Origin: Anaerolineae bacterium
GTDB taxonomy: Bacteria > Chloroflexota > Anaerolineae > Fen-1058
Assembly (NCBI GenBank): GCA_035292585.1
Contig: DATDPU010000148.1
Span: forward strand, 4,097-68,096
DNA length: 64,000 nucleotides
Direction: 5' to 3'
Shown here: in pieces, positions 1 to 64,000 of the stretch
Position numbering within the stretch: position 1 is the stretch's first letter
Layout of the letters: each line of letters opens with the position of its first letter
The notes under the pieces: generated by a model
What the model was told of the DNA's origin: nothing
What the model saw: only the letters and a program-made list of their open reading frames with translations
Databases searched by the model: none
Program-made: the position numbers and the translations under genes

Positions 1-894
1 CGGCAATGGAATAACCTCGCAACCATCTTGGATCGCATCGAGTTATTCGAAGGCAACATCTGCGACATGGATACCGTTCGCCAGGCAGTGACGGGCGTCC
101 AATATGTCCTGCACCTTGCCGCCCTGACGTCCGTGCCGGAGTCAGTTGCTCACCCGGAACACAATCTGGCGAGCAACGTTATCGGCACACACAACATATT
201 AGTGGCGGCTCGGGAGGCAGCCGTGCGCCGCGTGGTCTTCTCCTCCTCCTGCGCCGTCTACGGCGATCAGGCTTCTCCTCACCACGAGGGGCTGGCTCCA
301 CGCGCGCTCTCCCCCTACGCGGCCGCCAAGCTCAGCGGCGAGCAGCTCTGCCGTTCGTTCACGCACGTGTATGGGCTGCCGACGGTCTGTCTGCGGTACT
401 TCAACGTGTTCGGCCCCGGTCAGAACCCGTTTGGCAGCTATGCCGCGGTCATCCCCCAGTTCATCATGATGCTGCTCCGCGGCCAACGACCCGTGATCTA
501 CGGTGACGGTCGTCAGGCGCGCGATTTCGTTTACGTCGATGATGTCGTCAAGGCCAACCTGCTCGCGTGTAGCGCGGAGGCAGTAGTCGGCGGTGAATTC
601 AATGTCGGGACCGGGCAAGAGACCAGTATCCTCGACTTACTGACGGCGCTGAAGGATGGTCTGCAAGTTAAATCCAGGCCGATTTTCGCCCCGGCGCGTG
701 TCGGCGATATCGTTCGATCGTATGGCGATATCTCGCGTGCGCGCACCCTGCTGGGATACCGACCCAGTGTCGGACTGGCTGAAGGGCTGCGCGAAACATT
801 TCAGTGGTATCGCGAACAAGGCGCACGCTTTTGGGTGCAGGCGAAAGAAAATGCGCCACAGGCTTTCTCGCCACGCCCCTCTCTGGCATATTAG
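1..894 (+). CDS. NAD-dependent sugar epimerase/dehydratase (extended SDR), 5' end outside window
   Basis: Frame 1 is open from nt 1. SDR catalytic YAAAK (YxxxK) plus epimerase blocks RYFNVFGPGQ and DGRQARDFVYVDD. The Rossmann GxxGxxG N-terminus is missing, so the gene starts upstream of the window. Confidence 0.85.
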   Translation, partial: RQWNNLATILDRIELFEGNICDMDTVRQAVTGVQYVLHLAALTSVPESVAHPEHNLASNVIGTHNILVAAREAAVRRVVFSSSCAVYGDQASPHHEGLAPRALSPYAAAKLSGEQLCRSFTHVYGLPTVCLRYFNVFGPGQNPFGSYAAVIPQFIMMLLRGQRPVIYGDGRQARDFVYVDDVVKANLLACSAEAVVGGEFNVGTGQETSILDLLTALKDGLQVKSRPIFAPARVGDIVRSYGDISRARTLLGYRPSVGLAEGLRETFQWYREQGARFWVQAKENAPQAFSPRPSLAY

Positions 895-897
895 GAG

Positions 898-976
898 CTC
901 ACCTTACGCCGCCGCCGTTCAACTTCGCTCGAAGCCCGCGTCCGCGCGGTCGGGGAGCCAACGGCGTAAGGTGAGT
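898..976 (+). repeat. REP-A element, short (79-bp) variant with terminal inverted repeat CTCACCTTACGC...GCGTAAGGTGAG
   Basis: The arms are exact reverse complements. The interior (GAAGCCCGCGTCCGCGCGG..TCGGGGAGC) is shared with the copies at 2648-2826 and 53491-53620 (inverted). Confidence 0.75.
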
Positions 977-989
977 TAGGAGTACGGGA

Positions 990-2618
990 ATGAACGACTT
1001 TGCAGATCTGCGTGTCTATACCGCCATTGTCTTAAGACAGTGGTGGTTGCTGGTTCTGGCCGCAGTGGCCGGAGCAGCGATTGGCTTTGCAGTCAGTCAA
1101 GGGCAACCCCGCATTTACCAGGCGGCCACGACGCTCATCGTCGGCCAATCGATTCAGGCTACTCAACTGGATAGCCGGGACCTGCTGACCAGTGAACAGC
1201 TGGCCCAGACCTATGCCGAGATTGCCCGGCGCCAGCCGGTTTTGCAAAGTGTGGTCGATGCGCTGGGTTTGAACGTCACCTGGACCGCCCTGAAAGGGCG
1301 GGTGAAAATCAAGCTCATCGAAGGCACGCAGCTGCTCGAAATCCGGGCGGAGGCGAACGTTCCAGAGGAGGCGGCGCGTATCGCGGATGAAGTCGCCCGC
1401 CAGTTGATTCTTCTCAGCCCCACGGCCAACGTGCAAAACCAGGAGGACGAGAACCAGAACTTCGTGCGCCAGCAGCTCGATAGCTTGCAGACGAAAATCG
1501 AAGGGGGACAGGCAAAGTTACTTGAGCTGGAGGCTATGCTCGCCGATGCCCTGTTGACAAACCGACCAGCCGTAACCCCGACGCTGCAAACTGATCCCGT
1601 CCAATCCCTTCAGGTTGAGATTAGCGCCCTGGAGCGCCTGCTTGCCGATTGGCAGGCCAACTATGCGCAGCTGCTGACCTTCACCGAGGCTAAAACTTCG
1701 TCCAACTTCCTGTCGGTCATCGAGCCGGCCCAACTCGACGGTTCTGCCACTCGCCCTAATGTTCGGTTGAATTCCGCCCTGGCCGGGGTGATAGGCTTCA
1801 TTCTGGTTTTCGGTGTGATCGTTGTGCGCGTGTACCTGAGCGACGTGTTCATGTCGAGCGACGATCTGAGCCAATTCCTGGATTTAGCTTATCTGGGCGC
1901 TGTCAGCCGCATTCGAGGCAGGCATTATCAGCACAAGCTGATCACGTGGCGTGAGCCTTTCGCGCCCGCTTCGGAAGCCTATCGGATCATCCGCAGCAAC
2001 ATCCAGTTCATGTCTGCTGTTCAGCCCTCCAAATCCATCATGATCACCAGCCCCACTCCCGGTGAAGGCAAAAGTATCACCGCAGCAAACCTGGCCGTGG
2101 TGATAGCTCAAGCCGGCTTCAAAACCATTATCGTGGACGCCGACCTGAGACGGCCCGTGCAGCATAGGATTTTCGCAGTGCCCAACCGGGAAGGGCTGTC
2201 CGATCTGTTGTGCGCGCCCGGCCCCGAACTCAACGGGCACCTCCAGAGTACCGGCATCGAGAACCTGAGCGTGATCACCAGCGGGACGCCACCGACGACG
2301 AACCCGTCGGAGCTGTTGAGCTCGCAGTATATGGGCCGGCTGGCAAGCCGGTTGAATCAGATCGCCGATGTCATCATTTTTGATGTGCCGCCGACGCTGG
2401 TTGTAGCCGACGCCGCGGTTTTGTCCATTCAGGTAGATAGTGTGGTGATGGTGATTGAGGCCGGGCGGACTCGCCGTGACGTTGCCAGGCAAGCGATGTC
2501 GAACCTGCGGCAGGCCGGCGCGCGATTGTTAGGAGGCGTGCTGAACGGTGTCCTGGATACTCGGCGGACCGGCTACTATTCTGGCGCGCGAGCAATCAAG
2601 GCGAAAAGCCCGCAGTGA
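990..2618 (+). CDS. Wzz-type chain-length determinant fused to BY-kinase (Wzc/EpsD-like tyrosine autokinase)
   Basis: N-terminal TM helix, coiled periplasmic segment, then a second TM helix. C-terminal P-loop with Walker A SPTPGEGKS, Walker A' IIVDADLRRP and Walker B VIIFDVPP. AGGAG lies upstream of the ATG. Only a weak C-terminal Tyr cluster (GYYSG). Confidence 0.85.
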   Translation: MNDFADLRVYTAIVLRQWWLLVLAAVAGAAIGFAVSQGQPRIYQAATTLIVGQSIQATQLDSRDLLTSEQLAQTYAEIARRQPVLQSVVDALGLNVTWTALKGRVKIKLIEGTQLLEIRAEANVPEEAARIADEVARQLILLSPTANVQNQEDENQNFVRQQLDSLQTKIEGGQAKLLELEAMLADALLTNRPAVTPTLQTDPVQSLQVEISALERLLADWQANYAQLLTFTEAKTSSNFLSVIEPAQLDGSATRPNVRLNSALAGVIGFILVFGVIVVRVYLSDVFMSSDDLSQFLDLAYLGAVSRIRGRHYQHKLITWREPFAPASEAYRIIRSNIQFMSAVQPSKSIMITSPTPGEGKSITAANLAVVIAQAGFKTIIVDADLRRPVQHRIFAVPNREGLSDLLCAPGPELNGHLQSTGIENLSVITSGTPPTTNPSELLSSQYMGRLASRLNQIADVIIFDVPPTLVVADAAVLSIQVDSVVMVIEAGRTRRDVARQAMSNLRQAGARLLGGVLNGVLDTRRTGYYSGARAIKAKSPQ

Positions 2619-2647
2619 CGCTGGTGATGACCCGCTACGCATTCTTA

Positions 2648-2826
2648 CTCACTCACCTTACGCCGCCGCCACCGGTCAAATCCTGCTCGAAGCCCGCGTC
2701 CACGCGGGCGTTGGTGGTTCCGAACCGACCGCGACGGAGCACCCCCTCCGCTGCGCTACGGGGGCTATAGTGCACCCGCCGCAGGCGGGTGGGACGCGGT
2801 CGGGGAGCAAACTGCGTAAGGTGAGT
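2648..2826 (+). repeat. REP-A element, long (179-bp) variant
   Basis: Same termini (CTCACTCACCTTACGCC ... CTGCGTAAGGTGAGT) as 898-976, with about 100 bp of extra GC-rich hairpin-forming interior. Confidence 0.75.
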
Positions 2827-2908
2827 TATTAATCCGGGCGCGCCGAAAAGTAGTGAAGCGTTTTAGGGTTGAACCCTTGCATCTGCTGGTGACCGGGAGA
2901 CCGCCGTA

Positions 2909-4318
2909 ATGGTGACAAGACAATGGGGTCGGCGGAACAGTCATAAGCCGCTGACTGATCCCAGCGACCTTTCGGAAGCAGGCCAGTCGCCTTTGTCAAG
3001 GCGACTCATAATGATCTGGCTGGTGGGCACGCTGGTCCTATTGCCAGTGGATCTTATTTCGTTGCCGCTCAATATGAACCTGGTGGATTTTTGGATCTTG
3101 ATGGGGCTGCCTATTCTTGTGTTATCTTTTACCCGCGCGCATCACGTCATAAGTTTTCCTTACACGATTGCCATATGGATTATTTTGCTTGCCAGTTTCG
3201 CCAGCACCTTTGCCGCTCCGGCCCCACAGAACAGCCTGGCGGTTATCGTGAAGGAGGTCTATGTATATATTTGGTTTGTCACGCTAACGGCGATTCTTGC
3301 CAAACTAAACGCCAGGGACTTGCGTCGCATACTGGTCGTTTGGAGTGGGATGGTGTTTGTGCATGGGTTCGTGATTGTGGCTCAATTCGTATCGCCAGAT
3401 TTCTGGCGGCTCACGGCTAGACTTGCCGGAAGTCTAAAGGACTTTGAAATTTACCGTCCCTCCGGTTTGTTCGTGAATGCCAATTCGGCCGCTATTTTCC
3501 AATTGCTTGGTTTTGTACCGCTCGTGCTGGCGAGTCCTTCCAGAAAAAGAGCTATGATCTTAGGGACAGTGTTATTGCTCACGATGCTGGCTACAGGCTC
3601 GATGGGTGCAGCCGTGGCATTCACGGCCGGCCTGGCCGTCGCCATACTGGCAATCTTCTTGAGTGGACACCTGGCCCTTATCCTCAAGATGTTTGTGCGG
3701 TCAGCTATCGCTATCGCGCTTCTCGGAGGGTTACTCTACCTCGTTGTCAGCCGCAATGAGCGCTTTCAGGAGCACATCGAACGCATTCTGGTTGGACGCG
3801 CTGATCGATCATCCGAAGGGCGCTTTGACCTGTGGCAGCGAGGACTCGACGCGTTTCTTGACCAAAACACGTTCTTGTGGGGCGTTGGCCCGGAGAATTT
3901 CAGGGAGGTGGACCCGGCGGAGACAGACAATCAGTTACACAATGATTTGCTGGCTTTCTCAGTGGAGCGCGGATTGTTAGGCGCTCTGGGTTTGGCGCTA
4001 TTTGCCGTAATCGCCGTGAGCAGAGCGGCCTATATGGTGGTGATACGTAATAAATATCCGGCTCGGGCGCAACTCACCGTCGTCGTTTTCCTGGCAGCCA
4101 GTATAGCGGCCAGCGTCGAATCGCTAACCCATCAGGTTTTCCATTTTCGTGAATTGTGGTTGGTCTTGGCCTTCCAAGAGGCCATGCTCTATCGGATGAC
4201 CATTTCCGAAAGTGGGGTGAAATCAACGCTTCGCCCGCGGTACGCGACGCCAAACCCGCGGCCTGGGCTTGTCGTACAGCCGCATGTTATCGAGGATAGG
4301 TTACATCTTGCAGATTGA
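2909..4318 (+). CDS. O-antigen ligase/polymerase family membrane protein (Wzy-like)
   Basis: About 10 predicted TM helices. Wzy_C-type loop with DRSSEGRFDLWQ ... NQLHNDLLAFSVERGLLG. AT-richer than neighbouring genes. The start may lie downstream (MIWLVG). Confidence 0.7.
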   Translation: MVTRQWGRRNSHKPLTDPSDLSEAGQSPLSRRLIMIWLVGTLVLLPVDLISLPLNMNLVDFWILMGLPILVLSFTRAHHVISFPYTIAIWIILLASFASTFAAPAPQNSLAVIVKEVYVYIWFVTLTAILAKLNARDLRRILVVWSGMVFVHGFVIVAQFVSPDFWRLTARLAGSLKDFEIYRPSGLFVNANSAAIFQLLGFVPLVLASPSRKRAMILGTVLLLTMLATGSMGAAVAFTAGLAVAILAIFLSGHLALILKMFVRSAIAIALLGGLLYLVVSRNERFQEHIERILVGRADRSSEGRFDLWQRGLDAFLDQNTFLWGVGPENFREVDPAETDNQLHNDLLAFSVERGLLGALGLALFAVIAVSRAAYMVVIRNKYPARAQLTVVVFLAASIAASVESLTHQVFHFRELWLVLAFQEAMLYRMTISESGVKSTLRPRYATPNPRPGLVVQPHVIEDRLHLAD

Positions 4319-4322
4319 ACTC

Positions 4323-5099
4323 ATGGGTTGCACGAGCGCCGGAAAGTCTACCCTGACCCGAAGCATACTTCAGGTCTGCCGCGAGCAAGGGGTTGACGTT
4401 TTTCGGCGTGACGATTTTGTACTCAAGCAAATCCGGTTGAATGGGATCAAAGGCCATCTGCCGCGAACGCTCCTGGTGGATGCGCTGGCCTTATTTGCCT
4501 GCTTGCTGACCTGGCGCAACAATCTCAAGTTCTATCGTTTTGCGACTCGACTTCTTTTTCAGTTGCCCATCGCCCTGTTTGATAAACTCAATTTGCTCAG
4601 AAACGTTCTCAAGAAGATAGGCATCCACGAAATCATCCGTTTCCGCAGCACCGACCAGCAGGTCATCCTGGTGGATGAGGGTGTTTTGCAAGCAGCTCAT
4701 AATCTCTTTGTGCATAGCGCTGTCCAGGTGGAAATGGAACACTTAGCGACTTTTGTCAGGTTAATACCGTTTCCAGATGTGATCGTTTACATCCGGCCGC
4801 CTGAATCACGATTGATCGACCGAACAATGATCCGGGGACACAAGCGCATTCCAGACCGCTCTTATAACAACGTAGTCCGTTTTGTCAAACAGGCCGTGGC
4901 TACTTTTGATCAACTGGCACAAAATCCCAGCGTTGAGAGCAGGTTGGTGGTTGTCGATGGCGGACCGGCTGTCGCCTTTGCCGCAAGCTGTCAAGACGAC
5001 CCAAAATTCAATCTCGCTCTAAGACTCATTCGAACGGGTGTCACCGCTGGCATGACCAATACTTTCACCGAAACTACCCCGCGCGAGGCCTACACATGA
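4323..5099 (+). CDS. P-loop NTPase/kinase-like protein of unknown function
   Basis: Walker A GCTSAGKST at the extreme N-terminus and a Walker B-like VILVDEG. In-frame TTG 4308 is an alternative start. The stop overlaps the next start (ATGA at 5096). Confidence 0.6.
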   Translation: MGCTSAGKSTLTRSILQVCREQGVDVFRRDDFVLKQIRLNGIKGHLPRTLLVDALALFACLLTWRNNLKFYRFATRLLFQLPIALFDKLNLLRNVLKKIGIHEIIRFRSTDQQVILVDEGVLQAAHNLFVHSAVQVEMEHLATFVRLIPFPDVIVYIRPPESRLIDRTMIRGHKRIPDRSYNNVVRFVKQAVATFDQLAQNPSVESRLVVVDGGPAVAFAASCQDDPKFNLALRLIRTGVTAGMTNTFTETTPREAYT

Positions 5100-7234
5100 A
5101 GAAGCTTGCAGCTCTTTTCCTACTCGTCTCATTCGCCTGGGCTTCAACCGCCCTGGCCCAAAACACCTTCACCTTTACGGCCGTCGCCGACGCGCGGGTG
5201 CTGGAGTCGAACCCGACCACCAACTATGGCGCCCTGAGTCGGCTCGACGTGGATAGCCCCGGCCAAGAAAGCTACCTCCGCTTCACGGTGAGCGGGGTGA
5301 GCGGCGCGGTGCAGAGCGCCACGCTGCGGCTGTTCGTGAGCAGCGGCTCGACGAATGGGCCCTCGCTGTATCGCACCAGCGAGAGTTGGACGGAAACCGG
5401 GCTTACCTGGAACAATCGGCCGGCGCCCACCAGCGGGGCGATTGCCGACGTCGACGCGATGGTGTCCAATGGCTGGGCAGAGTACAACGTCACCGCGCAG
5501 GTCACCGGCAATGGCACGTACAGTTTTGTGTTGTTGCCCGACAGCACCGACGGCGTCAGGTTCGAGTCACGCGAAGGGAGTCCTCCGCCGCAGCTGGTGC
5601 TGACCTTCGCTTCCGGGCCGACGCCCACGCCAACTCATACGCCGATTCCACCCACGCCGACCAATACGCCGACTAACACGTCAGTGCCGCCGACGCCGAC
5701 GCCGACCAATACGCCGACTAACACGTCAGTGCCGCCGACGCCGACACCGACCAACACACCAAGCAATACGCCGACACCAGGGCCTACTGCCACGCCGACC
5801 AACACGCCGCTTCCGCCAACGCTGACTAACACGCCGACAAATACGCCCACACTCACGCCCACGCCCATCAGCACGGCGGTCAGCCTGGCGCCTGTGGCCG
5901 ACGCGCGGGTGCTGGAGTCGAACCCGACCACCAACTACGGCGCCCTGAGTCGGCTCGACGTGGATAGCCCCGGCCAAGAAAGCTACCTCCGCTTCACGGT
6001 AACCGGGGTAAGCGGCGCGGTGCAGAGCGCCACGCTACGGCTGTTCGTGAGCAACGGCTCGACGAATGGGCCATCGCTGTACCGCACCAGCGACAGTTGG
6101 ACGGAGACCGGGCTTACCTGGAACAATCGGCCGGCGCCCACCAGCGGGGCGATTGCCGACGTCGGCGCGATGGTGTCCAATAGCTGGGCGGAGTACAACG
6201 TCACCGCGCAGGTTACCGGCAATGGCACGTACAGTTTTGTGTTGTTGCCCGACAGCACGGACGGCGTGACCATCAACTCACGCGAAGGGAGCTCTCCGCC
6301 GCAGCTGGTGCTGACCTTCGCTTCCGGGCCGACGCCCACGCCAACTCATACGTCGACGCCAGGCCCCACTAATACGCCGACCAATACGTCAACGCCAGGA
6401 CCTTCTCCGACGCCGACCAACACACCAGTTTCTGGGGGCGTGGTATTCGTCGGGGCAGGAGATATCGCGGACTGTAGTCGGGTGCAGGACGAACAGACGG
6501 CTCAGTTGCTCGATAATATCCCGGGTGCCGTGTACACCGTCGGGGATAATGCCTACCCCAGTGGCTCGGCTGCTAACTTCAACAACTGTTATGAGCCTAC
6601 CTGGGGCCGTCATAAGGCCCGGACCCGTCCAGCCGTCGGCGATAATGAATACTCTACTTCTGGGGCCTCAGGCCATTTCAATTACTTTGGTGCGGCCGCG
6701 GGTAACCCGAATGAAGGCTATTACAGCTATAACGTTGGCAGTTGGCACATCATCGTCCTCAACAGCAATTGTTCACAGGTTGGCGGCTGTCGCCCGAATG
6801 ACCCCCAGGGACAATGGCTTCAAGCTGACTTGGCGGCGAATCCGAGCGTGTGTACCCTGGCCATATTTCACGAGCCGCTGTTCAGCTCAAAGGGTGGTGA
6901 TGCAGACCTGCGAGATTTTTGGGCGCCACTCTACGGGGCCGGCGCAGAAATCGTTCTGGGCGGTCACCGCCATATGTATGAGCGCTTCGCCCAGCAAAAC
7001 CCGGATGGGGCGGCGGATCCGGGGCGCGGCATTCGTCAATTCGTGGTGGGCACGGGTGGCTCGAGCCTTACCTCCTCTCCCAGTTCAGTTGCCCCCAACA
7101 GTCAGGTCAGAAACAACACGACTTATGGTGTTCTGAAGTTCACGCTGCATCCCAGCAGCTACGACTGGCAGTTCATTCCCATCGCCGGCCAGACGTTTAC
7201 CGATTCAGGAAGCGCCCAGTGTGTGACGCCATAG
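5096..7234 (+). CDS. Secreted protein: 2 x DNRLRE/CBM96-like domain, PT linkers, C-terminal calcineurin-like metallophosphoesterase
   Basis: Signal peptide MKKLAALFLLVSFAWASTALA. Two DNRLRE-type units (VADARVLESNPTTNYG..LRLFV..WTETGLTWNNRP). Metallophosphoesterase motifs GDIADC, GDNAY, HEPLFSS, GGHRHMYERF. Confidence 0.8.
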   Translation: MKKLAALFLLVSFAWASTALAQNTFTFTAVADARVLESNPTTNYGALSRLDVDSPGQESYLRFTVSGVSGAVQSATLRLFVSSGSTNGPSLYRTSESWTETGLTWNNRPAPTSGAIADVDAMVSNGWAEYNVTAQVTGNGTYSFVLLPDSTDGVRFESREGSPPPQLVLTFASGPTPTPTHTPIPPTPTNTPTNTSVPPTPTPTNTPTNTSVPPTPTPTNTPSNTPTPGPTATPTNTPLPPTLTNTPTNTPTLTPTPISTAVSLAPVADARVLESNPTTNYGALSRLDVDSPGQESYLRFTVTGVSGAVQSATLRLFVSNGSTNGPSLYRTSDSWTETGLTWNNRPAPTSGAIADVGAMVSNSWAEYNVTAQVTGNGTYSFVLLPDSTDGVTINSREGSSPPQLVLTFASGPTPTPTHTSTPGPTNTPTNTSTPGPSPTPTNTPVSGGVVFVGAGDIADCSRVQDEQTAQLLDNIPGAVYTVGDNAYPSGSAANFNNCYEPTWGRHKARTRPAVGDNEYSTSGASGHFNYFGAAAGNPNEGYYSYNVGSWHIIVLNSNCSQVGGCRPNDPQGQWLQADLAANPSVCTLAIFHEPLFSSKGGDADLRDFWAPLYGAGAEIVLGGHRHMYERFAQQNPDGAADPGRGIRQFVVGTGGSSLTSSPSSVAPNSQVRNNTTYGVLKFTLHPSSYDWQFIPIAGQTFTDSGSAQCVTP

Positions 7235-7289
7235 CCCAACCGGACGCCGGCGGCCAAATGACGACGCGGCGGACAAGAAAGGTAGCGAG

Positions 7290-8198
7290 ATGTCAAGCGA
7301 ACTGAAGCCACCCATTATCATTCTTGGCAACACGCGTTCAGGCACGACGATCGTGCAGAGGGTAATCGCCACGCATCCGGATATCGTGGAATGGTATGAG
7401 CCTCGCACCCTGTGGCTCTATGCCGATCCTGGAAGACGACACGATGAGTTCGACGAAAGGGACGCGACCGACAAAGTCAAACGGTATATCCGGGAACAAT
7501 TTCTGAAGTATCAGAAGCAGCACGGAAATTGCGTGGTCATGGAAAAGACGCCCGCAAATATTCTGAAAATTCCGTACGTGCGGGCGATCTTCCCTGAGGC
7601 GACCTACCTTTTCATGGTCAGGAATCCTTTTTCCTTTATCAGTTCCGTTGAGATGAAGTGGCAGGCCAATACTGTCTCAAGCAAGGGAATCGGCCGGCGT
7701 CTGAGGTCTACGCCCATCATCCAACTGCATCACTATGCCAGCCGCCTGATCATGCAACATCTCGAAAAACGAGTCTTGCGGCGCAAGTACCTGTCACTTT
7801 GGGGCCCGCGCTACCAGGGCATGGATCAGGACCTGAAAACGCACGATCTTCTAACGGTCATCGCCAGGCAGTGGTCTGTATGTTCGAGCCAGGCCGAGCA
7901 GGCTCTGGCCCGGTTTGATACCGGCCAGGTGTTGCGGTTAAGATACGAGGACTTTGTAGCAGACCCGATCTCCGACCTGGAGCGCATCTGCGCCCACTGC
8001 GGGTTGGCGATGACCCCCGACATGGTGAAGGCCGCAAACGAGTGGGTCAAACCCGATCGACAACTTAAATGGCAGCGGTTTGATCCGCGCGACCTGGCCC
8101 GAATTCTTCCAGAGATTAGCGACGAGATGCAGCGACACGGCTACGAAGTTCCCCCGGAGATTGCCCAGGCCATACGGCTGAGCGAACCTGTGAGGTAA
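7290..8198 (+). CDS. Sulfotransferase family protein
   Basis: 5'-PSB loop ILGNTRSGTTIV and a 3'-PB-like VRNPFSFISS, the PAPS-binding motifs of cytosolic-type sulfotransferases. Confidence 0.8.
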   Translation: MSSELKPPIIILGNTRSGTTIVQRVIATHPDIVEWYEPRTLWLYADPGRRHDEFDERDATDKVKRYIREQFLKYQKQHGNCVVMEKTPANILKIPYVRAIFPEATYLFMVRNPFSFISSVEMKWQANTVSSKGIGRRLRSTPIIQLHHYASRLIMQHLEKRVLRRKYLSLWGPRYQGMDQDLKTHDLLTVIARQWSVCSSQAEQALARFDTGQVLRLRYEDFVADPISDLERICAHCGLAMTPDMVKAANEWVKPDRQLKWQRFDPRDLARILPEISDEMQRHGYEVPPEIAQAIRLSEPVR

Positions 8199-8201
8199 AC
8201 C

Positions 8202-10427
8202 ATGAACTTTCGCGATGTTCAACCGCAATTTAAGGTACTTGTGGACCAGCGACAGTCACGCCGGACCACGCCGGAAATTCTGTGTACGCTGGGACCGGCA
8301 TCGCTTGACCGGCGAACGATTCAACGCCTCGAGCAGAGCGGTGCGACGCTGTTTCGCATCAATCTTTCTCACATCAAGCTGGTGGACTTGCCACGGATGA
8401 TCCAGACGATTCGTGACGCGACGCAAGTCCCTATCTGCCTGGATACCGAGGGGGCGCAGGTCCGCACGGGCGACTTTGTCGACGGCAGCATCCATTTGCG
8501 CGATAACACGGTGGTGCGGGTCCATTTCCGGCGCGTTCCCGCCGACGACAAGAACTTCAACTTATATCCCTCCGGTATTGCGACGCTCTTGCAGCTGGGA
8601 GACTTTGTCAGCATTGACTTCAATTCGGTTCTGGTACAGGTCATTGCCAAGGACAACGATTGCGTCTCGATGCGCGTGCTACAAGGCGGACTCGTGGGCC
8701 AGAACAAGGCCGTCACGGTCGAGCGGGACATCCCGCTGCCGCCCTTAACGGACAAGGACCAGGCGGCCTTGAAGGTCGGCTGCGAAATGGGCCTGTCTCA
8801 TTTCGCGCTCTCCTTTGCCAATCGCGGTGAGGATGTCCAGCAGCTGCGCCGCCTCGTTGGCGAGGGCGCCTTCATCATTTCCAAGATTGAATCGCGCAGC
8901 GGTCTGGAGAATCTCGAGGCGATCGCGGCGGCCTCGGACGCCCTGCTGATCGACCGGGGTGATCTGTCCAGGCAAATCCCCATCGAGTTGCTTCCTCAGA
9001 CACAGAAGAGCGTGATCCAGCGCGCCCAGGCCGCCGGTCGTCGCGTCTATGTCGCCACCAACCTGCTCGAGTCGATGGTCTCGACGCCCACCCCCACGCG
9101 GGCCGAGGTCAACGACATTTACAACACGCTGGCGGATGGCGCCGATGGCCTGGTTCTCGCCGCCGAGACGACGATCGGCAAATATCCCATCCAGTGTGTG
9201 TCCATGGTCAGTAAGGTCATCCGCGCCTTCCAACACGACGAGCCTGACGACGGCCAGTTTTATCCACTCAATGCCATCTCGCTGCTCATCGAGCCGCATG
9301 GGGGGCGGCTGGTGCACCGCGAAGCGGGTCCCGCCGACCTGGATGCTATCGAGCGTCTGCCGCGCCTGGCCATCCCCGAGCGGGAACTCATGGACTGCGA
9401 GCAGTTCGGCTACGGCACCTACTCCCCACTCACCGGGTTCATGACGCACGAAATGCTCGATTCGGTTCTGGATACGTACCGTCTGCCCGGCGGCGAAGTC
9501 TGGACGTTGCCGATCCTGCTGCAAGTCAACTCGGCAGACATCGCCGCCATTTCGCTTGGGGAGCGCGTCGCCCTGACCGACGCACAGGGAATCGTTCACG
9601 CCCTGCTCGATGTTTCCGAGGTCTACCGCTACGATCTCGAAAGTCTCGCCGCGCGGATGTACGGGACGACCAGCCGCAATCATCCCGGCGTCGCCAGGCT
9701 GATGCGCCGGGGCGACTGCTTTTTGGGTGGCGATGTGACGCTCGTCCAACCGCTGGCCTCCCCCCTCCGGCATTACCTGCTCACGCCGACACAGACCCGC
9801 TTCATCTTCACGCGGCTGGGCTGGTCGCAAGTCGTTGCGTTCCATAGTCGAAATCCGGCGCACCGCGGGCACGAGTCGATCCAGCTACAGGCCTTAGAGC
9901 GCACCGGCGCAGATGGGATTTATATCAACCCCGTGACCGGGCCGAAAAAACCGGGTGACTTCTTGCCCGAGCCGATCCTGCTCAGTTACCAGACGCTGCT
10001 CGAGTTCGGCTGCTATCCGAAGGGCAAGGTCGTCCTGGGTAGTTTTTTCACCTATTCGCGCTACGCGGGACCGCGCGAGGCGGTCTTTACGGCGCTGTGT
10101 CGCAAGAACATGGGCTGCAGTCATTTCATCATCGGCCGCGACCATACGGGAGTCGGCAGTTTCTATCCTCCCAACGCCAATCGCGAGTTGTTTGAGTCCC
10201 TCGGCGACATGGGTGTCAAGCCCGTGTTCTTTGACACGGTGGGCTACAACAGCCAGACTGGCAACTACGAAGTCGATCAGGGTCAGCCGCTCTCGATGAT
10301 CTCGGGCACCGAGGTACGCGAGACCCTGCGGGCCGACAGACGCCTGCCGGACTGGTTTATGCGCGACCTGGTTCAGGAAGTGCTGCTGGCGGAAATGAGA
10401 AGCGGCAAATCGATGTTCTACGAATAG
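8202..10427 (+). CDS. Fusion protein: pyruvate-kinase-like barrel (A+B domains) + sulfate adenylyltransferase (ATP sulfurylase)
   Basis: Residues ~25-345 show PK blocks ILCTLGPAS, FRINLSH, LDTEGAQVRTG, SKIESRSG, IDRGDLS, ATNLLESM..PTRAEVNDI, AAETTIGKYP, and the PK C-terminal domain is absent. Residues ~350-741 are a full Sat: LIEPHGGRLV, VAFHSRNPAHRGHE, YAGPREAVF, IIGRDHTGVG. The frame is open with no internal stop. Confidence 0.85.
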   Translation: MNFRDVQPQFKVLVDQRQSRRTTPEILCTLGPASLDRRTIQRLEQSGATLFRINLSHIKLVDLPRMIQTIRDATQVPICLDTEGAQVRTGDFVDGSIHLRDNTVVRVHFRRVPADDKNFNLYPSGIATLLQLGDFVSIDFNSVLVQVIAKDNDCVSMRVLQGGLVGQNKAVTVERDIPLPPLTDKDQAALKVGCEMGLSHFALSFANRGEDVQQLRRLVGEGAFIISKIESRSGLENLEAIAAASDALLIDRGDLSRQIPIELLPQTQKSVIQRAQAAGRRVYVATNLLESMVSTPTPTRAEVNDIYNTLADGADGLVLAAETTIGKYPIQCVSMVSKVIRAFQHDEPDDGQFYPLNAISLLIEPHGGRLVHREAGPADLDAIERLPRLAIPERELMDCEQFGYGTYSPLTGFMTHEMLDSVLDTYRLPGGEVWTLPILLQVNSADIAAISLGERVALTDAQGIVHALLDVSEVYRYDLESLAARMYGTTSRNHPGVARLMRRGDCFLGGDVTLVQPLASPLRHYLLTPTQTRFIFTRLGWSQVVAFHSRNPAHRGHESIQLQALERTGADGIYINPVTGPKKPGDFLPEPILLSYQTLLEFGCYPKGKVVLGSFFTYSRYAGPREAVFTALCRKNMGCSHFIIGRDHTGVGSFYPPNANRELFESLGDMGVKPVFFDTVGYNSQTGNYEVDQGQPLSMISGTEVRETLRADRRLPDWFMRDLVQEVLLAEMRSGKSMFYE

Positions 10428-10479
10428 CGCCCCATGCTCAGGCAGCCGCAGAGCAGCCTATAAGGATTCGGAGAGAAAC

Positions 10480-11817
10480 TTGAATACACCTGTCCGCAAC
10501 GCGCCTTCCGGCTTAAGTCTACGAGCCAATTTCTCATGGACATTCATCGGCAACACCGTTAATGCTGGTTCCTGGTTTTTAATGACAGCCGTGCTGGCCA
10601 AACTTGGCTCGCCTGAGCATGTCGGCCAGTTTGCGCTGGGGTTGGCGCTGACTGCGCCGATCTTCATGTTTGCTACTTTGCGCTTGCGCGATGTTCAGGC
10701 CACGGATCATAAGCAAGAGTATCTTTTTGGCGACTATTTCGCGATGCGCCTGATTACGACCGGCCTGGCCCTGCTGGCTGTGGTGGGGATGGTCGTCGTT
10801 TCAGGTTTCGAATTGGAAGTGTCGCTGGTTATACTGGCGACAGCGATGTCCAAAGCGGTGGAAGCGATTAGTGATGCTTTTTATGGCCTCTTCATGCAGC
10901 AGGAACGATTGGACCGGATTGCCAAGTCCATGATCATCAAGGGACCGTTGTCGTTGCTCGGTCTTGGCCTCGGCTTTTATCTGACGGGCAGCGTTTTCTG
11001 GGGGGTGATCGGTTTGACTCTGGCGCGGGCGGTGATGACGGTAGGTTATGATATTCGAAACGCGACCTTGACTCTGAATCCAGCCGCGCAGCTAATGGGT
11101 CATATCATTCCAAAAGATTTTCCGGGGCCGCGCTGGAATCGCGTCATCCTGACCAGATTGTTCTGGCTTACCTTACCCTTGGGCCTTGTAACCATGTTGA
11201 TCTCATTCAATGCCAATGTTCCCCGTTATTTCATCGAGGGATATCTGGGTGTGCATCTGCTCGGCATCTTTGCCGCCATAACCGCTTTCCAAAAGGCCGC
11301 CCCGACGGTGGTACAGGCGCTGGGGCGCTCGGCCAGTCCGCGATTAGCCAAGTACTATGCCGCAGACAACATCAGGGCGTTTCGTAAACTCACGTTTCGA
11401 CTCATCGGGATTGGCGCCCTGTTAGGTAGCGCCGGACTCCTGGTCGCTTTGGTTGCCGGACGTGAACTTCTGACTTTGTTCTACGGAGCGGAGTACGCGC
11501 TGCCTGGACTGTTTGTCTTGGTCATGATAGACGCCGGACTCGACTACATATCAACGATGCTTCTTTTTGTCATCACCTCGGCCAGGTATCTGAGAGTACA
11601 GTTACCCTTGTATCTGCTCACGACCGCTACCGTAGCTCTGGGTTGTTACCTACTCGTTCCGTCTAGCGGGTTGCAGGGAGCTGCTCTGGCCATCATTATT
11701 TCGGAGATTGTTCGGCTGGTGGGCAGTCTCGCTGTTGTTTGGCACGCGCTGCGTTCGCTCCACCGGCACTCCCGGACGCCGGCCCCCCAGATTTCAGCCT
11801 ACAAACTTCAGGGGTAG
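10480..11817 (+). CDS. Oligosaccharide/polysaccharide flippase (Wzx, MOP superfamily)
   Basis: 445 aa with about 12 TM helices throughout. Position in a Wzy-dependent locus. TTG start preceded by GGAGAG. Confidence 0.75.
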   Translation: MNTPVRNAPSGLSLRANFSWTFIGNTVNAGSWFLMTAVLAKLGSPEHVGQFALGLALTAPIFMFATLRLRDVQATDHKQEYLFGDYFAMRLITTGLALLAVVGMVVVSGFELEVSLVILATAMSKAVEAISDAFYGLFMQQERLDRIAKSMIIKGPLSLLGLGLGFYLTGSVFWGVIGLTLARAVMTVGYDIRNATLTLNPAAQLMGHIIPKDFPGPRWNRVILTRLFWLTLPLGLVTMLISFNANVPRYFIEGYLGVHLLGIFAAITAFQKAAPTVVQALGRSASPRLAKYYAADNIRAFRKLTFRLIGIGALLGSAGLLVALVAGRELLTLFYGAEYALPGLFVLVMIDAGLDYISTMLLFVITSARYLRVQLPLYLLTTATVALGCYLLVPSSGLQGAALAIIISEIVRLVGSLAVVWHALRSLHRHSRTPAPQISAYKLQG

Positions 11818-11823
11818 GTTTAA

Positions 11824-13356
11824 ATGCTAAAAGAGCCTTTTCCTACGCACCAGGAGATTACCTTGACCGCAACATTGGTCGATGGCCTCGTAGCTACCTT
11901 CAATCGGGAAGAGATTGTGTATTGCCATTGGAAAAGTAACATTGATCTGGCCCAGGCCACGGCCGGCAAGACCGATCTCGATCTACTTGTCGATCGGAAA
12001 TCGTTGGCGCCGGCGCTTACCATTCTTTCGCGTCTCGGATTCAAGGCCGCCGTTGCCCGCTGGGGAGCAAATCCGCCGAGTATCTGCCATTTTTACGGTC
12101 TCGATCCAGACACCCACGCGCTGATTCATGTCCATCTTTTCACCCGGGTGCTCACGGGTGAATCCTATGTGAAAAGTCATCTGTTTCCTTTTGAGTCGAT
12201 GCTGCTAGAGAATGCGACCTATTCTGATCGAATTCGGGTAACCTCCAAGCCGGCCGAGCTCGTCTTGTTTACTCTGCGAATGTTCGTCAAGTACGGCTCG
12301 TTGCTCGATCTCGTAGCTCTGCGGCGAAAGTCTGAGAGCCTCAGAGCAGAGGTCCGCTGGCTGCAAGACGGCGATGATCTGACCGAGGCGTTGTCCTTGT
12401 TGAAGCAACATTGCCCGGTGATAGACGAGCAATTGTTTGTCACGTGCGTTGAGACCCTCAATAGCCATCGTCCGCTCATTAGCAGAATGATATTGGCCCA
12501 ACAAATCCGGCGACGGCTTAAGGTGTATGCCAAGTACGCCTTTTTCAAGCGGCTCCTGGCCTATACTCAGGTGCTGTGGGCTGAAGTGCAGCGGCGTCTG
12601 GGAACAAAACAGAAGAATAAGGTATTACGGGCAGGGGGGAGCGTCATTGCTTTTGTCGGCGCGGATGCAACCGGTAAATCCACGCTCGTCACAGAGACGG
12701 GGCGCTGGTTAGGTGATACGTTCACCGTCAACGTTATCCACACCGGCAAACCACCGTCATCCTGGTTGACAACCCCGGTCAATCTTGTCTTGCCGCTGGT
12801 TCGCCGCCTAACATCTTCACGCCGTGAGAAGCATCTTGAAAGTCAGACCGCCTCAAGCGGTTCGGAGCCGGCCTGGCACGAATTCAAGGGTCTGTCTTCT
12901 TTACCCTATGCGTTGAGAGCCGTTACCCTGGCCTGGGATCGGCAGCGGCTCATACTCAAGGCCAGACGTCTGGCCGCAGAGGGTGAAATCATTGTCTGCG
13001 ATCGCTATCCGTCAAGGATAACCGGGGCCATGGACAGTCCTCGGTTAGTGGAAGCGCCGCTCAAGAGGGGGCTGGTGGCGACAATCTATAATCGCCTGAC
13101 CCGGCTTGAAGAACGACTTTACAGGCAAATTCCGCCCCCCGACATTGTCCTCAAGCTCAAGGTGTCACTCGCCACGGCCAAAAGACGAAATCGTGACCGC
13201 AACGCGCAAGATGGCGATGCTTACCTGGAAGGTCGTCACCGCCAGAGCCAGGAATGGCATATGCCTGGGACAAGGTATGTATACGATATAGATACCGAGC
13301 AATCTCTGAAAGAGACCATTCGTTGTGTCAAGCAGGCCATTTGGGAATCACTCTAG
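11824..13356 (+). CDS. Two-domain protein: nucleotidyltransferase-like N-terminus (NTP_transf_5-like) + thymidylate-kinase-like P-loop C-terminus
   Basis: N-terminus: GKTDLDLLVD, LSRLGF, IHVHLF pattern. C-terminus: IAFVGADATGKSTLV (Walker A), VCDRYPS (DRY-type motif), PPDIVLKLKVSLATAKRR (lid-like). Confidence 0.55.
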   Translation: MLKEPFPTHQEITLTATLVDGLVATFNREEIVYCHWKSNIDLAQATAGKTDLDLLVDRKSLAPALTILSRLGFKAAVARWGANPPSICHFYGLDPDTHALIHVHLFTRVLTGESYVKSHLFPFESMLLENATYSDRIRVTSKPAELVLFTLRMFVKYGSLLDLVALRRKSESLRAEVRWLQDGDDLTEALSLLKQHCPVIDEQLFVTCVETLNSHRPLISRMILAQQIRRRLKVYAKYAFFKRLLAYTQVLWAEVQRRLGTKQKNKVLRAGGSVIAFVGADATGKSTLVTETGRWLGDTFTVNVIHTGKPPSSWLTTPVNLVLPLVRRLTSSRREKHLESQTASSGSEPAWHEFKGLSSLPYALRAVTLAWDRQRLILKARRLAAEGEIIVCDRYPSRITGAMDSPRLVEAPLKRGLVATIYNRLTRLEERLYRQIPPPDIVLKLKVSLATAKRRNRDRNAQDGDAYLEGRHRQSQEWHMPGTRYVYDIDTEQSLKETIRCVKQAIWESL

Positions 13357-13610
13357 TGCTTCGACAACTTGAAGTTGCATAGTTCCTGCCGCAGTTGCAG
13401 TGCGCAGCCGCCCCGTGGGCCTGCGGCGGACGGCAGTGCAACTGCCGTCCCAACCCCGCAGAATTAGGCGGTCGGGGTACTAGTGCTTCGACAATTTGAA
13501 GTTGCGTAGTTCCCGCCGCAGTTCATTGCCTTCTAAAGAGGGCGGCGGCCTGCCGACGATCGCAGCGAAGAGGGTTGTGCCATCCGAACCCCGCAGAAGT
13601 AAGTGGTCAA
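13353..13610. repeat. Two tandem ~127-bp modules sharing CTAGTGCTTCGACAAYTTGAAGTTGCRTAGTTCCYGCCGCAGTT heads
   Basis: The head sequence occurs at 13353 and 13480. Both modules end in CCGAACCCCGCAGAAKTA-like tails. Module 1 contains the palindromic word GCAGTTGCAGTGC / GGCAGTGCAACTGCC. Confidence 0.7.
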
Positions 13611-13643
13611 GGGCTAAGTACCCTACCACAGGGAAAATGACGG

Positions 13644-13772
13644 GTAGCTTAGCCCCTGGTGGGCGTCTGATGGGCACGAGTTTCGATGAGGCATTCGTCC
13701 TGGCCTACTCAACCAGGTAGTTTAGCCCCTGGTGGGCGTCTGACGGGCACGAGGCCCTACGCTACGCCCATC
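13644..13772 (-). repeat. Two REP-B copies (GTAG..TAGCCCCTGGTGGGCGTCTGAYGGGCACGAG)
   Basis: Copies at 13644-13680 and 13717-13772 are near-identical. Both are the reverse complement of the 29120-29190 copy. Confidence 0.75.
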
Positions 13773-13819
13773 AAAATCACTGTGGCGGAGCACTAGCGCC
13801 ATGAGAAAGGAAACTAAAT

Positions 13820-14923
13820 GTGAAAATTGCTTTCATAATCACCCGGTCGGATGACATCGGTGGGGCGCAGATCCACGTCAGGGATTTGTCGACGGCGCTC
13901 AGGGCAGCCGGCCACGACGCGGTGGTCCTCGCCGGCGCCAACGGTGTCCTCGCAGACGAACTGCGCGCGCACGGCGTTCCATATTATTCCCTACGTTATC
14001 TGGCCCGAGAAGTTGGACCACTCCACGACGTCCGCACCGTCTCGGAACTTCGCGAGACGCTGCGCGAAATCCGGCCTGACATCATTTCCACCCATTCTAC
14101 CAAGGCCGGGTTCATCGGCCGAATCGCCGGCAAGACGCTCGGCATCCCCACCCTGTTCACGGCGCACGGCTGGGGGTTCACCGACGGGCGCCCGCCTCTC
14201 CAGGCGTTCGCGTTCTGGGCGGTCGAACGGGCAACCGCGGCGTGGGCGGCGCGGATCATCACGGTGTGTGAGTCGGATCGCACGGCTGCCGTTCGCGCGC
14301 GTGTGACAGCCAGCGATCGCCTGGTAACCATTCACAACGCCATGCCCGACATCGACACAACACTGCGGGCCAGGCCGGGCAATTCGCCGGCGCAGTTAGT
14401 GATGGTCGCTAGACTTTCGCGCTGGAAAGACCAGCCAACCCTGCTGCATGCCCTTTCGGGCTTGAAGGCTCTGGATTGGCAGCTCGAGTTGGTTGGCGAC
14501 GGTCCCCTGCGTGGGCCGCTCGAAGAGCTGGCCCAAAGTCTGGGCCTCACGTCGCGGGTGACCTTCCTCGGCTTCCGCCGCGACGTTCCCGAGCGGATCG
14601 CCGAAGCGCAAGTGTTTCTGCTCATCAGCAAGTGGGAGGGCTTCCCGCGTTCCATACTCGAGGCCATGCGCGCTGGTCTGCCCGTGATTGCATCCGCTGT
14701 GGGTGGGGTTCGGGAATCTGTGGTGGATGGGACAACCGGCTTTGTGATTCCGCGTGGAGATGCAGTCCGTTTACGCGAATGCCTGCGCCAGCTCATCACG
14801 AGCTCCGAGCTGCGCGTCAGTATGGGCGAAGCCGGCCGCGCCCGTTATGAGGAAATGTTCACCTTCGATCGCCTGGTTGAGCGAACCACGCAGGTGTATG
14901 AATCGGTCCTGGGAAGGAGATAG
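13820..14923 (+). CDS. Glycosyltransferase family 4
   Basis: GTG start giving VKIAFIIT. GT-B fold signature EGFPRSILEAMRAGLPVIASAVGG (E-x7-E). Confidence 0.85.
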   Translation: MKIAFIITRSDDIGGAQIHVRDLSTALRAAGHDAVVLAGANGVLADELRAHGVPYYSLRYLAREVGPLHDVRTVSELRETLREIRPDIISTHSTKAGFIGRIAGKTLGIPTLFTAHGWGFTDGRPPLQAFAFWAVERATAAWAARIITVCESDRTAAVRARVTASDRLVTIHNAMPDIDTTLRARPGNSPAQLVMVARLSRWKDQPTLLHALSGLKALDWQLELVGDGPLRGPLEELAQSLGLTSRVTFLGFRRDVPERIAEAQVFLLISKWEGFPRSILEAMRAGLPVIASAVGGVRESVVDGTTGFVIPRGDAVRLRECLRQLITSSELRVSMGEAGRARYEEMFTFDRLVERTTQVYESVLGRR

Positions 14924-14928
14924 CAGCC

Positions 14929-15825
14929 TTGAATTCAGTCATGGTCAACACCCCATTAAACGTAACCCGCTGCCCGATCTGTGGCGCAGACAGCCGGTAC
15001 CTCCGAAGAGGCTACTATGTCAAATGCTCGGAGTGCAAAGTGGCTTTTCGGGAGCAGCATGAATCCGTCGCTGAACTGGATGAATATTGGCAGAAAGAGT
15101 TTTGGACAGACGAAGAGATAGCGAAGCGTAAAAATCGCGAGCCTGTGTTTCGAGACGCCTTTGAGCTGTTGCGCCATCAGAAGCCCAACGGCGGGGCCGT
15201 CCTGGACATTGGTTGCGGTATTGGCACTTTTCTTGCGGTATGCCGCGCCGGGGGCTGGAACGTGACCGGCGTCGAGCCTTCGTCCATCGCCTGTGAAGTC
15301 GCCAGACGAGAGTACGGACTCGAGCTGATCAACGAGCCGTTCTCGAGCGCCATGTTCCAGGGGAAGAAATTCGACGCGATCTTCGCCGCCCAGGTTCTCC
15401 ATCACCTGCCGGACCCGGCGGCTTTTGTCGCGGATATCGACCGCGTGCTGGCCGACGACGGAATTCTGATCCTGCGAACACCCAACTTAATCCCGCTAGA
15501 ACTGAGTCTACTCCTACAACGCCTTCTCGGCCGGGAAAAAGAATTTTTCTGCGGCCCCGCCCTATACACGTTTCATCCGAATACGTTGTCGCTACTTTTC
15601 CGGCGGCTAGACTATCGTGAAGTCACGTTCGTGAATTCCAGACCGTACCTGGAGACGCCAGCTGCGCCCCGGCAGCCCGGTCAGTCCGTCGGCGCAAATC
15701 TCCGGCGCCTTTCGGTAACAGCGCTTAAGCGGGCAACCTATGGCGCCGTAGAGGTCGTCCACAAGCTGAGCAGTGGACGGGTGGTTGTGGGTCCTTCGAT
15801 CTTTGTGGTTGCCCGAAAGAAGTAG
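14929..15825 (+). CDS. Class I SAM-dependent methyltransferase with N-terminal zinc ribbon
   Basis: CPICG...CSEC ribbon and SAM motif I VLDIGCGIGTF. TTG start 9 nt after GGAAGGAGA. Confidence 0.8.
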   Translation: MNSVMVNTPLNVTRCPICGADSRYLRRGYYVKCSECKVAFREQHESVAELDEYWQKEFWTDEEIAKRKNREPVFRDAFELLRHQKPNGGAVLDIGCGIGTFLAVCRAGGWNVTGVEPSSIACEVARREYGLELINEPFSSAMFQGKKFDAIFAAQVLHHLPDPAAFVADIDRVLADDGILILRTPNLIPLELSLLLQRLLGREKEFFCGPALYTFHPNTLSLLFRRLDYREVTFVNSRPYLETPAAPRQPGQSVGANLRRLSVTALKRATYGAVEVVHKLSSGRVVVGPSIFVVARKK

Positions 15826-15858
15826 CGCTCGACACGTCACGTATGCGGGAGGCGCAAG

Positions 15859-16470
15859 ATGGTCAAATATGTTGGGGAGGTCATTCGTCATACGTTCTCC
15901 CTGCGATTCCTTGTCTCGGTGTTCTACAGTTTCGCTTACTACATCCACGAGCACGTAGTCTGGCGAGCCAACATCCATGCGGCGAGGGATGTCAGGATCC
16001 ACGCCACGGCTTCCATAAGAAACGCGCAGAACGTCTACGTGGGTAAAAATTCCCACATCAATCACTTGTGTTGCGTCTGGGCTACCGAAAACTCGAAAAT
16101 AGTCCTGGGTGACAACCTTCTAATGGGGCCTGGGGTCTGCATATTTTCGAGCAACCACAGCATGGTCAAGGGCCAGCCGATGACGTTCCAGGAACGGAAA
16201 GAGGCGTCGATCGTGATTGGGGACGACGTGTGGTTGGGCGCGCACAGCGTGATCACTGCCGGAACGCAGATAGCGAACGGCGTTATCGTCGCCGCGGGCG
16301 CCGTCGTGACCCGCAGCATCACTCAGGAAGGCGTGATCGTCGGCGGGATTCCCGCGAAGATTATCGGGGAGCGGCCCTCGGCCCCCGAGCTCAATATCAA
16401 CACCCTGGACGCCCTGGTAAAGGTTGGCGCTCCCGGCTTCAACGGGAAAAAGGACGCGGGTGAACACTGA
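15859..16470 (+). CDS. Hexapeptide-repeat (LbH) O-acetyltransferase
   Basis: Left-handed beta-helix repeats (IGDDVWLGAHSVITAGTQIANGVIVAAGAVVT), as in WcaF/maltose O-acetyltransferase-like enzymes. Confidence 0.8.
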   Translation: MVKYVGEVIRHTFSLRFLVSVFYSFAYYIHEHVVWRANIHAARDVRIHATASIRNAQNVYVGKNSHINHLCCVWATENSKIVLGDNLLMGPGVCIFSSNHSMVKGQPMTFQERKEASIVIGDDVWLGAHSVITAGTQIANGVIVAAGAVVTRSITQEGVIVGGIPAKIIGERPSAPELNINTLDALVKVGAPGFNGKKDAGEH

Positions 16471-16487
16471 TTCACACGGATATCGAA

Positions 16488-17336
16488 ATGAACTCAATCC
16501 TCAATGCCTTGACCATTGACGTCGAAGAGCATTTTCAGGTCCATGCCTTTGAGACGGTAGTTGAGCGATCTGCCTGGGATCACTTTCCCAGCCGGGTTGT
16601 CGCCAACACCCAGCGCATTCTGCGCCTGCTGGCAGAATATGAGGTGCGGGCTACCTTCTTTGTATTAGGCTGGGTGGCTGATCGCTATCCTGATCTCGTC
16701 AAGCAGATCGCTATAAGCGGTCATGAAATAGCCACCCATGGATATTGGCACGAACTTGTTTATCGCCAGACGCCGGATGAGTTCGCGGCTGACCTATGCC
16801 AATCGCTTGGGGCGATTGGGCGAGCATTTAACGGCCTACAACCGGCAGGCTATCGCGCCCCGTCTTTTTCAATTACCCACCAATCTTTGTGGGCTTTGGA
16901 TATCCTGCGTGATCACCGCATCCTGTATGACTCAAGCATCTTCCCACTGGCTGCTCACGATCGCTATGGCATAAAGGATGCCCATCGGTTCGCAAATAAA
17001 ACGTGGGGTGGTTTGTGGGAGTTTCCGGTCAGCACCATCCGGTTGGGCAAACAGAATTGGCCGGTGGCCGGCGGCGGCTATTTCCGACTTTTCCCGCTAT
17101 GGATCACGCGCCAGGCCATTCGCCAGCTGAATGCGCCAGGCCATCCAGCCGTCATCTACCTGCATCCCTGGGAATTTGACCCGGATCAGCCCCGCATACC
17201 CGATGCGCCTGTGCTCTCTCGTTTTCGTCACTACGTCAATATACACAAAACCGAAAGCCGACTACGGGCGCTGCTGAAGGAATTCAAGTTCGCGCCTATG
17301 TGTGAGGTTTTTGCCGGTAGTTTGGAGGTAGGGTGA
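16488..17336 (+). CDS. Polysaccharide deacetylase family protein with DUF3473-type C-terminus
   Basis: NodB-type blocks LTIDVEEHF, FFVLGWVADRYPDLV, GHEIATHGYWH, followed by GGGYFRLFP. Confidence 0.8.
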   Translation: MNSILNALTIDVEEHFQVHAFETVVERSAWDHFPSRVVANTQRILRLLAEYEVRATFFVLGWVADRYPDLVKQIAISGHEIATHGYWHELVYRQTPDEFAADLCQSLGAIGRAFNGLQPAGYRAPSFSITHQSLWALDILRDHRILYDSSIFPLAAHDRYGIKDAHRFANKTWGGLWEFPVSTIRLGKQNWPVAGGGYFRLFPLWITRQAIRQLNAPGHPAVIYLHPWEFDPDQPRIPDAPVLSRFRHYVNIHKTESRLRALLKEFKFAPMCEVFAGSLEVG

Positions 17337-17356
17337 TTAGGAGTTAGGCGCAGGGT

Positions 17357-19306
17357 CTAATGTTTAAACACGACGGGTAAATAAACGCCCCTATATTCAA
17401 AAGCGCCAATATCGGGAGCTAATCCATTATAGTCGTGGTTGATGCCCGGAATGACAACCCCGGCATCAATAAGAGAACTCGCAGGATTTAGCGTGTATCG
17501 CCCATTGGAGGGGCCGGCGAAATCGGGATTGACGTTGAGCCCATTAGGCTCCTGACCCGTTGCCGCGCTGAAAGCGGCCAGCGTGGCATAGTGGGTGACA
17601 TCCCACAGCACGAGATCATGGTTGTTTCCGCTCGACAAGTTGTCGTAGTCCAAATCAACCGGGTAGCTGACATCGCGATCGGCCACGGCGTATTTTACGC
17701 CAGACCAGATGTTATTGCGGGCGTAGATCGACGCCCAGCCACCGGACGAACCGCTATTCAATTCGATGCCGGAGGAATCCGGCCTGACCGCGACCGCAGT
17801 GTTGTGAAGGATATAGATTGGGCCAGACTGGTTGCTGCTAGCGCTGTTGAATTTGAAGGAGTCACCGATATTATCGGTGTTGCCTACGCCGAAATGATAG
17901 ATGAGATTCCGTATCGCATAAACCGGACCTTCGACGATCGGGGCGAAGGAGATACCGGTCAACACGTCGTGGAAGGTATTGTTCCACAAGCGGACGTTGC
18001 TACACCAGCCATCAACCTGAACGCCATCGTCACCCGTGTCGTAAACCAGGTTGCCGTAAACGTCTGTTTCGTTGGTCTGACTAATCGGTTCACCGGGACA
18101 GACATCGAAGCCGTCGAAAAAACCGTGGAAGATGTTGCGACGGATGACGTTACCTCTTCCACTGGTAGACCCGCCGAAATAGACGCCGCCTCGCTCAAGA
18201 TAGCTGGCCGCTTTAACGGCGTCCCAGGGCCAGTTGAAAATCGTATCGTAAAACTCATTATCCTGGATGACGTTACGCTGAGACACGTCTCTGATCGTGA
18301 GGCCCCCGTTGTTGATGGCAAACACGGAGCCCTGCACCAGGTTATTGCTGGCATTTTTGAAGTAGATTGCCCTGGCTTCGGTTCCCTGGCCATAGTGTCG
18401 AAAAGTCAGGTTGATGAAGTAGATATAGTCCCGTTCGACATCAAAGCCTCGATTGTATCGGGAGACGGCTATCACCGCGTTATTGGGGTTGGTGTCCCCG
18501 GCTAGATGAACATAGAGGGAATTTCCGTCGGCGTAAAAGCCGGGAATATTCCAACTCAAATTTTGAAGGGCGCCTAGATCATTGTAAGGATAGAGACGCG
18601 CGCCATTCGCTGTGACCAGGCGAATCCCCTGCAAATGGGTGGTTGTCGAGTAGATGCCACCGCCAGCGCCGGTCCAGCTACGGCGAGCCGGATCAGCGCC
18701 GTCCAGAATGGCCGCTTCATTGCCGTAACCACGGATCAAAATAGGCGCGCTTGGAGCGCCGGAGCGAGGTAAGGAGATCTCACCCTGATAGTAGACGCCG
18801 CCACGCAGCGCCACCTCATCGCCAGGCTGGGCGCGGCTAATCCCCTCGGCGAGTGAGCACGGCGCTAAGAGGCTACACGTTGCGCCGTTGCCGGTAGGAC
18901 TGACGATGAAGGTGTTGTGCGCTGAAGGGATATTGATTTCTGTACGGGTGGAGGCGGCAGCCTGCACGCTGATGTTATCTAAAGGATCGCCGTCGGGGTC
19001 ACTGAAGCTGACCCGGACGTCATAGGCGGTTCCCGGCTCTAGCCAGAAAAGACTACCGACGAAACGGGTGTTGCTGATACGGGACAGGGGGAAACCGACT
19101 CGGTACGGCTCGCTACCCTTGCGATATTCTACGGTAGCAACCGCATTTTCATTGGGATCATCCGTATCGGCTATCGAAGCCGTGATCCCCATAGCCTGAA
19201 AGGTGCCATAGAGTTCTAGCGATGCGCCTGCGCCGGAGAGGGGAAATGGCAAGACACAGTCACCCGTTAGAAGAACCAGAAATAGTAACACCCGTAAGTT
19301 TCTCAT
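17357..19306 (-). CDS. Secreted right-handed parallel beta-helix protein (pectate-lyase-fold)
   Basis: Signal peptide MRNLRVLLFLVLL, an FN3-like N-terminal domain, then many NN/ND-containing beta-helix rungs (RNNIWSG, RRNIFHG, LWNNTFH). I prefer the start at the second in-frame ATG. Confidence 0.7.
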   Translation of the reverse strand: MRNLRVLLFLVLLTGDCVLPFPLSGAGASLELYGTFQAMGITASIADTDDPNENAVATVEYRKGSEPYRVGFPLSRISNTRFVGSLFWLEPGTAYDVRVSFSDPDGDPLDNISVQAAASTRTEINIPSAHNTFIVSPTGNGATCSLLAPCSLAEGISRAQPGDEVALRGGVYYQGEISLPRSGAPSAPILIRGYGNEAAILDGADPARRSWTGAGGGIYSTTTHLQGIRLVTANGARLYPYNDLGALQNLSWNIPGFYADGNSLYVHLAGDTNPNNAVIAVSRYNRGFDVERDYIYFINLTFRHYGQGTEARAIYFKNASNNLVQGSVFAINNGGLTIRDVSQRNVIQDNEFYDTIFNWPWDAVKAASYLERGGVYFGGSTSGRGNVIRRNIFHGFFDGFDVCPGEPISQTNETDVYGNLVYDTGDDGVQVDGWCSNVRLWNNTFHDVLTGISFAPIVEGPVYAIRNLIYHFGVGNTDNIGDSFKFNSASSNQSGPIYILHNTAVAVRPDSSGIELNSGSSGGWASIYARNNIWSGVKYAVADRDVSYPVDLDYDNLSSGNNHDLVLWDVTHYATLAAFSAATGQEPNGLNVNPDFAGPSNGRYTLNPASSLIDAGVVIPGINHDYNGLAPDIGAFEYRGVYLPVVFKH

Positions 19307-19356
19307 CGTAGCCTCTTTGTTGATAGTCATTGATTATCAGTACATCACCAAACCCG

Positions 19357-19431
19357 TAGTTTAGCCCCCTGCTTGCGCCCCCTGGTGGGGTTGTGGGCGG
19401 CAAAAACGGGCACAAGGCCCTAGGCTACGGG
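19357..19431 (-). repeat. REP-B copy (full length)
   Basis: Its reverse complement aligns along the whole 29120-29190 copy, including the CGCAAGCAG insert. Confidence 0.75.
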
Positions 19432-19669
19432 ACGTTTCGTGAACTGCTGATTATTCGAGCTGGGGTCAAACTATCCATTACTATTTTACTCAATAACGAA
19501 AAGCTCTGTAATGATCTGGGGCGTGTCGTTCGGAGGAAAGTGAGACGCCCCGGCAACCGGCCGAAAGCGCAGCGTTGAGACGGTGAAGTGTACTCGTAGC
19601 AGCCATAGGAGTCGGCTGGGATGCCTAATGCGGGCCGCCGCGACTCATATCGATCGTCGGAGACCGGTC

Positions 19670-21838
19670 ATGCTAACTGTTCACCCGAATAGAAGACGCT
19701 TAGCCCCCACGCTGCTCCTTGTCGGGGTGCTCTTGCTTGGCGCATTCGAAACGAGTTCAACCGCTCCCGTGCACGTTGGTCTGAATGCGCCAATGGTTGT
19801 CAGTCTGAGCGCAGCGCAGAGTCGCGGCGCTATGGGCGGAATGCTTCGCGCCGTGCAGCATAACGAACCGTTGGGGCATTTCCACGGCGCTGCAGGAACG
19901 CAAGAGGATGCGATTTACCTCAGGGAGGTTCGGGCTATCGACACGAATGATCTCGGCCTGCTTAATCCGGCTGGTCTGGCCTTCTCCTTTGATGCCAACC
20001 TCTTCTTTATACTGGAAGCCCATTCGACGACTCAGGCCAACATCGCCACGATGACTCCCTTTGAGGAATTGGTCGCCTCGGACAGCGTCGCTGTCTCCAT
20101 GATCGACCCGATTAATTTGGCGTTTGATAACCTGTTCAATCGCCTGTTACTCTTTGATACCGCCGCCAGCGAACTGGTTGAGATCAAGACCGGGCCGGAT
20201 GGCCGGTTGGATACTTCGCCCGATGCTATCACCCGGCATCAGGTGGGGCGGCTTGGCCTGCAGGAGCCACGGGGCATGACGGTCGATCCAGCGAACGGAC
20301 ATCTGTTTATCCTGGATCAGGCTGCACGACAGATTGTCCGCATCGAGCCGGAACCTGACGGAACCTTCGACAAGGCTGTGATTTCCAGGGTGGACTTGAC
20401 GCCGACTGGCCTGGTTGATCCCCAGGGCCTGGCCTTAAACCCCAACAATGGTCATCTCTATCTCTTGAACACTGTTGACCAACGCATATACGAGCTGAAC
20501 GAGACCGGTCAGGTGGCGGCGATCCTCGGGCTTCCCCCTTTCGAGTTCGTTGGCGCTCGGGGCCTGGTCTTTGCCTTTAGCGGAGACGCGACGGATGATC
20601 CCTCGAGCATCGATTTTTATGTTGCCGACACCGGTCTGCGCGCCGGGCAAACAACGCCCGCGCCTGGTCGCATCATGGAATTGTCTCTACACATCGTCTA
20701 TGTGCCGGGCGATGCCCCAACCATCCAGGCAGGAATCGATCTGGCTAGTGAGGGTGACCTGGTTCTCGTCGCTCCCGGAATGTACCAGGAAAATATTCAG
20801 TTATTGGGCAAGACGATCACCTTAGCCTCTCAGTATCACACTACCCAAAATCCCAGCTTTATCGATCAAACCATTATTGACGGCGGTGGTAACACCGTGA
20901 TCACCGTCAAGTCATCGGTCGGGCCGGAAACCAAAATCATCGGCTTCACGATTCAACATGGCCAAGATGGCATCAGGTCGGCGGCCCAGCTGCACATCCT
21001 CAATAACCGCTTTACCGGCCATAGCGATGCGATTGATTACGGCGGCGGCGGCGGTTTCTGTCGCAATAATGTGTTCGAAAACAACAGCGATGACGCCATT
21101 GACCTGGATGGCCCGACTGAAGCGACCATCGAAGACAATCTTATCCGCAACAGCGGCGACGATGGCATTGAAGTTCGGCTGCATCCCTACCGCGGTCCCA
21201 CCCTGAATATCATCATCCGGCGTAATATCATCTCCGGTAGTGAGGAGGATGGCATTCAGCTCGTTGATTACGCGGACGAATCCGACCGTGTCTTTCTCAT
21301 CGAGCGCAACGTGATTAAGGACAGCGCCCAGGTTGGGCTGGGGCTTATGGATAATCAAGAAACCCGAGAAGACTTTCGGGGCGCCGGCATTCCTGAACGT
21401 GTCCACGTGTTCAATAACACTTTCATAGACAATGATCATGGCCTAACCGGCGGCGCCAATCTCATCGCCTTAAACAACATCTTCGTTGGCTCACCCCATA
21501 TTGCGCTAAAAAATGTAGCTGGGAACTCTATTGCCGCCTACAACCTGTTTTGGGCAAACGGCATCGATTATCAGAATTCAAACGTGGACCCTGCCCATAC
21601 GCGATTCGCGGGACCGCGTTTAGATACGAATTATCGGCTGTTGTCAGGCAGCCCGGCGATTGATGCGGGCATCGCTTTTCTGATGTGGAACTCAGAAATC
21701 GTGTTGAATCTTCAGCCCGGTGACTACTCTGGTTCAGGTCCAGATTTGGGTGCTTTTGAGACTGGTCAGCTCTTCGTGCCAATTATCTTGAAGCAAGAGA
21801 AGGGGGGATTCGATGTACGTCGCTACCTGGAGAAATAA
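19670..21838 (+). CDS. Secreted beta-propeller (SdiA-regulated/NHL-like) + parallel beta-helix (NosD-like) protein
   Basis: Signal-like LLLVGVLLLGAF after ATG 19670. Propeller blades (DPQGLALNPNNGHLYLL). C-terminal beta-helix repeats (NNRFTG, NNVFENN, IRRNIISG). Confidence 0.7.
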   Translation: MLTVHPNRRRLAPTLLLVGVLLLGAFETSSTAPVHVGLNAPMVVSLSAAQSRGAMGGMLRAVQHNEPLGHFHGAAGTQEDAIYLREVRAIDTNDLGLLNPAGLAFSFDANLFFILEAHSTTQANIATMTPFEELVASDSVAVSMIDPINLAFDNLFNRLLLFDTAASELVEIKTGPDGRLDTSPDAITRHQVGRLGLQEPRGMTVDPANGHLFILDQAARQIVRIEPEPDGTFDKAVISRVDLTPTGLVDPQGLALNPNNGHLYLLNTVDQRIYELNETGQVAAILGLPPFEFVGARGLVFAFSGDATDDPSSIDFYVADTGLRAGQTTPAPGRIMELSLHIVYVPGDAPTIQAGIDLASEGDLVLVAPGMYQENIQLLGKTITLASQYHTTQNPSFIDQTIIDGGGNTVITVKSSVGPETKIIGFTIQHGQDGIRSAAQLHILNNRFTGHSDAIDYGGGGGFCRNNVFENNSDDAIDLDGPTEATIEDNLIRNSGDDGIEVRLHPYRGPTLNIIIRRNIISGSEEDGIQLVDYADESDRVFLIERNVIKDSAQVGLGLMDNQETREDFRGAGIPERVHVFNNTFIDNDHGLTGGANLIALNNIFVGSPHIALKNVAGNSIAAYNLFWANGIDYQNSNVDPAHTRFAGPRLDTNYRLLSGSPAIDAGIAFLMWNSEIVLNLQPGDYSGSGPDLGAFETGQLFVPIILKQEKGGFDVRRYLEK

Positions 21839-24800
21839 TCTGTTAAGGTTAACGCTGATCCTAACGACGCTGGTCTTCTTTTCCTCGTTCGCCGGGAGCT
21901 CGATCACTTTGGCTCAAAGCCACCCTGCTTTCATTGGGGAGGCTCGGGTGCTGGAGGCGGATCAAACGGGCGTTCCCAATCCGGCTGGTCTGGCTTTCTC
22001 GCCCAGGGCGAATGCCTTCCACGTTATGGAGAGGCGGCGACGAGGCCAGCCCCCGCCGGCAGATGCGGACCTCTTCAAGTTGACGCCCTATGGGGATCGG
22101 GCCGGTTCGGCTCGGATCGCGGAGGCGATTCGGGACGCGATTAACGTGGCCTTTGATAGACGATTCAGTCGCTTGCTCATCATTCATCCCCTGGCCAACA
22201 GATTGGTTGAGGTCCGGGAGCGACCTAACGGTAATCTGGATCCAGGGACGCGAGTCCGCCATGATGCTCGGCGCTTTGGCTTGCAGGACCCGCAGGGCCT
22301 GACGGTCGATCCGGTGAGTGGGACTCTCTTCATTCTGGATACCATTGGACCACGACTGGTCCGGGTCGAGCCGGAAGCTGACGGAACCTTCGACATGGCG
22401 GTGATTTCTGTGGTGGACCTGGCGTCCACCGGCTTGGTTGATGTCCGTGGCCTCGCCTTAGACCCGACCACAGGCCATCTTCATCTCTTAAGCCCGGCTG
22501 CGCAAAAACTGTATGAACTGACCCAGACCGGTCAGGTGGTGGCAACGCGCGACTTATCTGAATTCGGATTCAAGGATCCACAGGGGATGGTGTTCGCCCC
22601 GAGTGGCGACCTGACTGACGCCCCTGCACAGATAAGTCTGTACGTTACCGATGGCGGCACTCCGGATGCCGCGCAAGGTCAGGGAGGCGGATTGCTCCAA
22701 AATGGACCGGCACGTGTCGATTCGATTGCGGCCGCAGCGCCGGCGCCTGGCAAAATTGTGGAGTTGACATTCACCGAAGCGGCGGCTCCTGCGGCAGCCA
22801 CCGCCGAGGGCACGTTGATACGGACGATCCTCACCTCCCAATTTTCTCCACCCAGCCCCGACCCCTCCGGGCTAGCCTATCTGCCCGGCAGTGGCACGCT
22901 GTTGATCGTCGATGGGGAAGTAGATGAGATGCCGCCGTACTTTGCCGGCGATAGTATGTGGGCAACGACATTGTCAGGCGCTATGCTCGATAGCCTGCCC
23001 ACGTCCTTCTCGGATGAACCGGTCGGAGCTGACGTCAATCCCGCGAATAGACATTTATTCATTAGTGATGATACCGGGCAACGCAGGGTTTATGAAGTGA
23101 ACCCGGGGTCTGACGTGCTGTATGCCACGTCGGATGATAGTGTCACTTCATTTTTAACCAGTGCTTTTGGGAGTATGGACCCGGAGGGGCTGGCTTACGA
23201 CACAAACACAGGCGCCCTCTTCGTCGTCGATGGCGTAAATAGGGAAGTTTACCGGGTCACTCCCGGAGCGAACGGTATCTTCGATGGTGTAGATGATCAG
23301 GTGAGCAATTTCGATACGTTGAGCTTGGGGTTGGACGACCCTGAGGGCGGCGCCTTTAACCCCGACACCGGCACTCTCTACGTTGTGGGTAAGCCCGCAA
23401 CTACCCTGTTCGAGCTGACGACCGGGGGCGCCCTGGTGCGGACGATTGATATTTCGGCGGCGGATGCCCGGAAGCCGGCCGGCCTGGCTTACGGCCCAAG
23501 CAGTGTGAATCCTGGGGAGATGAGCATCTACATCGCCGCTCGGGGGGTGGATAATGATAGCGATCCGAACGAAAATGACGGCGCAATGTATGAAATAGCG
23601 CTAGGCATAGCGGCCGGCACACCCGCCGCCACGCCGACAGCAGGCCCCACGAGTACGCCGACTAACACGCCCACGCCGACCAATACGCCGAGTTCGTCGG
23701 ACCTGATCTTCGCTGACGGCTTCGAGACCGGCAATCTGTCGGCCTGGTCGTCCAGCTCAACCGATGGCGGCAATCTCAGCGTGAGCGCTGCGGCGGCGCT
23801 GGTCGGCAGTTTCGGTCTACAGGCGGTCGTCAACGACAATAACCCCATCTTCGTCACCGATGACACCCCCGCCGCCGAGCCGCGCTACCGGGCGCGCTTC
23901 TACTTCGACCCGAACTCGATCCCGATGGCGGACGGCGATGCCCATTACATCTTCGTCGGCGCTTCGGGCGCGTCCTTCACCACTGTGCTGCGAGTTAATT
24001 TCCGCTTCTCCGGCGGCAACTATCAACTCAGGACCAACCACTTACTGGACGACGGCACGACCTTCATCAGCAGCAGTTGGTTTACCCTCAGTGATGCGTC
24101 CCACTTTATTGAGCTGGACTGGCGGGCGGCGACGGCAGCCGGCGCGAATGATGGGCGCCTGACACTGTGGATCGACGATGTTCAACAAGCCGACCTGACC
24201 GGGATAGACAACGACACCTGGCGGATAGACCGCGTCCGGCTGGGGGCGGTAACGGCAATAGACACCGGCACACGGGGAACCTACTACTTCGACGCTTTCG
24301 AGTCGCGGCAACAGACCTACATTGGACCGGCGTCGAGTGTCCCCCCAACGCCAACCAACACGCCGCTCCCAACGGCGACCAATACGCCGCTGCCAACGCC
24401 AACCAACACGCCACTGCCGACAGCGACCAATACGCCGCTGCCGACGTCGACCAACACGCCGCTCTCGACAGCGACTGATACACCGCTCCCAACGGCGACT
24501 GATACACCGCTGCCAACGTCGACCAACACGCCGCTCCCAACGGCGACTGATACACCGCTGCCGACGTCGACCAACACGCCGCTCTCGACAGCGACTGATA
24601 CACCGCTCCCAACAGCGACTGATACGCCGCTGCCAACGTCGACCAACACGCCGTTTCCGACATCGACCAACACGCCGCTCTCGACAGCGACTGATACACC
24701 GCTCCCGACGTCGACCAACACGCCGCTCTCGACGGCAACTGATACGCCGCTGCCAACGTCGACCAACACGCCACTTCCAACACCGAGCAACACGCCGCTC

Positions 24801-26108
24801 CCGACACAGACCAACACGCCGCTGCCGACGGCAACTAACACGCCGCTGCCAACCGCGACCAACACGCCGCTCTCGACGGCAACTGATACGCCGCTGCCAA
24901 CGTCGACCAACACGCCGCTCCCGACACCGACCAACACGCCGCTCCCGACACAGACCAACACGCCGACGAACACGCCTATGCCGACCAATACGCCGGTCAG
25001 CACCAGCGTCACCCTGGCGGCGGTCGCCGACGCGCGAGTGCTACAGGCGAACCCGACCACCAACTATGGCGCCCTCAGTAGACTCGATGTGGATAGCCCC
25101 GGCGAAGAAAGCTATATCCGCTTCACGGTGACCGGCGTGAACGGCGCGGTTCAGAACGCCACACTGCGACTGTTCGTCACCAATGGCTCGTCGAATGGTC
25201 CGTCGCTATACCTCACCGACAACAGTTGGACCGAAACCGGGATCACCTGGAACAATCGGCCGGCGCCCACCAGCGGGGCGATTGCCGACGTCGGTTCGAT
25301 TGCGGCCAATGGCTGGGCAGAGTACAACGTCACCGCGCAGGTCGCTGGCAATGGCACATACAGTTTCGTGTTGTTGCCCGATGGATCTGACGGTGTCAGG
25401 TTCGACTCCCGCGAAGGGAGTTCTCCGCCACAGCTCGTACTGACCTTCGCTGCCGGGCCGACGCCCACACCCACCAACACGTCGGTCCCACCGACCAGCA
25501 CGCCGACTAACACACCCACCAACACACCGACGCCAGGGCCTTCTCCGACGCCGACCAACACGCCCACGCCGACGAATACGCCGATCCCGCCGACTAACAC
25601 GTCCACGCCGACCAACACACCCACACCCACGAACACGCCCATTGTAACCAGCCTCACCCTGGCGGCGGTGGCCGACGCGCGCGTGCTCGACACGAACCCG
25701 ACCACAAATTACGGCGCCCTAAACCGGCTCGACGTTGAAACCCCCGGCCAACAAAGCTACCTCCGCTTCACCGTGACCGGCGTGCCAGGCGCGGTGCAGA
25801 GCGCCACGCTGCGGCTGTTCGTGACCAACGGCTCGACCAATGCGCCGGCCGTGCACGGTACCGACAACAGTTGGACTGAAACCGGGCTTACCTGGAATAA
25901 TCGGCCTGCCGCCACGACGGGCGTGGTTGCCAACCTCGGCTCGATTGCGGCCAGTACCTGGGCCGAGTATAACGTCACCGCCCAGGTCACCGGCAATGGC
26001 ACTTACAGTTTTGTGCTCTTGCCTGAAAGCACCAACGGCGTGACCTTCACCTCACGCGAAGGCACTGCTGCGTCTCGGCCCCAACTCGTGCTGACCTTCG
26101 CTCCTTAG
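21813..26108 (+). CDS. Giant secreted multidomain protein: paralogous beta-propellers, LamG/ConA-like domain, 25 x TNTPLPTA stalk, 2 x DNRLRE/CBM96-like
   Basis: Signal peptide LTLILTTLVFFSSFAGSSITLAQ. The N-terminus is paralogous to 19670-21838. The start overlaps the upstream gene by 26 nt. The two C-terminal DNRLRE units resemble those of 5096-7234 at nucleotide level. Confidence 0.8.
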   Translation: MYVATWRNNLLRLTLILTTLVFFSSFAGSSITLAQSHPAFIGEARVLEADQTGVPNPAGLAFSPRANAFHVMERRRRGQPPPADADLFKLTPYGDRAGSARIAEAIRDAINVAFDRRFSRLLIIHPLANRLVEVRERPNGNLDPGTRVRHDARRFGLQDPQGLTVDPVSGTLFILDTIGPRLVRVEPEADGTFDMAVISVVDLASTGLVDVRGLALDPTTGHLHLLSPAAQKLYELTQTGQVVATRDLSEFGFKDPQGMVFAPSGDLTDAPAQISLYVTDGGTPDAAQGQGGGLLQNGPARVDSIAAAAPAPGKIVELTFTEAAAPAAATAEGTLIRTILTSQFSPPSPDPSGLAYLPGSGTLLIVDGEVDEMPPYFAGDSMWATTLSGAMLDSLPTSFSDEPVGADVNPANRHLFISDDTGQRRVYEVNPGSDVLYATSDDSVTSFLTSAFGSMDPEGLAYDTNTGALFVVDGVNREVYRVTPGANGIFDGVDDQVSNFDTLSLGLDDPEGGAFNPDTGTLYVVGKPATTLFELTTGGALVRTIDISAADARKPAGLAYGPSSVNPGEMSIYIAARGVDNDSDPNENDGAMYEIALGIAAGTPAATPTAGPTSTPTNTPTPTNTPSSSDLIFADGFETGNLSAWSSSSTDGGNLSVSAAAALVGSFGLQAVVNDNNPIFVTDDTPAAEPRYRARFYFDPNSIPMADGDAHYIFVGASGASFTTVLRVNFRFSGGNYQLRTNHLLDDGTTFISSSWFTLSDASHFIELDWRAATAAGANDGRLTLWIDDVQQADLTGIDNDTWRIDRVRLGAVTAIDTGTRGTYYFDAFESRQQTYIGPASSVPPTPTNTPLPTATNTPLPTPTNTPLPTATNTPLPTSTNTPLSTATDTPLPTATDTPLPTSTNTPLPTATDTPLPTSTNTPLSTATDTPLPTATDTPLPTSTNTPFPTSTNTPLSTATDTPLPTSTNTPLSTATDTPLPTSTNTPLPTPSNTPLPTQTNTPLPTATNTPLPTATNTPLSTATDTPLPTSTNTPLPTPTNTPLPTQTNTPTNTPMPTNTPVSTSVTLAAVADARVLQANPTTNYGALSRLDVDSPGEESYIRFTVTGVNGAVQNATLRLFVTNGSSNGPSLYLTDNSWTETGITWNNRPAPTSGAIADVGSIAANGWAEYNVTAQVAGNGTYSFVLLPDGSDGVRFDSREGSSPPQLVLTFAAGPTPTPTNTSVPPTSTPTNTPTNTPTPGPSPTPTNTPTPTNTPIPPTNTSTPTNTPTPTNTPIVTSLTLAAVADARVLDTNPTTNYGALNRLDVETPGQQSYLRFTVTGVPGAVQSATLRLFVTNGSTNAPAVHGTDNSWTETGLTWNNRPAATTGVVANLGSIAASTWAEYNVTAQVTGNGTYSFVLLPESTNGVTFTSREGTAASRPQLVLTFAP
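24354..24953 (+). repeat. 25 tandem 24-bp repeats, in frame, encoding (T/S)(N/D)TP(L/F)(P/S)T(A/S/P/Q)
   Basis: Units counted directly from the translation PT-NTPLPTA-TNTPLPTP-...-TNTPLPTQ. A higher-order 48/72-bp periodicity is visible (TNTPLSTATDTPLPTS). Confidence 0.9.
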
Positions 26109-26370
26109 CCGACGCCAGCGCCGACCAACGGGCCGACCATGACGGACATCCCAGGGGCGGGCACACCGTGTCCGCCCCGACACCTCGGCTTTTCCCGTTT
26201 GATCCGGGAGAGCCACTATTGCCCACTGCACATGCTTAGCACCCTCACATAATCCCGCTCGCGCCGGGTTATGTTGGCGCAAATGTATCTCAAGATGTAA
26301 CCAGACTTATATCGAGATTTATAGACGGGCCGATTCTCTCCCTGCTATCCTTAGTAGCAAGGAGGTCGAT

Positions 26371-27159
26371 ATGCTGAAATCAAAACGCGGCAGGTTTAGC
26401 CTGAGGACCGCCGCTATCGCGGCGTCGCTGTTGGCGATAGCTGTCGCCGGGCTTGGCCTGTCTGGTGGCAGTGTCACCGCCCAGAACGAGGAAGCCCAGT
26501 TCACCACCGAGTTTCGGTTAGCGGACTGTGCGTTCAAGGCAACCGGCGCAAACCCCTACTTCATTCTCAAACCCGGCTATCAATTGGAATTGGAGGGGGA
26601 GGAGGATGGCGAAACGACGCGCGTGGTGATCACCGTTCTGGCCGACACTGAAAACATCTCCTTGCCGGATATCGGCCGGGTGAGAACGCGGGTTGTCGAG
26701 GAAAAGGAATGGGTGGACGACGAACTGGTCGAGGTCTCGCGGAACTTCTTCGCGATCTGCGATAAGACCAACGACGTTTTCTACTTTGGCGAAGACGTCG
26801 ATATCTTCAACCCCGATGGAACAGTCAGTCACGAAGGGGCCTGGCGCGCGGGCGAGCCGGATGACGAGGGTCTGGCGCAGCCCGGCCTCATTATGCCTGG
26901 AACCTTTCTCCTGGGATCGAGATACTTCCAGGAAGTAGCCGATGGCATTGCCCTGGATCGCGCTGAACACGTAGCGCTGGGGCTTGAAGTGACCACGGCA
27001 GCCGGCACGTTTGATCAGTGTGTAGGCGTGCTTGAGACGACTCCGCTCGAGCCGGGCGCAGAGAGTGAAAAGGTCTACTGCCCTGGGGTTGGACTCGTTG
27101 TGGACGATGTGGTTGAATTGGTCGCCTTCGGCTTTAACGACGATGACGATGACGACTAA
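26371..27159 (+). CDS. Secreted hypothetical protein with poly-Asp C-terminus
   Basis: Strong RBS AAGGAGG 6 nt upstream. Signal peptide AAIAASLLAIAVAGLG. Ends in DDDDDDD. No family recognised. Confidence 0.6.
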   Translation: MLKSKRGRFSLRTAAIAASLLAIAVAGLGLSGGSVTAQNEEAQFTTEFRLADCAFKATGANPYFILKPGYQLELEGEEDGETTRVVITVLADTENISLPDIGRVRTRVVEEKEWVDDELVEVSRNFFAICDKTNDVFYFGEDVDIFNPDGTVSHEGAWRAGEPDDEGLAQPGLIMPGTFLLGSRYFQEVADGIALDRAEHVALGLEVTTAAGTFDQCVGVLETTPLEPGAESEKVYCPGVGLVVDDVVELVAFGFNDDDDDD

Positions 27160-27301
27160 CGTCTGAGTCGCTTGCCTGTATCTCGCACAGGCGCGCGACT
27201 TCATGGACTACCCTCTCACGGCGACGGCGCGATTAGTTCTCGCGCCGTCGTTGTGTGAAATGCGCTCCAGACAAGAATAAATGCGCTTGTCCGGTGCGAG
27301 C

Positions 27302-27556
27302 TTATGCGCGGCCGCCTTGGTAGGCTACCACGATAGCTTGTAGTCGCGTCTCCAGCCCGCGCAGGCAATCCAGTTGACTCTCGTTCAGGGTTGCAACTCG
27401 CAGTCCGCCACGGACAGCTCCAGGTGTGCTGTCGATCGCCTGCGCGTCGTGTCGATACGCCAGCAGAAAATCCGGTCCCAGCGTCCGCTCGGCTTCCGCT
27501 AACAAATCGAGCTGATCATGGGTCAGCCCCGCCCACGTCCAGTTATCGCTTGTCAT
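27302..27556 (-). CDS. Small hypothetical protein (84 aa)
   Basis: AAGGAGG RBS immediately upstream on the minus strand (27561-27567). Protein-like composition. Confidence 0.5.
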   Translation of the reverse strand: MTSDNWTWAGLTHDQLDLLAEAERTLGPDFLLAYRHDAQAIDSTPGAVRGGLRVATLNESQLDCLRGLETRLQAIVVAYQGGRA

Positions 27557-27727
27557 CTGGCCTCCTTATTGTCTTTCTCCAAAAAAATATCCTATTCAGC
27601 CCGGATTGGCAACACCGAATTTCGGGCAGCTGGATACTATGTCTCTTTTTCGCGGCTGCCGCTAATAATGCGGGTACAATGCTGGCAATGCTATCAGCCA
27701 GGTGGCAGCCACGACAGGGAGGAACGT

Positions 27728-28996
27728 ATGCCTACACTACAAAAGTACCGGCACTTCGCGGGACGACATTGGGAGACGGGAAGCATCTGCAACTACTTCG
27801 CCTACCGGGGCGTCCAGGCGCCGCACACCGGCCAGCCACTCAGCGAAGCGCTGCTGCTCGGCGTCAGCGGCGGCATCGTCCTGGGCTACTTCTCATTCGC
27901 CTACCAGGGCTATGATCCGCACGTCGTCATTCTCACGCGCAATACGTTCAGTCCGCTGGATACCTTGTTGACCCGGTTGGGCGTGGTGCAACACGTTCTT
28001 CAAACGGCGAACGCCGACAAAGCGCGGGCCAACCTGATCGCCACACTCGAAGACGGCGATCCCGCCCTCGTGTGGGCCGATATCTACAGCCTGCCGTACA
28101 ACGCATTGCCCTTCGACAAAGGCATGTGGGGCGCTTACCCCATCCTCGTGTTCGGCTACGACGAGGAACAGGATACCGTCTCGATCGCAGACCGGGCGAA
28201 TGTCCCGTTGACGGTCACGCCGGCGGAGCTGGCCGCAGCGCGGGCGCGCATCAAGAAAGATAAGTTCCGCCTGATGACGCTGGAACCGCCGGATATGGAC
28301 AAGCTCCCCATCGCCGTGCAGCAAGGCATTTGGGACACCCTCAAGCGTTACACCGAAGCGCCCGTCGCCAAAGCGAAGAACAACTTCGGCTTCGCCGGCT
28401 TCCAGCGCTGGGCCGATTTGTTGACGCAGCCCAAGCAGAAGCTCAGTTGGGAACGTGAGTTCCCGGCCGGGCCGAAAATGTATGCCGGCCTGACCACGAC
28501 TTATCAGAGCGTTGCCCTGGGCGCCGGACAGGGCCAGGCCGAGCGCGACGTCTACGCCGATTTTCTGGATGAAGCGAGCGCCGTGTTGGGTAGACCGGCG
28601 CTCAAGCCAGCTGCGGAGCAGTTCCGCGCCAGCGGCCGCGCCTGGCGCGAGCTGTCTCACGCGCTCCTGCCTGATGCGGCGCCGGCTTTCAAAGAGACGC
28701 GTGAACGGATGTGGCGCAAGCACCAGCTGTTCATTGGGAAAGGCGGCGCAGCGTTGCCTGAGATCAGGGAGGTAAATGCGCGCCTGGACGCGCTCAAGGC
28801 TCAGATCGCCACGCAGTTCCCGCTCACTCCGGCCGAAGTCGCCGCCATGCGCGAGAACCTGCGAACGCGCGTCTTGAATCTGGCGGAACTTGAGCGCGAG
28901 GCGCACCAGGCGCTTGAAGCGGCTATGGCAAATGGCGCCCGCCATCCTCGGCCAAAAGCGGCCGCGCGAGTGACGGGCAAGCGTGTGACGCGCTGA
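27728..28996 (+). CDS. BtrH_N-like / DUF4872-type protein (papain-fold-like)
   Basis: After ATG 27728 (RBS GGGAGG): YRHFAGRHWETGSICNYFAYRGV resembles the BtrH N-terminal domain signature. The ORF-track 5' extension is not supported. Confidence 0.55.
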   Translation: MPTLQKYRHFAGRHWETGSICNYFAYRGVQAPHTGQPLSEALLLGVSGGIVLGYFSFAYQGYDPHVVILTRNTFSPLDTLLTRLGVVQHVLQTANADKARANLIATLEDGDPALVWADIYSLPYNALPFDKGMWGAYPILVFGYDEEQDTVSIADRANVPLTVTPAELAAARARIKKDKFRLMTLEPPDMDKLPIAVQQGIWDTLKRYTEAPVAKAKNNFGFAGFQRWADLLTQPKQKLSWEREFPAGPKMYAGLTTTYQSVALGAGQGQAERDVYADFLDEASAVLGRPALKPAAEQFRASGRAWRELSHALLPDAAPAFKETRERMWRKHQLFIGKGGAALPEIREVNARLDALKAQIATQFPLTPAEVAAMRENLRTRVLNLAELEREAHQALEAAMANGARHPRPKAAARVTGKRVTR

Positions 28997-29046
28997 AGTT
29001 CAGGGTTGACGGGGGGCTGCTAGCAGTCGGTCCATTTCATTGGTGG

Positions 29047-29190
29047 GTAGCATAGGGCCTCGTGCCCGTCCAACGTCCATGACAAGCTGACTGACGTGCA
29101 GCTGAAGGCGTTCGAGGAAGTAGCATAGGGCCTCGTGCCCGTCCAACGCCCACAAGGGGGCGCAAGCAGAGGGCTATGCTACGGCCCATC
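29047..29190 (+). repeat. REP-B, one partial (29047-29080) and one full (29120-29190) copy
   Basis: GTAGCATAGGGCCTCGTGCCCGTCCAACG occurs twice 73 bp apart. The full copy ends in the inverted terminus GGGCTATGCTAC. Confidence 0.8.
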
Positions 29191-29194
29191 CATT

Positions 29195-30292
29195 TCAGAT
29201 GGATGGATCACTATCGGCGCTTCGGTTTCGGCGAGCGCGACCGGAGCGGTGCGCGGAAAGCGTTCTGCCCGCCCGCCGCGAGCGGCGCCGGATCGACGAC
29301 CTCTTCGAGGGAATCGATCTCATGCAGCGGCGCGAGTCGTTGCGCGGCCGCCTCGAGCGCCCGGCGCGGAGCACGACGTTCGTGGTGTTGCCCATACGGT
29401 CGACCACGTGCGGCCGGTGCGCGTCGTCAAGGTATCGACTGCGATCAGTGTGCGCCATCAGATATGAATCCCAACAGGGCAACAGGTGAACCGCGCCGTC
29501 GGCGGCCGGCGTCTTCGCCAGGTCGTCGAGCAATTCTTCCGTAGCGTAGAGCTCGCCCGCGTTGCCCTTCACCTTCACCGGGCGTGCGCCAATGGCGGCC
29601 AACGCGTCCTTCGCTTCCCGAAGCGCCGTTCCCGCCCACCAGGCGAGATCGGCCTGGGTCGCCGGGCCATTCGCGCGAAGCCAGAGAAGCGTGAGCGCGC
29701 GCAGCGCGTCGGCGTGGGAGGGCCGCCGGTCGGGCAGATCGATCCAGTCGGCCATGCGCGCGTACTCGTAACTCTGGCTGCGCGCCCCGCCCCGGACGCG
29801 GGCGCGCACGATGCGGCCTTCGTGGCTCATGCGGCGGAGCAGTGCGGTGAGGCCCGTGCTGTCCGGCGCTTTCCCGCCGAGCGCAACGCGAATCTCGGCG
29901 GCCGTACGGGGTTTCTCGGCCAGGGCCTGTTCGATGCGATCCGCAAGCGGCGGGTACGAACGAACGTCGATCCCGGCCAGTGCGGCGTAGTGTTCCACCG
30001 AGCGAAGGGGCGTCAGCGCCAGCGCATGCGGCGCGAGATCGACGGGGATGAGGTAGATCGACCCGCGCATAGCGGGGATGCGCACGAGCTCACGGGTGCG
30101 AAGAACCGCGTCATCGAGGTCGCCCGGCGTGTAGTTGCGCACCCGTGCCAGCAGGCTGAGAGGGCAGGTCGGCGCAGCGCCGTAGACGCCAGCCGCGCAC
30201 CGGACAGCCTCAACGACGGTCGGCGCTCGCCCGCCAAGTGCCTGGGCGCGGACTGCGCGCCGAAGGACGCGCTTGAGCGTCGGTTCTCTCAT
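29195..30292 (-). CDS. Winged-helix DNA glycosylase AlkZ/YcaQ (DUF1006) family, 3' end apparently frameshifted
   Basis: LRRAVRAQAL, ELVRIPAMRGSIYLIP and LLPCWDSYLMAHTDR match the family layout. The last ~55 codons are an R/S-rich out-of-frame-looking tail. Confidence 0.65.
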   Translation of the reverse strand: MREPTLKRVLRRAVRAQALGGRAPTVVEAVRCAAGVYGAAPTCPLSLLARVRNYTPGDLDDAVLRTRELVRIPAMRGSIYLIPVDLAPHALALTPLRSVEHYAALAGIDVRSYPPLADRIEQALAEKPRTAAEIRVALGGKAPDSTGLTALLRRMSHEGRIVRARVRGGARSQSYEYARMADWIDLPDRRPSHADALRALTLLWLRANGPATQADLAWWAGTALREAKDALAAIGARPVKVKGNAGELYATEELLDDLAKTPAADGAVHLLPCWDSYLMAHTDRSRYLDDAHRPHVVDRMGNTTNVVLRAGRSRRPRNDSRRCMRSIPSKRSSIRRRSRRAGRTLSAHRSGRARRNRSADSDPSI

Positions 30293-30432
30293 CGCAACGA
30301 TACTGGGCGGTGGTTACAAATGCGGTTTCCTGTTCAGGAACCCGGCGTAGTGCTCGCCCGCCAGGACGCGGGCTATGAGCGGCGGATGCTTACTTGTCAG
30401 GAACCTGGCGTAGTCGGTCAGCGAACGGGTCG

Positions 30433-30834
30433 TCACTCGAAGTCGTAGTCGAGCGTGAAGGACACCTGCGGCTGGGAGCGGGTCGCGACGAAGCCACCCT
30501 CGCCCCGCAGGCCGCGCAGGTTCCCGGTTCCGGAGCCTGGCACTACGAACCAGGTGATCTTCGCCGCGTTGCCATCGTCGGTCCCGCTGTGCTGAAGCAC
30601 GAAGCTGCCCGATCGATCTCCCACCCGGCCGACCACGCGCTCCAGCCCGACCACGCCAGCCGAGCCGTCGGCGTGGTAGATCATCAAATACTCCAGCGTG
30701 CCCTCTCCCTCGACATCCCCATGAAGGGACTTGGTCACGCTGGCGCGGGTGAGTTTTGGCCCTCCGTCGATCTCACTATAGGATTTCTCATCCCACGTCT
30801 TCACCTCGAATGTGCCGGTCGCATGCCTACTCAT
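30433..30834 (-). CDS. DUF3224 domain protein
   Basis: 133 aa. GTFEVKTWDE...GDVEGEGTLEYLM...GSGTGNLRGLRGEG pattern recalled for DUF3224. Confidence 0.7.
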   Translation of the reverse strand: MSRHATGTFEVKTWDEKSYSEIDGGPKLTRASVTKSLHGDVEGEGTLEYLMIYHADGSAGVVGLERVVGRVGDRSGSFVLQHSGTDDGNAAKITWFVVPGSGTGNLRGLRGEGGFVATRSQPQVSFTLDYDFE

Positions 30835-30878
30835 GTCTATTTCCTCCTGCGCGTCACGTCAATTGTATCCCAGCGCCG

Positions 30879-31790
30879 TCAGAGCTGACCCGTCGATCGC
30901 GGATCTTCGTCGCCCAGCGCAGCGGCCAGGCTTGCCTGCGTGATGGACTGGTAGGCTGTGACAAAGATGGTCGTGAAATCGGTTTTGTTGTTCCAGAAGC
31001 CCGGCGCTCCCAAGCGCTTGATGGGCGCGGCGTCGATCGGCGGCGCGGCGATGGTCACCCGCAAATCCTCCAGGCTCGCGCCTGCCTCCCAAAACCGATC
31101 GAGGCCGGCTTCGAGCGGGATCGGCTTCTCGCGCCGTTTGGCTTTGGCGCGCTTGCGAGCGGCGGTTGGGGCCGAGGCCGAAGCGGCGGGTTCGGCGTCA
31201 GCCGATCGGCGCGCGCGCAACATCGCCATGATGTTGTCCTTGCTCTTGCCCCGCAGCCGGAAGAGCAGGAACGGGTCGGCGTCGAACTGCTCGCCGAGCA
31301 GGTAGTACACGGCTGCGATGTGCTTGCACGGGTTAGACCAGTCGGGGCACGAGCAATCGGTTTCCAGATCGCCGCGCGAGGTAGGAAACAGGTTGACCTT
31401 GGCGGACTTGAAGGCGTCCTCGATATCCTGCGGCATCTCGCCCGCCAGCAGCTTCGCGGCGAAGATCGCTTGCGCCGCCATCGCGTCCGCGACTTTCTCC
31501 CACTCCTTGTCCGCGAGCGGCTTGATGTCGATGCGGACGGTGTAAGGCTTGGGCCGGCTGCCCTGCACGCGCGAATCGACGCGGCCGGGTTTGACGTCGA
31601 GGTTGAGCACCTGCCCGCTGCGCGCGTACGAGCGCCCCCGGCTCAAGCGACCCGGATCGACCAATCGCTCCAGCGCCGACAGCCACTTACTCGCCCACCA
31701 CGTCTTGCCGAACTGTTTGCTTTGCGCCTTGATGCCGTTCGCCGGCCGGCGCGGTTTCGGTTTGGGATACCAGCCCCAGTCCCAGCTCAT
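30879..31790 (-). CDS. SWIM zinc-finger protein
   Basis: CSCPDWSNPCKH (CxCxnCxH SWIM motif). Start taken at MSWDWGW (ATG 31790). Lies downstream of the SNF2 gene on the same strand. Confidence 0.8.
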   Translation of the reverse strand: MSWDWGWYPKPKPRRPANGIKAQSKQFGKTWWASKWLSALERLVDPGRLSRGRSYARSGQVLNLDVKPGRVDSRVQGSRPKPYTVRIDIKPLADKEWEKVADAMAAQAIFAAKLLAGEMPQDIEDAFKSAKVNLFPTSRGDLETDCSCPDWSNPCKHIAAVYYLLGEQFDADPFLLFRLRGKSKDNIMAMLRARRSADAEPAASASAPTAARKRAKAKRREKPIPLEAGLDRFWEAGASLEDLRVTIAAPPIDAAPIKRLGAPGFWNNKTDFTTIFVTAYQSITQASLAAALGDEDPRSTGQL

Positions 31791-31895
31791 GTGCTCATCT
31801 CCAGTGGCGAAAGACGAATGACGACCGACCGACGACGACCGATGAATGATCAATGACGACCACCCAACGATTCATCCCTCATCCTTCATCCTTCG

Positions 31896-34800
31896 TCATT
31901 CGTCTCCAACAGCGTCCTTCCGCAACGCGAACAGATCGCGTAATTGCGCCGTCGACAACTCGGTGATCCACGCCTCGCTCGTGCCCACGATGCTGGCGGC
32001 CAGCGCCTTCTTGCGCTCGATCATGTCGTCGATCTTCTCCTCGAACGTCCCGGCGCACAGGTACTTGTACACCTGCACGTTCTTCGTCTGCCCGATGCGG
32101 AAGGCGCGGTCGGTAGCCTGGTTCTCGACGGCCGGGTTCCACCAGCGGTCGAAGTGGAAGACATGATTAGCGCGGGTCAGGTTCAGCCCGGTGCCGCCGG
32201 CCTTGATCGACAGGATGAACACCATCGGCCCGTTCGGATCGTTCTGGAAGCGCTCGACCATCTTGTCGCGCGTCTTGGCAGGCGTGCCGCCGTACAGGAA
32301 GAGCGCCTCGTCGCCGAACCGTTCTTGCAGGTAAGCCTTGAGCATGCCGCCCATCTCGGCGAATTGAGTGAAGACCAATACGCGCTCGCGCACCGACCGC
32401 ACCTCTTCCAACATCTCGCTCAACCGGGCCAGCTTGCCGCTGCGACCGGGCAGCGCGCTGCCGTCGCCCATGAATTGCGCCGGGTGATTGCACACCTGCT
32501 TGAGTTTCATCAACGTCGCCAACACGATGCCGCGCCGCTCGATGCCTTCGGACTCGGCGATCTGCCGCAGCGAGTCGCGCACGACGGCTTCGTACAGCGT
32601 GGCCTGCTCCTTCGTCAGCGAACAGTACACCTTCATCTCGTTCTTCTGTGGCAAGTCGCTGATCACATTCGGGTCGGTCTTGACGCGGCGCAGGATGAAC
32701 GGGCCGACCAGCGATTTCAGCCGTTTCGTCGCCGCCTCGTCGCCCGCGCGCTCGATCGGCCGGGCAAAGCGCTCCTGGAAGTCCTTTTGCGATCCGAGGT
32801 AGCCGGGGTTGAGGAACTGGAAGATGCTCCACAACTCGGCCAACCGATTCTCGACCGGTGTGCCGGTGAGCGCGGCGCGCCACTGCGCCTGCCCGGCGAG
32901 CTGGCGCGCCGCCTGCGCTTGTTTGGTCGACGGGTTCTTGATGTTCTGCGCTTCGTCGAGAATCACATTGCCCCACTCGACTTCGCTCAGATGTTTCTCG
33001 TCGCGATAGAGCAAGGCATACGAGCTGATCACGATGTCGTGCTGCGCCGTCTGCTGCTTCAAATCGCTCTTGGCCCGCGCCGCGCCGTGATGAACCAGGG
33101 TGCGCAGAGCGGGCGCGAAGCGGGCCAGCTCGCGCTGCCAGTTGCCGACGACTGAGGTGGGGCAGATGAGAAGGGAAGGGCGATGGGCCGGCCCGTTGCT
33201 TTGTTGCTCGTGCAGCAGCAGCGCGATGACCTCGATCGTTTTACCCAGCCCCATGTCGTCGGCCAGGCATGCGCCCAGCCCCCACTGGCGTAGAAAGGCC
33301 AGCCACGACAGCCCCACGTTCTGATACGGGCGCAGCGTGCCGTTGAACGCCTCGGGGGCGGGCATGTGCTGCATGCGTGACCCGTCGGCTAACTGCTGCA
33401 TCAACTCGTCGAGCCAGCCGCCGGCAGCGACGGTCGTCACGGGCAGGCCGGCCGCCGGGCTGGTCGGGTCGAGCGCCAGCGCCAGCCGCAGCGCCTCTTG
33501 CAGCGAGAGTTCGCCCGCGTTCTTGCGTTTCTCCCAGAACTTGACCGCCTGCTCGATCTCTTCCGGCCTCACCTCCACCCATTGACCGCGCACCTGCACC
33601 AGCGGCGCCTTCAACGCCGCCAGCTTCTCGAACTCGGCCTGCGTGAGCGTGGCGTCACCCAGCGCCAGCTGCCAATCGTACTGGACGATCGATTCGAACG
33701 ACAGCCCGGCTACGCCGCCCTTCGGCGCAGGCCGTTGGTCTTTGGGTTTGAGATTGAGCTTCACGCCGAGCTTGCCGCCGAGGCCGGGCACCAGCACGCC
33801 GAAGCCGCTGGCCTGCAAGAGCAGGGAAGTTTCGCGGATGAACGTGTAAGCCTGCTCCACGTTCAATTCGCAGGCCTCGGGTCGCGCCGCGCGCAGGCTG
33901 GATTCGATCGGCATGAAGATGCGCGCGGCCTGGCCCAGGCCGGCCAGCAGCCGTTCCTGCGGCGCATCGAACTTGCGATTGAGAAACTTGAGCGCGCTGC
34001 CGCGCTCACGCCACACGGTCGAAGCGGGCACGAGCAGGCTGGGATCGTCATTGGCTTGCAGGAGGTAACGCAGCGCCCAATCGTGCTGCGTCGGCTTGGG
34101 CGCCAGGATACCCCGCGCCGCCTCGTCGGCGGGCGGCGGATCGAGCCGGAAGCAGAGGCGGAATGCCTCGCCGCCGGTCGCGCCGGGAATCGGCTCGGCC
34201 CACGCACGATATCGTTCGTAAAAGGCGTTCAGGCTGGCGGCTGATTCTTCTTCGACGACGGGGCTGTCTTCGAGCAAGGCCTCCAGCCACGCGCCGGCGA
34301 CGGTGAAGTCCGAGCGCGAATCGTAACGCCCAAAGTGCGCCTGCCAGCGCGCGAAGGCATCCACGACGATCGCGAAAAAGTTGTCGAGCAGCGCGTGCGG
34401 ATCGGGCGGCTCGGCTTTCGCGTCGCGCCCCACGGCGCGGCAGATCGGCGGCATGCTTTTGGCGAGTCGATCGAGGCGCGTCCGATCGTTCGGGTTATCC
34501 AGCCGCGGCTGCCACACGGCCAGGAAACGCTGATCTTCTTTCACCAATGCCGGCGCGTAACGCTGCCCGGCCAGAACTTCCAGCGCCAGCTTCCCGGCCA
34601 ACTGCCAGAAACGCAGGTCGGCGCCGATCTTGATCCCCGGCGTGGTAGCGTCTTCGAGGGGCAGGCCGGCCAGCAGGGCAGGGGCATCGACGGGCGGGAT
34701 CGCCAGTGCAGCGACTTTCCAGGCCGCCAGCTGCGGCGCGCCGCGTTCGGCGCTTTCGTCTACGCGCGGCAAGCCGGGCGAGGCCTGCGGGCCGTCGGGC

Positions 34801-35054
34801 GTAGACGGCAAACGCACCACGACGGTCGAGTCCTCGGCGTCGAGCTTTAGCGTGTTGTCGAATTCCGGCGTCAGGTCGAGCCAGGCGCGGCGCAGGTCTT
34901 TAGCCGCAAGCGCGAAGGGGTGGGCCTGAACTGATCGGCTGGATGTACGGCGAGCGCGAGCGGCAGTCGATTGGCTCGTCTCCGCCCACAGGACGAAGTT
35001 GCCATCGGCCTTGACGAAATCGCCGGGTAACCAGGCGCCATGCAAGACGTGCAT
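31896..35054 (-). CDS. SNF2-family helicase with long N-terminal accessory region (HelZ-like)
   Basis: Motif I DDMGLGKT, motif II DEAQNIKN, LTGTPVENRL, helicase-C block GGTGLNLTRANHVFHFDRWWNPAVENQATDRAFRIGQ. Confidence 0.9.
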   Translation of the reverse strand: MHVLHGAWLPGDFVKADGNFVLWAETSQSTAARARRTSSRSVQAHPFALAAKDLRRAWLDLTPEFDNTLKLDAEDSTVVVRLPSTPDGPQASPGLPRVDESAERGAPQLAAWKVAALAIPPVDAPALLAGLPLEDATTPGIKIGADLRFWQLAGKLALEVLAGQRYAPALVKEDQRFLAVWQPRLDNPNDRTRLDRLAKSMPPICRAVGRDAKAEPPDPHALLDNFFAIVVDAFARWQAHFGRYDSRSDFTVAGAWLEALLEDSPVVEEESAASLNAFYERYRAWAEPIPGATGGEAFRLCFRLDPPPADEAARGILAPKPTQHDWALRYLLQANDDPSLLVPASTVWRERGSALKFLNRKFDAPQERLLAGLGQAARIFMPIESSLRAARPEACELNVEQAYTFIRETSLLLQASGFGVLVPGLGGKLGVKLNLKPKDQRPAPKGGVAGLSFESIVQYDWQLALGDATLTQAEFEKLAALKAPLVQVRGQWVEVRPEEIEQAVKFWEKRKNAGELSLQEALRLALALDPTSPAAGLPVTTVAAGGWLDELMQQLADGSRMQHMPAPEAFNGTLRPYQNVGLSWLAFLRQWGLGACLADDMGLGKTIEVIALLLHEQQSNGPAHRPSLLICPTSVVGNWQRELARFAPALRTLVHHGAARAKSDLKQQTAQHDIVISSYALLYRDEKHLSEVEWGNVILDEAQNIKNPSTKQAQAARQLAGQAQWRAALTGTPVENRLAELWSIFQFLNPGYLGSQKDFQERFARPIERAGDEAATKRLKSLVGPFILRRVKTDPNVISDLPQKNEMKVYCSLTKEQATLYEAVVRDSLRQIAESEGIERRGIVLATLMKLKQVCNHPAQFMGDGSALPGRSGKLARLSEMLEEVRSVRERVLVFTQFAEMGGMLKAYLQERFGDEALFLYGGTPAKTRDKMVERFQNDPNGPMVFILSIKAGGTGLNLTRANHVFHFDRWWNPAVENQATDRAFRIGQTKNVQVYKYLCAGTFEEKIDDMIERKKALAASIVGTSEAWITELSTAQLRDLFALRKDAVGDE

Positions 35055-35415
35055 GTGTGTCTCCGCGTTGGGTGTGGTGAATCGGAAGCAGCTTGATTAT
35101 GCCACAAAACTCACGCGAACGGCCGGCTGATTCTCGATGCCCAGGGCAATCGCATCTAATAGGTCAACGCCTGATTTACGGTAATCAGGCGCAGTTGCTC
35201 CAGGCCCGCGTCTCGCGGGCCGCGCGAAGCGGACGAGGACGCGGGCCGAGAGCTGGGGCACATTTTCAGGGCGACGGGTACACCGGCCCGACCCAAGACG
35301 GCGGCGCTCAAGCTCGTCCAACGCATGATACAATTCGGGCAGCCAGGGCGAGCACCCCGCCTACACGACCACTCCGACTGCTCGCGCACACCACCATCTA
35401 TCGAAGGGAGAAGCG

Positions 35416-37599
35416 ATGGCCCACGGTACGCACAATCCTAAAGCCGATCCGGCTAGCTCACACCCGCACCCCACGCCCGAACACGATAAGCCTGTCGAAC
35501 AGGGCGCTAGGGGACACGGTGTGCATGAACACGATCGGCCGGCCGGCCGCCATGCCGCTGCGACCGGGACGACGGACGAAGCGATGGATCACGCTGTCCA
35601 CGGGCGCGATATCGATCACCGGGCGCATATCGATCATACCGGGCACGAGGCCATGTTCCGCCAACGCTTTTGGGTCTGCCTGGCCCTCTCGATCCCGGTG
35701 CTGGTCCACAGCCCCACGCTTCAGAATTTGCTCGGCTTCAGCCCGCCCAGCTTCCCTGGCAGCGCGTGGCTCGCGCCGCTCTTCTCCGTAATTGTGTTCG
35801 CCTACGGCGGCGTGCCCTTCCTGCGAATGGCTGTGCCCGAGGTACGGGAGCGCCAGCCGGGGATGATGACGCTGATCTCGTTGGCGATCGGCGTCGCATT
35901 TGTCTACAGCCTGATCGCGTTCGTCACCGCGTCGGGCGAGACGTTCTTCTGGGAATTGGTCACGCTGATCGACATCATGCTGCTGGGGCACTGGATCGAA
36001 ATGCGCAGTGTGCGCCAGGCCTCGCGCGCGCTGGATGAGCTGGCGCAGCTCATGCCCGACACCGCCGAGCGCATCCGGCCTGACGGCAGCACGGAGGAAA
36101 CATCGGTGAGCGCGTTGCGCGCGGGCGATCGGGTGCTGGTGCGGCCGGGTGCGAGCGTCCCGGCCGATGGCGAAGTGGAAGCGGGCGCGTCGGACGTGAA
36201 CGAGGCGCTGATCACCGGCGAGTCGCGGCCGGTGGGCAAGCAGCCGGGCGACAAGGTGATCGCCGGGACGATCAACGGCGACGGCAGCCTGCGCGTGCGC
36301 GTGACGGCGACCGGTGAAGAGACGGCGCTGGCAGGCATCATGCGATTGGTGCGCGAAGCACAGCAGAGCAAATCGCGCACGCAGGTACTGGCCGACAAAG
36401 CCGCCGGCTGGCTGTTCTACATCGCGCTGGGTGTCGCCGCGCTCACGGCTATCGCCTGGACGATCGCGATCGGCTTCAACAATGAAGTCATCGCGCGCGT
36501 GGCGACGGTGCTGGTGATCGCCTGCCCGCACGCGCTGGGGCTGGCGATCCCGCTGGTGGTCGCGATCACAACTTCGCTCGGCGCGCGGAACGGCATCCTG
36601 GTGCGGGACCGGCTGGCGCTGGAAGAAGCGCGCGAGATCGACACGATCATTTTCGATAAGACCGGCACGCTGACGCAGGGCGAGTTTGGCGTGGTGGGCG
36701 TTGCGACGGCTGAAGGTTGGGACGAGCGCCGGGCGCTGGCGCTGGCCGCGGCGATCGAGGTGGACTCGGAGCACACCATCGCGCAGGGCATGCGCCGCAC
36801 GGCGGCGGAGCGGGAACTGTCACTCCCGCGCGTTTCGGAGTTTGAGGCGCTCAAAGGGCGCGGCGTGCGCGCTAAGAGCGAGGGGCGCACGGTCTACGTG
36901 GGCGGCCCGCGCCTGCTGGAGCTGCTCAAGCTCGACCTGCCGCCGACCCTGGCGCGTTTCACGGACGAGGCCAACGCCAAAGGCCAGAGTGTGGTCTATC
37001 TCGTGCAGGAAGAGCGGGTGGCGGCCGGCTTCGCGCTGGCCGACGTGATCCGGCCGGAAAGCCGCGCGACCGTGCAGCGGCTGCATGCGCTGGGCATCGC
37101 CGTGGCGATGTTGACCGGCGACAGTCAGGCGGTGGCGAAGGCCGTAGCCGACGAGCTGGGCATCGACCAATACTTTGCCGAGGTGCTGCCTGAGCACAAG
37201 GCTCAAAAAGTGGCCGAGCTGCAACGACAGGGTCGGCGCGTGGCGATGGTCGGCGATGGCGTGAACGACGCCCCGGCGCTGGCGCGCGCCGACGTGGGTA
37301 TCGCCATCGGCGGCGGGACGGATGTGGCGGTCGAATCGGCAGGCATCATCCTGGTCAGGAGCAACCCGCTCGACGCGGTGAAGGCCATCGAGTTGAGCCG
37401 GGCCAGCTATCGGAAAATGATCCAGAACCTGCTGTGGGCCACCGGTTACAACGTGATTGCGCTGCCGTTGGCGGCGGGCGTCCTGGCCCCGATCGGCATT
37501 GTGCTCTCGCCCGCCGTCGGCGCGCTGTTCATGTCGTTGAGCACCGTCATCGTCGCGCTCAATGCGCAGCTGCTGCGGCGCGTGCCGGTGGCGGCGTAG
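35416..37599 (+). CDS. copB: Heavy-metal (copper) P1B-type ATPase, CopB-like with His-rich N-terminus
   Basis: His-rich leader ([25 protein letters not shown]), TM CPH motif (IACPHAL), [17 protein letters not shown]. Confidence 0.85.
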
Positions 37600-37661
37600 C
37601 GCGACCGATTTTGCCCATTTCGGAAAATCGCGTAAGATAAGGCCGGCGTTGAGGAGGGGAT

Positions 37662-38498
37662 ATGCTGAAGCGATCGTTAGCCTGTACGCTTACACTCTTC
37701 GTGGCGCTGTTGGTCGCGCCTCCACGACCCGTTGGGGCGTCCGGCCTGGCGCAAGATTCGGGTGTGGTGCATACCGTGCAGCCGGGCGAGAACTTATTTC
37801 GTATCAGCCTGCGCTACGGCGTCAGCCTGGATGCCCTCGTCAGGGCGAACGGCCTGGCCGATGCCGGCAGCGTTTATGCCGGTCAGCGCCTGATCATTCC
37901 GGCGGCCGGCTCGACCGCCGCCCCAACCCCTGCTGCAAATCCACCCGCGACAAGCAGCTCGACCCACATCGTGCAGCCGGGTGAGAACCTGTATCGCATC
38001 GGGCTGCGCTACGGCGTGACGGCGGCCCAACTACAAACGGCTAACCAGCTGGCGGGCAACACGATCTTCGTCGGCCAGCAGTTGCGCATCCCATCCAGCG
38101 CGGCAGTGGCGACCACGCCTTCCGCTGCGCCGACGGCTTCGGGTGCAGCCAGGGAAGTCGTCGTCGATCTGAGTGATCAACGAGTGTACGTCTACGAAAA
38201 CGGCTCGCTGGTGCGGACGATGGTTGCGTCCACCGGCGTCGCCGCTACGCCGACGGTGCTGGGCGCGTACCAGGTTTACGCGCGCTATTCCAGCCAGACG
38301 ATGTATGGCCCTGGCTACTATCTGCCGGACGTGCCTTACGTGCAATACTTCTACCAGGCTTACGCGCTGCACGGCACCTATTGGCACAACAATTTCGGCG
38401 TCCCGATGAGCCGTGGCTGCGTCAACCTGACCATCGCCGACGCCGAGTGGTTGTACGGCTGGGCGACGATGGGGACGCTCGTGCGCGTCGTGTCGTAG
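37662..38498 (+). CDS. 2 x LysM + L,D-transpeptidase (YkuD) protein
   Basis: GAGGAGG RBS and a signal peptide. Two LysM units (HTVQPGENLFRISLRYG and HIVQPGENLYRIGLRYG). Catalytic HGT....SRGCVNL. Confidence 0.85.
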   Translation: MLKRSLACTLTLFVALLVAPPRPVGASGLAQDSGVVHTVQPGENLFRISLRYGVSLDALVRANGLADAGSVYAGQRLIIPAAGSTAAPTPAANPPATSSSTHIVQPGENLYRIGLRYGVTAAQLQTANQLAGNTIFVGQQLRIPSSAAVATTPSAAPTASGAAREVVVDLSDQRVYVYENGSLVRTMVASTGVAATPTVLGAYQVYARYSSQTMYGPGYYLPDVPYVQYFYQAYALHGTYWHNNFGVPMSRGCVNLTIADAEWLYGWATMGTLVRVVS

Positions 38499-38523
38499 GC
38501 TATTGGGAGTAAAACTGATCCAC

Positions 38524-38832
38524 GAAAGCACACGAAGAAACACGAATTTAACGGTCGTTTTCGTGCGCCTGCGTGTAATGCGGCGTGCTCCCTGCAGCGA
38601 GCGGTTAGTGCGGCTCGCTTCAGGTTGCAGATCGAATTCGGGTGGGCTATTCCCACTGCTCTCGGCCCGCGTCCTCGCGGGCCGTCCGCGGGGACGCGGA
38701 CGGTGAGCCGTCAGAAAGCACACGAAGAAACACGAATTTAACGGTCGTTTTCGTGCGCCTGCGTGTGATGCGGCGTGTACCCTGCAGCGAGCGGTTAGTG
38801 CGGCTCGCTTCAGGTTGCAGATCGAATTCGGA
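38524..38832 (+). repeat. REP-C: two ~119-bp direct repeats with 190-bp period
   Basis: 38524-38642 and 38714-38832 differ at only a few positions. A partial inverted copy lies at 40756-40790. Confidence 0.85.
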
Positions 38833-38864
38833 TGAGCTGTCCTGGCGTGATTTGAAATCGGCCA

Positions 38865-39230
38865 TCAGACGCGCCCAAAGTGCGAGTCCTTGAACTCGGT
38901 CGGATACTTTAGCCCGAAACCCAGCACCCGATCGATCCCGATGTGCGCCAGCCAGATCAGCGCGAGCAACATAGCCGTAGGTTGGCTGCCCCACAATCCC
39001 AACGCGGCTAACGCGCTCGGCAATACCAGATTATGCGCCAGATTGTAAACGGCCGCGCCGATGTTTGCGCCGGCCAGGTAGCCCAGCATCGACGCATCGG
39101 GCGTGAGCAGGAGCAGCGCAAACGCGAGCCAATCGCCGCCTTGCAGGCTATACAACGCGATCGACAGAATTGCCAGCGCCGCGCCTTCGAGCCGCAGCAA
39201 CATACCCGGTGAAGTCAAGAAGTTCCCCAT
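38865..39230 (-). CDS. DUF4260 membrane protein
   Basis: Four TM helices. Ends in GIDRVLGFGLKYPTEFKDSHFG. Start at ATG 39230 with a GAGGAG RBS. Confidence 0.7.
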   Translation of the reverse strand: MGNFLTSPGMLLRLEGAALAILSIALYSLQGGDWLAFALLLLTPDASMLGYLAGANIGAAVYNLAHNLVLPSALAALGLWGSQPTAMLLALIWLAHIGIDRVLGFGLKYPTEFKDSHFGRV

Positions 39231-39418
39231 GTGATCAGCTCCTCGCTCCGCTGGTTCTCGCAGCTCGATTGTACGCCGCTTCATCTAACTGCCCTGCCGA
39301 AAGTGTGGCGGGAACACGGTTTCTCAGACGGTAGGCGACTGCTTCATCCCGCTTGGGCCGGGAGTCGAGGCGCAGGGATACGTTCATTCTGACGGGCAAA
39401 GCATGCTTCGGTAAAATG

Positions 39419-40591
39419 TTAGGACGGCGTGAGGGCCGCCTGCATGCGTTTCAAGGCCTCGATCAGGATCGCGCGTGGGCAACCGAAGTTCAAGCGCACG
39501 AAACCCTCGCCGCCCGGCCCGAAGAGCGCGCCATCGGCCAGAGCCACGCGCGCCTGGTGTAGGAAAAACTCGTAGGGGTTGCCTTCGATTCGAGCCTGCC
39601 GGCAATCCAACCACGCCAGATAGGTTGCTTCGGGCTGCGCCAGCGTGATGCCAGGCAGCTCCCGGCGCACGTATTCACACAACGTGTCCCGATTCGCCTC
39701 CAGATAAACGAGCAGCTGCTCGAGCCAGTCTTGCCCCTCCCGATACGCCGTCTCGGCGGCCAACACTCCCATCAAGTTGATCCAGCTCACCAGCCCGCGC
39801 CGCGTCTGTAAATAGGTCTGCCGTAGCTCCGGATTCTGGATGATCGCGATCGCGCATTGCAGGCCGGCCAGGTTAAACGTCTTCGTCGGCGCGATCAGCG
39901 TGATGGTCTGCCGGGCGATGTCGGGGTGCAGCGAAGCGATCGGCGTGTGCCGCTGGCCGGTGTAGATCAAGTCGCTGTGAATTTCATCCGAACAGATGAC
40001 CACGCCGTGCCGCAGGCAAATCTCCGCCAGGCGTTCGAGCTCCGCTGGCTGGAACACCCGGCCGACCGGGTTATGTGGGTTGCACAGGATAAACAGGCGT
40101 GTCTCGGGTGTGATCGCTGAGGTCAGGCTGGACCAATCGATCTGGTAGGAGCCATCCCCCTCGCGCCGCAATTGCGCCTGCTGGTTGATCGCGCCGATGG
40201 TCTGCGCGGCGTGCAAAAGCGGCGGATAGGTCGGAGTCTGTACCAGCACGCCGCCCGATCCCGCCACGGCATGGCAAGCCAGATGGGTGGCAGTCACGAC
40301 GCCCGGCGCGAAGACCAGATCCGCCGGTTCGATGTGCCAGTGGTAGCGCTCTGCCATTCGCTCGACAACAAGTTGTTGTAGTGCAGGGCGAGTCTGGGAT
40401 TCGATACCCAGGCCATCGGGATAACCGAATATCCCGTGTTCGACCCGCTCGCGCAGCGCCTGAATCACGGGCGCTGGCGAAACGAAGTCCATGTCCGCGA
40501 CCCACATCGGGATCACGTCGGGATCATACTTGCGCCACTTCAGGCTGTCCGTGTCGCGTCGCTCTGGTATGATGTCGAAGTCATAGCGCAT
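39419..40591 (-). CDS. PLP-dependent C-S lyase, MalY/PatB family (cystathionine beta-lyase-type aminotransferase fold)
   Basis: N-terminus MRYDFDIIPERRDTDSLKWRKY...MWVADMDF is characteristic of PatB/MalY. AAGGAAGG RBS. Confidence 0.85.
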   Translation of the reverse strand: MRYDFDIIPERRDTDSLKWRKYDPDVIPMWVADMDFVSPAPVIQALRERVEHGIFGYPDGLGIESQTRPALQQLVVERMAERYHWHIEPADLVFAPGVVTATHLACHAVAGSGGVLVQTPTYPPLLHAAQTIGAINQQAQLRREGDGSYQIDWSSLTSAITPETRLFILCNPHNPVGRVFQPAELERLAEICLRHGVVICSDEIHSDLIYTGQRHTPIASLHPDIARQTITLIAPTKTFNLAGLQCAIAIIQNPELRQTYLQTRRGLVSWINLMGVLAAETAYREGQDWLEQLLVYLEANRDTLCEYVRRELPGITLAQPEATYLAWLDCRQARIEGNPYEFFLHQARVALADGALFGPGGEGFVRLNFGCPRAILIEALKRMQAALTPS

Positions 40592-40812
40592 ACACACCTT
40601 CCTTTGAGGCTGATCCACGCAGGGCACGCAGACCCACTCAATCTCCGAGCATTATTCGCGCGTCTTAATGCTCACTTGCCCATTGGGTCAGGGCTGAAAA
40701 GTTTTATTTCAGACAACGCCTAGTCTACACGCACCGGCGGAAATTGGCGAATTGTTTTATTCGTGCTCATTCGTGTGGCTTCGTGGATCAACTCCTATGG
40801 TACACTTGCCGC

Positions 40813-41298
40813 ATGCCCATCATCCCCCTGCATCTCCACTCGCACTGGCGCGGGTGGCGCGCGGCTCAGTTGAGCCTGTCGTTCGGAGCGCCACCGCTTG
40901 AGCTGCCCGATCCGACGCTGCGGGAGCGGGCTGAATGGGAGCGCGAGATTTTGGGCCCGCTGGTGAGCGTACATCCTCTACAACTGGTCGCGGCGGAATT
41001 AGCGCAGCACGCGCTGACGCGGAGCGATCAGCTGATCGCGTGTGCGGGGCGCGAGGTGAAGCTGGCCGGCGTGCGTTTGGCCGCGCACCGTTTCAACGGC
41101 AGGCAACAGGAGCCGATGTTGTTGGTGGATATGGAGGACGAAGCTGGGCTGTATCAGGTGCTGTGGAGCGGCGCGGCGTTGCAGGAGTATGGGGGCGTAT
41201 GATCGCGCCGCGAGCCGGTATTGATCCGAGGCCGCGTCAGAACCGATCGGCAGGGGCAAACGCTGCTGGTGGGCGTTGAAATCTCGGCCATCTCATGA
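40813..41298 (+). pseudogene. Remnant of the C-terminal OB-fold region of a DNA polymerase III alpha subunit (dnaE/dnaE2-like)
   Basis: ERAEWEREILGPLVSVHPL...REVKLAGVRLAAHRF...PMLLVDMEDEAGLYQVLW matches the DnaE C-terminal layout. In-frame TGA at 41200-41202 is followed in the same frame by PVLIRGRVRTDRQGQTLLVGVEISAIS. About 1000 N-terminal codons are absent. Confidence 0.6.
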
Positions 41299-41302
41299 GA
41301 TG

Positions 41303-41339
41303 AGAAACCAGGTTTCTTCAAGAAACCTGGTTTCTTTTT
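41303..41339. terminator. Perfect 15-bp hairpin AGAAACCAGGTTTCT-TCA-AGAAACCTGGTTTCT followed by TTTTT
   Basis: Read directly from the sequence. The right half plus GGCCGCGC is duplicated at 41382-41407, abutting the stop of the minus-strand transporter gene. Confidence 0.6.
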
Positions 41340-41406
41340 GGCCGCGCCGCTGGTCGGGTCAGGCGACTCGACCAGAACTGGGAAACCTGGTTTCTTTTTG
41401 GCCGCG

Positions 41407-43341
41407 CTAATGAACCGCAGGCGTATGCCCGTTCTCGCGCAGTTCCAACTGATACGGCACGGTTGTCACCGCGACGCGCTTCAAATCCTGCAAGGCCAGG
41501 TTCAACCCGATCGCCGCGTTCTGGTGCAGCGCTTGCTCCAGGAGATTATCCATCACCAGGTGTCCGGCGATGACGTGGAGGAAGCCTTGCGGGAGTTCGC
41601 GCAACAGCTCTTCGACATACTGGTGAATCGGATCGACCAGGTTGCGGTAGGGCGAGGGCAGGATGGTCAGGTAGGCTTCCTCGCCGATGCGTTCCTGCCA
41701 CTTCTGCTTCACGCGCTCCGCCTTGTCCGGGTCGATCGCCACGTGCACGGCGGTCCAGGGCACGCCCAATGATTTGGCGAAGTTGATCGTATTGATCGTT
41801 CCGGCGTGGACGTCGTCGACCAGGACCAGCATCTTGACCGGTCGCTGGCGAATGTTGGGCCAGCGCGCGCCCTGGCTCAGGATCGCAGCCACGCCTTGGT
41901 AATGATGGTGGATGCGGAAGAAGATCAAGACCAGCGTCGGGATCAATAAGACGATGATCCAGGCCCCGTCGCGGAACTTAGCGATGGCGAACACGAGCAT
42001 CACCACGCCCGTCATCACCGCGCCGATCGCGTTCACGATCAGCTTAATCCGCCAGTGGGGATCGAAGCGCAGCAGCGAGCCGTGCACCTCGATTTCTTCA
42101 CCCGGTTTCATCCGGCCGCTGCGCCGCCAGCGCACGACCATGCCGGTCTGCGAGAGGGTGAACGATAAGAACACGCCGATGGCGTACAGCGGGATCAACT
42201 GCGTCGTCTCTGCGTTGAAGACGATAACCAACAGCGCGGCCATGGTGGCCAGTAAAACGATACCCCACGAGAACACCAGCCGCCGTCCCCGGAAGGTGAG
42301 CTGCTTGGGCAGGAAGCCGTCGCCGGCCTGTAACGCAGCCAGGCGCGGAAAGTCGGCGTACGAGGTGTTGGCGGCCATGATCAGGATGATCGTCGTGGCT
42401 GTAACTGTCAGGAAATACAACGGCGTCGCGCCGTAGATCGTGCGCGCAATCTGCGAGACGACCGTCTCCCTGACGTCTTCGCCGGCAACGACATGGACAG
42501 CATTGGCCAGCAAGGTGATGCCGATGAAGGTGACGCCCAGGATCGCGGCCATGGCGGTCAAGGTCTGGGCCGCGTTCTTGCTGCGCGGCTCCTTGAACGC
42601 GGTGATGCCATTGGAGATGGCTTCGACGCCGGTCACCGCCGCCGAGCCGCTGGCAAAAGCACGCAACAGTAGGAGCAGCGTCAGCGGCTGCAACACGTGC
42701 TCGGCCGCGCCCGCGCGCGGCACGTCGGTCACCCTGCCCAGCGAACCGGTCGCCAGCTGGATGAATCCGGTTGCCAACATCAGGAACACCAGCACGATGT
42801 AAAAGTAAGTCGGGATGGCGAAGACCATCCCCGATTCTTTCACGCCGCGCAGGTTGATGACCGTCATGATCGCAATCAGGACCAGCGCGATCTCGACGCG
42901 GTACGGGTAAAGCGCCGGAAACGCCGACGCCAGCTGCGCCACGCCGGCGGCGATGCTCACCGCGACCGTCAGGATGTAGTCGGTCAGCAGCGCCGCGCCT
43001 GCCACCTGAGCCGACCTTTCACCCAAGTTGTCCCGCGCCACGATGTATGCGCCGCCGCCGCCCGGATAAGCGTGGATCGTCTGACGGTACGAGATGGTCA
43101 GGATGATCAACATCGTGGCGATGATGATCGAGATCGGGATCGACAGGTAGAAATACGCCGCGCCAGTCAGCGCCAGCACAATCAGGATTTCCTCGGTGGC
43201 GTAGGCGACGGACGAGAGATTGTCGGAAGCGAATACCGCTAAACCGATTTTCTTGCTCAGCGTCTGATGTGGAATGTCAATGGTCCGCAGCGGCGGCCCA
43301 ATTAGAATGCGCCCCAACGAGTGGCGTTGAGCAGTTGCCAT
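41407..43341 (-). CDS. APC-superfamily transporter, KimA (YdaO)-like K+/H+ symporter with C-terminal cytoplasmic domain
   Basis: LAVFASDNLSSVAYATEEIL, AYPGGGGAYIV, LTDYILTVAVSIAAG, LRAFASGSAAVTGVEAISNGITAFK and LIPLYAIGVFLSFTLSQTGM match my recollection of B. subtilis KimA. Adjacent to a KdpDE-like pair. Confidence 0.7.
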   Translation of the reverse strand: MATAQRHSLGRILIGPPLRTIDIPHQTLSKKIGLAVFASDNLSSVAYATEEILIVLALTGAAYFYLSIPISIIIATMLIILTISYRQTIHAYPGGGGAYIVARDNLGERSAQVAGAALLTDYILTVAVSIAAGVAQLASAFPALYPYRVEIALVLIAIMTVINLRGVKESGMVFAIPTYFYIVLVFLMLATGFIQLATGSLGRVTDVPRAGAAEHVLQPLTLLLLLRAFASGSAAVTGVEAISNGITAFKEPRSKNAAQTLTAMAAILGVTFIGITLLANAVHVVAGEDVRETVVSQIARTIYGATPLYFLTVTATTIILIMAANTSYADFPRLAALQAGDGFLPKQLTFRGRRLVFSWGIVLLATMAALLVIVFNAETTQLIPLYAIGVFLSFTLSQTGMVVRWRRSGRMKPGEEIEVHGSLLRFDPHWRIKLIVNAIGAVMTGVVMLVFAIAKFRDGAWIIVLLIPTLVLIFFRIHHHYQGVAAILSQGARWPNIRQRPVKMLVLVDDVHAGTINTINFAKSLGVPWTAVHVAIDPDKAERVKQKWQERIGEEAYLTILPSPYRNLVDPIHQYVEELLRELPQGFLHVIAGHLVMDNLLEQALHQNAAIGLNLALQDLKRVAVTTVPYQLELRENGHTPAVH

Positions 43342-43353
43342 TTTAGCGCTCCA

Positions 43354-44040
43354 TCACATTAGAAACCGCGCCCACAACACTACCGCAATGACTTCTAAGA
43401 GCACGGATAGACCCATCAAAAGATAGTACGCCCCGTCGCGGTACGTGCGCGCGATCTCCGCCTGCATCACAAAGAACCCCGCCAGAATCCCGATGGAGCC
43501 GACGAGCGACAAGAGCTGCCTGAGGCGCCCACTCGGTTCCGGAGCTGGACGCTGATACCAGCCGGAAAGCAGGTACACCGGGCCGGGCAGCGCCGAAGCC
43601 AGCGACTCTTTCGCTGCATGGAGCTGCTCTTGATGACACACGATTAAGTCCCCCGCCCGCCAGACCTGCCTGATCGCCGGCAGCCAATCGTGTTCGAGCA
43701 CCACCAGCGTTTCGACGCGGGTCCGCCGATCGCGCGTGAGCGCGGCGAGCGTCGCAAGTTGGCGGCGCACCAGCGGTTCGCTTGCGACGGTCTTGTAAAG
43801 ACTCACGTAGAGGATTTCAAGGCCGCGCGGTGAAGCGAGCAGCCAAATGCGTTGAGCCAGCTCGGACTCGCCGCTTTCCAGGTCGGGCGCCAGAACGATG
43901 AGGCGCTGCACCGACGGCGGCAGTTCTTGGCGCTGCGCGTCCGAATCGGACGTGAGATCGGTTGGGGGGGCCGTGGCCCGATCGCGTGGAGGCGTCTTAA
44001 GTCGGGGTTGAATGGTTGCGGGTCGATCCATGTTAAACAT
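43354..44040 (-). CDS. Hypothetical protein: USP-like N-terminal domain + C-terminal TM helices
   Basis: LIVLAPD...LEILYVSL...VETLVVLEHDWLPAI...GDLIVCH resembles a universal-stress-protein fold pattern. Two or three C-terminal TM segments. 12-nt gap to the transporter gene. Confidence 0.45.
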   Translation of the reverse strand: MFNMDRPATIQPRLKTPPRDRATAPPTDLTSDSDAQRQELPPSVQRLIVLAPDLESGESELAQRIWLLASPRGLEILYVSLYKTVASEPLVRRQLATLAALTRDRRTRVETLVVLEHDWLPAIRQVWRAGDLIVCHQEQLHAAKESLASALPGPVYLLSGWYQRPAPEPSGRLRQLLSLVGSIGILAGFFVMQAEIARTYRDGAYYLLMGLSVLLEVIAVVLWARFLM

Positions 44041-44125
44041 CTGCCTGATCGTTTACTCGGCACACAGTTTAACCGGCCGAAATAAATCTGTGACAAAGGT
44101 TTTGACCAGTTTCATAAAGGACAAA

Positions 44126-44156
44126 TAAAAAGCGCCCCGCCTGGGGCGCTTTTTTG
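44126..44156 (-). terminator. Intrinsic terminator AAAAAGCGCCCC-GCCT-GGGGCGCTTTTTT (bidirectional)
   Basis: 8-bp GC stem flanked by an A-run and a T-run, 57 nt downstream of the kdpE-like stop. Confidence 0.75.
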
Positions 44157-44212
44157 AAATTTGCGTATTCAAGGAGCCTCAAGAGACCGGGTTTCTTCAG
44201 GAAACCCGGTCT

Positions 44213-44908
44213 CTAATCGTCGGCGTTGAACCGGTAACCGATGCCTGGTTCGGTGAGGAGAATCTGCGGATGCTCGGGGTCGGCTTCCAGTTTCTTGCGC
44301 AGCTGGCGCATGTAAACCCGCAGGTATTCGATGTGGTCAGCCTCGGCTTCACCCCACACGTGCGTCAGAATACTCCGATGCGTCAACACCCGGCCGGCGT
44401 TCGCGGCCAGGTAGGCCAGCAGCTTGAACTCAGTGGCGGACAATTTCACCGGGTCGCTATCCCGCGTGACGCTGTACCGGGCCAGGTCGATCGTCAACGG
44501 GCCGGCGCTGATCAACGTCTGTTTACTGCCTTGCACGTGAATCGAGTGTCGCAGCGCGACGCGGATGCGCGCCAGGAGCTCTTCGATGCCAAAGGGCTTG
44601 GTGAGATAATCGTCCGCGCCCCGGTCCAGGGCGACGACCTTATCTCGTTCGCTATCGCGCACGGATAAAACGATGATCGGAATTTGCGTCCATTCGCGCA
44701 GGCGTTGGCAGACCTCGATCCCGCTCATGTCGGGTAACCCCAAATCGAGGATGATCACATCGGGCGGCTGCGCTGCGGCCAGCGCCAACCCTTCTTCGCC
44801 TCGACTGGCAACGGTCACGTGAAACTTGTTTTCAGTCAGGATGGTCCGTAGCGCGCGGAGAATCTGCGGCTCGTCGTCGATGACGAGGACGTGCGGTTGG
44901 CTGGTCAT
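44213..44908 (-). CDS. kdpE: OmpR-family response regulator, KdpE-like
   Basis: HVLVIDDEPQI, DVIILDLGLPDMSG, ADDYLTKPFGIEEL, and winged-helix YLRVYMRQLRKKLEADPEHPQILLTEPGIGYRF as in KdpE. The ATGA start overlaps the kinase stop. Confidence 0.8.
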   Translation of the reverse strand: MTSQPHVLVIDDEPQILRALRTILTENKFHVTVASRGEEGLALAAAQPPDVIILDLGLPDMSGIEVCQRLREWTQIPIIVLSVRDSERDKVVALDRGADDYLTKPFGIEELLARIRVALRHSIHVQGSKQTLISAGPLTIDLARYSVTRDSDPVKLSATEFKLLAYLAANAGRVLTHRSILTHVWGEAEADHIEYLRVYMRQLRKKLEADPEHPQILLTEPGIGYRFNADD

Positions 44909-46386
44909 GTGGCCTCTGGTTCTAACGGCACGCGCGGCGGCGGCGTCCCATCCCAAGTATAGGGCAACGTGAAATTATAGGCGAAGCCGGCGGGCAGATT
45001 TTGCGCCCAGATCCGCCCGCCGTGGGCTTCGATGATGCCTTTGCAAATCGACAGCCCCAACCCGGTTCCCGTGACGCGGTCGCCGGGCGTCACCCGATAG
45101 AACTTATCGAAGATGTGTTCGAGATGTTCCTCAGGCACGGGCGGCCCCTGATTGTTCACTTGAATGAGAAGCAACTGCTCATCCAGCACCTGCGCCTGCA
45201 CCCGGATCACGCTGCCCAGCGGGGCATACTTCAGCGAATTGCTGATCAGGTTGGTGAACACCTGCTCCAGCTGCACATGATCGACCGGCGCCAGCGGTAG
45301 ATCGTCCGGCACGTTCGTCTCCAGCCGATGCCGTTCGGTGGCCCGGCGCATGCGGCGTAGGACTTCCGAGAGGATATCGGCCAGGATATCCCACTGGCGC
45401 TGCGGGTTCAGCGCGCCGGCTTCGATGCGCGACATATCCAGCAGGTTGCCGACCAGTTGATTCAGATAGTCCGTCTCTTCTTCCACTGCGGCGAGGAGTT
45501 CAGAGCGCGCGGCCGAATCCCAGCTGACCGCATCGCTGCGCAGGCTGGTAGCCGCGGCCTTGATCGTCGCCAGGGGGGTGCGCAATTCGTGCGATACCGA
45601 GGAGAGCAGCGCCGATTTCATGCGGTCGCTTTCTTCGAGAACCCCGGCGCGTTTCTCGGCCTGCGCCAGGCGGGCCCGCTCCAACGCCAGCGCAGCCTGA
45701 CTGGCGTACGTGCGCAGCAACCGTTCCTCGGCAGATGTGAACGGGCGCGCCTCGCGCCACACGCGCACGTCACCCTGGATGCCGCGCGCGGTTCGTAGCG
45801 CGAGGTGTTGATCTGGTTCACGGGCTGGCGCAGCTGTATCGGCAGGCAGCGCTTCCTCGAAAGCCGCTCCATCCGGTTGTGCTTCGACGGCCACTTCGAT
45901 GTGCGTGGGCTGGAATGACTCCAGCAGGTGCCGGACGAGGGTGTGGGCAATCGTGCGCTCGTCGTGCAACCCGGCCAAGGCGGTGCTCAGTTCGTATAGG
46001 CGCGTGGCCTCTTGTTCGCGCGCCGTCGCCGCAGCCATCCCGACCTCGGCTCGACTGAGCAACTGGCTGATGAGCACGGCGACGACGAAGAATACGATCA
46101 ACGCCAGCACGTCTTGGGTTTGATGAACTGCGAAAGTATAGTACGGCGTGATGAAGAAGAAGTTGAAGGCCAGGAAGGCGCTGAGCGCCAGCAAGATGCC
46201 CGGCGCCAGGCCCCACAGCGCCGTGCCGAGCACGACCAGGAGCAGATATAACAACACGATCACCGGGCTGTTGAGACTCTCGCGGAACAGCAGCAAAATC
46301 GCGGTGGTCAACGCCACGGCGAGGAGCGCCAGCACGTATGTGGCCGGTTTCGAAGCAGATAGATATCGGAAGATGCGCGCCCGCAT
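44905..46386 (-). CDS. Sensor histidine kinase corresponding to the C-terminal half of KdpD (DUF4118 TM + GAF-like + HisKA + HATPase)
   Basis: TM block LAFNFFFITPYYTFAVHQ, H-box SHELRTPLATI, N/G boxes NLISNSLKY and GTGLGLSICKGI. The KdpD N-terminal sensor/USP domains are absent. Confidence 0.8.
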   Translation of the reverse strand: MRARIFRYLSASKPATYVLALLAVALTTAILLLFRESLNSPVIVLLYLLLVVLGTALWGLAPGILLALSAFLAFNFFFITPYYTFAVHQTQDVLALIVFFVVAVLISQLLSRAEVGMAAATAREQEATRLYELSTALAGLHDERTIAHTLVRHLLESFQPTHIEVAVEAQPDGAAFEEALPADTAAPAREPDQHLALRTARGIQGDVRVWREARPFTSAEERLLRTYASQAALALERARLAQAEKRAGVLEESDRMKSALLSSVSHELRTPLATIKAAATSLRSDAVSWDSAARSELLAAVEEETDYLNQLVGNLLDMSRIEAGALNPQRQWDILADILSEVLRRMRRATERHRLETNVPDDLPLAPVDHVQLEQVFTNLISNSLKYAPLGSVIRVQAQVLDEQLLLIQVNNQGPPVPEEHLEHIFDKFYRVTPGDRVTGTGLGLSICKGIIEAHGGRIWAQNLPAGFAYNFTLPYTWDGTPPPRVPLEPEAT

Positions 46387-46397
46387 GAGAAACCTTT

Positions 46398-46488
46398 AGG
46401 ACTTACGCAGTTGGCGCGGCAGTTGCACTGCCGCCGCCTCATCTGCCGCAGTACAACTGCGGCAGCAACATGCAACTGCGTAAGTCCT
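46398..46488. repeat. 91-bp palindromic element GGACTTACGCAGTTG...CAACTGCGTAAGTCC (REP-A-related termini)
   Basis: 15-nt perfect inverted arms. The interior contains GGCAGTTGCACTGCC, a word also seen at 13395-13448 and 50260-50275. Confidence 0.7.
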
Positions 46489-46909
46489 GACCTTTTTGAT
46501 CGGCGAGCCAGCTACAAGCCTGTTGCCGCCGCACAACCCTCTTCGCTGCGCTCGTGGGCTGACACCCCTGCGGGGTGCGGGCCTGCGGCGGGAACGCTGA
46601 TGAGGTGTTCGCAGCGATTGATACGTCACCTAGAATATGGCTTAATTCCCGTCCGGTGACAAGTATGCCTCATTGGGCGAGTTTGGAAAAGTGGCGAACG
46701 TTTTCAGAAGAACTCTGATCCCAGGGTAATCGCATTTGAACTCGCTGGCGGTTGAAACCGCGCCTACAACCGCGCACAGCCGACCTTCGTCGGCTCAGCC
46801 ACAGTCGGCGCAGGCCGACTTCGGGCCTCGGTTGCAGCGACTTCCAGTCGCCGGAAACCCCAATGCGATTGCTATAACCCTGATCCTCAGGTACGCGACA
46901 AAACGAGGA

Positions 46910-48760
46910 ATGACGAATATACTTCTTAAGGTGGAATTTGTACCTCAGGAGAGCCACTTGAAGGATAATGCACTACCGCTCAATTTGAACCTGCTCCGAA
47001 ATCAAATCGACATCGCTCAAATCCCGTTCAGCGATCGCGGCTCGCGGCTGCTGGTCTACCAAACGCCTGGGATGAGCCGGCTGTTCATCAAGCTGGCCGA
47101 GCGCTTGATCGGGCTTGAGCCTGGGTTGGAAGCGTACCTGGGCCGCCCGCCGTTCATCCTCGATGTGTGCCTCGTCGACGAGCAGGGTGCGCCGCTCGAT
47201 TTCGAGATCGAGACCTACCCGCACGTTCTGTACTTCAGCACCCGCCTGGGCGACTTTGGGTTGGTCTTTCAGGATAAACACACGCTGGCGTTTGGGGTGC
47301 CGCCCCAAACCACGGCGGGCCTGCGTTTCCACGTGATGCCCCAGTTCTGGCGCGAAACCGAATCGGGTGGGGCGCTCAAATCGATCCGCAACCTGGCGTA
47401 CTCAACCAACGGCGAGGTTCGCTGCAATCGCATCACGCCGGAGGGCGGTGGGTACACGGTTGAGTTTATCGTCCAGGCCGGCGACGACAGCGCCATCACG
47501 CTGCACGTCCGCAATAGCGCCGATCTCTATCACGATGTCTTCCCCTTTTCCTCGTCGACCGAGGCCGCGCAAACGCGCTGGCAATCCTGGTTCGATCGGA
47601 TCCCGCCCGTCGCCGAGCGCTTCCGCCGGACGTATGCCTACGCCTGGTGGATCATGGCCAACAACCTCATCAGCCCACAAGGCAATGTGGCTTACGAAGC
47701 GATGATGCCCTCGAAGGTCAATTACGTGGGCCTGTGGTTGTGGGATAGCGCGATGCACGCGCTGGCGTATCGGCACATCGATCCCGATTTGGCGCGCAAC
47801 CAGATCCGCGCCATGCTGGCCTACCAGCTGCCCGGCGGCATGTTGCCCGATGCCGTGCACGACGAGGGCGTTGTGTCCGAGATCGATCACCCGATCCGCG
47901 CCGAGGTGACCAAACCGCCGATCTTGGCCTGGGCTGCGCTCAAGCTGCATGAGGCCGATCCCAATCTGGCGTTCTTACAGGAAATCTACGTGCCGTTGGT
48001 GCGCCTCAACTCCTGGTGGTTGGGCATGAATGACGATGATGCCGACGGCCTGGTGCAGTACAACCACCCCTATTCGTCCGGCCTGGACGATAGCCCGTTG
48101 TGGGACTATGGCATGCCGGTCGAGTCGCCCGATCTGAATACCTACTTGTGCGTGCAAATGGGCTCACTGGCGGTCATCGCCGACAGGCTCGGCTTAGAGG
48201 GCGAGAGCGCGATGTGGCGCAGGCGGGCGGCGGCCATCGTGCGCCGGATGATCGAGGATTTCTGGGACGAAGCGGCGGGTGTCTTTCGCGCGTTACACGA
48301 CGAGAAACCCATCCCCGTCATCACGCCCTTTAATCTTTATCCACTATGGACCGGCCAATTGCCGGAGCCGATCCGTGACCGGCTGATCGAGCATCTGCTA
48401 GACCCGAATATGTTTTGGGGCGATGTCGTCATCCCGACGGTCGCCCGCAACGATCCACATTTTGATCCCGACACGATGTGGCGCGGCCCGGTCTGGGCGA
48501 ACATCAACTACTTCTTCATCGAAGCGCTGCATCAAGTGGGTCAGCATCACCTGGCGCGCGAGCTGCGTGACAAGACGCTCGATCTGGTGAACCGCCATTC
48601 CAGCATTCATGAGTATTACAACGCGAACACGGGCGCACCCTCGGCCAAAGCGGCCAGCATCTTCGGCTGGACCGCCGCGGTGTTCATCGATCTGGCGATC
48701 CAGGCCAGCGCCGCAGAAGGCGCTTATCCGGTGGGGAGGGCTGATGATCGCATTGGATGA
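46910..48760 (+). CDS. (alpha/alpha)6-barrel glycoside hydrolase, GH63/MGH1-like (trehalase-fold)
   Basis: GLWLWDSAMHA, YQLPGGMLPD, SGLDDSPLWD, WRGPVWANINYF blocks. Start chosen at ATG 46910 (GAGG RBS), because the upstream part of the ORF lies in hairpin repeats. Confidence 0.7.
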   Translation: MTNILLKVEFVPQESHLKDNALPLNLNLLRNQIDIAQIPFSDRGSRLLVYQTPGMSRLFIKLAERLIGLEPGLEAYLGRPPFILDVCLVDEQGAPLDFEIETYPHVLYFSTRLGDFGLVFQDKHTLAFGVPPQTTAGLRFHVMPQFWRETESGGALKSIRNLAYSTNGEVRCNRITPEGGGYTVEFIVQAGDDSAITLHVRNSADLYHDVFPFSSSTEAAQTRWQSWFDRIPPVAERFRRTYAYAWWIMANNLISPQGNVAYEAMMPSKVNYVGLWLWDSAMHALAYRHIDPDLARNQIRAMLAYQLPGGMLPDAVHDEGVVSEIDHPIRAEVTKPPILAWAALKLHEADPNLAFLQEIYVPLVRLNSWWLGMNDDDADGLVQYNHPYSSGLDDSPLWDYGMPVESPDLNTYLCVQMGSLAVIADRLGLEGESAMWRRRAAAIVRRMIEDFWDEAAGVFRALHDEKPIPVITPFNLYPLWTGQLPEPIRDRLIEHLLDPNMFWGDVVIPTVARNDPHFDPDTMWRGPVWANINYFFIEALHQVGQHHLARELRDKTLDLVNRHSSIHEYYNANTGAPSAKAASIFGWTAAVFIDLAIQASAAEGAYPVGRADDRIG

Positions 48761-50255
48761 GGATCGAATTGACGAAAGTGCGCCGGCCGAACGGCTGGGC
48801 GAACGGACGCTCATCATCGCGGCCAATCGCGGCCCGGTCACTTTCGAAACAACCGAAACGGGCCGCCTCGTTTTTCAACGCGGAACCGGCGGCGTCGTGA
48901 CGGCGTTGACCGGACTGGCGAACTATCTGGATGCGATTTGGATTGCCTGTGCGCGCACCGAGGCCGATACCCTGTGGCGCGAGGGAACGGTGCCGCTCTC
49001 GACCAACGAGAGTAACTTGCGGGTCCACTTTCTCACGCCCGAGCCGCAGGCCTACGAACGCTACTACAACGTCATCGCCAATCCGTTATTGTGGTTCTTG
49101 CAACACCAGCTGTGGGACGTGCCGCGCGCGCCCATCATCGATCGTTCGACCTGGCAAGCCTGGGAAGAGGGTTATCAGGTCGTCAACCGGCTGTTTGCTG
49201 ATGCCATCGTGCGACAGGTCCGATCCGCCTCGCGCCGCGTTCTGGTCATGTTGCAAGACTATCATCTGTATCTGGCGCCGCGCGCGGTGTACGAGCAGCT
49301 GCCTCGGCGCCGGCGACCCACGCTCCTGCACTTTGTTCACATCCCGTGGGCCGGCCCGACCTACTGGCGCATCCTGCCCGGCGCGATGCGCCAGGCGATC
49401 CTGGACGGCCTGTGCGCCGTCGATCTGCTCGGCTTCCAAACGCGCGACGACGGGCTTAACTTCATTCGCACCTGCGAGTCCTTCCTGCCCGGTGCGCGCG
49501 TCAACTTCCGGCGCGGCCGGGTCTACTACCGCAATCACGTCACCCATGTGCGCGACTTTCCCATCTCGATCGATGTGGAAGCGCTGCGCCAGCAGGTTGC
49601 TTCCCGCGAGGTGGTCGAGTATCGGTACGAGATACGCGACATTGTCGGCGATCGCCAGTTCATCCTGCGAATCGATCGGATTGAGCCAAGCAAAAACATC
49701 ATTCGCGGTTTCCAGGCCTACCAGGAGATGCTCGAGCTGCACCCGGAGCATCGCGGGCAGGTAGAGTTTCTGGCGTTGCTGGTGCCCTCGCGCTTGGAGG
49801 TGAATGAATACCAGGATTACCTGGGCGAGCTGATGGCCGCCGCCGGTCGCGTCAATGCGCTGTACGGCGACAGCGATTGGGAACCGGTGCGGGTGCTCGT
49901 GGGCGAGAATTATCCACGCGCGCTCGCGGCGTTGCAACAGTACGATGTGCTGCTGGTCAACGCCATCGCCGATGGCATGAACTTGGTCGCTAAAGAGGGG
50001 CCGATCGTCAACCAGCGTGACGGCGCGCTCATCCTGTCCGAACGAACCGGCGCGCATCAGCAGTTGGAGCCGGGCGCAATCACGATCGCGCCGTGCGATG
50101 TGTATGCCACCGCCGAAGCGCTCCACCAGGCGCTGGTCATGTCGCCGGCGGAACGGCAGGCGCGCGCGGCGCAGCTGCGCGAGATCATCGAGCGTGAAGA
50201 CATCACCACCTGGATTACCCAACAGCTCCAGGCGGTAAAGGCCCTGGGTTTATAG
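48744..50255 (+). CDS. otsA: GT20 glycosyltransferase, trehalose-6-phosphate synthase-like (GgpS-type not excluded)
   Basis: IIAANRGPV, LQDYHLYLAP, FVHIPW, GFQT, RIDRIEPSKNI, NAIADGMNLVAKEG. The start overlaps the hydrolase 3' end by 17 nt (RBS GGGGAGGG). Confidence 0.8.
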   Translation: MIALDEDRIDESAPAERLGERTLIIAANRGPVTFETTETGRLVFQRGTGGVVTALTGLANYLDAIWIACARTEADTLWREGTVPLSTNESNLRVHFLTPEPQAYERYYNVIANPLLWFLQHQLWDVPRAPIIDRSTWQAWEEGYQVVNRLFADAIVRQVRSASRRVLVMLQDYHLYLAPRAVYEQLPRRRRPTLLHFVHIPWAGPTYWRILPGAMRQAILDGLCAVDLLGFQTRDDGLNFIRTCESFLPGARVNFRRGRVYYRNHVTHVRDFPISIDVEALRQQVASREVVEYRYEIRDIVGDRQFILRIDRIEPSKNIIRGFQAYQEMLELHPEHRGQVEFLALLVPSRLEVNEYQDYLGELMAAAGRVNALYGDSDWEPVRVLVGENYPRALAALQQYDVLLVNAIADGMNLVAKEGPIVNQRDGALILSERTGAHQQLEPGAITIAPCDVYATAEALHQALVMSPAERQARAAQLREIIEREDITTWITQQLQAVKALGL

Positions 50256-50405
50256 GGTTCTGGCAGCAGTTGCACTCTGTCGGTCTGGCCCCTACGACCT
50301 GCCCCCTGTAAGGGGTTCGCTCCGGGATGCTGCGCTAAGACCTGCGGCCAACATCGAAAGAGACCTGCCGTCATCGCACGCCAGCTTGGAGAGCTGAACA
50401 GCATA

Positions 50406-51668
50406 ATGAACCAGCCCCATACTGCCTTGCTGCATTACACCGCGCCGCCCGTCGTGGGCGGCGTCGAGGCTGTGATCCAGGCCCAGGCACGGGCCTTTCT
50501 GCATGCGGGATATCCCGTCAGCGTCATCACCGGCCGGGGCGATGCCTCAGTCCTACCGCCCGAAGCTGGATTCAACTTGATCCCAGAGCTGGATTCGCGC
50601 CATCCTGCTATCAGCGATATCCATTCGGCATTGGAGCAAGGCGGCGCGCCGCCGGGGTTCGACGAGATGGTGGCGCAGCTGCAGCGAGACTTGTCGCCGG
50701 TTTTGGCTCGATTCGACGCCGTCATCATTCACAACATCTTCACCAAGCACTTCAACCTGCCCTTGACGGCTGCGCTCCATAACCTGCTCGACCAGGGTAT
50801 CCTCCGGCGCTGTATCGCCTGGTGTCACGACTTCAGCTGGACCAGCCCGAACTCCCGCCCCAAACTTCACGCCGGACATCCGTGGGACCTTTTGCGGACG
50901 TATCGCTCGGATGTGATCTACGTCGTCGTGTCAGAAGAAAGACAACAGGTCCTGGCCGACCTGTTCAACTGCCCGCCGGAACGAATTCGCGTGATTTACA
51001 ACGGGGTCGATCCTGAAACGTTGTTAGGGCTATCTCCGGCGGGTCGTGCGCTGATCCAACGCCTGGGTCTCCTGGAGAGCGCGCTGGTGTTACTGATGCC
51101 GGTGCGCGTCACGCGGGCGAAGAACATCGAGTATGCGTTGCGCGTCGCCGCCGCCTTGAAGACGCGCGGTTGCCGCGCCAAGCTCATCGTGACCGGCCCG
51201 CCCGACCCGCACGACGCGCAGCGCATGCGCTATTTCCAATCGTTGCAAGGCTTGCGCCGAGAGCTGAATGTCGAACAGGAAGCCCGCTTCGTGTTTGAGG
51301 CTGGCCCGGACCCGGCTCAACCTTTCTATATCGATGAACAAGTCGTCGCCGAACTGTTCCGGGCCAGCGACGTGATGTTCATGCCCAGCCACCGCGAGGG
51401 CTTCGGGATGCCTGTGCTGGAAGCCGGGCTGATTGGCAGGCCGGTGGTATGCACCGACGTTCCGGCGGCGCGCGAGATCGGCGGCGCGGACGTTACCCTC
51501 TTCGACGCGGCCGAAGACCCCGCGCGCCTGGCCGATCGACTTCTGGAATGGGCCGAACATGATCGCCTGCATCGCTTGCGCCGTCGGGTGCAGCAAAACT
51601 ACACCTGGCAAGCGATCTTCCATCGCGACATCGAACCCTTGCTGAGGACTGATGGATCGATTGGATGA
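50406..51668 (+). CDS. Glycosyltransferase family 4
   Basis: GGVEAVI N-terminal motif and C-terminal PSHREGFGMPVLEAGLIGRPVVCTD (E-x7-E). Confidence 0.8.
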   Translation: MNQPHTALLHYTAPPVVGGVEAVIQAQARAFLHAGYPVSVITGRGDASVLPPEAGFNLIPELDSRHPAISDIHSALEQGGAPPGFDEMVAQLQRDLSPVLARFDAVIIHNIFTKHFNLPLTAALHNLLDQGILRRCIAWCHDFSWTSPNSRPKLHAGHPWDLLRTYRSDVIYVVVSEERQQVLADLFNCPPERIRVIYNGVDPETLLGLSPAGRALIQRLGLLESALVLLMPVRVTRAKNIEYALRVAAALKTRGCRAKLIVTGPPDPHDAQRMRYFQSLQGLRRELNVEQEARFVFEAGPDPAQPFYIDEQVVAELFRASDVMFMPSHREGFGMPVLEAGLIGRPVVCTDVPAAREIGGADVTLFDAAEDPARLADRLLEWAEHDRLHRLRRRVQQNYTWQAIFHRDIEPLLRTDGSIG

Positions 51669-52480
51669 GATGCACGCCTGAGCAGGTGCTGCAGCGGCTG
51701 ATCCAGGCCGAACGCCGTTGGCTGTTCCTGGACTACGATGGCACGCTCGACGAATTCGCGCCGACACCCGATCACGTCTTGCCCAACCCGGAAGTGATCG
51801 AGCTGGTCACCCGCCTATCGCGCTGCCCGCATACTCGCGTCGTCGTGCTCAGCGGGCGGCGACTCGGCCACGTCCTGTCGCTGTTGCCCGTGCCAGGTGT
51901 GCTCCTCGCCGGCGCCTACGGCATCGAGCTGCACTTACCGGATGGGGAGCGGCTGGCGCGAGCGACGTATGATGCCGTTCGGCCGGCGCTAGAGAACCTC
52001 AAACCGCGTTGGGCGCAGCTGATCGCCGGTCGGCAGGGTTTCAGCTTGGAAGACAAAATTTGGGCGCTGGCGCTGCATGCCCGTTTTGCCGAAGCGCGCG
52101 AAGCGGAAGCCGTGCTCAGTGTCGCACGCGCGGCGGCAACGGAAGCGCTGTCCGCCGGGCCATTTCGCCTGTTGGGCGGACACAGGTTCCTCGAAGTCGG
52201 GCCAAAACTCGCCCACAAGGGTGAGACGGTGCGCTATATCTTCGAGCGTTATCCCTGGCCGGGCGCGCTATCCGTTTATGTAGGCGATGACGATAAAGAC
52301 GAAGAGGCGTTTGAGGTGATCAAGGCGCACGGGGGCATACCGATCCTGGCGGCCAGCGAGCCGCGCGCGACACACGCCGATTGCCGGCTGGAGTCGCCCC
52401 AGCGTGTGCGCGAGTGGTTGAGCGTTCTGGTCGAGCACCTCGGCCCGAACGGCGACAGCGCCCCAAGTGAGCGCTGGTAG
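51665..52480 (+). CDS. otsB: HAD-IIB sugar-phosphate phosphatase, trehalose-phosphatase-like
   Basis: FLDYDGTL (motif I) and YVGDDDKDEEAF (motif IV). ATGA overlap with the upstream GT4. Confidence 0.8.
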   Translation: MRCTPEQVLQRLIQAERRWLFLDYDGTLDEFAPTPDHVLPNPEVIELVTRLSRCPHTRVVVLSGRRLGHVLSLLPVPGVLLAGAYGIELHLPDGERLARATYDAVRPALENLKPRWAQLIAGRQGFSLEDKIWALALHARFAEAREAEAVLSVARAAATEALSAGPFRLLGGHRFLEVGPKLAHKGETVRYIFERYPWPGALSVYVGDDDKDEEAFEVIKAHGGIPILAASEPRATHADCRLESPQRVREWLSVLVEHLGPNGDSAPSERW

Positions 52481-52573
52481 TGCAAGCGCTGATGCGCCCT
52501 CTCCCTCGAGGGAGACGATAGCACCCGTAGCGAAGCGGAGTGGTGGGGCTGGGGTGAGGGTGAAATCCAGCTC

Positions 52574-53488
52574 TTATGCCGGCGGGCCTTCGATCAAGTT
52601 TTTCGCCAGCGCGACCGCGCCTAGCACACCCGCACGATCCCGCAGGGTAGGGGGAACGATGTAGGAGTCGATGTGATCGATCATCTGAGGTGATTGAACG
52701 TATCCATTCAACAACTGCGGTATGTTTCGACGGATCAAAGGAAATAACTCGTCGCGCTGCATCACGCCGCCGCCCAGGACGATCCGCTGAGGCGAAAAAC
52801 TGAGAATCAGGTTGACCAGCGCCAGGGCGATGGTGTGCGCCTCTAATTCCCAGGCCGGGTGGTCGGCCGGTAAAGTTTCGGCGGGCTGGCCCCAGCGCTG
52901 TTGTAGAGCCGGGCCGGAAGCCAGTCCTTCAAAACAATCGCCGTGGAAAGGACAGCTGCCGGGGAAAGGATCGCGCTCCCGATCGTGCGGGATCAGCAAA
53001 TGACCTGCCTCTGGGTGAACCAGGCCGTGCAAGGGAGCTCCCTGACAGATGATGCCAACCCCGATGCCGGTCCCGATGGTCACGTAAATCGCCGGGTCCG
53101 AGTCCCGAGCCGCGCCCCAGCGATATTCGCCCAGCGCCGCCGCATTCACATCGGTATCGAATGCCAGCGGGACGCCAAGCGCCTGTTGCACACGACCGAG
53201 AATATCGGTGCTCGCCCAACCGGGTTTGGGCGTGGTGGTGATGAATCCGTACGTGGGCGAGTTCGGGGCCAGGTCGACCGGCCCGAAAGAACCCAGCCCG
53301 ATCGCGGCCAGGGGTGTCTCTTGGACGATCGGCTTGAAAAACGTCACTGCCCGATTGATCGTTTCGGCCGGATCGGTCGTCGGAAAACGGGTCTCGGCGC
53401 GTAGATCGTGCGGGCCGGCGGCGACAGCGCACACAAATTTCGTGCCGCCCGCCTCGATCCCCCCGTAAAGGTTCATCGCCTTTTGCAT
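52574..53488 (-). CDS. ROK-family sugar kinase (fructokinase/glucokinase type)
   Basis: [15 protein letters not shown] and zinc motif HPEAGH...[14 protein letters not shown]. Alternative starts are GTG 53497 and ATG 53476. Confidence 0.85.
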
Positions 53489-53490
53489 CT

Positions 53491-53620
53491 CACTCACTCA
53501 CCTTACGCAGTTTGCTCCCCGACCGCGTCCCACACGCCGGCGGTCGGGTGAAGGGCTGGAAACGCCCGCGCGGACGCGGGCTTAGAGCGAGGTTGAACGG
53601 CGGCTGCGTAAGGTGAGTCA
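53491..53620 (-). repeat. REP-A element, intermediate (~130-bp) variant, inverted
   Basis: Its reverse complement matches the 2648-2826 termini and the GCCCGCGTCCGCGCGGGC hairpin core. Its end overlaps the 5' region of the ROK gene. Confidence 0.75.
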
Positions 53621-53661
53621 CTCATGCGTAGGTAGTATAGCATGGATGGAAAGAGCAAAGG

Positions 53662-53691
53662 CCTCCGAGGTCTGTGTAGAGACTTCGGAGG
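53662..53691 (-). terminator. 12-bp stem hairpin (CCTCCGARGTCT / AGACYTCGGAGG) downstream of crtI
   Basis: Lies 17 nt past the crtI stop on the minus strand and is followed by a T-rich stretch (CCTTTGCTCTTTCC). Confidence 0.5.
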
Positions 53692-53707
53692 TCCTGAGCG
53701 AGGTGAA

Positions 53708-55234
53708 TCAGGCAACCGCCGCCGGCTGCATGTGGAACGCGGGACGCGGTGTACCGATCTCCTTGAGGATGCGCTCAGTCGTCAGGCGCGCCGATAGAAG
53801 CACGATCGGCAGGCCGGCGCCTGGATGCGTGCTGCTGCCCGCGAAGTATAGGTTGCGGTAGCGGGAATGCCGATTGTGCGGCCGCAGGTAGCCGACCTGC
53901 CAGAAGTTGTGGCTGAGGCCGAACGCCGCGCCTTTCGCCAGGTTGTATTGCGCGGCCCAATCGCGCGGGATGTAGCTGATTTCGAACTTCAAACGCCGCT
54001 CCAGGTCCGCCAGGCCCAGCTGCGCCAAGCGGTTCAATACGGTCGATCGGGCGCGCGCGCGCCGCTCTTCCCAATCCTGTGCGGCGGAGTCGCTCAGATG
54101 GCCGACGGGGACGAGCACGAACAGCGAATCGTGGCCGGCAGGCGCGGCCGCCGGATCGATGCGGGCCGGCGCGTGGACGTAGAAGCTTGGCTCGTCGGGC
54201 AAGGCATGGTCGATGAAGATGCGGTCGAAACTGCTGCGATAATCGCCGGACAGAAAGACGTTGTGACAGCCGAGTTCCGGGTAGACCTTGTCAACACCCC
54301 AATAGAACATGATCGCCGAGCAGGTGTATTGCAATCGATCCAGCCGATTGGCGGCGGGCCGGTCGGGTAAGAGATCGCGGTAGACGTAGGGCAGGTCGGC
54401 GTTGGCGACGATCACATCTGCGCTCAGCTGCGCACCATCTTCCAGGCGGACGCCGGCCGCGCGGTTGCCCTCGACTTCGATCTGCTTGACCGGCGCATTG
54501 TACATGAACCGCACGCCGTGGGCGGCGGCGATAGAGGCGAGGCTCTCGATCACGCGATACAGCCCGCCCATCGGGAACCACACGCCGTCGGCGAGCTCGG
54601 TGTATTGCAGCAGCGAGTAGGTGGCCGGCGCAGCGTATGGGCTTAATCCCAGGTACATGTTCTGGAACGTGAACGCCGCCTTGAGGTGCGGATCGCTGAA
54701 GTAATGGCCGACGTTGTCGTAGTGTTTGACCAGCGCCTTTAGCTGAAACAACAGCGGCAGGTTTTGCAGGCTGAAGTATTGCAGCAAGTTGTAGAAGTTG
54801 CGCCCGACGAAGCTTTTGAGCGACACGCGGTAATGCCGCTCGCCCTCGACCAGGTAGCGCAGCAACCCGTTGAAGCTGCCCGGTTCGATCGCTTCGAGCT
54901 GGTCTTGCAGGGCGTTCAGATCGCCGGTGAGCGCCAGCTGCGCATCGTCGCCGAAGCGGATGCGGTAGGTGGGGTCGATGCGGCGCAGGTCCAAGTGATC
55001 TTCCATGCGCTCGCCCAGGTCGGCATACGTCTGGGCGAACACTTCGGGCATCAGGAATAGCGTCGCGCCGGTATCGAAGCGGTGTCCCGCGCGCGCGATT
55101 TGGCCGCAGCGCCCGCCGGGCAGCGACGTTTTTTCGAGCACGGTGACCGAGTAGCCGCTGCGCGCCAGACGCGCCGCAGTCGCGATACCGCCGATGCCCG
55201 CGCCGATGACGAGTGCGCTTGGACGTGAAGACAT
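53708..55234 (-). CDS. crtI: Phytoene desaturase (CrtI family)
   Basis: ALVIGAGIGGIATAARL FAD fold and C-terminal YFAGSSTHPGAGLP. Start at ATG 55234 with AAGGAG RBS. The longer ORF-track version overlaps the cyclase gene. Confidence 0.85.
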   Translation of the reverse strand: MSSRPSALVIGAGIGGIATAARLARSGYSVTVLEKTSLPGGRCGQIARAGHRFDTGATLFLMPEVFAQTYADLGERMEDHLDLRRIDPTYRIRFGDDAQLALTGDLNALQDQLEAIEPGSFNGLLRYLVEGERHYRVSLKSFVGRNFYNLLQYFSLQNLPLLFQLKALVKHYDNVGHYFSDPHLKAAFTFQNMYLGLSPYAAPATYSLLQYTELADGVWFPMGGLYRVIESLASIAAAHGVRFMYNAPVKQIEVEGNRAAGVRLEDGAQLSADVIVANADLPYVYRDLLPDRPAANRLDRLQYTCSAIMFYWGVDKVYPELGCHNVFLSGDYRSSFDRIFIDHALPDEPSFYVHAPARIDPAAAPAGHDSLFVLVPVGHLSDSAAQDWEERRARARSTVLNRLAQLGLADLERRLKFEISYIPRDWAAQYNLAKGAAFGLSHNFWQVGYLRPHNRHSRYRNLYFAGSSTHPGAGLPIVLLSARLTTERILKEIGTPRPAFHMQPAAVA

Positions 55235-55245
55235 GAGTTCTCCTT

Positions 55246-56388
55246 TTATATTCTCCGCAACACTTTCAATCGCATGAATGCCTGCACGAATATCCCCGGC
55301 GGCAGCGAGGCCATCAACGCCAGGTTTTCCAGCGGCGAAGTGACCTCGTCCAGGAACCGGAAAATCCGCTCGATCGAATTGCGCTTGAACAGCGCGGTAA
55401 AGATCGGCCTGAGCTGCGCGCCGCGCCGATACATGACATTCAGCATCAGCGAATCGCACAGCCGGAAGAACCGCCGATCGCTTGGGACGGCGAAGGGATG
55501 CCCGGCGCGCAGCAGCGATTCGACCAGGGCTGCCGAATCGCGCTGGATGCGGGTGAAGGCATAGCCCGACGAGGGCTTGACCCGGCCGCCCCGCGCGCCG
55601 ATGCTCATCACGCGCCGCCCAATCCGGCGGGGGAACGGTTGATCCGTCATCGGGTTGACGCCGCCCTCTTCCGCCACGATGCGATACGCGCTAATCTCTA
55701 AGACGGTCTCAAGATAGGTCTTCAAGATCGATGCGTAGTCGTCTCGGCTTGTCAGCACGCACTCTACCAGCGCGCGCCGCTCGGACAGCGGGAGCACATA
55801 CAAGAATCGCATCTCGTCGTTTTGCGGCGTCCGAAAATCGAGAAAGGTGGCGGCGCGTGTATCGAATGCGGCGTCCGGCGTTTCGATCTCCCAGCCTGTG
55901 AAATGCTGTCGCAGCTGATGGTACCGGGCCGGGTCCGGCTGCCAGCTGGATGAGTCGAAGCGGCTGTCGAAGACCCACTGCCCGGCGACCGTCCGGCCAT
56001 CGACCCACACCCGCGCTTCGTCGGCGCCGTCCTCGATGCGCGTGATGTTGCCCTGTAGCAGTTGGGCGTTGGCGCAAGTCGAAAGTTCGCGCCGGATGCA
56101 CTGATAGAAATCGACGGCCCGGATCATGTTGTAGCGATAGTGTCCCAGGTCGATGACTTGCTCGAAGTCTTCACCGGCGAAGCGGAGCTGGCGCCACGCG
56201 CGGTGCACGAGGTCGTCAAACAGGGTCGGTTGCTCGCTCCAGAAGCACAACGTGCGATCATTTCGATCCTTGGCGTCCTGATCGACGATCAGGATCGAGC
56301 GCTCGCGCAACGGGCTGCGCAGCAGATGGCGGGCCAGGCTCAGCCCGGCCACGCCGCCCCCGGCGATAATGAAGTCGTAGCGTGTCAT
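55246..56388 (-). CDS. Lycopene cyclase family protein (CrtY/CrtL-type flavoprotein)
   Basis: YDFIIAGGGVAGLSLA dinucleotide fold. Size and position between crtB and crtI. Confidence 0.7.
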   Translation of the reverse strand: MTRYDFIIAGGGVAGLSLARHLLRSPLRERSILIVDQDAKDRNDRTLCFWSEQPTLFDDLVHRAWRQLRFAGEDFEQVIDLGHYRYNMIRAVDFYQCIRRELSTCANAQLLQGNITRIEDGADEARVWVDGRTVAGQWVFDSRFDSSSWQPDPARYHQLRQHFTGWEIETPDAAFDTRAATFLDFRTPQNDEMRFLYVLPLSERRALVECVLTSRDDYASILKTYLETVLEISAYRIVAEEGGVNPMTDQPFPRRIGRRVMSIGARGGRVKPSSGYAFTRIQRDSAALVESLLRAGHPFAVPSDRRFFRLCDSLMLNVMYRRGAQLRPIFTALFKRNSIERIFRFLDEVTSPLENLALMASLPPGIFVQAFMRLKVLRRI

Positions 56389-56415
56389 GTTAAGGCGTGT
56401 CAACTGCGTGTTGAT

Positions 56416-56461
56416 TACCTGCTACCTGTGTACTTGTACACGGGTAAACAGGTAGCAGGTA
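56416..56461. promoter_or_regulatory. 14-bp-stem inverted repeat TACCTGCTACCTGT-N18-ACAGGTAGCAGGTA with nested GTACTTGTAC palindrome
   Basis: Read directly. Occupies most of the 79-nt gap between crtB and the cyclase gene. Confidence 0.5.
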
Positions 56462-56467
56462 TACAGG

Positions 56468-57409
56468 TTAATGGGCGCGCCGCCAGATACCGGGCAACCG
56501 GCGCAGTTTTCCAAAACCGCTCACGCGCGCGCGGCGGTTGAACACATCGTAGTCGTGTGCTTCGATGTCGTCGAGGATCGCGCGATAGAGTTCAGCAGCG
56601 GCGGCGACGGCGAAGCGCCCATCCGAGTTCAGCACCGCGATGCCCGGTTGCGCCTCGGCATACAGGCGCCGGTTGCGCTCGATCTGAAAGCGCATAAAGG
56701 CGCGCCAGCGATCGTCCACGCGCCCGGCGGCCAGGTCGGCTTCGGTCAGGCCGTAGGCGGCGAGCTCTTCCGCCGGCAGGTAGACGCGACCCGCTCGCCC
56801 GTCCTCGCCGACATCGCGCAAGATGTTGGTGAGCTGCAGCGCCACGCCGAGCTTGATCGCATACGGAATGGCCTGCGCAGTGGAGAAGCCGATGATGTGC
56901 ATGCTCATCAGCCCGACGGTGGATGCTACGCCATACGCGTAAGCGGCCAATTCCTCGAAGACGCGGTAGCGGATCGGGCGCAAGTCGCGCGCCACGCCGT
57001 CGATGAGTTGCTCGGCGTAACGCTGCGGGATGCGATAGCGCAGCCGCGTGTCGGTCCACGCCAGGGCGACGAGATCGCTGCGCGGCGGCTCGGACGACAA
57101 CGCGCGCTGCCGCCAGATCGCCAGGGAGGTCTCGGCGTCGCAGCAGGGGCAATCGACGATGTTGTCGCTCACGCGGCAGAAGGCGTATAGCGCGCGCATG
57201 GCCCGCCGCTTGTCGGCCGGCAGCAGGCGCGTCGCCAGATCGAACGATTTGCTGTGCGCGGCGGTCACCGCTTCGCAGAAGGCGTACGCGCGATTGAGCA
57301 GGGCTGTGTCACGCGCCCGGGTGGGGGAAACGGTGACGACGGAGTGCCAGGCTTCATAGGCGCGCGCGAGCAAAGTGTGTTCCCAGGTCTGTGGCGATAA
57401 AGTGGGCAT
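56468..57409 (-). CDS. crtB: Phytoene synthase
   Basis: [47 protein letters not shown] (Asp-rich motifs of the squalene/phytoene synthase family). Confidence 0.9.
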
Positions 57410-57758
57410 GGCGATGTTTCGGCTAATAGAGCGGTTCCCGGATAGTATGGCAGTGACGGCTCGCTATCACATCCGACAGATGGAGGGATTCGTCTAATCC
57501 TTTGGCCTTATTCGTATCGATCAAATTAGACAGCCATCATCCGATTTGTTATGCCGTTCTTCAGCAGTAGCATTACATAGCCTTAAACCGGTTGAGCTGT
57601 CATCTGCCGGAAGATAGAATTGGGGGTTTAAAGCGATGTATTGGGTTAGCCGCATCCAAAGCCCAAGCGGATAGGCCACCGGGTCGGGTCTGGTGGAGGG
57701 ACGTGCGCTTGGGTTGTCAGGGCGGAGTCGAGCGAGCTTATCGGCTTGGTTTTGATGG

Positions 57759-57815
57759 GTAGCGTAGGGCCTTGTGCCCATCCAACGCCCAGGAAGGGCT
57801 ATGTTGCAGCCCATC
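57759..57815 (+). repeat. REP-B copy
   Basis: GTAGCGTAGGGCCTTGTGCCCATCCAACGCCCAGGAAGGGCTATGTTGCAGCCCATC aligns with 29120-29190. Confidence 0.75.
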
Positions 57816-57943
57816 AATCTCAGCTGGCCTGACCCGCTAGAAATGCATTAGAAATGAAACGGATCGGCACGTGGGCGCGGAATTAGTGGTAGAATTGACT
57901 CGCATAATCCGGGTAGTTTAGCCAAGCATGAGGTAGCATAGCT

Positions 57944-60499
57944 ATGATGCGATTTGATCGATTCACCGAGCGCGCCCAAGATGCGGCGAATCGTAGTATT
58001 GAGATTCTGCAACGCTATGGGCACAATCAAGTTGATACGGAACACATCCTGCTGGCGCTGCTCGAACAGCCGGACGGCGTGGTGCCACAGATTCTGGAAA
58101 AGCTCGGCGTGGATGTGGATGTGATGCGCGGCCGGCTGGATGAGGTGCTGCGCCACTCGCCGAAAGCCGCCATTTACGGCGGCGGGGCGGGCCAGGTGTT
58201 CATCACGCCGCGCGTCAAGCGCATCCTGGAGCTGGCGCAGGAAGAAGCCAACCGCTTCAAGGACGAGTATATCTCGACCGAGCATATCTTCCTGGCTATT
58301 CTGAACGAGCGCAACACGGCGGCGGCGCGTATCCTGGCCGAGGCCGGCATCACCAAAGACCGCATCAACGATGCAGTGAAGGAGATGCGCGGCGGCCAGC
58401 GCGTGACCGATCCGGGCGCGGAGTCGCGCTATCGCACGCTCGAAAAGTACAGCCGCGACATGACCAAGCTGGCAAAAGAGAATAAGCTCGATCCGGTCGT
58501 GGGCCGCGATAATGAAATCCTGCGTGTGATCCAGGTGCTATCGCGCCGCACCAAGAATAACCCGGTGCTGATCGGTGAAGCCGGCGTCGGCAAGACCGCG
58601 ATCGTCGAGGGGCTGGCCCAGAAGATCGCGACCAACGATGTGCCGGAAATTTTGATGGGCAAGCGCGTGGTGGCGCTCGACCTGGGCGCAATGGTCGCCG
58701 GTTCGCGCTTCCGAGGCGAGTTCGAGGAACGGCTGAAAGCGGCGGTCGAGGAGATTCAACGCGCGCAGGGCGAGATCATCCTGTTCATCGATGAGCTGCA
58801 CACCGTCGTGGGCGCGGGCGCGGCGTCGGGCGCGCTGGATGCGTCGAGCATGCTGAAGCCGGCGCTGGCGCGCGGCGAGCTGCAGTGCGTAGGCGCGACG
58901 ACGTCGGACGAGTATCGGCGCTATGTCGAGAAGGATCCGGCGCTGGAGCGTCGCTTCGCGCCGGTGTTCGTCGACGAGCCGAATGTGGACGAGACTATCG
59001 AGATGCTGCACGGCTTGCGCGATCGCTACGAAGCGCATCACAAGGTGCGCATCTCGGACGAGTCGTTGGTCGCGGCAGCCAACCTGAGCCATCGCTACAT
59101 CACCGATCGCCGCTTGCCCGATAAAGCCATCGACCTGGTGGACGAAGCCGCCGCTAAATTGCGCGTAGCGTTGTATACGCTGCCGGCGGATCTCAAGGCG
59201 ATGAAAGGGAACATCGATCGCGCGCTGGCCGAAGAAGAAGCCGCCGGGTTGTCGCGCGATTATGAGCGGGCCGCCGAGCTGAAAAGCAAGCGGCTGCGCC
59301 TGGAGCAGGAGTTTAGCGAGAAGGCCGAGCAGTGGCGACGCGAGAAGAATATTGACGAAGTTGTCGACGAGGACGATATCGCCTCAGTCGTGGCGCAGAT
59401 CACGGGCATCCCTGTTGCGCAAATGCTGGAGACGGAAGCGGCCAAATTGCTGAACATGGAAGAGCGGCTCCATGAGCGGATCGTTGGGCAGGACGAGGCG
59501 ATCGCCGCCTTGAGCGATGCGATCCGCCGCGCCCGCTCCGGCCTCAAGGACCCCCGCCGGCCGATCGGCTCATTCATCTTCCTCGGCTCGTCGGGTGTAG
59601 GCAAGACCGAGCTGGCGAAGGCGTTGGCGTGGTTCATGTTCGACGACGCCGATGCGCTGGTGCGGATGGACATGAGTGAGTATCGTGAACAGCATACGGT
59701 ATCGCGCTTGTTCGGCGCGCCGCCCGGCTACGTGGGCTACGAGGAAGGCGGCCAGTTGACCGAGGCGGTTCGCCGTCGCCCGTACCAGGTGGTGCTGTTC
59801 GATGAGATTGAGAAGGCGCACCCGGAAGTGTGGAATGCGCTGTTGCAGATTCTGGATGACGGCCGGATGACGGACGGGCAGGGGCGCATAGTCGACTTCC
59901 GCAACACAGTCATCATCATGACCAGCAACCTGGGCACCGAGTTCGCCCGCAAAGGCGGAGCGCTCGGTTTCATGCGGCCGGGCGAAGGCTCGCCGGCGTT
60001 GATCGCCGATCACAAGAAGATCGAAGACGAGCTCAAGCGCGCCTTCCGGCCGGAGTTCTTGAACCGCGTGGACGAGATCATCATCTTCAAGCCGCTGTCC
60101 CTCGAAGATGTAGAGCAGATCGTCGATCTGCAGATGAACGAGATCCGGAGTCGCTTGCGCGATCAAGGTCTGTTCATCGAGTTGACCGACGCCGCGCGGC
60201 AGTGGCTGGCCAAGGAAGGCTACGATCCGCAGTTCGGCGCGCGCCCGCTACGCCGCACACTGCAACGGCGGGTGGAGTCGCCGCTGTCCATCGCGCTGCT
60301 CAAAGGTGAATTCAAGATCGGCGATACCGTCCAGGTAGACGTGGGCGAAGAAGGGATCACCTTCGGCAAGGTGGCGCGCGTGTCCACGACGCCGACGGAG
60401 ATGGCGGGCGCGGCCAGCGGAATGAATCCGCGCTCTGGAGACGCCGAACGCTCTGCACCGATCAACCCGGTGGCGTTGGACAGCGCGGACACGCAGTAA
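57944..60499 (+). CDS. clpC: Class I Clp/Hsp100 AAA+ ATPase, ClpC-type (two NBDs, short M-domain, ClpP-docking LGF loop)
   Basis: Two Walker A motifs ([16 protein letters not shown]). Short middle domain with UVR-like [19 protein letters not shown] loop. The N-domain resembles ClpB. Confidence 0.8.
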
Positions 60500-60521
60500 G
60501 CGCTTCGGGCGCTAAGTGGAA

Positions 60522-60545
60522 GGGGGCCGAACCGGCCCCCTTTTT
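60522..60545 (+). terminator. Intrinsic terminator GGGGGCCG-AA-CCGGCCCCC + TTTTT
   Basis: Lies 23 nt after the clpC stop. GC stem followed by a T-run. Confidence 0.8.
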
Positions 60546-60618
60546 ACGTCTCGCGGAGTATTCAGGCAAAAGCTGTCCAGTCGGAAGACAGCCTTCCGGC
60601 TGCATCAGGGCGCGAGCA

Positions 60619-61677
60619 TTACTGCGCTGTTACGACCTCGTTGCCGGGCTGGGAATACCAGACCCGGAGAATATCCTCAGCCGGTTTGCCGAACGGTGTA
60701 TAACTGTCATCGGCCAGCCCGCCTCGGGAGTTCGGAAACCACATCCACCAGTACATCCCGGCGAACCAGGGTTGGTGATACAAGCTCTCGAAAGCCGCCT
60801 GGTAGGCGTTGGCCTGGGCCTGCAAATCGATGGGGCCGGCAGTCGCCCAATCGTCGGGCTGGCGCGCTGCGCCTTCGCGGCTGCGATAGCCGATTTCGGT
60901 GATCAGGATCGGCTTGCCCCAAGCGGCGGCCAGCCGGGCGAGCCGGCTGACGTAAGCAGTCCAGCTCGCTCGCAGCGCGCTCAGGGAGGGTCGGGGTTTG
61001 TAGGTCAAGGGATAGTAGGCATCCACGCCGATCAAGTCGACGGCATCCCACCAACGGATGCGCGTCTCTTCGCCGCTGTGCATGGCCGCGTAGGTGATCC
61101 GCCCGGTGTAGCGCGCGCGCACACCGGCGATTACGCCGCGCCAATCCGCGCCTCGATGCGAGGTCGAGGCCAATTCCGTGCCAATGCTGAATTGCTCGAC
61201 GCTGTGCGCTTCGGCGAGTTGGGCATAGTGCTCGATGAAGCGGCGGTAGGAGCTGAACCAATCGGCCCATTGCTGCTCGAAGATGAAGTGGAAGCCGATC
61301 TCTCCGCGCCAGCGCAGCGGGTCGTTCGCCAGGTCGACGTGGGGCTTCAGCATCACCTTCAAGCCGAGGCGGCGCGCCTGATCGATCACATGGATCAGGT
61401 CGGCGTCGGTCGGCGTCGCCGCCGACTTGACGATCGATGTGGCGTCGATGTTGTCCTGGTAACCGGTGACGATCAGGCTGATCCAGCCGCCGCCCAAGGC
61501 GGCGTAGCGCTCCAGCGCCTGGTCGGACTCTGCGAACGAGTATTCGCCGGGCTGCCAGGCCGCGTAGGCGATGCCTTTCTGTTTGCCCGACAGCGGAATC
61601 GAGACGCTCGCCCGTTGAGCGGCTTCACGATAGGCCATGAGCATGATGACGAGTGCGACGAGCAAGAGGCGGCGCAT
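60619..61677 (-). CDS. Membrane-anchored/secreted TIM-barrel glycoside hydrolase, clan GH-A (GH113/GH5-like)
   Basis: N-terminal hydrophobic anchor. FSIGTELAS (acid/base Glu context) and LITEIGYRS (nucleophile Glu context). Confidence 0.6.
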   Translation of the reverse strand: MRRLLLVALVIMLMAYREAAQRASVSIPLSGKQKGIAYAAWQPGEYSFAESDQALERYAALGGGWISLIVTGYQDNIDATSIVKSAATPTDADLIHVIDQARRLGLKVMLKPHVDLANDPLRWRGEIGFHFIFEQQWADWFSSYRRFIEHYAQLAEAHSVEQFSIGTELASTSHRGADWRGVIAGVRARYTGRITYAAMHSGEETRIRWWDAVDLIGVDAYYPLTYKPRPSLSALRASWTAYVSRLARLAAAWGKPILITEIGYRSREGAARQPDDWATAGPIDLQAQANAYQAAFESLYHQPWFAGMYWWMWFPNSRGGLADDSYTPFGKPAEDILRVWYSQPGNEVVTAQ

Positions 61678-62243
61678 GCGCGGTTCCTTTCAGTCGAAGC
61701 CTGGCGCGGGCTGGGTTGAACTGCGTGCGAGTGTGGCGCTGCCATATCCGCAGGTCGATGAAGGCCGGGTCGTGCTCATGGCTGCATCCGGCCTGAACAC
61801 ACGCGCCCGTGCTTCCGCTCAGGGTACTGTAGCGTAGCCTGTATGTATAAAAGTTGGTCATGCATGAGTTTTGGGTTGGCTAGGGGTGGTCTCGTGTGGA
61901 GTGTGCGGAGAGTAAAAAGTATCCTCGGCTCAAGGCTGTGCGTATGTCAGTTCAAATAGATACCTGCACTCAGGCGATTCCGCAATCCCACTGTGGTATG
62001 GTTTTGCGGCGGCAGGAGATGCGGCGACCGAATATGCCGGCGGCCCAGCGTGTAACAACTATTGCCACATCCAAGATGTGACCACTGCGGCGGCTCTTTG
62101 CCATGAAGGTGTGGCCGAAAAAGCGCAACAGGCCGCCTGGAGCGACCTGCGGTGAACGGTGGGTTGCTGTCGTGGAAGACAAATGAACCGGCAATCCCTC
62201 GCAACTGCTGGCGTTTGCCGGCGCGCAGGACGATCAGATCACC

Positions 62244-62681
62244 TCACCCATACTGCAAGTCGGTCTTCTGAGCGTGAACCATGACCGGGATCAAATGGTT
62301 GAGGTATTCGAGGGCGGAGGCCCAGTCCGCGAACTTCACAATTTCGGCCGCTTGCCACTTCCCGGGTTGACTGTGTTCGCGCTTAAATTGAGCGTTGGTT
62401 GGACTCGTTGCGGCGCCACGCGGGTCCAGGAGGGTCAGCGTGAGATACGGCTCGTCCTCCGTTGCGCCCCCGTAATTTCGATACAGATAGGTAATGATTC
62501 CAGCCGAATAGCCTTCTTCCTTCGTGTAACTGCACACGGAGTAATAACCTAGCGCATTGAGCACTTCTCCAATAGCCGCCCCATTTTTTGAAACTGCTAT
62601 CGAACTGCGCTCGAGCTTCCCCTCCCGCCAGACCCAGCACGGAAAAGTTGGCGGATTGAGTTCATACAGGTTGTAGTCCAT
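62244..62681 (-). CDS. Hypothetical protein (145 aa), no family recognised
   Basis: Longest ORF in an AT-richer stretch. Protein-like composition. No motif recognised. Confidence 0.4.
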   Translation of the reverse strand: MDYNLYELNPPTFPCWVWREGKLERSSIAVSKNGAAIGEVLNALGYYSVCSYTKEEGYSAGIITYLYRNYGGATEDEPYLTLTLLDPRGAATSPTNAQFKREHSQPGKWQAAEIVKFADWASALEYLNHLIPVMVHAQKTDLQYG

Positions 62682-62768
62682 CTGTCCGTCCTCGTAATGA
62701 TCGTTTGTGCGCCAGCCGTATCGCGCGGAAGTCCGCTGCCCAAGGGGATGGAAGCCGACGCCGCGCCG

Positions 62769-63068
62769 TTACTCTTCCGGCAACCTTCCCAGATCATCGG
62801 CTGGCGCCAGTTCGTTGTCCACCCTGAAGTAGTGTGTGCCGCTGACTGTGACCACGTGCATATCTTCAACCTTCCGGTGCTGATCACCCGGCGCGGACCT
62901 GAGCGTCACAAATCGGTCGCCGATGCTGAACGCGCGTAATACGTTGTTCCGCTTCCACCAGCCCCTGCTGGAGAAATACAGCGCGCCATCGTACAGGTGA
63001 ATCTTCACTTCCGTGACATACTCGCGATGTGCATCATCGCGCACGCTGGAAATGCCGTAGCTAGCCAT
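62769..63068 (-). CDS. DUF3892-like small protein
   Basis: Start at ATG 63068 with AAGGAG RBS. ..VTEVKIH..W..VLRAFSIGDRFVT...VTVSGTHYFRVDNELAPADDLGRLPE fits the DUF3892 pattern (..D...DNL..LP). Confidence 0.55.
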   Translation of the reverse strand: MASYGISSVRDDAHREYVTEVKIHLYDGALYFSSRGWWKRNNVLRAFSIGDRFVTLRSAPGDQHRKVEDMHVVTVSGTHYFRVDNELAPADDLGRLPEE

Positions 63069-63111
63069 AGTCACTCCTTGCTGAGAAAGTGATTTGAGCG
63101 CTTGATCGAAG

Positions 63112-64000
63112 TCATTCAAGCCACGCCAGCATGGCGCGAATGCTACCGGTGGCCAAGGCAATGCTCGTATCCGCCGCGCCATAATACAGGTAGAGAGTGT
63201 CGCCATCGGGGGCGAGGGTGTAGCCGCACGGAAAGACGACGTTGTCCACGTCCCCACGCCGCTCGTAGGGTTCTTCCGGGCCAAAGACCCACTCATCGCC
63301 GCGTTTCAGGCAACGCTCCGGTGTGTGCAGATCAAACAGCGCCAGTCCGAGCCGGTATAGCGAGCCGGATGCGGTCTGCCGCACACCGTGGTAAATCACC
63401 AGCCAGCCCTGCGGGGTTTCGATGGGCGGGGGCGAGAGGCCGATTTTATTCGCATCCCACCAGCCGCCCCGCCGGGCTTCCAGAATCAGTTTATGGCTGC
63501 CCCAATGCCTCAGGTCAGGCGAATAGGATATCCACATGTGCGCGCCGGGGTAACTGACCGGGCGATGGATCAGCGCCCAATGCTCGCCAATCCGATGCGG
63601 CAACAGCGCCGCATCCTTATCTTCCGGTGACATGATCACACCATAGCGCTCGAAGTGATAGAAATCTTCCGTAAGCGCCAGGGCTACGCCGGGGCCGGCG
63701 CGGGTGTAGGCGGTATAGACGACGGCATACCGGCTTAATTCGGGGAGGTAGGTGATGCGTGGGTCTTCAATGCCCCACAGTTCTTCTGGAAAGTGTTTAG
63801 GATCGGCCAACAGGCTGGGTTGGGAATCAATCTGCCAGTCATCCACACCGTTGGCGGAGCGGGCTACACACAAGTGGGAATGCCCGCGCCGATCCTCCAC
63901 ACGACACAAGAGCAGCGTGGTCCCATCGGGGAGCAACGTGGCGCCGGGATTGAACACGCTATGGGCCGGGTAGGGCCAGTCGGCGGCGGTCAAGATCGGG
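63112..64000 (-). CDS. GH130 family glycoside phosphorylase/hydrolase (beta-mannoside type), 5' end outside window
   Basis: FNPGATLL, LCRVEDRRG, WGIEDPRITYL, WWDANKIGLSPPPIET, VIYHGV, YRLGLALFD, NVVFPCG, LYYGAADT are GH130 five-bladed propeller blocks. The frame is open to nt 64000. Confidence 0.8.
   Translation of the reverse strand, partial: PILTAADWPYPAHSVFNPGATLLPDGTTLLLCRVEDRRGHSHLCVARSANGVDDWQIDSQPSLLADPKHFPEELWGIEDPRITYLPELSRYAVVYTAYTRAGPGVALALTEDFYHFERYGVIMSPEDKDAALLPHRIGEHWALIHRPVSYPGAHMWISYSPDLRHWGSHKLILEARRGGWWDANKIGLSPPPIETPQGWLVIYHGVRQTASGSLYRLGLALFDLHTPERCLKRGDEWVFGPEEPYERRGDVDNVVFPCGYTLAPDGDTLYLYYGAADTSIALATGSIRAMLAWLE

What the first reader, a model, noticed from the sequence alone, without database searches (positions are those of the whole stretch)
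8202..10427. Pyruvate-kinase-like domain fused to a complete ATP sulfurylase in a polysaccharide locus
One uninterrupted 741-codon frame joins a PK A/B-barrel to a full sulfate adenylyltransferase. The PK part keeps recognisable catalytic blocks (KIE, RGDL, ETT.GKYP, FRINLSH, LDTEG) but lacks the regulatory C-domain. The Sat part has HSRNPAHRGHE and GRDHTG. In the known bifunctional PAPS synthases, ATP sulfurylase is fused to an APS kinase. Here a PEP-dependent phosphotransferase fold sits in that position, and I saw no canonical CysC-type APS kinase, CysN GTPase or pyrophosphatase in the locus. Two hypotheses follow. (a) The PK domain regenerates ATP locally from PEP, pulling the unfavourable sulfurylase/APS-kinase reactions. 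(b) It phosphorylates APS directly with PEP as donor. I am not aware of this architecture having been characterised.
Basis: partly seen in the sequence, partly recalled or inferred. Interest (0 to 1): 0.8.

Follow-up and report, generated by a model that had tools for sequence, protein, structure and literature searches.

The report
Pyruvate-kinase module fused to ATP sulfurylase
A real, widespread but apparently unstudied bacterial enzyme joins a special pyruvate kinase lacking the usual regulatory (C-terminal) domain to ATP sulfurylase, most likely so that phosphoenolpyruvate can recycle ADP to ATP while the cell makes the activated sulfate (PAPS) needed to sulfate a surface polysaccharide.

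Summary
ORF 8202..10427 (+) encodes 741 aa: pyruvate-kinase (PK) A/B barrel (no C-domain), PUA-like domain and ATP-sulfurylase (Sat). It starts 3 nt after a PAPS-type sulfotransferase gene in a Wzx/Wzy polysaccharide cluster. It is not an assembly artefact: the best 120 protein clusters and 119 species genomes from at least 8 phyla carry the same architecture.

The PK half belongs to a distinct subfamily. Its catalytic residues are near-invariant, down to about 35% identity. It carries a nine-position signature, partly in the A-B hinge that sets K+ dependence, and it lacks the C-domain. This subfamily always sits with PAPS-synthesis genes, as PK-Sat, PK-Sat-APS kinase, PK-APS kinase, or as a stand-alone PK directly upstream of an APS-kinase gene.

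It supports (a): PEP-driven removal of ADP and regeneration of ATP for PAPS synthesis.

The 64-kb window has no CysC, CysD/N, pyrophosphatase or CysQ, so its APS kinase is presumably encoded elsewhere. The neighbouring 510-aa P-loop protein is thymidylate-kinase-like, not CysC-like.

I found no paper describing this family. Verdict: a new variant of a known kind, of moderate-to-high interest.

The parts
8202..10427 (+). PK-Sat fusion gene (741 aa)
   Evidence: ORF. Three Pfam domains. Best 120 homologous clusters share the architecture.
8274..9200 (+). Pyruvate-kinase A (TIM barrel) and B (lid, about residues 87-173) domains, residues 25-333. No C-domain.
   Evidence: PF00224 E=7.6e-68, full model coverage. 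AF2 pLDDT 80-96. Foldseek top 50 are all PKs, about 330-350 columns at rmsd 3-5 A. Residues R52 N54 S56 H57 D81 R88 K169 K228 E230 D254 T286 E322 are invariant in 74/74 fusions.
8445..8468 (+). A-B hinge loop T82-E83-G84-A85-Q86-V87-R88-T89 (rabbit PK 113-120), carrying three subfamily-signature substitutions (K114E, P116A, E117Q)
   Evidence: Invariant E83, A85 and Q86 in 74/74. Conserved in 99, 80+20(S) and 106 of 110 deep representatives. Role of the loop from PMC8835810.
9201..9287 (+). Inter-domain linker, residues 334-362 (end of the last PK helix plus a variable segment)
   Evidence: Variable at 345-357, conserved at S360, L362 and P365. pLDDT dips at 347-353.
9288..9749 (+). PUA-like N-terminal domain of ATP sulfurylase, residues 363-516
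   Evidence: PF14306 E=3.4e-42. Aligned to 8a8d and 1v47.
9771..10388 (+). ATP-sulfurylase catalytic domain, residues 524-729, with F-H-S-R-N-P-A-H-R-G-H (547-557) and G-R-D-H-T-G (645-650)
   Evidence: PF01747 E=1.1e-62. Motifs kept in about 68-71 of 74 fusions. Same 'FH[TS]RN...GRDHTG' variant in unfused relatives.
7290..8198 (+). Sulfotransferase (302 aa), translationally coupled to the fusion: stop TAA at 8196-8198, GAGG at 8192-8195, fusion ATG at 8202
   Evidence: Sulfotransfer_3 E=1.3e-28. 5'-PSB 'TRSGTT' and 3'-PB 'VRN..S' aligned to TPST2. Junction sequence. Within 500 bp of the fusion (directly upstream in the window's clade) in 26 of 63 loci with enough flank.
10480..11817 (+). 445-aa hydrophobic protein, putative Wzx-type flippase (inferred)
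   Evidence: No Pfam hit. Hydrophobic sequence. The same family is present in 8 related loci. Wzx (Polysacc_synt) genes occur in related loci L079 and L158.
11824..13356 (+). 510-aa protein: N-terminal nucleotidyltransferase-like domain plus C-terminal thymidylate-kinase-like P-loop domain. A neighbour, not shown to be part of sulfate activation.
   Evidence: AF2 pLDDT 85.8. Foldseek top 50 all thymidylate kinases. Profile vs PDB hits TMK at 2e-5, including the CDRY motif. Matches CysC only over the P-loop. Also present in glycan loci without PK-Sat.
28..17336 (+). Surrounding Wzx/Wzy-type polysaccharide biosynthesis cluster
   Evidence: Epimerase, Wzz/P-loop BY-kinase, Wzy_C, CBM96 protein, GT4, methyltransferase, hexapeptide acyltransferase, polysaccharide deacetylase.

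Best explanation
The gene encodes a bifunctional enzyme that supplies activated sulfate to the sulfotransferase encoded 3 nt upstream, which sulfates the polysaccharide made by this Wzx/Wzy cluster. The C-terminal half is an active ATP sulfurylase (ATP + sulfate -> APS + PPi). The N-terminal half is an active, unregulated pyruvate kinase of a dedicated subfamily (PEP + ADP -> pyruvate + ATP). Its job is to take up the ADP released by APS kinase (APS + ATP -> PAPS + ADP) and return ATP to the pathway. The net reaction becomes sulfate + ATP + PEP -> PAPS + PPi + pyruvate, and APS kinase is protected from its dead-end enzyme.ADP.APS complex. Shown here: the domain architecture, conservation of the catalytic residues, PAPS-type motifs in the sulfotransferase, and the family-wide fusion or adjacency of this PK subfamily with APS kinase and Sat. 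Inferred: both halves are catalytically active, ADP from APS kinase is the physiological PK substrate, and the window organism's APS kinase is encoded outside the 64-kb window.
For: (1) Architecture and operon. (2) In the 74 full-length fusions, 12 catalytic or ligand residues are invariant. In 110 PK domains sampled down to about 35-40% identity, R72, N74, H77, D112, R119, D295 and E363 (rabbit numbering) are invariant, and S76, K206, K269, E271 and T327 are kept in 100-109 of 110. This indicates a working NDP + PEP active site. (3) Rosetta-stone evidence: the same signature PK occurs as PK-Sat-APS_kinase (P0275, P0279, P0284), as PK-APS_kinase without Sat (P0340; loci L081, L082) and as Sat-PK in reverse order (P0329). 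(4) Operon evidence: a canonical APS kinase (PF01583, E=1.7e-32) lies within 500 bp in 21 of 63 loci with enough flank, typically 0-33 bp downstream of PK-Sat. Stand-alone signature PKs of about 320 aa are followed at 0-13 bp by an APS-kinase gene in Gammaproteobacteria and SAR11 genomes. L123 has PK | Sat | CysC as three separate genes. (5) The upstream sulfotransferase keeps the 3'-phosphate-binding motif, so PAPS rather than APS is needed. (6) Experimental precedent: PAPSS1 in vitro made practically no PAPS without PK/PEP, because ADP builds up and the enzyme.ADP.APS dead-end complex forms (PMC9885120). (7) The missing C-domain fits a PK released from glycolytic allosteric control.
Against: There is no biochemical data for any member. 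The window, and about 16 related loci of its clade with at least 5 kb of flank on each side, have no APS kinase within 10 kb, so the proposed ADP source is not in the operon here. The subfamily's nine conserved active-site-proximal substitutions are not needed for plain PK chemistry and could mean altered substrate or cation use. Six of 74 fusions, and about 13 of 73 deep representatives, have lost the Sat catalytic motifs while PK stays intact; a simple 'feed ATP to Sat' model does not explain this, although coupling to APS kinase still could. Housekeeping PK and adenylate kinase could in principle do the same job, so the selective advantage of a dedicated module is inferred.
Confidence: 0.55

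Rival explanations
1. The PK domain is itself the APS 3'-kinase, using PEP as phosphoryl donor and replacing CysC.
For: No CysC in the 64-kb window or within 10 kb in the window's clade. The sulfotransferase needs PAPS. The PK subfamily has conserved non-canonical residues near the active site.
Against: PKs with the identical signature are fused to, or directly followed by, canonical APS kinases (P0275, P0279, P0284, P0340; L136-L148; about 21-30 PK-Sat loci), so the function would be redundant there. No active-site position distinguishes CysC-linked from CysC-less members. The residues that bind the NDP phosphates and the phosphoryl-transfer Lys (R72, R119, K206, K269) are conserved, which fits a terminal-phosphate acceptor and not a ribose 3'-OH. 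L134, a window-type locus, has a CysC 4.3 kb away.
Confidence: 0.05
2. The PK subfamily has shifted nucleotide specificity and works in a salvage loop. One example would be phosphorylating 3'-phospho-ADP (made from the sulfotransferase by-product PAP by an NMP kinase) to 3'-phospho-ATP, which Sat then converts directly to PAPS, bypassing CysC and CysQ.
For: The enzyme order NMP kinase -> PK -> Sat is chemically consecutive. A thymidylate-kinase-like protein is encoded two genes downstream and in 13 of 16 loci with an adjacent sulfotransferase, and in none of the 17 CysC-containing loci among the 44 analysed. Both halves carry subfamily-specific substitutions: PK signature, Sat Q->H and A->T.
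Against: The TMK-like family also occurs in Wzx/Wzy loci with no PK-Sat, and in some with no sulfotransferase (L158-L160), so it is a glycan-locus component. The co-occurrence statistics are not phylogeny-corrected, and L134 has both a TMK-like gene and CysC. The same PK signature is found with canonical CysC. Members with a dead Sat cannot run the loop. I know of no precedent for 3'-phospho-ATP as a Sat substrate.
Confidence: 0.05
3. The PK domain is mainly regulatory or structural: a PEP/ADP sensor or oligomerisation scaffold that tunes Sat, rather than a flux-carrying enzyme.
For: Fused accessory domains of sulfurylases can be non-catalytic; the fungal Sat carries a degenerate APS-kinase-like allosteric domain (my own knowledge, structures 1i2d and 1m8p listed). 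Within this family the Sat half itself has become a pseudo-enzyme in some lineages, showing that domains here can persist without catalysis.
Against: Every catalytic, metal and substrate ligand of PK is under strict purifying selection across phyla, in fused and unfused forms. PK is the more conserved half, with 58 of 309 invariant columns against 31 of 367 for Sat.
Confidence: 0.1
4. The PK domain feeds ATP directly to the fused Sat by local channelling, independent of APS kinase, for example to sustain sulfation when PEP is high and ATP is low.
For: PK-Sat is the commonest architecture, about 110 of 150 representatives. Independent fusions of ordinary PKs to Sat exist (P0311 with PK_C; P0329 in reverse order).
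Against: Sat does not produce ADP, so PK has no pathway-derived substrate without a kinase step. PK-APS-kinase fusions and operons that lack Sat, and PK-pseudoSat members, point to the kinase step as the core partner. More ATP does little for the unfavourable Sat equilibrium.
Confidence: 0.2

Closest known systems
Bifunctional PAPS synthases (Sat-APS kinase fusions, e.g. Aquifex aeolicus 2gks, human PAPSS1 1x6v)
   Same: A multi-enzyme polypeptide built around the same ATP-sulfurylase (PUA-like + catalytic) module and dedicated to making PAPS. The Sat half matches these at E=4.6e-58 (2gks) and 7.8e-28 (1x6v). Relatives of the window protein (P0275, P0279, P0284) do carry the C-terminal APS kinase.
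   Different: The window protein has no APS-kinase domain. It carries an N-terminal pyruvate kinase instead, which is not known in any characterised PAPS synthase. It scores 245 bits against a 669-bit cut-off for the NCBIfam bifunctional model.
Canonical pyruvate kinases (PykA/PykF/PKM; best match P. aeruginosa PykA 7oo1)
   Same: The same A/B-domain fold and all catalytic and ligand residues.
   Different: No C-terminal allosteric/tetramerisation domain. Nine-position signature: T113/E114/A116/Q117 hinge, D293, S298, R/K299, N329, A362/A363 (human PKM numbering for the last six). Neither the E117 (K+-dependent) nor the K117 (K+-independent) type. Always linked to sulfate-activation genes. Below all NCBIfam PK cut-offs.
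Fungal ATP sulfurylase with a degenerate APS-kinase-like regulatory domain (Penicillium chrysogenum 1i2d/1m8p)
   Same: A sulfurylase fused to a second nucleotide-binding domain from the same pathway. It is a precedent for pseudo-enzyme domains in this pathway, comparable to the PK-pseudoSat members.
   Different: In the fungal enzyme the accessory domain is catalytically dead and allosteric (my own knowledge). Here the accessory PK domain keeps every catalytic residue.
CysDN, the GTPase-coupled ATP sulfurylase
   Same: The same logic of coupling a second energy-rich substrate to the thermodynamically poor sulfate-activation pathway.
   Different: An unrelated fold and mechanism: GTP hydrolysis drives APS formation. 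PK would act after the APS-kinase step through ADP/ATP. No CysD/N is present in the window.
In-vitro PK/PEP ATP-regeneration modules used for enzymatic PAPS synthesis (PMC9885120)
   Same: Exactly the proposed chemistry: PK + PEP removes ADP, prevents the APS kinase.ADP.APS dead-end complex and allows PAPS to accumulate.
   Different: That is an engineered mixture of separate commercial enzymes. Here the module appears as a natural, genetically fused or operonic and specialised PK subfamily.

Membership tests
Pyruvate kinase (EC 2.7.1.40) | A-domain TIM barrel with inserted B (lid) domain | tested here: met
   PF00224 covers 5-328 of 328 positions, E=7.6e-68. AF2 and Foldseek: about 330-350 columns, rmsd 3-5 A to E. 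coli, human and Leishmania PK.
Pyruvate kinase (EC 2.7.1.40) | Catalytic, metal and substrate ligands (rabbit R72, N74, S76, H77, D112, T113, R119, K206, K269, E271, D295, T327, E363) | tested here: met
   All present in the window protein. 12 key residues are invariant in 74/74 fusions and near-invariant in 110 deep representatives.
Pyruvate kinase (EC 2.7.1.40) | C-terminal alpha/beta (PK_C) allosteric/tetramerisation domain | tested here: not met
   No PF02887 hit. PK homology ends at about residue 345 and the Sat PUA domain starts at 363.
Pyruvate kinase (EC 2.7.1.40) | Hinge signature E117 (with T113/K114/T120) or K117 (with L113/Q114/hydrophobic 120) | tested here: not met
   The family has T113/E114/Q117/T120. 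Definition of the two classes from PMC8835810 and PMC4374775.
Pyruvate kinase (EC 2.7.1.40) | Curated whole-protein score (NCBIfam TIGR01064 equivalog) | tested here: not met
   269.7 bits against a cut-off of 306.4. Expected for a protein lacking the C-domain.
Pyruvate kinase (EC 2.7.1.40) | PEP + ADP -> pyruvate + ATP activity | not testable with these tools
   Requires an enzyme assay.
ATP sulfurylase / sulfate adenylyltransferase (Sat, EC 2.7.7.4) | PUA-like domain plus catalytic nucleotidyltransferase domain | tested here: met
   PF14306 E=3.4e-42 and PF01747 E=1.1e-62. End-to-end alignment to 8a8d and 1v47.
ATP sulfurylase / sulfate adenylyltransferase (Sat, EC 2.7.7.4) | Active-site motifs (Q)xRNP, HxxH and GRDHAG | tested here: met
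   H548-S-R-N-P, H554-R-G-H557 and G645-R-D-H-T-G650 are present. Variants are Q->H and A->T, shared with a whole Sat subfamily. Six of 74 relatives have lost these motifs; the window protein has not.
ATP sulfurylase / sulfate adenylyltransferase (Sat, EC 2.7.7.4) | Curated score (TIGR00339 sopT equivalog_domain) | tested here: not met
   303.3 bits against a cut-off of 322.95; a narrow miss.
Bifunctional PAPS synthase (Sat + APS kinase) | APS-kinase (PF01583) domain in the same polypeptide | tested here: not met
   No PF01583 hit in the window protein. PRK05537 scores 245 against 669. The domain is present in relatives P0275, P0279 and P0284.
APS kinase (CysC), tested for the neighbouring 510-aa P-loop protein 11824..13356 | PF01583-type fold and sequence beyond the P-loop | tested here: not met
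   hhalign to the CysC family covers only 31 P-loop columns. Foldseek top 50 are all thymidylate kinases. A profile search hits TMK, including the CDRY motif.
PAPS-dependent sulfotransferase, tested for the upstream gene 7290..8198 | 5'-phosphosulfate-binding loop and 3'-phosphate-binding Arg/Ser motif | tested here: met
   'TRSGTT' aligns with TPST2 'PRSGTT', and 'VRN..S' aligns with 'VRD..S'. Sulfotransfer_3 E=1.3e-28.

The most novel reading that the evidence does not exclude
The C-domain-less 'EAQ...DRGDLS[RK]...ATN...AAE' pyruvate kinases may not be ordinary ADP-specific PKs. They could be a new enzyme class with changed nucleotide or cation specificity that makes PEP the true phosphoryl source for PAPS formation. 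Possible routes are acting on a sulfation-pathway nucleotide (a PAP-derived 3'-phospho-ADP, or APS-bound states of APS kinase) or forming an obligate channelled complex with APS kinase. In lineages such as the window's this could allow sulfation without a canonical CysC/CysQ cycle.
Probability: 0.1. Interest if true: 0.9.

Novelty: new variant of a known kind. Interest (0 to 1): 0.65.

Why it matters
PAPS supply limits biological and industrial sulfation of products such as heparin, chondroitin and sulfated exopolysaccharides. Engineers already add PK and PEP to overcome ADP inhibition of APS kinase. Finding that many bacteria in at least 8 phyla, including cultured rhizobia and abundant wastewater, soil and marine lineages, have hard-wired a specialised pyruvate kinase into their PAPS-synthesis genes would do three things. 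It would define a new, easily testable class of PAPS-synthase modules. It would link central carbon status (PEP) to cell-surface sulfation. It would also provide compact natural enzymes for PAPS regeneration. The family additionally marks probable sulfated-glycan loci in phyla where bacterial sulfated polysaccharides are barely known. Finally, it adds a third hinge type (Q117) to the K+-dependent versus K+-independent classification of pyruvate kinases.

Tried and rejected
(1) Assembly artefact or frameshift: rejected, because the best 120 independent clusters and 119 genomes share the architecture.

(2) The 510-aa neighbour as a hidden APS kinase: rejected. Only the P-loop matches CysC, the structure and profile are thymidylate-kinase-like, and the family also occurs in glycan loci without PK-Sat.

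(3) The 276-aa P-loop protein (4269..5099) as CysC: only a weak P-loop hit (E=0.0018). It is related to the 'c9' P-loop family. Not pursued further.

(4) ST-PK-Sat triple fusion in L071/L133 as Rosetta-stone evidence: it rests on a single contig, where TAA has become TCC and about 80 nt are inserted, with the internal ATG kept. I treat it as weak.

(5) Apparent sulfotransferase hits inside Sat domains are cross-hits of my crude HMM and were discarded.

(6) CysC versus TMK-like mutual exclusivity (0/17/13/14, p=5e-4) is not phylogeny-corrected and is contradicted by L134. I did not use it as evidence of functional replacement.

(7) Six literature searches for the fusion (PK + ATP sulfurylase / sulfate adenylyltransferase / adenylylsulfate kinase / Pfam accessions / sulfated-EPS clusters) found nothing relevant. 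PMC13390465 mentions only a Sat/APS-kinase family gene.

(8) The AF2 model of the fusion gave low confidence for Sat residues 550-610 and reports no inter-domain geometry, so it could not address channelling.

(9) I could not map the six non-hinge signature residues onto ligand contacts. The tools give no coordinate access, and the literature search returned only docking papers.

(10) A genome-wide search for cysC in the source organism was not possible with a 64-kb window.
Full report
**1. The observation**

The window holds one uninterrupted ORF at 8202..10427 (+) encoding 741 aa. Pfam finds three domains:
- PK barrel (PF00224), residues 25-333, covering positions 5-328 of the 328-position model, E=7.6e-68.
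- PUA_2 (PF14306), residues 363-516, E=3.4e-42.
- ATP-sulfurylase (PF01747), residues 524-729, E=1.1e-62.

There is no PK_C domain. Against solved structures, the N-terminal half matches pyruvate kinases (7oo1, E=1.4e-63). The C-terminal half matches ATP sulfurylases end to end (8a8d, E=6e-77; 1v47, E=1e-69). An AlphaFold2 model (mean pLDDT 75, PK half 80-96) superposes on E. coli, human and Leishmania PKs over about 330-350 columns at 3-5 A rmsd. This covers the A barrel and the B lid. No solved structure spans both halves.

The fusion is not an assembly artefact. The 120 best protein clusters, from four independent data sources, all have the same three domains at about 741 aa. A scan of species-representative genomes found 119 relatives. 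The linker contains conserved positions.

**2. Context in the window**

Positions 28-17336 form a Wzx/Wzy-type polysaccharide cluster. It contains an epimerase, a Wzz/BY-kinase, Wzy, a CBM96 protein, GT4, a methyltransferase, an acetyltransferase and a deacetylase.

A 302-aa sulfotransferase (Sulfotransfer_3, E=1.3e-28) ends at 8198. Its TAA stop is 3 nt before the fusion's ATG, and a GAGG lies 6 nt upstream of that ATG. Aligned to TPST2, the sulfotransferase keeps both the 5'-phosphosulfate loop (TRSGTT) and the 3'-phosphate-binding Arg/Ser motif. The donor is therefore PAPS, and an APS-kinase activity is required somewhere in the cell.

No CysC, CysD/N, pyrophosphatase, CysQ or sulfate permease is encoded anywhere in the 64 kb.

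**3. Distribution and neighbours**

Carriers of the fusion include:
- Chloroflexota: Caldilineaceae and Anaerolineales, at 76-85% identity. The window most likely comes from this group.
- Actinomycetota: Microthrixaceae, Acidimicrobiia and the cultured Salsipaludibacter albus.
- Many Alphaproteobacteria, including cultured Mesorhizobium, Sinorhizobium/Ensifer and Pseudaminobacter.
- Omnitrophota, Gemmatimonadota, Planctomycetota, Bacteroidota and others.

I clustered all neighbouring ORFs of 80 loci and found two recurrent partners.
- The window-type sulfotransferase lies within 500 bp in 26 of the 63 loci that have enough flank.
- A canonical APS kinase (PF01583, E=1.7e-32) lies within 500 bp in 21 of 63, typically 0-33 bp downstream.
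- 46 of 63 loci have one or the other.

The window's clade has the sulfotransferase and no CysC within 10 kb. Most proteobacterial and Omnitrophota loci have CysC.

**4. Is the PK half a working enzyme?**

In 74 full-length fusions whose PK halves diverge to about 52% identity, twelve residues are invariant: R52, N54, S56, H57, D81, R88, K169, K228, E230, D254, T286 and E322. By motif alignment these correspond to rabbit-muscle PK R72, N74, S76, H77, D112, R119, K206, K269, E271, D295, T327 and E363. Human PKM numbering is +1. The numbering comes from my own knowledge and from PMC8835810.

In 110 PK domains drawn from 50%-identity cluster representatives, reaching about 35-40% identity, these residues remain invariant or nearly so. 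PK is the more conserved half, with 58 of 309 invariant columns against 31 of 367 for Sat. This is the pattern expected of an active enzyme that still binds PEP, Mg2+ and a nucleoside diphosphate.

**5. A distinct PK subfamily**

Nine positions differ from canonical PKs and are themselves conserved: E83, A/S85, Q86, D251, S256, R/K257, N287, A320 and A321.
- They are 74/74 in the close set.
- They are roughly 73-99% conserved in the deep set, and at least 87% at every position once the allowed A/S85 and R/K257 alternatives are counted.
- Ordinary PKs retrieved by the same search read Q/R-P-K/E-A-G-V/N-Q-S/T-G/A at these positions (L154-L157).

Three of the nine (rabbit 114, 116, 117) lie in the short A-B hinge loop at the active-site cleft. 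In the literature, E117 with T113/K114/T120 marks K+-dependent PKs. K117 with L113/Q114 marks K+-independent PKs. Other residues at position 117, including Gln, were reported only in Crenarchaeota, and those tested were K+-independent. The K114Q mutant raises the Km for MgADP from 0.23 to 0.54 mM (PMC8835810, PMC4374775). The family here has T113/E114/Q117/T120, which is a third type.

I could not map the remaining six positions onto ligand contacts with the tools available.

**6. What the subfamily travels with**

This is the decisive evidence. Among the 150 best representatives of a search of 1.84 billion cluster representatives, the architectures are as follows:

| Architecture | Count or example |
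|---|---|
| PK-Sat | about 110 |
| Stand-alone C-domain-less PK, about 320-358 aa | 21 |
| PK-Sat-APS_kinase | 4, plus a fragment of the same type (P0275, P0279, P0284 confirmed by Pfam) |
| PK-APS_kinase without Sat | P0340 |
| Sat-PK, reverse order | P0329 |
| Full PK with PK_C fused to Sat | P0311 |
| Phosphodiesterase-PK-Sat | P0312 |

The APS-kinase-fused forms carry the same PK signature as the window protein.

In genomes, stand-alone signature PKs are followed at 0-13 bp by an APS-kinase gene in four Gammaproteobacteria MAGs and three SAR11 single-cell genomes. L123 has PK | Sat | CysC as three separate genes. L081 and L082 carry the PK-CysC fusion. L134, a window-type Acidimicrobiia locus, has a CysC 4.3 kb downstream.

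So the specialised PK is tied by fusion or adjacency to the enzymes of PAPS synthesis, and especially to APS kinase, the only step that releases ADP.

**7. Mechanism proposed**

The pathway steps are:
- Sat makes APS.
- APS kinase makes PAPS and ADP.
- The PK module converts ADP + PEP to ATP + pyruvate.

The net reaction is sulfate + ATP + PEP -> PAPS + PPi + pyruvate. This removes ADP, which otherwise traps APS kinase in a dead-end enzyme.ADP.APS complex.

There is direct in-vitro precedent. With PAPSS1, PAPS was 'practically missing' without a PK/PEP module and rose markedly with it (PMC9885120). Loss of the C-domain fits a PK freed from glycolytic allostery.

The architecture, residue conservation, gene linkage and PAPS-type sulfotransferase are shown here. 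The activities, the physiological ADP source and the location of the window organism's APS kinase are inferred. I put this explanation at about 0.55.

**8.

Hypothesis (a) is essentially this model and is supported.

Hypothesis (b), PK as a PEP-dependent APS kinase, is disfavoured for three reasons:
- PKs with the identical signature coexist with canonical APS kinase in one polypeptide or operon.
- No active-site position separates CysC-linked from CysC-less members.
- The conserved ligands are those for an NDP's terminal phosphate, not for a ribose 3'-OH.

It is not strictly excluded for the window's clade, because I cannot search the rest of that genome.

**9. The nearby P-loop proteins**

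The 510-aa protein at 11824..13356 was a candidate non-canonical APS kinase. Its model (pLDDT 85.8) matches only thymidylate kinases in the top 50 Foldseek hits. A profile search finds TMKs, including the CDRY motif. Similarity to CysC is limited to 31 P-loop columns. Its N-terminal half has an invariant G..DxD nucleotidyltransferase-like motif.

It co-occurs strongly with sulfotransferase-adjacent loci (13/3/0/28). Among 44 well-flanked loci it never co-occurs with CysC (0/17/13/14). However, these counts are not phylogeny-corrected, and L134 has both. The family, with its partner of about 270 aa, also occurs in Wzx/Wzy loci that have no PK-Sat and in some cases no sulfotransferase (L158-L160).

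I conclude that it belongs to this type of glycan locus, not to sulfate activation. This lowers the attractive NMP kinase -> PK -> Sat 'PAP salvage' idea, which I keep only as a low-probability novel reading.

**10. Unexplained**

Six of 74 fusions (L061, L072, L073, L074, L076, L079), and about 13 of 73 deep representatives, have lost the Sat RNP/HxxH/GRDHxG motifs while keeping all 20 PK catalytic and signature positions. Four of the six have a sulfotransferase directly downstream.

A model in which PK only feeds ATP to Sat does not explain them. Coupling to the kinase step, or a scaffold or nucleotide-binding role for the dead Sat domain, might. The function of the nine signature substitutions is also unknown.

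**11. Comparison and novelty**

The closest known systems are:
- the Sat-APS-kinase PAPS synthases, which share the Sat module but have no PK;
- canonical PKs, which share the fold and chemistry but have a C-domain and a different hinge signature;
- fungal Sat with a dead APS-kinase-like domain, a precedent for pseudo-enzyme domains in this pathway;
- CysDN, which couples energy by a different route;
- engineered PK/PEP regeneration modules.

The window protein fails the curated NCBIfam cut-offs of every PK and Sat equivalog and is named only 'pyruvate kinase' or 'ATP sulfurylase' by its sources. Six targeted full-text searches found no description of it.

I rate it a new variant of a known kind, with interest 0.65. 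It is common, clearly functional and easy to test, and it has biotechnological relevance. Its most likely mechanism, though, is an elegant combination of known chemistries rather than new chemistry.

Noticed in passing
window 11824-13356 (+) and 4269-5099 (+); L158-L160: A 510-aa protein combines a nucleotidyltransferase-like N-domain (invariant G48..D51-L-D53) with a thymidylate-kinase-like C-domain (CDRY motif). A related 276-aa P-loop protein is also present. The pair recurs in Wzx/Wzy polysaccharide loci across phyla, with or without PK-Sat. Its function is unknown; it may be a glycan or nucleotide-sugar modifying kinase/transferase.
   Followed up: partly
L061, L072, L073, L074, L076, L079 (fusion ORFs): These PK-Sat members have lost the catalytic motifs of the Sat half while every PK catalytic and signature residue is retained. 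Four of them have a sulfotransferase gene directly downstream.
   Followed up: partly
L143, L145, L148 (Pelagibacteraceae single-cell genomes); L136, L137, L139, L140 (Gammaproteobacteria MAGs): Stand-alone signature PKs of about 320 aa lacking the C-domain are immediately followed by an APS-kinase-like gene, with no Sat adjacent. In the SAR11 genomes that gene is longer, at 268-273 aa. This is notable in SAR11, which is generally described as lacking assimilatory sulfate reduction (my own knowledge).
   Followed up: partly
proteins P0312, P0311, P0329: Other architectures exist: a type I phosphodiesterase/nucleotide pyrophosphatase domain fused N-terminally to PK-Sat (1151 aa); a complete PK including PK_C fused to Sat (859 aa); and a reversed Sat-PK order (725 aa). 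The last two lack the subfamily signature, which suggests independent fusion events.
   Followed up: partly
L003, L004, L022, L045-L054, L073, L074, L076, L080 (gene just downstream of the fusion or of its CysC): A Na+/H+-exchanger-family membrane protein (PF00999, about 420-460 aa) lies next to PK-Sat in 16 loci. It may be an ion or anion transporter serving the pathway. It is not present in the window.
   Followed up: no
window 5096-7234 (+) and 21813-26108 (+): Two large secreted proteins each carry duplicated CBM96 modules separated by long Pro/Thr-rich linkers (PTPTNTPTNT...). The linker-coding DNA gives a strong local skew: GC skew -0.20 and AT skew +0.26 at 24-26 kb.
   Followed up: no
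window 1-28000 versus 28000-38000: G+C is 0.54-0.64 (mostly 0.55-0.60) across the polysaccharide cluster and rises to 0.65-0.68 from about 28 kb to 38 kb. This is compatible with the glycan locus being a compositionally distinct, possibly mobile, region.
   Followed up: no
L071 / L133 (same contig, about 4106-7315): The sulfotransferase and PK-Sat read as one 1069-aa ORF. The TAA stop is replaced by TCC and about 80 nt are inserted, while the internal ATG is retained. This could be a natural triple fusion or a sequencing error in a single MAG contig.
   Followed up: partly
L045, L048-L054, L080, L084-L111 (Mesorhizobium / Ensifer loci): In rhizobia, PK-Sat-CysC is flanked by a P-loop protein of about 280 aa (family 'c9'), a Wzy-like membrane protein, and a protein combining PqqD with an HPr-kinase-like P-loop domain. 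Some loci are on plasmids (Sinorhizobium chiapasense pA, Mesorhizobium sp. ANAO-SY3R2). This may be a sulfated surface-glycan or peptide-modification locus relevant to symbiosis.
   Followed up: no
L031 13878-16355 (+): An 825-aa protein with PPDK_N and a PEP-utilising mobile domain lies 2 genes downstream of PK-Sat, next to radical-SAM/B12 enzymes and an ABC transporter. It is a second PEP-linked enzyme in a sulfation-associated locus.
   Followed up: no
window 46736-52480 and 53708-57409: Unrelated gene sets are present: a mannosylglycerate-hydrolase-like GH, a GT20 trehalose-6-P synthase, a GT4 and a trehalose phosphatase; then carotenoid genes (amine-oxidase-type desaturase, lycopene cyclase, phytoene synthase).
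   Followed up: no
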